A stretch of DNA of 64,000 nucleotides from Macrostomum lignano (taxonomy: Eukaryota), in contig NIVC01000237.1 of assembly GCA_002269645.1 (NCBI GenBank), forward strand, positions 310,001 through 374,000, given 5' to 3'. A program made the translations under genes and the position numbers. Shown piece by piece: positions 1-64,000 of the stretch; positions within the stretch are counted from its first letter, which is position 1, and each line of letters begins with the position of its first letter. The notes under the pieces are model-generated. The model was not told where the DNA came from, did not search any database, and saw only the letters and a list, made by a program, of their open reading frames with translations.

Positions 1-640
1 AAATGTTAAAATAATTTACTGAATGGAAGTGTAGGATTAGCAAAACTAAATGTAGTCCAGAAGTAGTCTAGAAGAAGATTAGGGGGCCTAGGAACTAGGC
101 CTAAGCTATGGCCAATGTGACTAGGCCCTACCTAAGTTAGGCCCTAATGGCTAGGTAGGTGTAGGTCTACAATTTGGCCTTATATAAAAATAACCCTGTT
201 CTGCTAGGCCTAGGGGCCTAATCTAATTTTTTAAATATAAAGTAAAAATCTTAATTTAAATTATGCAACAGTATGCCCCTAGATGGCTAGAGTAAGCAAA
301 GGCCTAAGGTCTAAGTCTAGTCCAGAAACATTATCAAAGCGACCAGAGCCATTACAAAAACGTTTAGTTTACACGTGCCAGAATAAAGGGTTAATCGATT
401 GAAAATTCTATACTATAGCCTAGGTAGGCCTAATCAATGGTAAGGATCTGAAACAATAGGCCCTATTCAGAATTCAGTGAATAAAAACAGAAATGTATCA
501 AAATAACATAATGGCCTCTGGCCTGGGTCAAACTCTATAGCAGACTGTGCCGTCAGCCCGTCACTGTGAGTGGGTCGGGGACTCTAATCTAGCTAATTCC
601 TAGCCCAAATAAAAAATAACCATGTTCAAATTGCAAAATT

Positions 641-1854
641 GCAAATTCTAGTTAAATTCCTAAACACCGTGAGTCCCGTGACTTATTAACATGATTGATT
701 GATCATCTTCTTAATATAATAGTTCCAGTGCTTCGACTTCGACAAATCGTGAATAAGCTTAAAATTTTTTAATCCAAATTTCTTATATCAGGATTCCGAA
801 AACCGTACAAACGCTATAACAACTTAAAAGTATTACATAGTAGCAGTAGTAGTAGTAATAAGTAAAGTAGTGATAAGTATTACATAAAGTGATAAAAACA
901 CAAACTAAATAGCAAACAAAATAGTCTTGTTTTAGTGTTTGCAAACGGTTATGATCAGTATTAATGCATACAACTTGATATGATTACGCGCATATCTAAT
1001 TTACAATCAAGTGCCCAGCTCAATACCAATCGCTTCTAATCACAACGTTCATAAAGTTAAATTGTTTTGATGATCATGAGCGCCAGAGATGGGGAGCGCC
1101 GAGCCGTACCGCGTCTGGTCGTCCAACAAATTCGATGCCTGGGAGGGGGTTTCGATTCCGCGCAGCCACGCAAACACTACGCGTGCACGCGCATTCACGA
1201 AAGTCGCCAATCGTCCAGAGGCTAAATGACATGAGGGACAAGCCATGCAAGCAAATTCTAGTTAAATTCCTAAACACCGTGAGTCCCGTGACTTATTAAC
1301 ATGATTGATTGATCATCTTCTTAATATAATAGTTCCAGTGCTTCGACTTCGACAAATCGTGAATAAGCTTAAAATTTTTTAATCCAAATTTCTTATATCA
1401 GGATTCCGAAAACCGTACAAACGCTATAACAACTTAAAAGTATTACATAGTAGCAGTAGTAGTAGTAATAAGTAAAGTAGTGATAAGTATTACATAAAGT
1501 GATAAAAACACAAACTAAATAGCAAACAAAATAGTCTTGTTTTAGTGTTTGCAAACGGTTATGATCAGTATTAATGCATACAACTTGATATGATTACGCG
1601 CATATCTAATTTACAATCAAGTGCCCAGCTCAATACCAATCGCTTCTAATCACAACGTTCATAAAGTTAAATTGTTTTGATGATCATGAGCGCCAGAGAT
1701 GGGGAGCGCCGAGCCGTACCGCGTCTGGTCGTCCAACAAATTCGATGCCTGGGAGGGGGTTTCGATTCCGCGCAGCCACGCAAACACTACGCGTGCACGC
1801 GCATTCACGAAAGTCGCCAATCGTCCAGAGGCTAAATGACATGAGGGACAAGCC
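641..1854. repeat. Near-perfect tandem duplication of about 604 bp (641-1244 and 1251-1854, period 610)
   Basis: Both copies start GCAAATTCTAGTTAAATTCC and end GACATGAGGGACAAGCC. They are separated by ATGCAA. Confidence 0.95.
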
Positions 1855-2250
1855 TATATACCTGGAGCAGAGTGTCTGAGATATGCGATTCCTGCAGATG
1901 ATAACAACTTTATTGCCGCTGACCAATGTACACTGGCCTGGCTGTGCTCTGGTGTACATTTGTGTAATTTCAATCTTCATGCATCATGATGTAGTGCATG
2001 CCAGGGGTCAGTGGAATGGGCATATATGTACACATATACGGGACTAAGATTATTAAGATATTACATGTATAAACGTACAAATACTCCTATAGTCTTTAGA
2101 GCATTAGGGGCCTCAGTTGATAAAAACAATATACAGTAATCGCGAACTTGGGCGAAAATTTCGACTGCTATTTGTCATCTGTACAACAGTGTGGATCGAG
2201 CAAGACGAGAGCAACGTTAACAATAGTAAGATAGAGAATCGACACCAACT

Positions 2251-5200
2251 GCTACAGAGGGGCGCCAGCTACAGAGGGGGCGTCAGCTACAGAGGAGGCG
2301 TCAACTACAGAGAAGGCGCCAGCTAGAGAGGAGGCGTTAGCTACAGAGGAGGCGTCAGCTACAGAGGAGGCGTCAGCTAATGTACATGTACAGAGGAGGC
2401 GGCAGCTACAGAGGAGGCGTCAGCTAATGTACAGAGGAGGCGCCAGCTAGAGAGGAGGCGTTAGCTACAGAGGAGGCGTCAGCTAATGTACATGTACAGA
2501 GGAGGCGCCAGCTACAGAGGAGGCGTCAGCTAATGTACATGTACAGAGAGGCGCCAGCTACAGAGGAGGCGCCAGCTACAGAGAAGGCGCCAGCTAGAGA
2601 GGGGGCGTTAGCTACAGAGGAGGCGCCAGCTACAGAGGGGGCGTCAGCTACAGAGGAGGCGCCAGCTACAGAGGAGGCGTCAACTACAGAGAAGGCGCCA
2701 GCTAGAGAGGAGGCGTTAGCTACAGAGGAGGCGTCAGCTACAGAGGAGGCGTCAGCTAATGTACATGTACAGAGGAGGCGGCAGCTACAGAGGAGGCGCC
2801 AGCTACAGAGGGGGCGTCAGCTACAGAGGAGGCGCCAGCTACAGAGGAGGCGTCAACTACAGAGAAGGCGCCAGCTAGAGAGGAGGCGTTAGCTACAGAG
2901 GAGGCGTCAGCTACAGAGGAGGCGTCAGCTAATGTACATGTACAGAGGAGGCGGCAGCTACAGAGGAGGCGTCAGCTAATGTACAGAGGAGGCGCCAGCT
3001 ACAGAGAAGGCGCCAGCTAGAGAGGAGGCGTTAGCTACAGAGGAGGCGTCAGCTAATGTACATGTACAGAGGAGGCGCCAGCTACAGAGGAGGCGTCAGC
3101 TAATGTACATGTACAGAGAGGCGCCAGCTACAGAGGAGGCGTCAGCTAATGTACAGAGGAGGCGCCAGCTACAGAGAAGGCGCCAGCTAGAGAGGGGGCG
3201 TTAGCTACAGAGGAGGCGCCAGCTACAGAGGGGGCGTCAGCTACAGAGGAGGCGCCAGCTACAGAGGCGCCAGCTACAGAGGCGTCAGCTACAGGGGAGG
3301 CGCCAGCTACAGAGGAGGCGCCAGCTACAGAGGAGGCGCCAGCTACAGAGGAGGCGTCAGCTACAGGGGAGGCGTCAGCTACAGGGGAGGCGTCAGCTAC
3401 AGAGGAGGCGCCAGCTACAGAGGGGGCGTCGGCTACAGAGGAGGCGTCAGCTAATGTACAGAGGAGGCGCCAGCTACAGAGAAGGCGCCAGCTAGAGAGG
3501 AGGCGTTAGCTACAGAGGAGGCGCCAGCTACAGAGGGGGCGCCAGCTACAGAGGAGGCGTCAGCTAATGTACATGTACAGAGGAGGCGGCAGCTACAGAG
3601 GAGGCGTCAGCTAATGTACAGAGGAGGCGCCAGCTACAGAGAAGGCGCCAGCTAGAGAGGAGGCGTTAGCTACAGAGGAGGCGTCAGCTAATGTACATGT
3701 ACAGAGGAGGCGCCAGCTACAGAGGAGGCGTCAGCTAATGTACATGTACAGAGAGGCGCCAGCTACAGAGGAGGCGTCAGCTAATGTACAGAGGAGGCGC
3801 CAGCTACAGAGAAGGCGCCAGCTAGAGAGGGGGCGTTAGCTACAGAGGAGGCGCCAGCTACAGAGGGGGCGTCAGCTACAGAGGAGGCGCCAGCTACAGA
3901 GGCGCCAGCTACAGAGGCGTCAGCTACAGGGGAGGCGCCAGCTACAGAGGAGGCGCCAGCTACAGAGGAGGCGCCAGCTACAGAGGAGGCGTCAGCTACA
4001 GGGGAGGCGTCAGCTACAGGGGAGGCGTCAGCTACAGAGGAGGCGCCAGCTACAGAGGGGGCGTCGGCTACAGAGGAGGCGTCAGCTAATGTACAGAGGA
4101 GGCGCCAGCTACAGAGAAGGCGCCAGCTAGAGAGGAGGCGTTAGCTACAGAGGAGGCGCCAGCTACAGAGGGGGCGCCAGCTACAGAGGAGGCGTCAGCT
4201 ACAGAGGAGGCGCCAGCTACAGAGGGGGCGCCAGCTACAGAGGGGGCGCCAGCTACAGAGGAGGCGTCAGTGGTACAGAGGAGGCGTTAGCTACAGGAGG
4301 CGCCAGCTACAGAGGAGGCGTCAGCTACAGAGGAGGCGTCAGGTACAGAGGAGGCGCCAGCTACAGAGGAGGCGTCAGGTACAGAGGAGGCGTTAGCTAC
4401 AGGAGGCGCCAGCTACAGAGGGGGCGCCAGCTACAGAGGAGGCGTCAGTGGTACAGAGGAGGCGTTAGCTACAGGAGGCGCCAGCTACAGAGGAGGCGTT
4501 AGCTACAGGTGGCGCCAGCTACAGAGGAGGCGTCAGCTACAGAGGAGGCGCCAGCTACAGGGGAGGCGCCAGCTACAGAGGAGGCGTCAGCTACAGAGGC
4601 GCCAGCTACAGGGGAGGCGCCAGCTACAGAGAAGGCGCCAGCTACAGGGGAGGCGCCAGCTACAGAGGAGGCGTTAGCTACAGAGGAGGCGCCAGCTACA
4701 GAGGGGGCGCCAGCTACAGAGGAGGCGTCAGGTACAGAGGAGGCGTCAGGTACAGAGGAGGCGTCAGCTACAGAGGAGGCGCCAGCTACAGAGGAGGCGT
4801 CAGCTACAGAGGAGGCGCCAGCTACAGAGGCGCCAGCTACAGAGGAGGCGTCAGCTACAGAGGGGGCGCCAGCTACAGGGGAGGCGCCAGCTACAGAGGA
4901 GGCGCCAGCTACAGGGGAGGCGTTAGCTACAGAGGAGGCGCCAGCTACAGGGGAGGCGTCAGCTACAGAGGCGCCAGCTACAGGGGAGGCGCCAGCTACA
5001 GAGGAGGCGCCAGCTACAGGGGAGGCGCCAGCTACAGAGGAGGCGCCAGCTACAGAGGCGCCAGCTACAGAGGAAGCGCCAGCTACAGAGGAGGCGCCAG
5101 CTACAGAGGCGTCAGCTACAGAGGAGGCGCCAGCTACAGAGGAGGCGCCAGCTACAGAGGAGGCGTCAGCTACAGGGGAGGCGCCAGCTACAGAGGAGGC

Positions 5201-5347
5201 GTCAGCTACAGGGGAGGCGTCAGCTACAGAGGAGGCGCCAGCTACAGAGGAGGCGCCAGCTACAGAGGAGGCGTCAGCTACAGAGGAGGCGCCAGCTACA
5301 GGGGAGGCGCCAGCTACAGAGGAGGCGCCAGCTACAGAGGAGGCGCC
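2251..5347. repeat. 18-bp GC-rich minisatellite (GAGGAGGCGCCAGCTACA)n, about 170 units
   Basis: Direct reading. It generates the spurious EEAPAT ORFs. Rare variants recur 635 bp apart. Confidence 0.95.
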
Positions 5348-5751
5348 TGATTTAGGTGAAATTCTTTACACTCTATTACGAGTATAAAAAATAACAGAGA
5401 AAAACAAAGTCAGCTGAAACAGTGGAATTTGGCTAAAACTTGTAGTCATAACGCTTGTAGACTAAACCAAAACAATCACTAGTCAATAATTTTGAGGCAT
5501 TCATATATAATTTAAACAGAAGACTTATTAAGCTTACTCTATAAATAAATTTTCTAAAGCCGATTCAGCATAGCGAGTGTATGTGTGCAACTTCATTTTC
5601 AATTTGAAAATTCAAATACAGATAATAATAGATCCATTGCATAATAAAATAGAGATGCGAATTGACAATTTAAATTTTAAAGGGCAAATTCAAAGTTACC
5701 TAATAGAAGTTGAAAACCGAGTTTATCATTTCGAATTCAGCAATTGCCAAC

Positions 5752-15282
<9,531 letters not shown>

Positions 15283-15354
15283 GAGTGCTGCTTGCTCAGC
15301 ATGAAAGTGGTAGGTGATGCATGACTTCAGTAAGAATCAATCTATCTACGCGTA

Positions 15355-15826
15355 TCTACCTAACTAATTGCTATCCTAACCTACCTAACTACTCTCTAGA
15401 CTACCCTAACTTACCTATCTACTCTCTAGACTACCCTAACCTACCTATCTACTCTTTAGGCTACCCTAACCTACCTATCTACTCTTTAGGCTACCATAAC
15501 CTACCTATCTACTCTCTAGGTTACCCTAACCTACCTATCTACTCTCTAGGCTACCCTAACCTACCTATCTACTCTCTAGGTTACCCTAAGCTACCTATCT
15601 ACTCTCTAGGCTACCCTAACCTACCTATCTACTCTCTAGGTTACCCTAACCTACCTATCTACTCTCTAGGTTACCCTAACCTACCTATCTACTCGCTAGG
15701 CTACCCTAACCTACCTATCTACTCGCTAGGCTACCCTAACCTACCTATCTACTCTCTAGGTTACCCTAAGCTACCTATCTACTCTCTAGGCTACCCTAAC
15801 CTACCTATATACTCTTTAGGCTACCT
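15355..15826. repeat. 30-bp minisatellite upstream of the OPA1 ATG (possible 5' UTR intron)
   Basis: Unit CTACCCTAACCTACCTATCTACTCTCTAGG, about 15 copies. Confidence 0.92.
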
Positions 15827-16329
15827 GAGTAGACTGTCACCTTGATATTTTGCAGTACACAAAACTTAAGTGATCCTTTACTCAGTTTAATAAAAACCAA
15901 ACATCAGTAAAGATACTTTATAAAAAAATATGCACAATAAATCCAGTGTATTTGCAAAGAAAATTCAACGCAGAAGTAAAATAGAAAATAAACACATTTC
16001 ACATTGTGTAAAGCGTCATTCGCTCTAAATGTGATAATACAATACAATCGATTGGGCTGAATATATTGCAATAAACTAATTTACTGACAAGTAAATAATA
16101 ATTAGTCAGTTTCATGCAACTGGTTACGAATCTAAGGGAAGTGCGTGAGTTCCGCTTTTGCAATCCGAATATTATATATAAGTGAGCAGAGTATAAATGA
16201 GCAAGGAAGACTTAAACAGAAGGACGGGGGACACTTCTCGTTTCTAAGAATTCCTTTGGGAGGTTGACTGAGTGCAATAAAAACCGCACAATCTATCTGA
16301 TTACACATTTTATCTGAAAACGGCACCTA

Positions 16330-16507
16330 GGCCAAGAAACGCACCAAGAGTCGCTGCAGGTAAAATACAGGTAAAATAGGAAAGAGACTCTAGACGACTC
16401 TAAAACGACAAGATTTTAGGAACGAGTCTGCAACTCTGAGACGACTCTGGAGCCGTATCTGAGTCGTATCTGAGGCGTGCTGGAGTCGCTGTAGAATTGC
16501 TGATTTG
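16330..16507. mobile_element. Fragment of a dispersed GAGTCGC/GACTCT-rich repeat family
   Basis: GAGTCGTATCTGAGGCGTGCTGGAGTCGCTG is shared with about 21138-21170. Confidence 0.55.
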
Positions 16508-16517
16508 CGTCTGAAGC

Positions 16518-17250
16518 CGCTTACGGACATTTCCCCTCCGGCGTTTCCCCTCCGGACACCTCCCCTCCGGCGTTTCCCCTCCGGACATTTCCCCTCCGGA
16601 CATTTCTCCTCCGGCGTTTCCCCTCCGGACACTTCCCCTCCGGCGTTTCCCCTCCGGACATTTCCCCTCCGGCGTTTCCCCTCAGGACACTTCCCCTCGG
16701 GGACTTTTCCCCTCCGGACGTTTCCCCTTCATCTATAACGAAATAACAGTGCCTTCGGACATGTCCAAAGAGAACATAAGTTGCATGTATATATATAAAT
16801 GTATATAAGTGTATATATAAATGTAAAAATTTAGTAATATTATAATTATAGTATAAAAATAATAATATACAAAATAATATAACAATAGTAATATATAAAA
16901 ATATTTTATAAATAAAAATAAATAAAGATAATAATAATATATTATATTATAAATTTATTATAATTAAACCTATAATACAACATAATAAAACCATCTACTC
17001 TCACTTTTTACTTACATAATTTTTAAAATAAAATCGATCTAACAGCATAACTACATGGATGTGACGTACATGCGTGCAAAACTTCTTTTTTTGCATGTTC
17101 TAAAGCTCTGTTATTTCGTTATAGCTGCATGGGAAATGTCCGGAGGGGAAATGTCCGGAGGGGAAATGTCCGGAGGGGAAATGTCCGAAGGGGAATCGCC
17201 GGAGGGGAATCGCCGGAGGGGAAACGCCGGAGGGGAAATGTCCGGTAGTC
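16518..17250. mobile_element. Mutator-like foldback (non-autonomous) element with modular inverted arms
   Basis: Left arm (CCCCTCCGGACATTT)n 16524-16730 is the inverse of right arm (AAATGTCCGGAGGGG)n 17130-17245. The core is AT-rich. A 9-bp direct repeat GTCTGAAGC lies at 16509-16517 and 17251-17259, extendable to 10 bp. TSDs of 9-10 bp are typical of MULEs. Confidence 0.8.
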
Positions 17251-17486
17251 GTCTGAAGCGCATCTGCATCACTTTATAAATTAGAATCGCATTTCGCATT
17301 TATAACAACTCTCTTTAGTAGTAGACTATCTCCAGTAGTCTAAATAAATATTCTCTAAGAAACGACGCGCCCCTCATTGGTTGCGGCTAAGTTTTGCTGA
17401 ATAACACCCGCTAGGCCATAGTGCGTAGTGCATACACAGTCTACCACTGCAAGTAGCATAAGATGCAAATTTCGCGCCTCCATCTC

Positions 17487-20225
17487 TCAACGCTTCGCGC
17501 CGGTCGAAGGCGCGCTGCCAGACGCCGCCGATGCAGCCTTGGCGCCATCCGACTCGGCCATTCGGCCTACCGCCTCTTTGCCCGTCTCCATGGCAACCAC
17601 TTTCAGCGCCGCCCGAACGCCCAACGCGTTAGTGGCCCAAGCGATCCGGGCGACATTGCCGCCGGCGTGCAGGGCGTCGCCAGTGACGGCGCCGGCTCGA
17701 TCGCCCCAGCGGTGCGTCGCCAGCGCCTGGCCGTTGTCCGCAGCGCAGGTGGCCAGCTGGCTGCCGGCCACGCCAAGGCTCTCCCACACGTCCGAGGCGC
17801 CGCTCAGCGCCGCCCCTGCAACCCGCGCCGCTCCGGCCAGCCGACTGCGCGAGCCCCGACCGGATGTCGATACGCCGACGGCGTTCAGCGCCGGCGCCAC
17901 CGCGTGCGGATAAACAACTCGGCTGGCTAAAAAACCGGCGCCGGACACCAGGCCGGAGACCAGGCGCCTGGAGACCCGGACACCAACGGCGCTGCCTTGG
18001 CGGAGAAGGCGAACTCCGGTGGTGACGTGGTCCAAATTGGCACTCTCGTTGGAATTTCCGGCGGCACTTCCGGCGGCGCTTCCAGCAGAGCTTCCAGCGG
18101 CAGCAGGTCGCATTCGCTTCTGAGCGGCCAGCCGAGCTCGGGTCAGCAGGTCGCCGGCCAGTCTGCCGCCAGCTACGGCGCCTTCGCACATGCGGGCGGC
18201 CGTCCAGCCGATTCCGGTCACGAGGTGGTCGGAAGTGTGCCGTCTAGCCGGCTTCTGATCAGCGTCGGCGTCGGCGGGCGCGACGGCGGGAGTCGGGGTC
18301 GGTGTCGGAGCGTAGGGAGGGGGCTTCTCCGGAGCTTCCGGTTGGCGCTCGATTCCTGCGATCAAGTAAAAAATTCAAATTATTAGGCCATTTACATTAA
18401 TCACTGATAGCACACTGCAGGTACATTCCAATAGGGGCGTAACTAGACTTTTAATACCGGATTTTCAGCTGAGAACTCACCGACCTGAAGTTCACTATAA
18501 CTGAGATCTCACCCACCTGAAGCTCACTATAACTGAGATCTCACCCACCTGAAGCTCACTATAACTGAGATCTCACCCACCTGAAGCTCACTGTAACTGA
18601 GATCTCACCCACCTGAAGCTCACTATAACTGAGATCTCACCCACCTGAAGCTCACTATAACTGAGATCTCACCCACCTGAAGCTCACTATAACTGAGATC
18701 TCACCCACCTAAAGCTCACTGTAACTGAGATCTCACCCACCTAAAGCTCACTGTAACTGAGATCTCACCCACCTAAAGCTCACTGTAACTGAGATCTCAC
18801 CCACCTGAAGCTCACTATAACTGAGATCTCACCCACCTGAAGCTCACTATAACTGAGATCTCACCCACCTGAAGCTCACTATAACTGAGATCTCACCCAC
18901 CTGAAGCTCACTATAACTGAGATGTCACCCACCTGAAGCTCACTATAACTGAGATGTCACCCACCTGAAGCTCGGACACAAGCAACTCACCCAATCTGGA
19001 CAGGCAAGCCAGCAGGTCCAGCAGCAGGAAGCGGCTCTCGGTGTCCAGGCCCTCTGGCAGCATCACCCCGACAGACGAGGCCTCGTCCTGAGCCTCCAAA
19101 TCCGGGAAGATCAGCGCCCCGCTGGCCGAGGCGAGCACCGGGGTGACGCCGGGGATCAAAGGGCAACGCCAGTGACTGCCCACAGTGATGAAGGCTGGAG
19201 GCTGGGCCGACTGGCTCTGCTCGGCTTCGCTGGCAGTGGCGGCATCGTCAAAGACGAACAGGCTGAGGCTGCTGTTGGAGCCGCCGTGTCGGATTCGGCC
19301 GTCCGAGGCTACGAAGAACAGACGGACACCGTCTGGGAGCCGAAACAGCTGCGGGTTTGGGAGGCTGCAGTCTAGAGATCTGGGAAGGTGGCTTTGACTC
19401 AGCAACTGAGGATCTCAGAGGCTGGCCCAGAACTGAGGATCTCAGAGGCTGGCCCAGCAACTGAGGATCTCAGAGGCTGGCCCAGCAACTGAGGATCTGG
19501 AAGGCTGGCACAGCAACTGAGGATCTGGGAGGCTGGCCCAGCAACTGAGGATCTGGGAGGCTGGCCCAGCAACTGAGGATCTGGAAGGCTGGCACAGCAA
19601 CTGAGGATCTGGGAGGCTGGCCCAGCAACTGAGGATCTGGGATGCTGGCCCAGCAACTGAGGATCTGGGAGGCTGGCCCAGCAACTGAGGATCTGGGAGG
19701 CTGGCCCAGCAACTGAGGGTCTGGAAAAGTGCTGTAGCTCAGCAATTGAGGATCTGGGAGGCTGGCCCAGCAACTGAGGATCTGGGTGGGTGGTGGTGAC
19801 CCATGACTTCAGTTGCAACACACCTCAGTCGCGGCAACAGTCGGCTCATCAGCTTCATTGCTCTCATCAGGCAGCTGAACTCCGAGGCTTAGCAGTCTCG
19901 AGTTGACCTTCTCGAGCAGGCTGGCGGCCAACTGCTTCAAAGAATCTTCGGTGGCGTCACTGTGAGCAGCCAGCAGCTGGCGCCGGGCATCCAGGTACCT
20001 GGCGACAACTTCGCTGCCGCCGACTCCGCCGTTGGCTTCGTCAGCTTCGAGAGCGGCTCTGACGAGGCCGCGCAGATGCCGCGAGCTGCAGTTGCTGGCG
20101 TTGGTTGCGCCTTCCTCTGGCGAGTACGGAGGAGGTGGCATCTGCGGCGGCGGCGGCGGCGCGGATGGCTCGGAAGGCCGATGGTTGCCATGGTAACCAC
20201 GACCTTTTGCAACGTTGTTAAGCAT
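17487..20225 (-). CDS. SPART: Spartin (SPG20) homolog, 3 exons, 542 aa
   Basis: Exons 20225-19824, 19348-18991, 18355-17487 (phases 0, 1; 1629 nt). MIT-like N-terminal helices. LFRLPDGVRLFFVASDG...PLIPGVTPVL...GALIFPDL resembles human LILIPNGVQIFFV...PLVPDRSPVL...GAYMFPD. C-terminal senescence domain (HRWGDRAGAVTGDALHAGGNV...LGVRAALKVVAMETG). The start could be a later Met (MPPPPY). Confidence 0.92.
18470..18972. repeat. 32-bp minisatellite, spartin intron 2
   Basis: Unit CTCACCCACCTGAAGCTCACTATAACTGAGAT, about 15 copies. Confidence 0.95.
19370..19790. repeat. 28-bp minisatellite, spartin intron 1
   Basis: Unit CAGCAACTGAGGATCTGGGAGGCTGGCC. Confidence 0.93.
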
Positions 20226-20503
20226 TTACTGCAGGAACAATGGTGACTGTGACTGTAGATTTTTTAAATTAATAAATATATTGTTAAGTAGGTTGAATAA
20301 TAATAAATAATAAAATGCAATAAAAATTCTAACTGGCAATAACAAACGTTAATGCACAATTCTTTATCATTGTAGAAAGCAACAAACTTTAAAAATGCTT
20401 AGGATTTTCTTGAGAGCATAGGAGACAGCAATATTTACAGCATAGGAGAACGCGTCCCTCGAGGGGGGGGGCGGATGGCTAGTCTAATACACTAGAATCT
20501 TAA

Positions 20504-22845
20504 TTAATTGAAGGCGAGCAGCGAGTCCAGATCGTCCAGCACGCTCGGCGCCTCGTCTGACGCTCCCACCGCCGCCTCAGCAGCCGGCGCCTGTGCCAGG
20601 CTCCCAGATGCTGCATCGTTGACAGTTGAAAAACCGACAGCTGCCTGATGACCGGCTGGCAGATTGACAACAGCCTCGCCAGCCTCATCCGCGTCATCCG
20701 GCTCGTCGTCGTCTTCGCTAGTCTCATCCGAGTCCGCCTCCAATTCGACATCGTCGGTCGCAGAATCTCCGACCGCCTCGTTGCCGTTGTCGCCGCGGCT
20801 GGCGAACAAGTCAAAGCCGGCACTTTCTGCATCGTCCTGCTCCGGGGGGGAGGGGTAGAATTTTAGGTTGGGATCAATTGTTATACAGATTAAAGCCGAA
20901 TGCACTGTTTACAAGATTCGTCAACTGTCTTGAGTGCTCAAGGAGAATTGCTGAGACGCCTTTTGGCACAAATAAAAATGGTCTTGAGGACCGATGAAAG
21001 CGTCTCTGAGTGGTTGCAGGTGACTAGGGAAGAAGTGACTGTAGACGACTCTTTAAACGACGAGATGTCACGGTACAAATTCGCGAAGTTTTGATTGTCT
21101 GCGACTCTGGGGCGACGCAAGTGACTTTGGGCCCTTAGAGTCGTATCTGAGGCGTGCTGGAGTCGCTGAAGAATCACTGAGTTTGTAGAAAGTTAAGCGC
21201 TAGTACAACGACACTTGGAGGAAATTTTTTGAAACTCTTTCACGATTCTGCAACTCACGTGATGCACTCGTGACTCAACAGTCGCCTCTGCGTCTCATTG
21301 CAGTCGTTTGAGTGGTTAATAAGTCACAAGAGTCGCCCCAAAGTCGCCCCAAAGTCGCTAGTGAGTTGCTTGCAATGACGCTTTTAGCGGGTTGTTGTGC
21401 AATTCACACCTAGGATGATGGCCAACCCCCCAAGGCACAGAGTGTATACGCCTCCGTACAGTATCCGTGTACTTTTAAGTGCTCACTGCTCAAGAGTCAG
21501 CGGAATGGGCAGAATTGCCGCAGCCCTCCTGCGAACACTAATATTATAAATACATTGACGCCCGTATCGCAGAACCCGCTCCTCACCAGCTCAGCCGCAG
21601 CCGCTGTCAGCTCGCTCAGCTCAGCGGAGAGCCTATCGATATCGTTCAGCAGCGCCCGGGAAATTTCGCCACCGGCAGCCTCGTCCGCCCCTCGCATTGG
21701 TTCGTCCTCGTCTCCGCCGACAGAGGCGGCCGCCGCTCGGCCAACAACGGCATCGGCTCGGGCCAGGTAGCGGGAGGCCGTGTCCACCGCCTGGCGGGTG
21801 ACGCTGCTCTGCAGGGACAGCATCTCGATGAGGGTGTCCCTGGCCTGTTGGCCAGTGTTCGATACGGATTTTAATTATCTTATTATCTATCATATTATAG
21901 GCAGAGGTGTGCAAAATTTAGCGCAATATTCGGTCGGATTTAGGCCAATGGTAAGCAAAATTCGAATGAAACATTCAGTTGACCTTCAGTTCCATAAAAT
22001 ATTGGTCGAATACTAGGTGAGTTCGAGTCGAATATTCGGTGGGATTTCACTCGAGTATTTGGTCGAATTTCAGTCGAATATTCGGTCGGATTTCAGTCGA
22101 ATATTCGGTCGGATTTTAGTCGAATATTCGGTCGGATTTCAGTCGAATATTCGGTCGGGTTCGAGTCGAATATTCGGTGGGATTTCAGTCGAATATTCGG
22201 TGGGATTTCAGTCGAATATTCGGTCGGGTTCGAGTCGAATATTCGGTGGGATTTCAGTCGAATATTCGGTCGGATTTTCAGTCGAATATTTGGTCGGATT
22301 TCAGTCGAATATTCGGTCGGATTTCAGTCGAATATTCGGTCGGATTCCAGTCGAATATTCGGTCGGATTTCAGTCGAATATTCGGCGGGATTTCTATCAG
22401 ACAACAGTGAAATTACAAAAAAATCTACTCAAACTCAAACAGAAAGACAAATTACCTGTAGCGGTCTATACTCATTAATGAGATGGTGCACATTAATAAA
22501 CAGAGTCTTCAAATGCTCGAGTTTCTGCAATCGCTCCTGAGAATCCGGACACTTAACCACAATGTCCATCAGGTCGAGATAGTTGGCCAAGATGGAGAAA
22601 TTCAGCTTCTTCAATTCCCGTTTGTGATCGTAGAGCGCCGGGTACAAGCGGCGAATGCCCTGACTCTCCAGCGAGTGAATGACGGCGTCCTCTTTGGTGC
22701 ACGGCATGCCGAACATGGCATAGCTGGAGTCCAGGGGCCGGGGCGGAGGCGGCGCGGTGCCGCTGTGCACCTGCTCGTCAGTGTAGCAGTTCACGTACTT
22801 CATTGGCGGCAGCGGGAAGGCGCTGATTCTGCTGCTGTCGGACAT
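20504..22845 (-). CDS. MED7: Mediator subunit 7, probably 3 exons, about 326 aa
   Basis: Exon 1 22845-22456 (SAFPLPPMKY...LESQGIRRLYP...KKLNFSILANYLDL...HHLINEYRPLQ) and exon 2 from 21844 (ARDTLIEML) match the recalled MED7 HHLINEYRPHQARETL. Exon 2 ending at 21587 and acidic exon 3 20836-20504 are inferred from GT-AG sites and phase 0, and are less certain. Confidence 0.9.
20900..21420. mobile_element. Dispersed GAGTCGC-rich repeat (same family as 16330-16507) in MED7 intron 2
   Basis: Shared 30-nt block and many GAGTCGC/GCGACTC motifs. Confidence 0.5.
22000..22395. repeat. 23-bp minisatellite with palindromic core CGAATATTCG, MED7 intron 1
   Basis: Unit CAGTCGAATATTCGGTCGGATTT. Confidence 0.93.
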
Positions 22846-24946
22846 CTGCAGCTGCGGGGCGGAGGCCGGATTTCAAATTTAGTTAAGTTACTTGGCTTGT
22901 CCAATAGGCAATATCCATCAGTGGCATGGCCAGCATGTCTACTTAGGGGATCAGAGCCAGCTAGCTATTAGCAACTCCTAGCCTGGATAATGGGCATGGT
23001 GATTACACAATAGTATAACAAAGGGAGAATATAAGAAAAGAACTAAGCTAGATTAGCCACCTTGTGGTGTGGTCATAAACCCTACTGCATTTATCTTACA
23101 TATGCATTTGCCATTTTCTATGGTTATTGATTTGTATTCTTGTACGATAATAAGTGCAGTGATTGATTTGTTAAATTGTTAGCCATCCATTTTTTTAATT
23201 TTTATCCACATGAGCTTGCTTTCTTAATGCTTTTATCAGTCTAACCAACCAGCTAACCAACAAAACACAAAAATACATTAAATACTGCTTCTTGTATTTT
23301 CACTAATTTTTACAAAATCAACTATACTCAGGCAAATATCAACTTAGTTGTACAAAAATCTGAACTATGACTAACATGCTAGCCTTATAGTGCCATGAAA
23401 TTTCATGTCTTTCATGTCCAGTGTACTTTATCATTGCATCCTATTGTATTTTTATACAATACAAAACCTGTATTGCTTAGGAAACATTATGAATGCAATA
23501 GTAAACAAATGTTACTATACTGATTTCTAGGCTTTTTCAGGGTTTTCTTTATACTGGATAAATTTTTATTACCTTTATAAGCAGCAGCAGTCTTACTGAA
23601 GACTACCAAATTGCAACTCTAATCATTGGCATAGGCTTAGCAGTTACTATGTATGCTAAGTTATTAAACTAGTTGGATAGATTGTTTCCTAGAAAGTATA
23701 GCAAGAAGCAACTGAAAGTTATGCAATACAATATTCAGTAAAACAGATGGTAGCTTAAAAGCCAAGTACTGCAAGTTCTTGTTCCAGAACATTATAAGAA
23801 GCAAAAGTATGGAGAACTGAATGATAGGTCCTATACCAATATGAATCTTCTCAGCCTAAATGAATGATAGAATATATTAATCACATTTCTGATTATATTG
23901 GGTGCCATTTAAGGCTATGGAAGGCTTAAATTAGGAACTGTTGATGTATATTTAACAATAGTATTTAAGAACACATGCAACTTAGTTGTAAGATGCATAG
24001 CTAATAAAAAAGATATGTGCTTAGGATAATGGAGAGTTAGAATCCAATGATCTTTGGTCATTATCCAAGCATCAGTAAAGCTTATAAAAAATTAAATTCC
24101 CAAAAAATTGCAATCCCAAACTTAAGCAGGCAGCTTTAATGGGATTACTTGTCTTTTATAAGCATCTATTATTGTTTTTTTGCTACTAATGCTTATGTGA
24201 TAATATTTATACAAGACATTTTCATGAAGACAGCAAAACATTTGATAGCATTTTAGACTAGACAAAATGCTCTTTGTGATATACTAATTGAGTTTGACAG
24301 AAATTTAACCTTATCTATTATCATGTTTCTTTTTATGATAAAGCCATGGTTACTAAAGTCCTTTTGGAACTGGAATGACTCAAGAGCACAACTAATCTTG
24401 TTATAGACTCAACAAGTGACTTGTTTTTGTATTAAACTATAATTTGCCAGACAGCTTGCATAAAGAGTTGTACTACAATGCAATTGTGGTAGCAACTAAT
24501 GGAATATACAATGTAGATTTACCAAATGTCTATAATAGATATGTTGCCAAATACCCACAACAATGTTCATTTTCAAGCATGCTTGAAAATTGGTGACAAA
24601 AAGTTTAACCAAGTGTCAGGCTATAGTGACTTCTGAATTGCAAAAGCTATCATAGTTGGTCTTAAGAGAAATAATTGATACTATCCTATCCGAGATAAAT
24701 TAGCAAATATCAGTTGCTTTAGGCTAAAGTCATTATGAATAAAGTTCAAAATTACACCTGACTCTTAAATTGCATGAAAATATTGCAAAATTGCAAGAAA
24801 ATTATGTTAATTTTAAAAGTACAATTTAATTTGTATGGGTCACATACGAGAATTGCAATGATATTTATTTTGCACAAATTATTAATAGAAAAAAAGTAAA
24901 TGGTGCGCAGCAGCACTCTATTGTCGCTGATGGCTCGCATCACTTA

Positions 24947-25206
24947 AGGCCTTTTCATATTGCTTGCTCTGGTTCCAGAACCAGAACCAATTTGTGAAGT
25001 ATAACTTTTTGTCTCCATAACTAGAGGGAGATACGTGCTATAAAGTTTTTATTATTGAATGACAATCGCCATGAAGAAAGTAAAAAATTGTGCTAAGTTA
25101 GGTTGTTAAGGCAGTCAAATATTAACAGAGTTTAATAGTTATACTGCTGTTTTTCTTGGAATTCCGAACCGATTCTGGTTCTGGAATTGCTAATATGAAA
25201 AGGCCC
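24947..25206. mobile_element. PIF/Harbinger (Tourist-like) MITE, 260 bp
   Basis: TIRs AGGCCTTTTCATATT / AATATGAAAAGGCCC. Inner inverted block TTCCAGAACCAGAA / TTCTGGTTCTGGAA. TTA on both flanks (24944-46, 25207-09). Confidence 0.72.
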
Positions 25207-26292
25207 TTAGTCGACCTTATTTTTTTCTTCTAAGAACATGCACTTTGCGGCTGATTTATGTTTAAACAAAAGTTTGTTTGACTTTTAATATGTACGCGGA
25301 CAATAACTATAGAAAGTAGATTTTTACCTAAAAAATTGATTTTAAAAACAATTAAATGCATTATTTTTATAATACCAGAGGAATAATATGTTGTTTCGGT
25401 TGAGATGGATAATTATTCAACACGCACACTACACGTATTTTGTCAAAAGTAGTCGTCCTGTGCAACTGCAACTGCGCTACATAGTTTATTCAATTTGTTT
25501 GTTCCTGTTGTGTGGAATAATAATAAATCTACTTTGTTTCACTTAACAAAATTTTTGCATACTTTACACTCAGGAAATTGCGAATTTCCCTGTCTAACAA
25601 AGGTAATAAAATCCTGTTTTGGGTACGATTACGTTACGTTCCGATAGTAGAACATTCGCAAGACCATAACACTTCTAATATGCTATGAAGAACGACTCCG
25701 TAAATAAAGTGGACTGAGTATATGATATTATTCATAAGCAGATGATTGATGAATGAGGAATTAATGAGGTGATCTCTATAAACAAAAACGGTGTTTCTAT
25801 CAGATAAAGTAGTATATGAAATTGATTTTGGAAAAAAAAGGCTCAACTGATTTTAACGACAGCTCAAACGCACTATTTTAACTCAAAGGCTCAGTGCTCA
25901 CTGATGTATTTGTTTTTGTATCATGTGAAAATTTAGAAGAAAAAATTATCGCAATTTAAACATTAAATACGATGTTAATGAATATTTCCCCTTCTGCCTT
26001 GTACAATCCAAAAATAATAATGGGCGACGTAGCTTGTCACCATTAAGTTTTATTATCATATCTGAAAATGAGGCATTGATGTCTTCTCCATAAATTCTGG
26101 CATTAAAGTAGATACCCATTAGTTAAAATTGCTTGGTAGATTTTATATGGTTTTAACGGTTTACCTGAATTGTTAGCTATATTCTACAGAAAAAAGATAA
26201 ACTTTAAAACGACTGTGTGATATTTATAATAGTAGTTTTTCATTTACAAGTATGACCTTTATTTTTTTCCACATCCACATATTGCAGCAGCG

Positions 26293-26722
26293 ATGTACCA
26301 GCAGCCAGGAACTCTCACTCTGAGCGGCAACGTAGCCAACTATGGCAGAATTGTCAAGACAGGCAAGTGGCACTTGTCTCGCGAAGCCGAGCCCAAGGAC
26401 TACGAGATAAGCACCGACAAGGTTCGAAATCTCAAACGATCGACTTATGACCGATTGGCCGCTGAATCAGGAGCAGTAAGTTGCTCGGCTAGAAACTGCA
26501 GCCAACCGTATATTTCTAAATTAAACTTTAATCTATTTACCACACAATTCTCGAAATTTCAAAGTTTGAAGATTCAACCACCTACGGCAGCATGTGCGAC
26601 CAGCTGCAGACCAAGGGTGATTACACCGAGCACCCTAAAGCGTCCATGGTTACGGCAGAGACTGTAGCCAGTGTTGTCCTTGATCGGTGAGAAACTTACC
26701 TGTCTGTTCGTCTTGTCTGTCC

Positions 26723-26782
<60 letters not shown>

Positions 26783-27960
26783 GCCTCTCTGCCTATCTAG
26801 GGTGATAAATAGATCAGAAATCCGTGAGACCCCACACCCCGCATCCCTCAGCGACATCGGCAGGCCGAGCCGCGGACCCGGCGCCCTGTTTCCCCGGCAT
26901 TCGAGCGAGTACGACAAGCATCATCTGGAGTCCACGTACAATGCAGACTACGGGGACAGAGTGACCGACGAGCAGATTAAACAGGTGAGACACCTTGCTG
27001 AAGACAGTCGAGTCGCGCCAAGAAACTCTAGGCTGGCTGCATTTCACTTCGCTGATCCCCAGAGCACGAGCACACATGCAGATGCGAACTCAGGAAGGCA
27101 CACAATCTGTTCTTTAACACCCAACTTTGGCGCCCCTGACACCCAGCTTTGGCGCCCCTGACACCCAGCTTTGGCGCCCCTGACACCCAACTATGGCGCC
27201 CCTGACACCCAATTTTGGCGCGCCTGACACCCAGTTTTGGCGCGCCTGACACCCAGCTTTGGCGCCCCTGACACCCAGCTTTGGCGCCCCTGACACCCAA
27301 CTTTGGCGCCCCTGACACCCAGTTTTGGCGCGCCTGACACCCAGTTTTGGCGCGCCTGACACCCAGCTTTGGCGCCCCTGACACCCAGCTTTGGCGCCCC
27401 TGACACCCAGCTTTGGCGCCCCTGACACCCAACTTTGGCGCCCCTGACACCCAACTTTGGCGCCCCTGACACCCAACTTTGGCGCCCCTGACACCCAGTT
27501 TTGGCGCCCCTGACACCCAACTTTGGCGCCCCTGACACCCAACTTTGGCGCCCCTGACACCCAACTTTGGCGCCTCTGACACCCGACTTGTCGCTCACAA
27601 AAACTTTGACACAAAGGTGTTATTTACTTACACAATTATAAAGGTACACACCGCAGGATATTGGCTCATCTGCACTTCTCACTAATATAAGTAGGCTGAT
27701 TAGCTGCACATCCGTTCCTTTCACAGAAATGCGAATCGGAAAACAAAGTCGAGCGGCCAGACGAGGACCTCCTGACGGCGGCTAACAAGCGGCCCCTATC
27801 ACAGTTCTGCGACACCGCCGGACACCGCAGGCAGGGCCGGAACACCTGGCAGGATGAGACCGGGGTGTACGCCAACACGCACCTGAGGCGGCAGGCGCAC
27901 GCCTACAAGAACCCGCTGACGGGCGAAGGGCACACCTTTCTGTCCGAGTATCAGAAGTAG
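26293..27960 (+). CDS. CFAP95: CFAP95 (C9orf135) ciliary microtubule inner protein homolog, 4 exons, 240 aa
   Basis: Exons 26293-26475, 26565-26686, 26801-26984, 27727-27960 (723 nt). GTLTLSGNVANYGRIVKTGKWHLSREAEPKDYEI, KVRNLKRSTYDRL, GALFPRH, STYNADY and SQFCDTAGHRRQGRNTWQDETGVYAN parallel recalled C9orf135 motifs (GSLTLRS...WHRDREAFPKGYDI, STYRRL, GAVFPRH, SQFTD...NTWHDESGIYAN). Confidence 0.87.
26700..26785. repeat. (CTGT)n microsatellite, CFAP95 intron 2
   Basis: Direct reading. Confidence 0.93.
27117..27585. repeat. 22-bp minisatellite (CACCCAACTTTGGCGCCCCTGA)n, CFAP95 intron 3
   Basis: About 21 copies. Confidence 0.95.
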
Positions 27961-28079
27961 CTGGGGGCGACCACTGATGCGGGATTGAAGGAATTTCGAC
28001 TCTGTTTTTCTGTACTTCGACAGACTGAGGGGTGACGTCATCTGACAGATTGTCGTGTGGCGCCATATGATATATTATT

Positions 28080-28545
28080 GGCGAGTGGCGTCATCTGACA
28101 AAAATTGTTGGGTTTGGGTGGCGCCATCTGACAGATTGTTGGGTTTGGGTGGCGCCATCTAACAGATTTTTGGGTTTGGGTGGCGCCATCTGACAGATTG
28201 TTGGGTTTGGGTGGCGCCATCTGACAGATTGTTGGGTTTGGGTGGCGCCATCTGACAGATTTTTGGGTTTGGGTGGCGCCATCTAACAGATTGTTGGGTT
28301 TGGGTGGCGCCATCTAACAGATTGTTGGGTTTGGGTGGCGCCATCTGACAGATTGTTGGGTTTGGGTGGCGCCATCTGACAGATTGTTGGGTTTGGGTGG
28401 CGCCATCTGACAGATTTTTGGGTTTGGGTGGCGCCATCTGACAGATTTTTGGGTTTGGGTGGCGCCATCTGACAGATTTTTGGGTTTGGGTGGCGCCATC
28501 TGACAGATTTTTGGGTTTGGGTGGCGCCATCTGACAGATTGTTGG
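28080..28545. repeat. 31-bp minisatellite (GGGTTTGGGTGGCGCCATCTGACAGATTGTT)n downstream of the CFAP95 stop
   Basis: About 15 copies. Confidence 0.95.
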
Positions 28546-28870
28546 GGCAGGTATATTGCAGTGTCACTTAGGATTTTGCCTTAAGCCTCTAAACTGACTG
28601 ATGTGTAAATTTACCTTATTTTCAAAATTTCCTTTAATTACAATTACCTGTCAATCGAACTAAGCTAAGAAATTTTCGATCAGTTTAACTACAAAATAAA
28701 CCTATCACAGATTAGTTAAATCAGTTTTGCATTCTGCAAGCGTTTAGCGTTAAAGTTTTACATGACATTTATCAATTTTGTGCTTAAAACCGCTGTTCTT
28801 TCATTTTTATTGAAATAGCGAGACAAGTAACATCTGATACTACTTGCGGTAGCCACTATCGGGAATTTTT

Positions 28871-28951
28871 CCAATTGGGTATCTATTCCAGTCTAATTGG
28901 GTAGCTATTCCAGTCTAATTGGGTAGCTATTCCAGTATAATTGGGTAGCTA
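28871..28951. repeat. Left remnant (about 3.5 units) of the 22-bp satellite CTATTCCAGTCTAATTGGGTAG
   Basis: Same unit and orientation as 33470-36220. Confidence 0.93.
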
Positions 28952-29570
28952 TCCAATATACTAAAAATGAAAATCTTGCTTGCTTGCTTGCTTGCTTGTA
29001 ATCGATTAGAGAAAAAATGGCTTAACCGATTTTCATGAGACTTGCACTGTTCGATCAGAAATTTTCCCGTGACGGTACATGCATCGTGGCTAAGAAATTG
29101 CTCGATGCTAAAGGCATTAAATATTCGAAAAACATGCTTTTTTGCAAAGGTCAAGCAAACTTTTTGACTTGAAATGCATTGTAAGAATGCTAGAGAAAAA
29201 ACTGACTGGTTGAATTCTGATTCTGAAATAGATTGCATCATAAATGAATTGTAACTCCGACTTGAATTGCGTCACAGTATTGAAAATGCAGTGTGGAAGC
29301 GTAGCACCAGACGTGATTTAGATTGCGTAACCATATTGTCAACTTTAATTGAGACTGATACTGACTTGCCTGGGAAATTGATTATGTCATAACTGCTTCG
29401 TTAGTGAGTGTTGAATTATATAAGTGCTACAATCTCATTTATAAATTCAATAATAGCTAGCCTAGATGTGAACAGACTAGACTGCAAATGCAGCGACCTG
29501 GGTTCGAATCTTAGTAGTGAAAAGTTTTTTTATTAAAAGCTTTTATTAAAGGACAAATAAAGGACAAAAG

Positions 29571-32340
29571 GCGTCATGTAAAAAAGCATAGAAGCGTCAT
29601 GTAAACAATCATTGAAGCGTCATGTAAAAGTCATAGAAGCGTCATGTAAACAATCATAGAAGCGTCATGTAAAAAATCATAGAAGCGTCATGTAAACAAT
29701 CATAGAAGCGTCATGTAAAAATCATAGAAGCGTCATGTAAAAAATCATACAAGCGTCATGTAAAAATCATAGAGTTTAAAAGATCATAGAAGCGTCATGT
29801 AAAAAATCATAGAAGCGTCATGTAAAAAATCATAGAAGCGTCATGTAAAAAATCATAGAAGCGTCATGTAAACAATCAAAGAAGCGTCATGTAAACAATC
29901 ATAGAAGCGTCATGTAAACAATCATAGAAGCGTCATGTAAAAAATCATAGAAGCGTCATGTAAACAATCATAGAAGCGTCATGTAAAAAATCATAGAAGC
30001 GTCATGTAAAAATCATAGAGTTTAAAAGATCATAGAAGCGTCATGTAAAAAATCATAGAAGCGTCATGTAAAAAATCATAGAAGCGTCATGTAAAAAATC
30101 ATAGAAGCGTCATGTAAACAATCATAGAAGCGTCATGTAAAAAATCATAGAAGCGTCATGTAAAAAATCATAGAAGCGTCATGTAAACAATCATAGAAGC
30201 GTCATGTAAAAAATCATAGAAGCGTCATGTAAACAATCAAAGAAGCGTCATGTAAACAATCATAGAAGCGTCATGTAAAAAATTATAGAAGCGTCATGTA
30301 AAAAATCAAAGAAGCGTCATGTAAACAATCATAGAAGCGTCATGTAAAAAATCATAGAAGCGTCATGTAAAAATCATAGAGTTTAAAAGATCATAGAAGC
30401 GTCATGTAAAAAATCATAGAAGCGTCATTTAAACAATCATAGAAGCGTCATGTAAACAATCATAGAAGCGTCATGGAAACAATCATAGAAGCGTCATGTA
30501 AAAAATCATAGAAGCGTCATGTAAAAAATCATAGAAGCGTCATGAAAACAATCATAGAAGCGTCATGTAAAAAATCATAGAAGCGTCATGTAAACAATCA
30601 TAAAAGCGTCATGTAAAAAATCATAGAAGCGTCATGTAAAAATCATAGAGTTTAAAAGATCATAGAAGCGTCATGTAAAAAATCATAGAAGCGTCATGTA
30701 AAAAATCATAGAAGCGTCATGTAAACAATCATAGAAGCGTCATGTAAACAATCATAGAAGCGTCATGTAAACAATCATAGAAGCGTCATGTAAAAAATCA
30801 TAGAAGCGTCATGTAAACAATCATAGAAGCGTCATGTAAAAAATCATAGAAGCGTCATGTAAACAATCATAAAAGCGTAATGTAAAAAATCATAGAAGCG
30901 TCATGTAAAAATCATAGAGTTTAAAAGATCATAGAAGCGTCATGTAAAAAATCATAGAAGCGTCATGTAAAAAATCATAGAAGTGTCATGTAAAAAATCA
31001 TAGAAGCGTCATGAAAAAATCATAGAAGCGTCATGTAAACAATCATAGAAGCGTCATGTAAACAATCATAGCAGCGTCATGTAAACAATCATAGAAGCGT
31101 CATGTAAAAAATCATAGAAGCGTCATGTAAACAATCATAGAAGCGTCATGTAAACAATCATAGAAGCGTCATGTAAAAAATCATAGAAGCGTCATGTAAA
31201 AAATCATAGAAGCGTCATGTAAACAATCATAGAAGCGTCATGTAAACAATCATAGAAGCGTCATGTAAAAAATCATAGAAGCGTCATGTAAAAAATCATA
31301 GAAGCGTCATGTAAACAATCATAGAAGCGTCATGTAAAAAATCATAGAAGCGTCATGTAAACAATCATAGAAGCGTCATTTAAACAATCATAGAAGCGTC
31401 ATGTAAACAATCATAGAAGCGTCATGTAAAAAATCATTGAAGCGTCATGTAAAAAATCATAGAAGCGTCATGTAAACAATCATAGAAGCGTCATGTAAAC
31501 AATCATAGAAGCGTCATGTAAACAATCATAGAAGCGTCATGTAAACAATCATAGAAGCGTCATGTAAACAATCATAGAAGCGTCATGTAAAAAATCATAG
31601 AAGCGTCATGTAAACAATCATAGAAGCGTCATGTAAAAAATCATAAAAGCGTCGTTTAAAAAATCATAGAAGCGTCATGTAAACAATCATATAAGCGTCA
31701 TGTAAAAAATCATAGAAGCGTCATGTAAAAAATCATAGAAGCGTCATGTAAAAAATCATAGAAGCGTCATGTAAAAAATCATAGAAGCGTCATGTAAAAA
31801 TCATAGAAGCGTCATGTAAAAATCATAGAAGCGTCATGTAAACAATCATAGAAGCGTCATGTAAAAAATCATAGAAGCGTCATGTAAAAAATCATAGAAG
31901 CGTCATGTAAAAAATCATAGAAGCGTCATGTAAACAATCATAGAAGCGTCATGTAAAAAATCATAGAAGCGTCATGTAAACAATCATAGAAGCGTCATGT
32001 AAAAAATCATAGAAGCGTCATGTAAAAAATCATAGAAGCGTCATGTAAAAAATCATAGAAGCGTCATGTAAAAAATCATAGAAGCGTCATGTAAAAAATC
32101 ATAGAAGCGTCATGTAAAAAATCATAGAAGCGTCATGTAAAAAATCACAGAAGCGTCGTTTAAACAATCATAGAAGCGTCATGTAAAAAATCATAGAAGC
32201 GTCATGTAAACAATCATAGAAGCGTCAATAAAAAAAAGCCTTATATAAAAACTAATGGAAGTGTCATTTGAGAAATCATAGAAGCGTCATGGAAGAATAA
32301 AAGAAGCGTCATGTAAAAATCAAACGAAGCGTCATGTCAG
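29571..32340. repeat. 24-bp satellite (AATCATAGAAGCGTCATGTAAAAA)n inside the Helitron, about 115 units
   Basis: Direct reading. A variant AGAGTTTAAAAG spacer occurs at about 29771, 30017, 30378, 30647 and 30916. Confidence 0.96.
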
Positions 32341-33196
32341 ACCTGAAAGAAGTGTCATGTAAAAATTAAAAGAAGCTATTGTGCTGTGCTGGGGAGACTT
32401 ACTGAGATGTCAAAGGCTTACGGAGAAAAACTGAGATTACGGGGGGGGGTTTCTGAGCTGTCAAAGCAAAAGTCAGAAACTACTTCAAACTTCATGTACT
32501 TTCCTCAATTTTTTATTACATTCTTTGTTGGCTCGCCACGGGGGGCGCTGATAGAAGAAGAGTCATGTAAAAAAGAAAAGAAGCACTATGTATACATAAA
32601 AGAAAAGTCATGTCGAAGTTAAAAGATTCATTTGGGAATTGCTACGATGTCAAGGCTTGGAGGGAATCGTTATAGTGCTGTGATTCTTAAAGAAGGAATC
32701 ACTAAAATGTCAAGGCTTAGGGGAGAAGAATTGCTGAGATTTCAAGGCTTTAGGTTGGGTTAAAGTTAGGTTTAGGTCAGGTTTGGGTTGAGGGTTAGAT
32801 TTTAGCGGGTTTAAAGGTTAACAGGGGATTTTTCAGATATCAAGGTTTATGGGGGGCATTCCTGACATGTCAAGGCTAACGGGGGGAATAGCTGAGATGT
32901 CAAGGCTCATGGGGGAATAAATGAGATGTCAAGGCTAAAGTCAGAAGCAAGGACTACTTAAGTAGTCCTTGGTCAGAAGCTACATGTAGTCTATTGAAAA
33001 CTTTTTTTCAATATTTGTTGGCTCCTCACGGGAGGGATCGCTGATAGAAAAAGCGTAATGTAAAAATAAAAGAAGCTTCATGTCGAAGTTAAGAGATTCA
33101 TTTGGGAATCCCTACGATGTCGAGGCTTCCAGGGAATCGCTATAATGCTGTAGTGCTATAATGACTGTTGGAGAGAATTACTGAAATGTCAATGCT

Positions 33197-33266
33197 TTAG
33201 GGTTAGGGTTAGGGTTAGGGTTAGGGCTAGGGTTAGGGCTAGGGTTAGGGCTAGGGTTAGGGTTAG
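33197..33266 (+). repeat. Interstitial telomere-type (TTAGGG/CTAGGG)n tract, about 11 units
   Basis: Direct reading. Confidence 0.9.
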
Positions 33267-33469
33267 AAGGTTGACAGATTTTTTAAGATTTCAAGGCTTA
33301 TGGGGCATTGCTAAGATGTCAAGGGGATTGATATGCTAAGGCTTGTGGGGGGATTTTCTGACATGTCAAGGCTTACAAGGTATAATGCAAAGAGACGCTT
33401 ACATGTAGTTTATTAAAAAAACTTGTACTGCATTTTTTTGGCTCCCCAACGGGGGGCGCTGATTGCTAG

Positions 33470-36220
33470 TTCCAGTCTAATTGGGTAGCTATTCCAGTCT
33501 AATTGAGTAGCTATTCCAGTCTAATTGGGTAGCTTTTCCAGTATAATTGGGTAGCTATTCCAGTCTAATTGGGTAGCTATTCCAGTCTAATTGGGTAGCT
33601 ATTCCAGTCTAATTGGGTAGCTATTCCAGTCTAATTGAGTAGCTATTCCAGTCTAATTGGGTAGCCATTCCAGTCTAATTGGGTAGCTATTCCAGTCTAA
33701 TTGGGTAGCCATTCCAGTCTAATTGGGTAGCTATTCCAGTCTAATTGGGTAGCTATTCCAGTCTAATTGGGTAGCTATTCCAGTATAATTGGGTAGCTAT
33801 TCCAGTCTAATTGGGTAGCCATTCCAGTCTAATTGGGTAGCCATTCCAGTATAATTGGGTAGCTATTCCAGTATAATTGGGTAGCTATTCCAGTCTAATT
33901 GGGTAGCTATTCCAGTCTAATTGGGTAGCCATTCCAGTCTAATTGGGTAGCTATTCCAGTCTAATTGGGTAGCCATTCCAGTATAATTGGGTAGCTATTC
34001 CAGTATAATTGGGTAGCTATTCCAGTCTAATTGGGTAGCCATACCAGTCTAATTGGGTAGCTATTCCAGTATAACTGGGTAGCTATTCCAGTCTAATTGG
34101 GTAGCTATTCCAGTATAATTGGGTAGCTATTCCAGTCTAATTTGGGTAGCTATTCCAGTATAACTGGGTAGCTATTCCAGTCTAATTGGGTAGCTATTCC
34201 AGTCTAATTGGGTAGCTATTCCAGTATAATTGGGTAGCTATTCCAGTATAATTGGGTAGCTATTCCAGTCTAATTGGGTAGCTATTCCAGTCTAATTGGG
34301 TAGCTATTCCAGTATAATTGGGTAGCTATTCCAGTATAATTGGGTAGCTATTCCAGTCTAATTGGGTAGCTATTCCAGTCTAATTGAGTAGCTATTCCAG
34401 TCTAATTGGGTAGCTATTACAGTCTAATTGGGTAGCTATTCCAGTCTAATTGGGTAGCCATTCCAGTCTAATTGGGTAGCTATTCCAGTCTAATTGGGTA
34501 GCCATTCCAGTCTAATTGGGTAGCTATTCCAGTCTAATTGGGTAGCTATTCCAGTCTAATTGGGTAGCTATTCCAGTCTAATTGGGTAGCTATTCCAGTC
34601 TAATTGGGTAGCCATTCCAGTCTAATTGGGTAGCCATTCCAGTCTAATTGGGTAGCTATTCCAGTATAATTGGGTAGCTATTCCAGTCTAATTGGGTAGC
34701 TATTCCAGTCTAATTGGGTAGCCATTCCAGTCTAATTGGGTAGCTATTCCAGTCTAATTGGGTAGCTATTACAGTCTAATTGGGTAGCTATTCCAGTCTA
34801 ATTGGGTAGCCATTCCAGTCTAATTGGGTAGCTATTCCAGTCTAATTGGGTAGCTATTCCAGTATAATTGGGTAGCTATTCCAGTCTAATTGGGTAGCTA
34901 TTCCAGTCGAATTGGGTAGCTATTCCAGTATAATTGGGTAGCTATTCCAGTCTAATTGGGTAGCTATTCCAGTCGAATTGGGTAGCTATTCCAGTCTAAT
35001 TGGGTAGCTATTCCAGTCTAATTGGGTAGCTATTCCAGTCTAATTGGGTAGCCATTCCAGTCTAATTGGGTAGCTATTCCAGTCTAATTGGGTAGCCATT
35101 CCAGTCTAATTGGGTAGCTATTCCAGTCTAATTGGGTAGCCATTCCAGTCTAATTGGGTAGCCATTCCAGTATAATTGGGTAGCTATTCCAGTATAATTG
35201 GGTAGCTATTCCAGTCTAATTGGGTAGCTATTCCAGTCTAATTGGGTAGCCATTCCAGTCTAATTGGGTAGCTATTCCAGTCTAATTGGGTAGCCATTCC
35301 AGTATAATTGGGTAGCTATTCCAGTATAATTGGGTAGCTATTCCAGTCTAATTGGGTAGCCATTCCAGTCTAATTGGGTAGCTATTCCAGTATAACTGGG
35401 TAGCTATTCCAGTCTAATTGGGTAGCTATTCCAGTATAATTGGGTAGCTATTCCAGTCTAATTTGGGTAGCTATTCCAGTATAACTGGGTAGCTATTCCA
35501 GTCTAATTGGGTAGCTATTCCAGTCTAATTGGGTAGCTATTCCAGTATAATTGGGTAGCTTTTCCAGTATAATTGGGTAGCTATTCCAGTCTAATTGGGT
35601 AGCTATTCCAGTCTAATTGGGTAGCTATTCCAGTATAATTGGGTAGCTATTCCAGTATAATTGGGTAGCTATTCCAGTCTAATTGGGTAGCTATTCCAGT
35701 CTAATTGAGTAGCTATTCCAGTCTAATTGGGTAGCTATTACAGTATAATTGGGTAGCTATTCCAGTCTAATTGGGTAGCCATTCCAGTCTAATTGGGTAG
35801 CTATTCCAGTCTAATTGGGTAGCTATTCCAGTCTAATTGGGTAGCTATTCCAGTCTAATTGGGTAGCTATTCCAGTCTAATTGGGTAGCCATTCCAGTCT
35901 AATTGGGTAGCCATTCCAGTCTAATTGGGTAGCTATTCCAGTCTAATTGGGTAGCTATTCCAGTCTAATTGGGTAGCTATTCCAGTCTAATTGAGTAGCT
36001 ATTCCAGTCTAATTGGGTAGCTATTACAGTATAATTGGGTAGCTATTCCAGTCTAATTGGGTAGCCATTCCAGTCTAATTGGGTAGCTATTCCAGTCTAA
36101 TTGGGTAGCTATTCCAGTATAATTGGGTAGCTATTCCAGTCTAATTGGGTAGCTATTCCAGTCTAATTGGGTAGCCATTCCAGTCTAATTGGGTAGCTAT
36201 TCCAGTCTAATTTGGGTAGC
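33470..36220. repeat. 22-bp satellite (CTATTCCAGTCTAATTGGGTAG)n, about 125 units
   Basis: Direct reading. Confidence 0.97.
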
Positions 36221-36574
36221 GACTCGCTCTAAACTATTACTTTGTACATGCAATAAAATTTTTATAATGAAGCAAAAAGTTCGAACTAAATCGAATAGGA
36301 TTAAAACTAAAACATCAATCGCCAAGACAGTAAAAAATTTGAAAGTACATGGAAGTGCTTTATATTTTGGGTTAATAGAACTTTACAGTTAGTTCCGTTC
36401 AAATCAAAAATAACGCAAAGTTAGAAATTTCCATGTAATCTACAGTAGTATTATACAAACTGATCTCATATTGTGTGATATAGCTTTTGAATTTTTTATG
36501 TTCAAACTCTCTAGTAATCTAAAATGTAGCATTTCCTATGAGTTATGAACAGTCCGATAAATTGGTGCCTGTTG

Positions 36575-37315
36575 GTCATGGGACTCACAACGGGATTGGG
36601 GTCATGGGACTCACAACGGGATTGGGGTCATGGGACTCACAACGGGATTGGGGTCATGGGACTCACAACGGGATTGGGATCATGGGACTCACAACGGGAT
36701 TGGGGTCATGGGACTCACAACGGGATTGGGGTCATGGGACTCACAATGGGATGGGATTGGGGTCATGGGACTCACAACGGGATTGGGATCATGGGACTCA
36801 CAACGGGATTGGGGTCATGGGACTGACTCACAACGGAATTGGGGTCATGGGACTCACAACGGGATTGGGGTCATGGGACTGACTCACAACGGGATTGGGG
36901 TCATGGGACTCACAACGGGATTGGGATCATGGGACTCACAACGGGATTGGGGTCATGGGACTGACTCACAACGGAATTGGGGTCATGGGACTCACAACGG
37001 GATTGGGGTCATGGGACTCACAACGGGATTGGGGTCATGGGACTCACAACGGGATTGGGATCATGGGACTCACAACGGGATTGGGGTCATGGGACTGACT
37101 CACAACGGAATTGGGGTCATGGGACTCACAACGGGATTGGGATCATGGGACTCACAACGGGATTGGGGTCATGGGACTGACTCACAACGGAATTGGGGTC
37201 ATGGGACTCACAACGGGATTGGGGTCATGGGACTGACTCACAACGGGATTGGGGTCATGGGACTCATAACGGGATTGGGGTCATGGGACTCACGACAGGA
37301 TTGGGGTCAAGGGAC
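36575..37315. repeat. 26-bp minisatellite (GGGACTCACAACGGGATTGGGGTCAT)n
   Basis: Direct reading. Confidence 0.95.
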
Positions 37316-37504
37316 TCAGATGAGAATGGATTGGTTGGTCGTTGGTCGTGACAATTATTCGGTCTGTGGGTCATTGACTTAATTAGAAAATAGCTGTCAA
37401 TTGAGTCAGCACAGCAGCACTGCTCTAAGAACGCATCAGAAATGTCGCAGCACAATGAGAAAGCTTATAGCATCACGATCTGGACGTCCAAGAGTAAGAC
37501 TCCA

Positions 37505-38485
37505 TTATATCTGTGAAGATCTGTATCCATAGGCAGCGAACTTTGACCTGTGCTGTGGTGTCGGAAGAGGCTGAGGCTGCTGGTGCTGCTGGTGCTGCTG
37601 GTGCTGCTGGTGCTGCTGGTGCAGCTGGTGCTGCTGGTGCTGCTGGTGCTGCTGGTGCTGTTGGTGCTGCTGGTGCTGCTGGTGCTGCTGGTGCTGTTGG
37701 TGCTGCTGGTGCTGCTGATGTTGCTGCTGCTGCTGGTGCAGCTGGTGCTGCTGGTGCTGCTGGCGCTGCTGGTGCTGCTGGTGCTGCTGATGCTGCTGGT
37801 GCTGCTGGTGCTGCTGGTGCTGCTGGTGCTGCTGGTGCTGCTGGTGCTGCTGGTGCTGCTGTAGTTGGTTCACTGAGAGCTGTACCACGGGTTCGGCAAG
37901 GCTGCCACCACTGCTGCTGCTCGCTGGACTGCAGCTGCCAATGCCGCTTGTGGACGCCGACGAGAAAGACTCTCCGGAGCCGGCCGGAGGCCTCGAGTCC
38001 GCGACGTCCGGGCACTCGCTAGTTGAGACGCCGACGAAAGCCGGGTTGGTGCAGCCGTCGGAGCCCGCTGGTGCAGCTGTCAGGGCGGCGATGGCGGGCC
38101 GCGCGGGCAGGTCGGGCAGGGCGGAGTACCTGCTGGCCGGCCGGATGCCCAGCCGAGTGCAGCGCAGCAGGCGGTCGCGGTCGAGCTGTCGCTTCACCAG
38201 CCGGAAGTGCAGACCGAAGACGAGCATGAGCAGTGCGCCGAGAATCAATAGCGCCACACCCAGGTAGGTTGCGGCTTTGGCGCCAACTGAGGCGCCGCTG
38301 TCGCCGACAGTTGCCGACACGGCGCTGCTGTCGTTGGCGGCGCCGGCCAGGACGCAGACGATGCCGAAGACGATGCTGATGAGGCTGGCGCCGAACTCGA
38401 TCCAGCAGGGCCGGGTGGCGAGGCTGCAGATCGGCTCGTGCGTGCCCGTCCGGCTGCTGCGGAGGCTCTGGCAGTCTGACGACAT
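37505..38485 (-). CDS. Putative two-pass membrane protein with Ser-rich region and (QQH)n tail
   Basis: Two hydrophobic segments (GASLISIVFGIVCVLAGAA; YLGVALLILGALLMLVFGLHF) followed by a basic stop-transfer stretch. GC-rich codons resemble neighbouring exons. The 3' repeat portion may be intronic. Confidence 0.68.
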   Translation of the reverse strand: MSSDCQSLRSSRTGTHEPICSLATRPCWIEFGASLISIVFGIVCVLAGAANDSSAVSATVGDSGASVGAKAATYLGVALLILGALLMLVFGLHFRLVKRQLDRDRLLRCTRLGIRPASRYSALPDLPARPAIAALTAAPAGSDGCTNPAFVGVSTSECPDVADSRPPAGSGESFSSASTSGIGSCSPASSSSGGSLAEPVVQLSVNQLQQHQQHQQHQQHQQHQQHQQHQQHQQHQQHQQRQQHQQHQLHQQQQQHQQHQQHQQHQQHQQHQQHQQHQQHQQHQQHQLHQQHQQHQQHQQHQQPQPLPTPQHRSKFAAYGYRSSQI

Positions 38486-39116
38486 CGCTTTTGAACTGAG
38501 AATTTTGACGGCTGCTCAACAGTAGCTAAGCCTACATTACTGTCAGAACAATCTGCAGTGGGCAGCCTTTAGGGTGCAATTCAAGACTAGGAAGTGACTG
38601 AGCTCAATAATCCCCTTACTCAAATATAGGCGCACGGAGGGGGGTTGGTTGCGGGGGAGAGAAAAGAACTGAGGCCGGGGCTGCTCTGCAGCCACCTTCC
38701 TTTCCCTCGCTCTGCTCCTCTGTCTGCAGCTAGCTGGAATCACTCTCGCCCTGTGCGCTGCAGCTCAGCTTCTCAGTGCAGTGCAGTCCAATGAGGCTCC
38801 AGCGCCGAAGTACACAAGCCAGCGCTCACACGGGGACCGAGAAATGCATTGGGCTGTTCTAAAGCTTGCCGAAGCACTCTACGTGTGCGCCCATTGTTCT
38901 GCCCTTGCTTTGCTATTTGTTAGCTTTTAAACGCTAGCAAACAACAGCTGGTAATGAGCGAAGAGAAGTTTTGCAGTGTCTGTGCCAACCTTACCCCAGA
39001 GAAATGAGCTCACTGTGCACCGATTCGGGGTCATCAGCTGCCTTTTTATTTTGTTCTTAATAGGTTTTAATAAGCTGAAGCAAAGAACAAAAATCAGAGA
39101 AAAGGCAGAGATATTT

Positions 39117-39384
<268 letters not shown>

Positions 39385-39656
39385 GACGTTCTGTAAATTT
39401 ACAGTTTGTTTCTGTTTTTATGTTTTGTCAAAAGCAATACAAATCGGTTTAAAAAAGATACAAAAAACAGTTTAATTGCAGTATATTTAGCCTTCCTGCA
39501 TAGCTAGGATCATGTAAATACAAATAGAAATTATAGCACTAAAACGGATGCAAATTACGTGAGCTTGAGCTATGACAGTACCCAACAGCGTATTTGAGTA
39601 TTTACTGATAAATAGTTAATTACAAGTTATTATGCACATGCGCCCACCCAGCCTAC

Positions 39657-42620
39657 TCATAGTAGTTCGCTCTCTCGATAAATCGGAAAACTGGCCCTGC
39701 GCAGCCGCTTGATCCGGTGGTAGCTGTCCAAATAGACGCTAATGGGAAGCCGTCGAGACCAGCCGTGTACCTGCCAGCTGCCCGGCGGCAGAGTCGACTC
39801 AATGTCCGACACGCTGACCTCATCGTCGTTGGCTTCGGGCGGACAGTCATCGTCTGAGTGGCTGCCGCCTCCGCGGCCGTCGCTCTGGAAGCCGGACTCC
39901 GGCTCGCTGACCGGCCTGTCCACCTGGCCGCGCCTTGACGCCAATAACAATGGATGCTCGCTGGAGGCGCCCGTGGCTGCCAGCTGTTGCTGACGGCAGC
40001 AGCAGCGTCGAGTGCGACATCGGTGGCGACGCAGCTGCGGCTGACGTTCCCGCGGTTCCGCCGCCAAGAAGTCAGCCGCCGTGTGCTGCTTGTTGAGCAT
40101 CCCTCGACGCTGTTGACTGCTGTCGTCATTTTTGTTGACTACAACGATGCGTCGTGGCGAACGGCGAGCGGACGAGCGCGTCAGGCCGAGTAGGGCGCCT
40201 GCCAGCACCAGGAAGCTGAGCAGGCAGGACAGCAGCGCCCAGGCGGCTCCGGCTGGAACCCGGTTAACGCCTGTGGAGGCCAGGGCGGCGGCCGCAGAGC
40301 CGGCGGGCAGCAGCTCGGACAGCTGGCTTGGATCGACATCGGCGACAACAACGCGGCGGCTCCGGCTGAGCAGGGCGCACGAGGTTGCCGCGATGCGAAA
40401 TCGTCTTTGAGTAGCGGCCGCCTGAGCAGCTTGAACTCGGAGTAGCGGCTGGGCGTCGATGGACAGCGATGCCCTCGGCTGAAGCACCTGCGCGAATTCT
40501 TCCCAGCTGTCTCCCTTATCGAGGCTCGAGTCCCAAACGCCAACCTCAAGCCGGTAGTAGAGCACCGGCACCAGGGTGCTCATCGGCGGTTGCCAAGCGA
40601 TACACAGAACGCCGGCACTGACGACATCGAAGCTGGCTGGCACAGGCGGACCCGGCCGAGGCCCCAAGCTGCGCTGGATTGGCGGGAACCAGGGCCGTCC
40701 AGAGCGATCCCGGGGCAGCGGCCGGTCGGCCAGCTCAGGCGAATAGCCAGCCGTTCGGCCGGCTGTCGTCTCTGGCCGGACTCGCATCTCCAGCGCCGAA
40801 CTGCCAACCGATTTTGACGTTAGCGACAGCTCGTATGCCGTGTCGGCTAGCAGCTTGGTCACCGTGGCCTCGGTGGCCGTTGGCGGGTCTGCCAGCTGGC
40901 TATTCCAGGTCTTGTCGCCCAGGCGCCGGTACCAGACGGTGTAGTGCAATGCACGACCCGCGTCATAAGCCGGCTGCCACGTCAGATGCAGGGAGAAGGG
41001 CGTCACGCTGACGACTGTCAGGTTGGCTGGCGGGTGCGGAGAGGTGAGCTCCACCAGTAGACGCGCTGAAGCAGCCAATGGCAGCACGGGGTTCTCCAGA
41101 GCGCAGGTGTAGGTCCCCTCAAGGTCGGGTTGGACGTCCCGAACGGACAGCTCCTGGTCCAGCGGGTCATATGCAAGTCTCCTGTCCCGGTAGTCAAGGC
41201 GCCGACCGTTGCGCAGCCAGACGAGGCCGGTGGGGACATTCGAAGGTGCCCAGAATGCGCAGGGCATTCGCACCGACTCTCCCAGAGCCAGTTGGTACAG
41301 CGCCAACGGTCGGGCGATGAACCGAGGCGACTGCACTGTCTGAACAGTAAACTCGGGCGTCCAGGAGCTCCAGGTGTTGAAACTGCTGGCAGTTTGAAGG
41401 GCGCGACAGCGGTACCTGCCGGAGTGCGACGGTGTGACCAGGTTGAACCGGTAGCGCCTGCCCAGGTAGGCCGCTCCAATGGGCGAGCTGTTGCGAATCC
41501 AGTCTGTGGTATCAACTGGCGGATTAGCAAACACGGGACAGGTGAGCGAGCCCGGCTGGCCGAGCGGCAGGAACTGGTCTCGACTAGAATTCGGCAATAA
41601 AGTCGGCGGATGCAGCACAGTGACGGCGCTGGGCCGGCTTATCAAGTGCAGCTCCGATCCAACCATGACTTGGCACCGGTAGGTTCCGGAGTGACTGTGG
41701 TCCAGTGCGGGGAAAATCAAAGAGCTGTTCTGGTGGCCTACGGCGACGGACGCATCGGGCGATGAGCGAAGCGACGTCCAGAGTTTGAGCTTCGAACCCG
41801 GCTGGGCTCGCTGCCAATTGACTCGAGCGCGCAGGCCTGGGTCAGCGTGAAAGTCGCACGGCAGCTCCAGTCGGGCGCCTTCGACTGCCGTTGTTTGACT
41901 CGGCGGCGGCCGGTGAATGAAGGCGGCGCCGGCGCCGACCAGAACTGTGAAATCGAATTCGCTCACTCCGTAAGGGTTTTTTATACGACAGGCGTACCTG
42001 CCAGAATCGTTGACGTTGAGGTTGTACACCTGCAACTGTTCCGGCAAGTGCCGGTCGATGCGAACCCGGCCTCGGTTGGCCAGGGGACGCTCGTTGACCA
42101 GCCAGGAGACACTTGGCTGGGGCCGGCCGCGAAACTTCGGGCAACGAAGTACAACGTATTCGCCAGCCTGTCTGTGAAGAGTCCTGGTCAGTACAGCCGA
42201 TTCATTCGCCTCGAACTTCGGCAGCAGCCAAAGTTGAAGATGAAATTCCTGGACGCTGTTGTCGCCATTCTCCAGCTCAACACGGCATGAGTACAGGCCG
42301 TTGTCCCTCTCCCGGAGATGAGTCAGGTTGAACCGGTGCATCTGCGATGACGGAGACTGGACTGTCAGCCGGTGGAAATAGCCGCTGCCAAGGCTGGCCG
42401 GGAAATTGCCGTGCCGCTCGAACGCGAGCTTGTTTGACTTGGTGAGGCTGAGCTGCTTCACTGCTGAGACGTCTGACGGTGGCGTTCCTGTTGACGATGG
42501 AATCCGGCAGTCTAGCAGGACGCTGCCGCCCTCCACCGCGCGCAGCTCGGCGGAGTCGCCCTCGAGACAGCGCAGGGCGAGCAGCACCGCCACCAGCAGG
42601 GCCAAGAGTTTGCAGGCCAT
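39657..42620 (-). CDS. Turtle/IGSF9-like type I membrane protein (signal peptide, 5 Ig, 2 FN3, TM, cytoplasmic tail), 987 aa, intronless CDS
   Basis: Five C...W...YxC Ig units (GLYSC, GRYAC, GTYRC, GRYRC, GTYTC). Two FN3 units (PPANLTV...LTWQP; PGPP...IAWQPP). TM GAAWALLSCLLSFLVLAGALLGL. QFLPLGQPGSLTCPVFANPP resembles the Turtle/IGSF9 Ig4 start. Confidence 0.9.
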   Translation of the reverse strand: MACKLLALLVAVLLALRCLEGDSAELRAVEGGSVLLDCRIPSSTGTPPSDVSAVKQLSLTKSNKLAFERHGNFPASLGSGYFHRLTVQSPSSQMHRFNLTHLRERDNGLYSCRVELENGDNSVQEFHLQLWLLPKFEANESAVLTRTLHRQAGEYVVLRCPKFRGRPQPSVSWLVNERPLANRGRVRIDRHLPEQLQVYNLNVNDSGRYACRIKNPYGVSEFDFTVLVGAGAAFIHRPPPSQTTAVEGARLELPCDFHADPGLRARVNWQRAQPGSKLKLWTSLRSSPDASVAVGHQNSSLIFPALDHSHSGTYRCQVMVGSELHLISRPSAVTVLHPPTLLPNSSRDQFLPLGQPGSLTCPVFANPPVDTTDWIRNSSPIGAAYLGRRYRFNLVTPSHSGRYRCRALQTASSFNTWSSWTPEFTVQTVQSPRFIARPLALYQLALGESVRMPCAFWAPSNVPTGLVWLRNGRRLDYRDRRLAYDPLDQELSVRDVQPDLEGTYTCALENPVLPLAASARLLVELTSPHPPANLTVVSVTPFSLHLTWQPAYDAGRALHYTVWYRRLGDKTWNSQLADPPTATEATVTKLLADTAYELSLTSKSVGSSALEMRVRPETTAGRTAGYSPELADRPLPRDRSGRPWFPPIQRSLGPRPGPPVPASFDVVSAGVLCIAWQPPMSTLVPVLYYRLEVGVWDSSLDKGDSWEEFAQVLQPRASLSIDAQPLLRVQAAQAAATQRRFRIAATSCALLSRSRRVVVADVDPSQLSELLPAGSAAAALASTGVNRVPAGAAWALLSCLLSFLVLAGALLGLTRSSARRSPRRIVVVNKNDDSSQQRRGMLNKQHTAADFLAAEPRERQPQLRRHRCRTRRCCCRQQQLAATGASSEHPLLLASRRGQVDRPVSEPESGFQSDGRGGGSHSDDDCPPEANDDEVSVSDIESTLPPGSWQVHGWSRRLPISVYLDSYHRIKRLRRASFPIYRESELL

Positions 42621-44062
42621 GCAGATGATTAGGCCTCTGTTGCTTCTTTACAGTCTTGAGCAGACATTTCTCAGCCACCGATGCTCAGCCTTTGGCTTCC
42701 TTTTCTTTGCAGGTGTAGAACTAATTTAGCTAATTTAATTAACGCAAAATAAGTTGCTGCGCAGTTTGCATTAGAAATTGTCCAGAATTTGGGCTCCCTG
42801 TGCAAAGATTTTCTCAGCCAGGAGAGAGGCTCATTGTTCACTTAATCTCCGCTGGTTCCTCGCCTGAGGAAGTCTGGCTGTTGCGGCTAGGAATGCGAGA
42901 GGCGAGAGCGATCTCTCAGCTCCTGGTCCTGATTATCTTCACTTTGCTGTTGAATTGTGTTCAAGGCCTGCTTTTTATCCTCTTCACTTCTCTGCAGAAA
43001 AAAACAGCTTGCTTGGCTTCCACAGTGATTGCCTAATGCAAGCTGCGTCCGACTGCCACCTTGCCCACCCCTGCCGCCCCGAGGCCACATGGGGTTCGTT
43101 CAGCTAGGGGGGCTGCCCGCGACCACCCAGTTAGTGAGGTCTTGGTTGGCTGGCTGGCTGATTGAACAGTAGGCGGCCTTCCCTGGGCCATCTCTCCTAT
43201 CGGTTCTGCCTCTCTCTCTCTCTCCGGCTCTCACTCACTCTGCGCCGTTCCGTGCAGTGAGTCACAGTCGGAGCCGCTCCGCTCACGCGCGCGTGGCCCC
43301 CTTCTCTTCCCGCCTTCCTTATCTCGGCCCCTACAAGACCTGCGTAAGTTAAGTCGTCCTTTGTCTGTGTTGTGTATCTCGTGAGCACGTTCATTAGCAG
43401 GCACAGACAGCTATGAGCGGTCTGGGCGCGTTATTGGAGGACCTTACAGACAGAAAAAGAAGGAAGTGAGGTCTAGGACTCCAGACTGTAGAACACCCCC
43501 AGCACCCAAGGACCCATGAACGAGAGAATGTAGAAAGCGATGAAGACCGGTTTTTTCAACTCTCCCCAGCTCCAGTCTTCTCTGCTCCAGTGAGTACAGT
43601 TGGAGAAAGGCGGGTTGGGTGGGGGCGGAGGGCGAGCAGAGCAGATGGAGTATTCGGAGTGTGGGTGTGGGTTGCGATATTGCGTAACCGAGCAGCTGCC
43701 AGACAGGCCTGGTCGCCACGGGCTGCGAGACCCACGAACCCTATGCCAACAGTACCTACCATATTTGCAAAGCATTCGAAACCCTGAACGAAAATGGATC
43801 GAGATGGCTTTCTATTCTCTGCCCCTTGACAGAAACTGTACAGCCAATATTGACTGCCGTGGAGAGGGAGAGGCAGAGAGGCTGTGTTGACAGTGACAGA
43901 TGAGGCTCGAGGATCGACGAGCGAAAAAATGAATTTCAGGCTGCGCTCGAGTGCAGACGTATAGAAATGGGCCTGAGGTCGACGCTGGTGACGAATGCGG
44001 ATTTCTGTGCAAACTGGTGCAAATTTGCTTTAGCAAGTTTGTCAGTAGCTGATTTCAGTCCG

Positions 44063-44170
44063 CCCAAAATGAGTGTCTGTCTGCTGCGCCAAAATGAGTG
44101 TTAGTGGCGCCAAAATGAGTGCCTGCGGCTCCAAAATGAGTGCCTGCGGCTTTAAAATGAGTGCTAACAA
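44063..44170. repeat. Short repeat of about 20 bp (CCAAAATGAGTGCCTGCGGCT-like), about 5 copies
   Basis: AAAATGAGTG recurs five times. Confidence 0.8.
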
Positions 44171-44904
44171 CACCGATTCCCCAAATAATGTAGGAATGTA
44201 GTCATGTAGAATTATCGGCGTTGTTCTCCCTCCCCCCTCGCCATAAAATCCACGACGACGTCCCTGACAGCAATGGATGCATATAGAAAGAAGACCGGTA
44301 TTAGCTGTGGTGTGAATTTATTGGGCATGAATTATGAAATCAGGAATGGTAACAAGATTTAATGCAGGATTTAGTGATGAGTCAGACTGAGAGAAGGCAT
44401 CACGAGAGGCAGAACAACTGGAGCAGAGATATGGCAGCCAAGCACTTGAACGAAGGGCCATTTCCTGCATGCAGCAAGATCCAGCGATGACAGAATTGCA
44501 TTATGTTAGCCAGCCTGGTGCTTCATTCAGTTCAATAATAGCTATAGGCTCCCTCTGACATTGCTTAGACTGACATGTCGTTGTCAAACACGCAAATGGG
44601 TTGCGTTTTTTTGTGCCTGGGCAGGCAGTTCTAGCAGGCGGTAGGTTGCGTAATTCTGAAGCAGTTAGTGGCTCTGCCAATTTTAAGTGAACTGGAAGAG
44701 GGACAGTGCAATTGTTCTGCATGACTACTTTGCAAACAATTGTGGATTAACCATGTGCAGTAGCTATGGTGTTACTTGGAGACTCACTCAGGCAGCTCCC
44801 ACTGGGATTGAAATGAGTTTACTGCTTAACGGCAATGGGCCAGGCATCCAGGGGAGGTTGAATGGGGGTCAGATGTCCTCCTAGTAAAAATGGGGGTCCA
44901 TGTT

Positions 44905-45370
44905 CTGAGGAGCTATGTTAGCGCTAAAATCTCCTCTGAGGAACTAGGCTGGCGCTAAAAATCTCCTCTGAGGAACTTGGTTAGCGCTAAAATCTCCTCT
45001 GAGGAACTAGGCTGGTGCTAAAATCTCCTCTGAGGAGCTATAGGTTGGCGCTATACAATCTCTCCTCTAGAGCTAAATTGGCGCTATACAATCTCTCCTC
45101 TAGAGCTAAATTGGCGCTAAAATCTCTCCTCTAGAGCTAAATTGGCGCTATACAATCTCTCCTCTAGAGCTAAATTGGCGCTATACAATCTCTCCTCTAG
45201 AGCTAAATTGGCGCTAAAATCTCTCCTCTAGAGCTAAATTGGCGCTAAAATCTCTCCTCTAGAGCTAAATTGGCGCTACAATCTCTCCTCTGGAGCTAAA
45301 TTGGCGCTACAATCTCTCCTCTAGAGCTAAATTGGCGCTACAATCTCTCCTCTAGAACTTAAATTAGCGC
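44905..45370. repeat. About 31-bp minisatellite (AATCTCTCCTCTAGAGCTAAATTGGCGCTAC)n
   Basis: Direct reading. Confidence 0.9.
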
Positions 45371-45994
45371 TGAAATTGTTCAGGCCAGTCGCACTATCGT
45401 CGCCCACAGGTAAAAAAACGTGCCCGCGATGCGACCCGCAATCAATGCGCATGCAAGTTGGCAGATACTGGCCTTGTATTTGGCCTGCTGCATGCCTGCA
45501 GTCGCAGTGGAGTGAGTCACGCCCCATGGGCTTATAATCCGCACTGTTACCTTCAGCGGCGATTAACATTATGCCTCCTAATACTGTTAAAAGAAACAGA
45601 CAAATTATACTTAGTCATCCTTGTAGCTGCAGTGTCGCCTCGGGGATTGAGGCACCGTCATTCCATACCATTGTCATGCGTGCATATGGCACAGGTGCCT
45701 CATATGCTTAATTAAATGTTTTAATAGAAAAAGCAACGCAAGAGAAAAATTGGTTCGCCTGACAACAAGGTTGGCCCGATAAAATGATAAATTAAGCATT
45801 AAGCAATGTTAAATATTTTATACTTTAGTTTACTTTTTTTACTGTCTGTATCTGCAGAAATAACAGTTGCAAATTTATCTGTCAATCAACATGAGTGAAA
45901 GTCTTCAAGTTTCCGTTTAAATTAGGGGTCAGAAAACTCTCTGTGCGACCCTTGGGCTCTTTAAAACTTCAATAGCAATCCGGTCTCTTCAGGG

Positions 45995-46400
45995 TCTGTC
46001 TTCTCGGTTCTCTTCTTTCCTTTCATTTCCTCTCCTCTCATCTTCTCTTCTCATCTCTTCACTTCTCTCATCTTCACTTTTCATCTCTTCCCTCCTGTCA
46101 TATTTTCTTCTCATCTCTTCCCTCCTCTCATCATCTCTTCTCATCTCTTTACTTCTCTCATCTTCACTTCTCATCTCTTCCCTCCTCTCATCTTCTCTTC
46201 TCATCTCTTCTCTCCTGTCATCTTCACTTCTCATCTCTTCCCTCCTGTCATCTTTTCTTCTCATCTCTTCCCTCCTCTCATCTTCTCTTCTCATCTCTTC
46301 TCTTCTCTCCTCTCATCTTCTCTTCTCATCTCTTCCCTCTTTTCATATCTCATCTCATCTCACATCTCTTCTTCTCTCCTCTCTTGTCTTATAGTCTCTT
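45995..46400. repeat. Polypyrimidine low-complexity repeat (CTCTCATCTTCT-based, period about 30 bp)
   Basis: Direct reading. Confidence 0.9.
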
Positions 46401-48918
46401 TCATTTCCTCTCTCATCCAATATCCTATCTCATCTCGTCTACACCTTCTCCTTTCCTCTCTCACCTGGCTAGATTATTTAATCTGGACCATGAGGTAAAT
46501 AAAGTGCAAACAAAGTGTAAACAAAAAACTTCTGGTTTAAAAATGGAAATTTCCCTTCACAGACTGGGAATCGCAGACCAGAACTGCTGGTATAAGTGAT
46601 ATTCTGCAAGGCCGTTGCACATTCCGACAACAAATTGGAGGTGCAGTTTGCCTTTTCTAATCTTGCCTCTGCGCAGAGACGCGTGTAAATATGAATGATT
46701 GCGTAATCAAAGCAAGTTGTTGCACCAAATATAAGGCTTTATTATACCTAGAGCTATATAGATATATTGTTATAAGTTTTGCTTGATCTCTGTGGGTGCT
46801 TCACGATCAACGTGGAACACAGAGACAGATAGATAAGCTGGATTTTATCGCTGGGCTGATCAAAACTCCAAGCACTGCACCGACACTACTAAAAAGCTGC
46901 CACTCGTGTCTGTTTAACTATAATTCGTGCTATCTTGAGCATTATCTTTTGATTCCATTATATTTACTGCCTATAAAATGATATATTATAGAATATAATT
47001 TTTAGTTTATAGGACATGCAGTTCATTACAATTTATGTACGTGTTCCAGTTCGATAATGTCATTCAACTGCCCCCCCCCCGCGCTGTTTGCCCTGTAACA
47101 TAGCTCATGAAGAGTGTACATGAAAATGTAACTGTGCACATAAATGTAACAATGAATATAATATACAGCATCCATGCAGGCGCACTCACGAGTGATCCGA
47201 TCGAAACACGCGTACGCTTCGACTCTCGGGGGGGGGATGATAAGTCTCAATCTCAGAATTACATGTAGATTAGGCATTTGATAGTTAGAGTTGATGATAG
47301 ATAGGCCTGCAGCCTCGTCCCTTGTAACTGGCCTAGCACTGTACAGCGATTACAAAGTCTCTCGATCGACTAGAATTCATGATCAAAGGACCGCGACCTT
47401 GGCTACGCGCTGTACATGTACGGTTCATTCATTTGTTGAAAATGTACATGATGAAGATTAAAATGTGGCGGTCGGCTCTGCCCTTATATTTTTTGAGACT
47501 AGTCTCCGTATATTGCGCTGTCCTGGTCCCTCCCCTGAGACCCCCGAGTTCCCAGCTCCTGGTGCCCTCGCTGAGAGGTCCGTCTATTCCCACTAAAGTC
47601 TAAGTTTCATTAATTCCACAGTAAGCCGCCCGTGTTACGCCTTTTCCATTTATCTATCTGCCTATTCAGCTTTGAAGTGAGTAAAGAGAGCCGTGGGCTA
47701 AAAATGGAGAAAGCAGTAATTTTAATTGTGCAAATTTCCGCTTCCGTGGAGGTTTTACGGTTTCTGTTTCTGCACCGAACGTCTCTCTATTGCAACTGAT
47801 CGAAAACCAAAGCAAGCTTTATGCAAGAAGGGTAATGCCAACTGTTCCGAGTTAGAAATTGCCAGCAATATTTTCAGCAATTCTGCAGTGGTAACTGGTA
47901 GCAGCGACTACTTATAGTAAAAACAATAGAATTTTGAGATTGAAATTCCTAAATTCAGCAATTGCGGCTCGAGAATATCAGATCCGTAGGAAAGATAACC
48001 GTAAATCTTCAACTCTTTCAGTGTTTCAGCATTAACTTAAACCGCTTAGCAACAGCCACAGCTATTTTCCACCGAGACTTGAGGAGCAAAGTAGATGGAG
48101 TCACCTTATTCATTACCAGTTTGTTTTAATCAACGTTTTAAAAAGATTTCAAAGTCATCGCGTCCGGCTGTAAAGCTGAATGAGTCCTGACCTGACCTAA
48201 TCTATTTATTGATTATTCTTCTTGAGCATCCGCAGGTAAAGTACTTTATAGGCCTAACTTAAGCTTATTGAATAATAAATCTAACTGTGTATCACGAGTA
48301 AAAATTTCCAAACAATCTAAGTTTTATTAGAGACAGAACAAAAATGAAAATGAAAAGGGTGAAATAGGCCTTTTTAAAAACCTTTTTAGGCGTAGGCCTA
48401 TTCTACCCTCTATGACATGGCATGAGGATGAGGGTGAGAATGAGAGGATGAGACGCTAGGCTAGGCCTATTCTTTCCTGGCTTAGCAATAAATGCTATCA
48501 TTGACATTGCTAGGACTAGGCCCTATTCAAGAAAAAAGTATAGGCCAACTGGCCAAGTTGCCATAGGGATTATTAATATTAGCATTATTAAGGGGGCAGC
48601 AAGGGGCTAAAAATTTCTACAGACAAAAAAACATTTGAATAAAAAATGATAATGATAGGCCTATACTATATTCATGCCAATTAATATCATGTAGTCTGTA
48701 GATAGACTATTTTTTAACTCTGATGGCCTAATAAGTTAGACATTTTTGGTTCAAAGATTTTTCTTAAAGTCGATGTCTTATCGACTTATGTCTATGACAA
48801 AAAAATGACTAGGCCTACCTAGGCCTTATCATTTTTGTATCTTTGCCTTTCCTTTGTCTTTTGGTCTGGTTTTTTGTGTCTAGAAAAGCTAGACTACCTG
48901 GATATTGAGATCATTTTT

Positions 48919-49487
48919 GGCAATAGTGCAGTTTTGAACGCGAAATTATTTTTCATTTAAATTTGAAAGTTCAAAACCAGAAAACAATAACAACAATAAA
49001 AATTGATGTTTTAAACCATTCTAATGATTGTGGCAGAATTTTTAGCTCCCTGGTTGCCAAACTTGCCAACTCATCATTGTGTTCTAGTGGTGGATACAGA
49101 GCTTGTCACTGGGCACTATAGTAGTGGCAAATCCAGAAAAGCATGTTTCCGAAAAGCCATGATACAATATGTTGTCCAAAAGAAAAAGCAGATATTAGCA
49201 GCTTCTTAGCTAAAGGGAAACAGTTCAAGCCCCCCCCCACTTGAGCCCTTTTTGATTTTTAAACTATTTTTTCTATAGACAACTTGCATTTCAAGTAGTA
49301 TTCAAGCGTGGCACAGATTTAATGAAAAAAGCATATTAATAGAGCGCCCATTTGCTTTAAAGTTCCGTGACCAGTGAGCTCTGGCACAGTTGCTAGAATG
49401 GTTTAAAACATTATTGTTATTGTTTTCTGGTTTCAAACTTTCAAATTTAAACAAAAAATATTTCGCGAACGAAACCACACTATTGCC
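48919..49487. mobile_element. Degenerate inverted-repeat (MITE/foldback-like) element
   Basis: 48919-49037 is an imperfect reverse complement of 49381-49487 (e.g. TTTAAATTTGAAAGTT..AAACCAGAAAACAATAACAA). Confidence 0.65.
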
Positions 49488-49849
49488 TATTTTTTAAATA
49501 TTAGTTTAGGGCATTCTTCTCAAATTGTTTGTTTAACTATTTTTTCAATGTTTTTCATATTTTCTCCACTTGAGAAGCTGATTTTAGCATGTTTAAACAT
49601 CCCTTAAGCTATTAAAACAGTAAAATTAACAACTTGTTTTTTAAGTACTTTTTTCTATCTTTAGCTATTCTTAATAATTCAACTTAACAATTTCAGGGCA
49701 TTCTCTTAGCAGTGTTAATAGACTTAATGGTTGGTTAACAGTCTTAGCAAAAACTAATTAGCAGCAAAAACATAAGTCTAAGTGCTCAGACTTCCTTTCC
49801 CCCTTTAACCAACTTATCCCTTTGGGCCATAGACCTATTGGGCCATTCC

Positions 49850-50609
49850 CAGTGGTGTGATTGAGGCGCGAATTTGCGCCAGGCGCAAAAAAGGCGCAAA
49901 TACGCGATTTCTGAGGGCAGGCGCGAATATTCGTCAAGCAGAGGCGCGATTTTTCAATTTCTGAATTTTCATTTTTTACTGATAAACTGATCACGTTTAG
50001 TCTATTCACGCACGCTTTATTCAAATTTAAACTTTATGTTATGGTGTACAATACATGCAAATCTGGATCTGGAGCAGCAGCTGAAAATGAAAGAAGACGA
50101 GATCGAGTCAAAACGGAAGCAGACTGAAGAGAGTTCCAACGACTGCTGCTGGAGCTGACTCGTAACAAGGAGAAGGATCAAGAGTTGGAACAGCTTCGAC
50201 AGGAGAAATGCAAGCTCCAGCAGAAGAAATTGAAGGAAGCTGAAAGAATTGCTGAGCAAGTGCTGAAATGGAAGGCTGTTGAGCAGGAAGTTAGGAATAG
50301 CCATTGCCTGCCCCAGAGTGTCCTTCAAAAAAGTTTAGAAATCAAATACCATGAAGTTTTGACACCCATTTTTGTCCAAGGACATTTGCTGCTCGCTTTT
50401 TAGTTGTGCAGGCCAAACTTTTATGAGTGGTAAAGTACTGCCACAGCAAGGATTGATCCTTAGTGCTGGAAAAAAGAAGCAAAAACCATAAAAATATGGG
50501 TTTTCTACATGTGCATATATGTAGTTAGCATGTTATTTAAACTAGTAAACAATGGCGCAAATTTTTTTGTGAGGCGCGAAAAAATGGCCCTTTGCCAATC
50601 ACACCACTG
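49850..50609. mobile_element. Non-autonomous hAT element, 760 bp
   Basis: Perfect 14-bp TIR CAGTGGTGTGATTG / CAATCACACCACTG. 8-bp TSD GCCATTCC (49842-49, 50610-17). Subterminal GGCGC(G/A) motifs. Confidence 0.92.
50057..50403 (+). pseudogene. Frameshifted coiled-coil coding fragment inside the hAT element
   Basis: ANLDLEQQLKMKEDEIESKRKQTEE, then a frameshift at about 50130, then FQRLLLELTRNKEKDQELEQLRQEKCKLQQKKLKEAERIAEQVLKWKAVEQEVRNSH. Codon-like sequence in an AT-rich context. Confidence 0.6.
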
Positions 50610-51462
50610 GCCATTCCTAATAAGCATCAGTGTCGTGTTAGACAACATGTGCTAGATTTTTATCCTTCAAAAATTTGTCATTTCTGCTTTGCAATTCAGC
50701 CTTGTACTTTTCAGTTAGCTGACTCCCTTTGTCTACTATGCTCTTTCCTATAGACGATCCCAGCCATTAATTTACCATATATATTTCAGTTAACTTGTTC
50801 ACTAATGACTGACTATATATGTTAGTATAAATACAAGTTTAAATCGCAGCCTAGGCCCTTTATTTATTTTTGCCCTATTCTAGTCAAGACCGAAAAAGTG
50901 CTTAAAAAACAAAGTTGTTAATTTACTGTTTTAATAGATTGGATGATGTCTAAACATGCTAAAATCAGCTTCTAAAGTGGAGAAAATGTGAAAAACATTG
51001 AAAAAATAGTTGAACAAACAATTTAAGAAGAATGCATAATTTAGCTTTAGCTATTAGCTAGGGAATATAATCCCAGGATCCCAAGATCCCAAAATCCTAG
51101 AATTAGGCCCAAAATTCCAAGATTTTGATTGTGCCTAAATCCCAGGATTCTAAATCACAGGATCACACTTGTCCGAGATTCAAAAATCCCTAGATTGACC
51201 ATCAGGATCCTAATCCTAGTTTGCAATAATTCAACCATTCATTCTTAGGTAGTATAGTATTTATAGATGAGCTACTATCAGGTGAAAATTGTAACCTAGT
51301 TGGCCTGCTTTGATTTAATAATCTTTTAAACACATAGGCTAGTGAGAAGGGGATATAAAACTAAAGCTATTGGTATATCAAAGGAGATTTTAAATGGTAT
51401 TCACCGACTAATATAATTATTATTATTCTAAAACCTGTTCACAGAGCCTAAAGCAATAGAAG

Positions 51463-51644
51463 CAGGGGCGGAACAAGGGGGGGGGGCCAAGGGGGCCATG
51501 GCCCCCCTTAGCTCTGCCAAAAAAATCCTCAGATATATTGGTATCATGCTGTATTGGTATCATGGTACTCTAATTGCAGCTCTGGCCTGACTAGACATGA
51601 GGCTTGCCCCCCCCCCCCTTGATAAAATCCTGGGTCTGCCCCTG
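51463..51644. mobile_element. hAT MITE, 182 bp
   Basis: TIR CAGGGGCGGA / TCTGCCCCTG (9/10). 8-bp TSD AATAGAAG (51455-62, 51645-52). Confidence 0.88.
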
Positions 51645-53018
51645 AATAGAAGCCAATTTCTCATTGTTTCTGATCATATGTAGCACTATATCTTGCTAGA
51701 CAAGAGTCAAATAATTGTTTATTTGAAATCTCCTTCTATTTCAAACCTAGCTAAAATCAGGGAGTCTCAACTTTACATAGATCAAAAGCCTCCCTATGCA
51801 AAAGACCTCATTCTCAGCACTGTCAAGACACCTTTTAGATGCTTAGCATAGGAGCAATGGTAGAACTACATGTACTTTAAGCAGTCCCTACCTTCAAAAC
51901 TCTCTGGCCATAGTTGGGATTAGAATAGTGGGACCTTGCTATCAGGCCACAACCCAAGCTACCAATTCTCCATCTAGGGCAGGTGCCCTTGGGCCTTGGA
52001 AGGTAAGGCTAGGTTTTTTTCAAGGTTGGAAATACAGTTGCTAGCTGGCCCTTAGGGCTCAAAATCTAGTTGCCAAAGGCTATTTTTGGTTGTCCATTGG
52101 CAACTAGCCAAATTCTCGAGGATAGATATTTTCAACAACACTATGTTTAAAAAGCAGAAATTTGTTCTCTCAACTCTAAGATTGCTATCTATGCTGCAAA
52201 CAATTACAAACTAACAATTACATTGTATTGATTTATATAGCACTTTTATTACATTTACAAAATCATTTTTTGAAATTGGCAACTGGCATGGAGAAAATGA
52301 AGTTGCCAAATTGGCCTTTGATACCAAAAATCCAGTTGCTAATAAGATTTTCAAGGGGCCAAAAAACCCAGGGGTGAGATCTGATCCCCTTCTACCATGG
52401 TATCAGTACCTTAGGCCATAGCTCCAAGCTATCATTCCCCAGGTTATATCGTAATCAAATGTGATTTTCCTAAGCTGATACTAGCATGTAAAAAAGCCTG
52501 TCTATTATGTTAGTCTGTACAAGTATATCATACTCCAATTTAGAGCTCACTGTTAGTTTCTCATTAGCAAAATATTTTGTTTTGTTCTATCTTATTATTG
52601 AAGGCCCTTTAAAATCAGAATAGATGGCTTTGTAAACCAAAATTGCACCAACAAAAATTAGAAACTTTTTTAATCCTGGGATCCCGGGATCCCAGTCCAA
52701 TTTGTTGGGATTCTGGGATTGGCAAAGTTTGGGATATTCCAATCCTGAGAATCCTGGGATTTTTTAAGTCCTTATCTTTCGGCTTTACATATATGTTTTT
52801 GTTTAGAATGTTGGTCTGTTAATACAACACTAATTTCATGGAATATTTATTAGTAGATTGATATGCTTTTACTTGAAGTATAGAATTAAAAATAATTTTA
52901 GTTGTATTTGTAATTCTTTTATTAATAATACAATGCCACTTTAACAATATAAAACAACTATCAATACTTAAGACACTCCTAATAGTAGTAGTATGTTTTT
53001 ACACCACTAATTCTCCAG

Positions 53019-54926
53019 CCTTCAATCAGCAAGGATAAGCCACAGCAGCGTGGCTCTTCAAAGCTGCAGCAGAAGCAGAAATTGGCAAAGCCAAAGCAAC
53101 AGCAGCCAACCAAGGTGGTTCTCCGCCGCCTGCCTGCCGGCCTGTCTGAGGCCGACTTCCTCGCCCAGGTTGGCAGCTTGCCGTTCCAGCACAGCGAATT
53201 TCGCTACTGCCCTGCCGACCCGGAGCTCGGCTTCTGCCGGGCATACGTCTGCTTGAGCAACAAGGAGGACCTGCTGCCCTTCTGCCAGCAGTGGGACGGC
53301 TACGTCTTCGTGGATGCCAAGGGGGTCGAATCGGCCGCTCTAGTCGAGCTGGCGCCCTACCAGGTAAGGCCTGGCCGCTGCAGCCAAGTGCCTCTTTTTC
53401 CTCTCTACTCCCCTTCCATCTCTGCCGCTCTCACCTGTCCTTTAATAATAATAATGCCTAATAGGCAACCAACAGCTCAGCCGCAGCTATTGCGCGGCGC
53501 ATCTGAAGGCTGCATACGGCTGTTCAGTCCAAGGACTGGGGGCCGGGGGGTCGCCACACACATCCTCAATTACCCCAGCTAATGCTGGCACCCATTTTAC
53601 AGCTGGGTGGACTGAAGCAATGCAGAGTTAAGTGTCTTGCTCAAGTACACAAATTGTTCCAAGTGGGTCGAGAATCGAACCCCCGACCTTCCGACGCTCT
53701 AACCACTTAGACCACAACCCTTATGCTATGCCTAGACTTTCCCTAGCTCAGTAGGCTAGTAAGAGTGCACTTGGAGTTTAATAGGGCATCCAGAGCGTCT
53801 CAGAAGTGACACACTAACGATTCTACAGTGACGCTGAAGCGCTTCTTCTGCGACTTTCTAGCGCTCAAATGCGCCTGAAATACGATTTTACGGCCCCAGA
53901 GTTGTTTCACAGTCGCAAACAATAAAACGCTTCAAAAATGATTTTCGAGGAGTCTGAAATGACTCTGGGATGCTTCTTGGCCTGGGCACCGTTCTCATCG
54001 GCTTTTGTTCAATACCTTTCCAGGTGACAGATGGCGCCAAGAAGGCCAAGCCGAATCCGAAGCAGGGCACTCTGGAGGCCACACCCGAGTACGCCGCCTT
54101 CCTGGCCGACCTGGCTGCCGAGGCGGACCGACCGGCGCCGACCTGGGAGTCCAGCCTCGAAGCCATTCGCCGGCGCGAGAAAGAATCCGCCGAGGCTGCC
54201 GACGCGTCCAAGCTGACGCCGCTGCTGCTGCACCTGCGGCAGAAGCGGCTGGACCGGCAGCGCCAGCAGCGTGACAAGGCCGAGGCGCGGCGTCGAGACG
54301 ATGAGGACAGGCGGAAACGCGACCGGGAGCGTGAGAAGCAGCGAAAGCAGCAGAAAGGCAAACCGAAGCAGCAGGCTCAGCAGAAGCAAGCTTCGACAGG
54401 CGCCAAACCTGAAACTGCTCAAGCTGCCCAGCCTCCATCAGCATCATCCTCATCAACTAAAGTAATAGAAATAAAACGTAGGCCTGCAACTGCCATCGAC
54501 GAGAGAAACTCTGTGGATGAGAAGCCTCTGCCACCTCAGCCTCCGCCACCTCCGCCGCAGCAGCAGCAGCAGCAACAGCAACAACAGAAACCGGCGCAAC
54601 CAAAGCAGAAGCAACAGAAGCAGCAAGCAAGTGCAGACAGTCGCGGCGGAGGCGGAGGTCGCGGAGCCGCCGGCGGAGGACGCGGTGGCGGCGGCGGCAG
54701 GCGGAAAACCGACTTCGATTATAAGCAAGAGTACTACAAGTACTTGCAGGGCATTGGGGGCTACGAAGAATACAGCCAGGACGGCTCTTCCGCTTCTTAT
54801 TCTCGTCGAGGCGGTCGCGGAGGCGGGGGCGGCAGCCAGGGCCAGAGCGGTCAGCAGCAGCCACAACAGCCAAAGAAGTCCTACAGCGCGCAGCGCAGCG
54901 CAAGAGGCGGCGGCGACCGCAGCTGA
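53019..54926 (+). CDS. UPF3: Nonsense-mediated decay factor UPF3 (Smg-4); initiator Met not encoded in the first visible exon
   Basis: Exons 53019-53363 and 54024-54926 (phase 0). RRM-like UPF3 domain TKVVLRRLP...RAYV...WDGYVFVDAKG...ALVELAPYQ and GTLEATPEYAAFL match recalled UPF3B (SKVVIRRLP...FDGYVFLDNKG...VEFAPFQ...GTIDDDPEYRKFL). The ORF-track start at 53082 is TTG. Confidence 0.92.
53443..53720 (-). mobile_element. tRNA-derived SINE with CORE-like central domain, in the UPF3 intron
   Basis: Minus strand: A-box GGTCTAAGTGGTTAGAGC, B-box GGTTCGATTC, GTGTACTTGAGCAAGACACTTAAC...CAGCTGTAAAATGGG (similar to the MIR/CORE consensus), and an (ATT)n tail. Confidence 0.8.
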
Positions 54927-55129
54927 CATTGTGGGTGGAGTTGGTGGGCCGATTGTGTTATACCTGGTCATTGGATAGAATATATCGAAAGTTAATACGA
55001 GCCGTATTTGTGATTATTTTCTATAATTCAATTAGATTTTGTTATCAGTAGATTGGTGCAAATTCTTTTTTCACATATGTGATCCCTATTGCCTCTGTAA
55101 CAGTAGTGTGAGTGCGTTCTCTCTAGCTC

Positions 55130-55725
55130 CCTCAGTCCCTCCCTCTCCCACTCTCCCTCTACCTCTTCTCCCTCACCCTCTACCTCTCCTCCCTCACCCT
55201 CTCCCTCTACCTCTCCTCCCTCACTCTCTCCCTCTACCTCTCCTCCGTCACTCTCTCCCTCTACCTCTTCTCCCTCACTCTCTCCCTCTACCTCTTCTCC
55301 CTCACTCTCTCCCTCTACCTCTTCTCCCTCACTCTCTCCCTCTACCTCTTCTCCCTCACTCTCTCCCTCTACCTCTTCTCCCTCACTCTCTCCCTCTACC
55401 TCTCCTCCCTCACCCTCTCCCTCTACCTCTTCTCCCTCACCCTCTCCCTCTACCTCTTCTCCCTCACTCTCTCCCTCTACCTCTCCTCCGTCACTCTCTT
55501 CCTCTACCTCTTCTCCCTCACTCTCTCCCTCTACCTCTTCTCCCTCACTCTCTCCCTCTACCTCTCCTCCGTCACTCTCTCCCTCTACCTCTCCTCCCTC
55601 ACCCTCTCGCTCTACCTCTCCTCCCTTACCCTCTCCCTCTACCTCTCCTCCCTTACCCTCACCCTCTACCTCTCCTCCCTTACTCTCTCGCTCTGTCCCT
55701 CCTTCACTCCTCCCTCTCCCTCAAA
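55130..55725. repeat. 27-bp polypyrimidine minisatellite (CTCCCTCTACCTCTTCTCCCTCACTCT)n
   Basis: Direct reading. Confidence 0.93.
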
Positions 55726-56104
55726 TAGAAGATTGCATCAGTATTTCCCCCTCTTGCTACAGTGGCTGGGTGTAGTGGAGGTCGAAGGTGAAGCTTCAGG
55801 TTGAAACGAATTTAAAAATCATCTCTTCGATATCCGTTCATGCAGCCGTCTGTAAACATATTGAAATTTTATTGCACGTGTAACACCATTTTATGCAGCT
55901 TCTGACAAAACTATTTCTACTGGTCTTTGTCTGTTTCGTCTTTGAGCCTGTGCTAAACCAGGAACTGATGTGTGTTTCACATAATTACTTTAATATAATA
56001 CATCCGTCATACTGGTAAATAATTCTCATCAGTTTCAGTGTAACCAAATCGGACTTTGAGTGGCGGTTTTTTGTTCTCTATTATCTTGCTTCACTCTCAG
56101 TACA

Positions 56105-58971
56105 TCAGTGCCTCTATTAGTGCCTCTCAATGTTTTCAGTTTGAGTCTTTCTTAGTGCCTCTCTCAATGCTCTCAGTGTCTTTCAATGCTCTCAGTGCCT
56201 CTCAATGCTCTCAGTGCCTCTCAATGCTTTTAGTGTCTCTCTCAATGCTTTCAGTGCCTCTCTCAATGCTCTCAGTGTCTCTCTCAATGCTTTCAGTGCC
56301 TCTCTCAATGCTTTTAGTGCCTCTCTCAATGCTTTCAGTGTCTCTCTCAATGCTTTCAGTGCCTCTCTCAATGCTTTCAGTGTCTCTCAATGCTCTCAGT
56401 GCCTCTCTCAATGCTTTCAGTGCCTCTCTCAATGCTCTCAGTGTCTCTCAATGCTCTCAGTGCCTCTCTCAATGCTTTCAGTGCCTCTCTCAATGCTTTT
56501 AGTGCCTCTCTCAATGCTTTCAGTGTCTCTCTCAATGCTCTCAGTGTCTCTCTCAATGCTTTCAGTGCCTCTCTCAATGCTCTCAGTGCCTCTCTCAATG
56601 CTCTCAGTGCCTCTCAATGCTCTCAGTGCCTCTTAATGCTCTCAGTGTCTCTCAATGCTTTAAGTTTCTCTCTCAATGCTCTCAGTGCCTCTCTCAATGC
56701 TCTCAGTGTCTCTCTCAATGCTTTCAGTGTCTCTCTCAATGCTCTCAGTGTCTCTCTCAATGCTTTCAGTGCCTCTCTCAATGCTCTCAGTGCCTCTCTC
56801 AATGCTCTCAGTGCCTCTCAATGCTCTCAGTGCCTCTCAATGCTCTCAGTGTCTCTCTCAATGCTTTCAGTTTCTCTCTCAATGCTCTCAGTGCCTCTCT
56901 CAATGCTCTCAGTGCCTCTCTCAATGCTCTCAGTGTCTCTCTCAATGCTTTCAGTGTCTCTCTCAATGCTCTCAGTGTCTCTCTCAATGCTTTCAGTGCC
57001 TCTCTCAATGCTCTCAGTGCCTCTCTCAATGCTCTCAGTGCCTCTCAATGCTCTCAGTGCCTCTCAATGCTCTCAGTGTCTCTCTCAATGCTTTCAGTTT
57101 CTCTCTCAATGCTCTCAGTGCCTCTCTCAATGCTTTCAGCGCCTCTCTCAATGCTCTCAGCGCCTCTCTCAATGCTTTTAGTGCCTCTCTCAATGCTTTC
57201 AGTGTCTCTCTCAATGCTCTCAGTGCCTCTCTCAATGCTTTTAGTGCCTCTCTCAATGCTTTCAGTGTCTCTCTCAATGCTCTCAGTGCCTCTCTCAATG
57301 CTTTTAGTGCCTCTCTCAATGCTTTCAGTGCCTCTCTCAATGCTTTCAGCGCCTCTCTCAATGCTCTCAGTGCCTCTCTCAATGCTTTCAGTGCCTCTCT
57401 CAATGCTCTCAGTGTCTCTCAATGCTCTCAGTGCCTCTCTCAATGCTCTCAGTGTCTCTCTCAATGCTCTCAGTGTCTCTCTCAATGCTTTCAGTGCTTC
57501 TCTCAATGCTCTCAGTGCCTCTCTCAATGCTCTCAGTGCCTCTCAATGCTCTCAGTGCCTCTCAATGCTCTCAGTGTCTCTCTCAATGCTTTCAGTTTCT
57601 CTCTCAATGCTCTCAGTGCCTCTCTCAATGCTTTCAGCGCCTCTCTCAATGCTCTCAGCGCCTCTCTCAATGCTTTTAGTGCCTCTCTCAATGCTTTCAG
57701 TGTCTCTCTCAATGCTCTCCGTGTCTCTCTCAATGCTCTCAGTGCCTCTCTCAATGCTCTCAGTGCCTCTCAATGCTCTCAGTGCCTCTCAATGCTCTCA
57801 GTGTCTCTCAATGCTTTCAGTTTCTCTCTCAATGCTCTCAGTTTCTCTCAGTGTATCCCAGTGCCTCTCTCAATGCTCTCAGTGCCTCTCTCAATGCTCT
57901 CAGTGCCTCTCAATGCTCTCAGTGCCTCTCAATGCTCTCAGTGTCTCTCTCAATGCTTTCAGTTTCTCTCTCAATGCTCTCAGTGCCTCTCAATGCTCTC
58001 AGTGTCTCTCTCAATGCTTTCAGTGTCTCTCTCAATGCTCTCAGTGTCTCTCTCAATGCTTTCAGTGCCTCTCTCAATGCTCTCAGTGCCTCTCTCAATG
58101 CTCTCAGTGCCTCTCAATGCTCTCAGTGCCTCTCAATGCTCTCAGTGTCTCTCTCAATGCTTTCAGTTTCTCTCTCAATGCTCTCAGTGCCTCTCTCAAT
58201 GCTTTCAGCGCCTCTCTCAATGCTCTCAGCGCCTCTCTCAATGCTTTTAGTGCCTCTCTCAATGCTTTCAGTGTCTCTCTCAATGCTCTCAGTGCCTCTC
58301 TCAATGCTCTCAGTGTCTCTCTCAATGCTCTCAGTGTCTCTCAATGCTCTCAGTGTCTCTCTCAATGCTCTCAGTGTCTCTCTCAATGCTTTCAGTGCTT
58401 CTCTCAATGCTCTCAGTGCCTCTCTCAATGCTCTCAGTGCCTCTCAATGCTCTCAGTGCCTCTCAATGCTCTCAGTGTCTCTCTCAATGCTTTCAGTGCT
58501 TCTCTCAATGCTCTCAGTGCCTCTCTCAATGCTTTCAGCGCCTCTCTCAATGCTCTCAGCGCCTCTCTCAATGCTTTTAGTGCCTCTCTCAATGCTTTCA
58601 GTGTCTCTCTCAATGCTCTCAGTGTCTCTCTCAATGCTCTCAGTGCCTCTCTCAATGCTTTCAGTGCCTCTCTCAATGCTCTCAGCGCCTCTCTCAATGC
58701 TTTTAGTGCCTCTCTCAATGCTTTCAGTGTCTCTCTCAATGCTCTCAGTGTCTCTCTCAATGCTCTCAGTGCCTCTCTCAATGCTCTCAGTGCCTCTCAA
58801 TGCTCTCAGTGCCTCTCAATGCTCTCAGTGTCTCTCTCAATGCTTTCAGTTTCTCTCTCAATGCTCTCAGTTTCTCTCAGTGTATCCCAGTGCCTCTCTC
58901 AATGCTCTCAGTGCCTCTCTCAATGCTCTCAGTTTCTCTCAGTGTATCCCAGTGCCTCTCAGCCTTTTGGA
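56105..58971. repeat. 19/21-bp satellite (CTCTCAATGCTCTCAGTGCCT)n, about 140 units
   Basis: Direct reading. It is the source of the many LSMLSVP / ALRE / TESIER ORFs. Confidence 0.96.
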
Positions 58972-59155
58972 GTGCCCTGCCCTCACTCGAGTCACTCCGC
59001 CTGTGTGGAACCCTAGCCTCGCAATCGTGAAGACTTCGCACCAGAATACGCGCAGCTTCTGAGCACGACATAATCTCAGAGCGAAACTCTATCGCACTTA
59101 AATTCATTAAAGTTAAGTTAACTAGACCCATGCTTAATTAATTGTGACAATTACC

Positions 59156-59169
59156 GTTGCTATGGTAAC
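59156..59169. promoter_or_regulatory. RFX X-box (GTTGCTATGGTAAC)
   Basis: Matches the X-box consensus GTYNCYATRGNAAC in unique non-coding sequence. Confidence 0.55.
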
Positions 59170-59245
59170 CGTCGCTCTAATTAAAACCTGACTGCAGTCT
59201 GTCAACTGGCTTGAGTCCGAGTTCGCTTGGTGCATCGGCGCAGTT

Positions 59246-62139
59246 ATGATGAATAATAAATTTATACCAAAAAATTTTCAGCCCTATATCAAAGCAGCAC
59301 GTGGGTATTCCCAGCTTAAAAACTAATTATTGATTTTTTCCCACTGGGTGCAGCTCTGCTTTTGTCTGTCTGGCTGTCTCTCTGATCCTGCCCCGTCCGT
59401 GTCTGCCAGTCCACGCAGCTGCATGTATTGCTCAGCTGCAGTTCCCGTAATGCCTCCCCTGTGGTCTGCTTTTCCTGTTCATCTTCCTCTCAGCTGGGGC
59501 TCCGACTAGCGCCAAAGCCTTCGTATTGTAGTGCATGCATGTAGGTCTTGAGTTCGATTCCGTTCTACGGCAGCCATATTAATAGATTGTAGCTTCGCTT
59601 TTTGTGGTCCTGAGCTCGATAGTGACGTTAATAACTTGGGTCTGCTGGTCCTGAGTTCGAATCCGTGTGCGGTGGCTATACTAATAACCTTGGGTTTGGA
59701 TGTCCTGAGTTCGAATCCGTGTGCGGTGGCTATACTAATAACCTTGGGTTTGGATGTCCTGAGTTCGAATCCGTGTGCGGTGGCTATACTAATAACCTTG
59801 GGTTTGGATGTCCTGAGTTCGAATCCGTGTGCGGTGGCTATACTAATAACCTTGGGTTTGGATGTCCTGAGTTCGAATCCGTGTGCGGTGGCTATACTAA
59901 CAACTTTGGGTTTGGATGTCCTGAGTTCGAATCCGTGTGCTGTGGCTATGCTAACAACTTAGGGTTTGGATGTCCTGAGTTCGAATCCGTGTGCGGTGGC
60001 TATACTAATAACCTTGGGTTTGGATGTCCTGAGTTCGAATCCGTGTGCGGTGGCTATACTAACAACTTTGGGTTTGGATGTCCTGAGTTCGAATCCGTGT
60101 GCGGTGGCTATACTAACAACTTTGGGTTTGGATGTCCTGAGTTCGAATCCGTGTGCGGTGGCTATGCTAACAACTTTGGGTTTGGATGTCCTTAGTTCGA
60201 ATCCGTGTGCGGTGGCTATACTAACAACTTTGGGTTTGGATGTCCTTAGTTCGAATCCGTGTGCGGGGGCTATACTAACAACTTTGGGTTTGGATGTCCT
60301 GAGTTCGAATCCGTGTGCGGTGGCTATGCTAACAACTTTGGGTTTGGATGTCCTGAGTTCGAATCCGTGTGCGGTGGCTATACTAACAACTTAGGGTTTG
60401 GATGTCCTGAGTTCGAATCCGTGTGCTGTGGCTATGCTAACAACTTTGGGTTTGGATGTCCTGAGTTCTATTCTGTATTTGGCTTCCTTATTAATAATTT
60501 TGGGTTTGGTGGTTGTTGCCGTTGGTTCGATTCCGCACGCGCGGTGGCTATATTAACTACTTACACAGGGTTTGGTGGTCTTGAGTTCGATTCCGTGCTC
60601 ATCTGGGGTCTGTGGAATGAGCTCCTATCTCCCATATCTCTTCTATCCTGCCTCGTCTCAGCCAACCCTCCCATCGCCCACGTCTGTTTCAAACTGCAGA
60701 TTTAACTCAGCCTCACTAAATGGCCAATCATGCATGCATGCCAACTCTTGTGTAACTCCCGCCTAAGTTTAATTAATCCACCGAAAACTTTTTGAGCAGC
60801 AGCTCATTAGCGTCAGAACAGAACGAAAAATTGATTGAGCAGTGTATAAATACAGAAGTCTGGCTGATTGGCCTTAAGACCCACCCCCTCCCCGATCGGC
60901 AATAAAACTTTATTAACAGAAGAAATTAATTACTTTTCTGCCCCTCCTTCATTGGCAATGTCCGCGCTGCCAACTGCTCTTCCACAGGTAGCCATAGCTC
61001 GGCTGAGTTAAACTGCCTGAGAAAATCTGCAGTCATGGTTTAGAGGGCTCTGGCTGCATGGCTTTATTGGCTGTCCAATCATCTGTCCCAACAGTGTTGT
61101 CATGGCAACCGCCCGCATATACGCGAATACGAAGTAAGCCTGGCTTGAACAGGCAAGCTCTGCTGATTCCCATTATTAATCCCTGAGCCCCTTCTAACCC
61201 CAGTCCCTGTTAACGGCTTCAGGCAGTGCTGAGTTTGGTTTTATGGGGTTCTACACTGAAAGATCTGGTGTGAAAAACTACTGCTTCCAAATTCCATCAC
61301 TGCTATGAAGTATGGCTGACTGTGCCTCTCTGTGCCTCTCAGTGCCTCTCCTAGTGCCTCTTAGTGCTGCCTGTCCTAGTGCCACTCTCAGTGCCTTTCT
61401 CGGTGCCTCGCCCAGTGTCTCCCACGCCTCTCCTAGTGCCTCTTAGTGCTTCTCCCAGTGCCTCTCCTAGTGTCTCCTCTCTCAGTGTCTTTCAGTGCCT
61501 CTCCCAGTGCTTCTCCTAGTGCCACTCTCAGTGCCTCTCAGTGTCTCTCAGTGCCTCTCCTAGTGCCTTTTAGTGCTGCCTGTCCTAGTGCCACTCTCAG
61601 TATCTTTCTCGGTGCCTCTCCTAGTGCCTTTTAGTGCTGCCTGTCCTAGTGCCACTCTCAGTATCTTTCTCGGTGCCTCTCCTAGTGCCTTTTAGTGCTG
61701 CCTGTCCTAGTGCCAATCTCAGTATCTTTCTCGGTGCCTCTCCTAGTGCCTCGTCTCCCAGTGTCTCTCCTGAAGAGAGAAAAGAGAAACGACTGCTGAA
61801 AATTGTGTGCCAACTGTAAAATGATTTATTTGACTTTGTGTGAGAAACGCAGGGTTTGGCTTGAGGTTTTGGTCACTCCGGATTCCATGTCACTAAATCT
61901 CCTTGATCCAGGGAGAGGAGCTGGGGAGGCTGCAGGTGGGGCGCTCACCCACCCTGCCCGTGGGTTAGGTCACACAGGCCCCAGCACTCTATAAAGCTTT
62001 AAACTGCTGGCTTGGGAGCTGCTCAACAAGTGCAAGACATCGGCTTGTCAGAGAAGCCAGGAAGCTTAAAATTTAGTCCATGATTCAATGAGCAGCATCG
62101 AGATGACTTCTAATGGAGAGACCGCCATGCGACCCGAAG
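59246..62139 (+). CDS. Possible 5' exons of an unidentified gene running out of the window
   Basis: Candidate exons 59246-59300 (MMNNKFIPKNFQPYIKAA, donor GTGGGT, phase 1), 61912-61935 (24 nt) and 62077-62139 (63 nt, SMSSIEMTSNGETAMRPE), all phase-compatible GT-AG. No homology recognised. Confidence 0.22.
59540..60600. repeat. 54-bp minisatellite, each unit containing GAGTTCGAATCC (Pol III B-box-like)
   Basis: About 15 regular units at 59648-60470, plus degenerate copies on both sides. Confidence 0.93.
61096..61109. promoter_or_regulatory. X-box-like motif (GTTGTCATGGCAAC) among CCAAT motifs
   Basis: Near-consensus RFX palindrome. ATTGG/CCAAT at about 60865, 61066 and 61076. Confidence 0.4.
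61320..61770. repeat. Degenerate CAGTGCCTCT/CTAGTGCC repeat related to the 21-bp satellite
   Basis: Shared CAGTGCCTCTC core. Internal triplication of about 58 bp at 61560-61740. Confidence 0.8.
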
Positions 62140-62211
62140 GTAAAATATCTTCAATACTTGGCCACCTGTCAATAATCTACCGGTATATACTAATTTTGCG
62201 TTGTTTAGCTT

Positions 62212-62921
<710 letters not shown>

Positions 62922-64000
62922 TTACTGTCTGTGTGTTTACTTGGACCTTTCGTCGGTTCAGTTGCCGCATTAGCTGGACCTTTCGGTTTAGGTGGACAGC
63001 GTAGGTGGACCACCGAATATTTTTGCTCCAGACAACGTTGAGTGGTTTATAAGGACCACAAAACAGAGCAATGGATGTCAGGAATGAGTGCCGCAAAGCG
63101 CAACATTCATCGGCATTCATGTTCAGAAAAAAATGCATTTCAGTTTACATGGACTTTTTGCGATGTCCACCTAAACCGGGTCTGAAAGGTCCAGCTAAAC
63201 AAAAATTGTCAATGAAAATTTCTGAATTTGTCTGTTGCAGTCTGTTTCAGTCTGTTTCAGTCTGTTGGCAATTTACCTTTTTACAACATCTTTTACGCCA
63301 AAAAAGTAATATATTTAATTTCCGTGATCTTAAATTAGGCACACACGGCTTTGTTGAGCTTTCTTCAAAGCCTTCCCACGGTTTTGTGCCCGAAAAATAT
63401 TCGAATGATGGTTCCTTTATCACGTTAGCTGCTGATAGTAGTTTAAATGGATATTGTATCCTATAGGCCTATCGACTTTCCTTCTTTTAGATTCCTTTTG
63501 ATATTTGATATTTATAAAAGTGTCGAACCACAATAAGAAATAATCCTGGTGGAGAGTTTCGGCCTTGAGAAGAAGGTTCTGCTCTCAGATCCCTGTTTAG
63601 GGGTGGGGAAGCACCAAACCAAGCTCAAAGCGAAGGTCTGATATTTTTTATTTTAGTTTAGCCTGGGTCCCACTAAACACAGTTGCACGCACATCAAATC
63701 GTCTGTTGAGGTCCATGTAAACGAAACTCGAAGCGCACAACACAGTCACACAGACTAGAGCTGCATTGGTAAAGGACTGATTTCGGAGAGGTTGGTAAAA
63801 ATCGGACCACCCTTACTGGGAATGCCAGCCAATAGGAACAGTCCAAGGGACAGACAGTCCGTCGACTAAACGAGTCAGAGAGGGGCAGAGCTATAAAAGT
63901 GAAAACCTTTGGTCTAGCTAAAACAGGCTTACATGGACCACCTAATTTCTCGGATAGACTGAAACATTCAACTGAACTGTCAATAGTCAATACACGAGAA

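What the first reader, a model, noticed from the sequence alone, without database searches (positions are those of the whole stretch)
52985..53363. UPF3 has no ATG of its own: start codon possibly donated by a spliced leader
Seen: the frame is closed upstream by TAG (52989-91). A branch-like CACTAAT and TTCTCCAG acceptor (AG at 53017-18) precede CCT TCA ATC... exactly in phase 0. No in-frame ATG occurs before or within the conserved RRM; the nearby ATG at 52993 is out of frame. Known: flatworm SL exons end in AUG, which can act as the initiator Met. Inference: trans-splicing gives M-P-S-I-S-K-D-K..., making a core NMD factor dependent on trans-splicing and potentially coupling the two pathways. 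The one upstream donor I examined (about 48236) has an in-frame TGA and no ATG.
Basis: partly seen in the sequence, partly recalled or inferred. Interest (0 to 1): 0.72.

Follow-up and report, generated by a model that had tools for sequence, protein, structure and literature searches.

The report
ATG-less UPF3 gene, likely leader-initiated
The UPF3 (mRNA quality-control) gene of the flatworm Macrostomum lignano has no ATG in its reading frame and most likely borrows its start codon from the trans-spliced leader, a mechanism known in flatworms since 2006; no RNA evidence could be reached to prove it.

Summary
The window is Macrostomum lignano Mlig_3_7 (NIVC01000237.1). UPF3 has two coding exons (53019-53363 and 54024-54926; 415 codons; complete Smg4_UPF3 domain, E 2e-38). 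Neither exon contains an in-frame ATG. The frame is closed by TAG at 52989. The ATG at 52993 is out of frame and opens a 5-codon ORF. Composition and codon usage switch from non-coding to coding at a CTCCAG acceptor (AG 53017-18). That acceptor fits the published M. lignano trans-splice motif [T/C]TNCAG.

The M. lignano leader ends in ATG. A modelled leader-plus-exons mRNA has that ATG as its first AUG, and it opens a 416-aa ORF. The resulting N-terminal length is typical of UPF3 homologues.

This is the best explanation (about 0.7), but it is not shown. I reached no RNA data, no paralogous DNA and no GenBank gene model. "Exactly in phase 0" is not special, because 16 of the 18 nearby AGs are in phase. 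The proposed branch point is too close to the AG. The NMD/trans-splicing "coupling" has no support.

Leader-donated AUGs are documented and common in flatworms, so this is a probable new member of a known kind, of modest interest. Rivals are a cis-spliced ATG mini-exon, a homopolymer assembly error, and non-AUG initiation.

The parts
52989..52991 (+). In-frame TAG that closes the UPF3 reading frame 30 nt upstream of the exon
52993..53010 (+). Out-of-frame ATG with a 5-codon ORF (ATG TTT TTA CAC CAC TAA). It contains the T5 run at 52995-52999; one extra T there would bring the ATG into frame.
   Evidence: The nine in-frame codons 52992-53018, which cover this stretch, look non-coding (GC3 0.22, LLR -0.66 per codon).
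53000..53018 (+). Pyrimidine-rich tract (72% C/T over -20..-3) ending in CTCCAG; proposed spliced-leader trans-splice acceptor (AG at 53017-18)
   Evidence: one search shows it is the best acceptor of all AGs between 52900 and 53113. The motif [T/C]TNCAG is from PMC8629364. An independent UniProt gene model built on a different assembly uses the same junction, E|PSISK.
53019..53363 (+). UPF3 coding exon 1: 115 codons, no in-frame ATG. It holds a K/Q-rich tail of 31 residues followed by the first half of the Smg4_UPF3 domain.
   Evidence: Pfam PF03467 E 5e-24. 445 homologues at E<=1e-3. Codon LLR +0.26 for the tail and +0.78 for the domain part; the other two frames are negative.
53364..54023 (+). 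Intron of 660 nt, phase 0, GTAAGG...CCTTTCCAG
   Evidence: The joined exons match Pfam profile positions 2-171 of 172 without a break.
54024..54926 (+). UPF3 coding exon 2: 300 codons plus TGA, no in-frame ATG. It holds the second half of the UPF3 domain and a low-complexity R/G/Q-rich tail.
50134..50289 (+). Pseudo-exon (FQRLLLELTRNKEK...WKAVEQE) that the UniProt model A0A1I8IJ13 splices onto 53019. It has no ATG, a weak GTTAGG donor and no pyrimidine tract at its own acceptor. I judge it a prediction artefact, not part of UPF3.
   Evidence: donor 2.6 bits against 11.4 for the real donor; no Pfam family

Best explanation
This is the Macrostomum lignano UPF3 gene. Its genomic coding sequence starts directly at a trans-splice acceptor (AG 53017-18) and contains no ATG in frame.

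Proposed mechanism:
1. The primary transcript starts somewhere in the AT-rich sequence upstream. That outron carries seven short-ORF ATGs in its last 400 nt.
2. The outron is removed when the 35-nt spliced leader (...TTGCATG) is joined to 53019.
3. The 3'-terminal AUG of the leader becomes the first AUG of the mRNA, with G at -3.
4. That AUG initiates M-P-S-I-S-K-D-K..., giving a 416-residue UPF3.

Shown here: the absence of any in-frame ATG, the stop upstream, the acceptor motif, the coding boundary, the frame compatibility, the normal N-terminal length and the AUG-terminated leader of this species. Inferred: that this acceptor is actually trans-spliced and that translation starts at the leader AUG.
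For: - Species and leader. The window is identical to M. lignano NIVC01000237.1. The leader is CGGTCTCTTACTGCGAAGACTCAATTTATTGCATG, 30% of genes are trans-spliced, and the acceptor motif is [T/C]TNCAG (PMC8629364). The terminal ATG of the leader is conserved in the genus and is described as a translation start (PMC10468722).
- No ATG in 415 codons.
- TAG lies 30 nt upstream of the exon.
- GC jumps from 0.225 to 0.57 at 53000.
- Codon log-likelihood is -0.66 per codon for the 9 codons before the AG, +0.26 for the tail and +0.78 for the domain after it.
- 53019 has the best pyrimidine tract and motif of all nearby AGs. Nearly every alternative AG is also in phase, so the model does not depend on the exact site.
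- In the modelled leader+exon mRNA the first AUG opens the 416-aa ORF. All the other AUGs tested (the next four) open out-of-frame ORFs of 153 aa or less.
- The Pfam domain is complete, profile positions 2-171 of 172, starting at residue 30.
- Homologues have a median of 34.5 residues before the domain (interquartile range 26-43), against 31+1 here. No N-terminal exon is needed.
- No gene is annotated in the 10 kb upstream, 42621-52620. Candidate ATG mini-exons occur at chance level: 12 in phase 0 against 10 and 9 in the control phases.
- An independent gene model on the older ML2 assembly uses the same junction. It could find a start only by fusing junk upstream.
- The mechanism has precedent. 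More than 40 S. mansoni cDNAs require the leader AUG (Cheng 2006, as cited in PMC9851317). In E. granulosus, 143 of 187 leader-bearing clusters are full length from the leader ATG (PMC3510090).
- Two other genes in this window have the motif 0 and 3 nt before their ATG.
Against: - There is no RNA evidence. No leader-containing read, cDNA or transcript-derived protein for this gene could be retrieved (searches found nothing; the supplements searched have no UPF3 entry, and one search found none held).
- I could not see whether or how GenBank annotates this gene, so the empty 10 kb upstream is only weak evidence.
- The 400 nt directly upstream (52621-53018) were not covered by that annotation check.
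- The acceptor motif is frequent (4.6 per kb per strand), and being in phase is expected from the codon composition.
- The four parasitic flatworm UPF3 genes have their own ATG.
- Mlig_3_7 is a PacBio-based assembly. One extra T in the T5 run at 52995-99 would put ATG 52993 in frame.
Confidence: 0.7

Rival explanations
1. A small cis-spliced 5' exon upstream supplies an in-frame ATG and is joined to the same acceptor at 53019. UPF3 would then have an ordinary genome-encoded start.
For: The acceptor at 53018 could serve cis-splicing as well as trans-splicing. Flatworm acceptor sites are extensively shared between the two (PMC12582326). Twelve phase-0 GT donors of at least 4 bits with an ATG-open upstream frame exist between 42700 and 52985, for example 48422-48433 MRMR|GTGAGA (8.4 bits) and 51267-51281 MSYYQ|GTGAAA (7.1 bits). 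A weaker candidate lies close by: 52863-52877 MLLLE|GTATAG (1.0 bit). A UniProt model does splice an upstream exon onto 53019.
Against: The candidates are no more frequent in the compatible phase than in the two control phases (12 against 10 and 9). They are 4-7 codons long and most have non-coding codon usage. The UniProt upstream exon has no ATG, a 2.6-bit donor and no pyrimidine tract, and the rest of that model is antisense to the neighbouring Ig gene. No gene is annotated in 42621-52620. Homologues do not require more N-terminal sequence.
Confidence: 0.13
2. There is an assembly error or polymorphism. The T5 run at 52995-52999 is really T6 (or T3), so ATG 52993 is in frame and the protein starts M-F-F-T-P-L-I-L-Q-P-S-I-S with no splicing at 53018.
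For: One extra T gives an open frame from ATG 52993 into the exon (sequence). The assembly is based on long reads (PMC5730564, PMC8629364), and such reads are prone to homopolymer indels (my own knowledge).
Against: The nine codons concerned look non-coding: GC3 is 0.22 against 0.61-0.86 in the exon, and the LLR is -0.66 per codon. They coincide with a pyrimidine tract plus the trans-splice motif. The gene model on the independent ML2 assembly also did not use this ATG; it spliced at 53019.
Confidence: 0.05
3. Translation starts at a near-cognate codon inside exon 1. The candidates are TTG 53082 (A at -3, G at +4) and CTG 53064. Trans-splicing would not be needed for the start.
For: Both codons are in frame and lie upstream of the domain. 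TTG 53082 has a good Kozak context. Parasitic flatworm UPF3 proteins have only 5-6 residues before the domain, so a short N-terminus is tolerated.
Against: Non-AUG initiation of a main ORF is rare (my own knowledge). The 21 codons upstream of the TTG show in-frame coding signal, while the other two frames are negative. Several HMMER alignments to homologues already start at residues 4-13 of the tail. Any un-trans-spliced 5' leader would carry seven upstream AUGs in its last 400 nt.
Confidence: 0.05
4. This copy is a non-functional duplicate in a partly polyploid genome that has lost its start, while another copy with its own ATG supplies UPF3.
For: M. lignano is a hidden polyploid, and 79% of BUSCO genes are duplicated in its annotation (PMC10468722).
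Against: The 415-codon frame is intact across two exons with canonical splice sites and a complete domain (E 2e-38). The copy in the ML2 assembly is 100% identical over exon 1 and likewise lacks a usable ATG.
Confidence: 0.03

Closest known systems
Flatworm mRNAs that use the 3'-terminal AUG of the spliced leader as initiator methionine (Cheng, Cohen, Ndegwa & Davis 2006, J Biol Chem 281:733; summarised in PMC9851317, PMC3510090 and PMC12582326)
   Same: The leader ends in AUG. The acceptor lies at the very start of the coding sequence. The leader AUG is in frame, and there is no genome-encoded AUG that could give the conserved N-terminus.
   Different: Those cases rest on cDNAs and translation assays in Schistosoma and Echinococcus. 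Here the trans-splicing of this particular gene is inferred from genomic sequence only. The species is the free-living Macrostomum lignano, for which I found no published list of genes that depend on the leader AUG. This gene also lacks ATG over its whole length, not only at the 5' end.
UPF3 / SMG-4 (Pfam PF03467) of other animals, including the parasitic flatworms Paragonimus westermani, Dicrocoelium dendriticum, Heterobilharzia americana and Taenia solium
   Same: The RRM-like UPF3 domain is complete (36-57% identity over exon 1). A basic N-terminal tail of ordinary length precedes it and a low-complexity tail follows it.
   Different: The parasitic flatworm genes have a genome-encoded ATG 5-6 codons before the domain. 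Three of the four have an acceptor-like pyrimidine tract plus AG only 6, 1 or 3 nt upstream of that ATG. This hints at trans-splicing next to the start, with the gene's own ATG lost only in the Macrostomum lineage; that is inference.
slORFs (open reading frames created by leader addition; slORFfinder, PMC9851317)
   Same: The ORF exists only on the trans-spliced mRNA.
   Different: slORFs in nematodes and other taxa mostly use near-cognate NUG codons in the leader and are often novel ORFs. Here a canonical AUG would start a conserved housekeeping protein.

Membership tests
Smg4/UPF3 family (PF03467) | Significant full-length match to the UPF3 RRM-like domain profile | tested here: met
   E 2e-38, 132.6 bits against a cut-off of 24; profile positions 2-171 of 172 at residues 30-191 of the joined exons. 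445 homologues at E<=1e-3, the nearest named ones being 'regulator of nonsense transcripts 3'.
Smg4/UPF3 family (PF03467) | C-terminal EJC-binding motif and UPF2 binding, i.e. function in NMD | not tested
   The C-terminal tail is low-complexity R/G/Q-rich. I did not test for an EJC-binding motif.
Leader-AUG-initiated flatworm mRNAs (Cheng et al. 2006) | The species' spliced leader ends in AUG | tested here: met
   From the literature, not from the window. The M. lignano leader is ...TTGCATG followed by a GTAAG donor (PMC8629364), and it is conserved in the genus (PMC10468722). No leader RNA gene lies in the window.
Leader-AUG-initiated flatworm mRNAs (Cheng et al. 2006) | The mRNA is trans-spliced at an acceptor at the 5' end of the coding sequence | not testable with these tools
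   Only indirect evidence is available: the CTCCAG motif, the pyrimidine tract, the coding boundary, and the same junction in an independent gene model. No RNA reads or cDNAs could be reached.
Leader-AUG-initiated flatworm mRNAs (Cheng et al. 2006) | The leader AUG is in frame with the main ORF | tested here: met
   The modelled leader+exon mRNA gives a 416-aa ORF from the leader AUG. Sixteen of the 18 nearby AGs would also be in frame.
Leader-AUG-initiated flatworm mRNAs (Cheng et al. 2006) | No genome-encoded in-frame AUG can give the conserved N-terminus, so the leader AUG is required | tested here: met
   There is no in-frame ATG in the 415 codons and a stop lies 30 nt upstream. The N-terminal length matches homologues. 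Caveat: a cis mini-exon is not excluded.
Leader-AUG-initiated flatworm mRNAs (Cheng et al. 2006) | Translation actually initiates at the leader AUG | not testable with these tools
   This needs ribosome profiling, N-terminal proteomics or a reporter assay.
Downstream gene of a flatworm operon (polycistron resolved by trans-splicing) | A same-strand upstream gene within about 1 kb after subtracting repeats (criterion of PMC8629364) | tested here: not met
   The nearest gene upstream is the Ig/fn3 gene on the opposite strand, with its ATG at 42620. Nothing is annotated in 42621-52620, and I saw no convincing coding ORF there. UPF3 looks monocistronic, with its own outron.

The most novel reading that the evidence does not exclude
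UPF3 production in M. lignano depends strictly on leader trans-splicing, and this dependence is used as regulation. When trans-splicing capacity falls, UPF3 and hence NMD activity would fall with it, changing the fate of un-trans-spliced or outron-containing RNAs. Selection would have removed every ATG from the gene so that no alternative start exists.
Probability: 0.04. Interest if true: 0.6.

Novelty: new member of a known kind. Interest (0 to 1): 0.28.

Why it matters
If confirmed, it gives a clean, conserved-gene example of obligatory leader-AUG initiation in M. lignano, the one flatworm with stable transgenesis. The mechanism could then be tested in vivo with reporters.

It also explains a practical annotation problem. 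Genome-only gene finders cannot find a start for such genes. They either drop them or fuse them to upstream junk, as happened in UniProt A0A1I8IJ13.

It does not by itself reveal a new link between NMD and trans-splicing. Leader-donated start codons are common in flatworms, and about a third of M. lignano genes are trans-spliced.

Tried and rejected
- **Rfam and ARAGORN on the whole window.** No leader RNA gene, no tRNA and no other RNA family. A search for the 3' part of the leader with up to 3 mismatches gave no match.
- **Word-indexed protein searches.** Three searches did not return any M. lignano UPF3 or any Ig paralogue. No transcript-derived protein and no paralogous locus could therefore be fetched.
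- **Exact look-ups of four candidate products.** I tried the protein with and without the leader Met, one residue shorter, and extended back to the upstream stop. None is in the collection.
- **Look-ups of neighbouring ORFs to see the GenBank model at UPF3.** Searches found nothing on record. P0002 is not on record as a gene.
- **Supplement searches for UPF3.** Three M. lignano papers and one S. mansoni paper had no UPF3 entry, and a fourth M. lignano paper (PMC8629364) had no supplements held as text. The one 'nonsense' hit is NMD3, a different protein.
- **Cheng et al. 2006.** The paper is not held, so I cite it through papers that summarise it.
- **Bacterial promoter/terminator scan.** Not applicable to a eukaryote, so I disregarded it.
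- **UniProt upstream exon at 50134-50289.** Rejected as a real UPF3 exon: no ATG, a 2.6-bit donor, no pyrimidine tract, no Pfam family, and the rest of the model is antisense to another gene.
- **Operon reading.** Rejected: there is no same-strand gene upstream.
Full report
**Origin of the window**

A 987-aa single-exon Ig/fn3 ORF on the minus strand (39657-42620) is found exactly once in the public collection. It lies on NIVC01000237.1 of GCA_002269645.1, the Mlig_3_7 assembly of the flatworm Macrostomum lignano. A 22,964-base stretch of that record is identical to window 29657-52620. Window coordinate plus 310,000 gives the record coordinate.

**The observation**

- TAG at 52989-91 is in frame.
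- ATG at 52993 is out of frame and opens only ATG TTT TTA CAC CAC TAA.
- TTCTCCAG ends at 53018.
- The exon 53019-53363 is exactly 115 codons and ends at a strong donor, CAG|GTAAGG (11.4 bits on a generic donor matrix).
- Exon 1 matches Pfam Smg4_UPF3 (E 5e-24).

The next exon begins after CCTTTCCAG at 54024 and runs to TGA at 54924-26. The joined exons match the UPF3 profile from position 2 to 171 of 172 (E 2e-38). This confirms the intron and shows that the domain is complete.

The observation can be strengthened. The whole 415-codon CDS contains no in-frame ATG, so the protein has no methionine at all.

- GC content jumps from 0.225 (52800-52999) to 0.57-0.64.
- I trained a codon log-likelihood on five other coding ORFs of the window against the intergenic sequence. 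It is -0.66 per codon for the nine open codons upstream of the AG. It is +0.26 for the 31-codon K/Q-rich tail, where the other two frames are negative. It is +0.78 for the domain part.
- Among all AG dinucleotides from 52900 to 53113, the one at 53017-18 has the best pyrimidine tract (72%). It is one of only two that fit the published M. lignano trans-splice acceptor motif [T/C]TNCAG (motif from PMC8629364).
- UniProt A0A1I8IJ13 is an independent gene model built on the older ML2 assembly, and it uses exactly this junction (...AVEQE|PSISKDK...).

First, "exactly in phase 0" carries little weight. The tail is encoded mostly by AAG and CAG codons, so 16 of the 18 AGs that could start an exon between 52992 and 53106 are in phase 0. 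The useful consequence is that the leader-AUG model does not depend on the exact acceptor.

Second, the proposed branch point CACTAAT has its A only 8 nt from the AG. That is unusually close (my own knowledge), so it should not count as evidence.

The motif alone is also frequent, at 4.6 per kb per strand.

**Does the organism have the required leader?**

Yes. The M. lignano spliced leader is CGGTCTCTTACTGCGAAGACTCAATTTATTGCATG, followed by a GTAAG donor. Thirty percent of genes carry it (PMC8629364), or 38.8% in the first annotation (PMC5730564). The terminal ATG is conserved in M. cliftonense and M. hystrix and is described there as a translation start codon (PMC10468722).

I modelled the mature mRNA as leader + exon 1 + exon 2. 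Its first AUG is the leader's (context GCAUGC, G at -3), and it opens a 416-aa ORF starting MPSISKDK. Every other AUG I tested (the next four) opens an out-of-frame ORF of 153 aa or less. By contrast, the last 400 nt upstream of the acceptor carry seven ATGs, each with an ORF of 9 codons or fewer.

**Is an N-terminal piece missing?**

No. Across 96 homologues from an exhaustive HMMER search, the number of residues before the domain has a median of 34.5 (interquartile range 26-43). The M. lignano exon gives 31, or 32 with a leader Met. Several alignments already begin at residues 4-13 of the tail.

**The cis-exon rival**

The region between the divergently oriented Ig gene (ATG at 42620) and UPF3 is about 10.4 kb of AT-rich, repeat-rich sequence without convincing ORFs. 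The record's annotation lists no gene at all in 42621-52620.

I enumerated every GT donor in 42700-52985 that could join 53019 in phase and has an open upstream frame with an ATG. There are 12 with a score of at least 4 bits. The two incompatible phases, used as controls, give 10 and 9, so this is chance level. The candidates are 3-32 codons long and most look non-coding.

The upstream exon used by the UniProt model (50134-50289) has several defects:
- it has no ATG;
- its donor is GTTAGG, at 2.6 bits;
- its own acceptor has no pyrimidine tract;
- it has no Pfam family;
- it sits next to a frameshifted coiled-coil-like ORF.

The 1,000 residues before it in that model are antisense translations of the Ig gene. 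I read that model as what a gene finder produces when a gene has no start codon of its own.

Even so, a short cis-spliced ATG exon cannot be excluded from sequence alone. I could not see whether GenBank annotates UPF3 here, which limits the weight of the empty upstream region.

**Other rivals**

- One extra T in the T5 run at 52995-99 would put ATG 52993 in frame. However, those codons look non-coding and overlap the pyrimidine tract, and the ML2-based model did not use that ATG.
- TTG 53082 and CTG 53064 are in frame, and TTG 53082 has a good context. Near-cognate initiation of a main ORF is rare, though, and the tail upstream of these codons shows coding signal.
- A dead duplicate is unlikely, given the intact frame and complete domain.

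**Comparison within flatworms**

The nearest flatworm UPF3 proteins come from Paragonimus westermani, Dicrocoelium dendriticum, Echinostoma caproni, Heterobilharzia americana and Taenia solium. All begin with M plus 5-6 residues before the domain. I examined the genomic sequence of four of them (all but Echinostoma), and there the ATG is genome-encoded.

Three of those four have a pyrimidine tract plus AG very close to the ATG:
- 6 nt upstream in Paragonimus (TTTTTTCACAG|AACGCA ATG; a leader AUG would be in frame);
- 3 nt upstream in Dicrocoelium;
- 1 nt upstream in Taenia.

This hints that UPF3 is trans-spliced right next to its start in flatworms generally, and that the Macrostomum lineage lost its own ATG once the leader AUG could replace it. 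That is inference, without RNA support.

Two other genes in this window show similar arrangements. The MED7-like gene has CTGCAG directly abutting its ATG, and the ORF starting at 20225 has CTGCAG|TAA ATG.

**Comparison with what is known**

Leader-donated initiator methionines are an established feature of flatworms.
- According to the summary in PMC9851317, Cheng et al. 2006 found the leader AUG in frame in 28% of S. mansoni trans-spliced transcripts, and more than 40 cDNAs required it.
- In E. granulosus, 143 of 187 leader-bearing clusters were full length from the leader ATG. Use of the leader AUG was conserved among orthologues (PMC3510090).
- All reported parasitic flatworm leaders end in ATG (PMC12582326).

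I found no paper that links UPF3 to this mechanism and no list of genes that depend on the leader AUG for M. lignano.

The finding is therefore a probable new member of a known kind. The suggested coupling of NMD with trans-splicing is speculation. With a third of the genes trans-spliced and leader-AUG use common, nothing singles out UPF3.

**Verdict**

| Question | Verdict |
|---|---|
| Observation | Confirmed, and extended: no ATG in the whole CDS |
| Leader-AUG interpretation | Best-supported explanation, about 0.7, but unproven for lack of RNA data |
| Coupling of NMD and trans-splicing | Unsupported |
| Interest | Modest |

Noticed in passing
window 22843-22935, minus strand (MED7-like gene, ATG at 22845): The trans-splice-type motif CTGCAG directly abuts the start codon (...CCGCAGCTGCAG|ATG TCC GAC). 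A leader joined there would give two in-frame AUGs in tandem (AUG|AUG). This looks like a possible intermediate state towards loss of the gene's own ATG.
   Followed up: partly
window 20223-20260, minus strand (138-aa ORF, ATG at 20225): The motif CTGCAG lies 3 nt before the ATG with TAA between them (CTGCAG|TAA ATG). A leader AUG would be stopped at once and the gene's own ATG used.
   Followed up: partly
UniProt A0A1I8IJ13 (P0002); corresponds to window ~40600-54926, plus strand: The public 1444-aa 'Smg4_UPF3 domain-containing protein' of M. lignano is a chimeric prediction. It joins antisense translation of the Ig/fn3 gene, a pseudo-exon at 50134-50289, and UPF3 with frameshifted stretches.
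   Followed up: yes
window 50040-50400, plus strand: A coiled-coil-like ORF (...LEQQLKMKEDEIESKRKQTEE / FQRLLLELTRNKEKDQELEQLRQEKCKLQQKK...) is interrupted by a frameshift. GC is slightly raised (0.43-0.46) and there is no Pfam match. It could be a decayed gene fragment or a repeat.
   Followed up: partly
window 53019-54926, plus strand: The UPF3 protein has no methionine anywhere in its 415 residues. This is unusual for a protein of that length, although the sequence is Q/A/G/K/R-rich and of low complexity.
   Followed up: partly
window ~53655-53700 (UPF3 intron): The string GGGTCGAGAATCGAACCCCCGACC is the reverse complement of a tRNA T-arm-like sequence (GGTTCGATTC). ARAGORN finds no tRNA, so it is probably a tRNA-derived SINE on the minus strand.
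   Followed up: no
window 55100-59000, 59640-60500, 62150-63000, 8100-8650, 4500-5390: Long tandem-repeat arrays give very long spurious ORFs in several frames (for example [32 protein letters not shown]). This fits the high repeat content reported for this genome.
   Followed up: no
L003 2985-3003 (Paragonimus), L004 2986-3003 (Taenia), L006 1480-1503 (Dicrocoelium), L005 1480-1503 (Heterobilharzia): Parasitic flatworm UPF3 genes keep a genome-encoded ATG. In three of the four a pyrimidine tract plus AG lies 6, 1 or 3 nt upstream of it. This suggests trans-splicing immediately before the start codon. Heterobilharzia shows no such site.
   Followed up: partly
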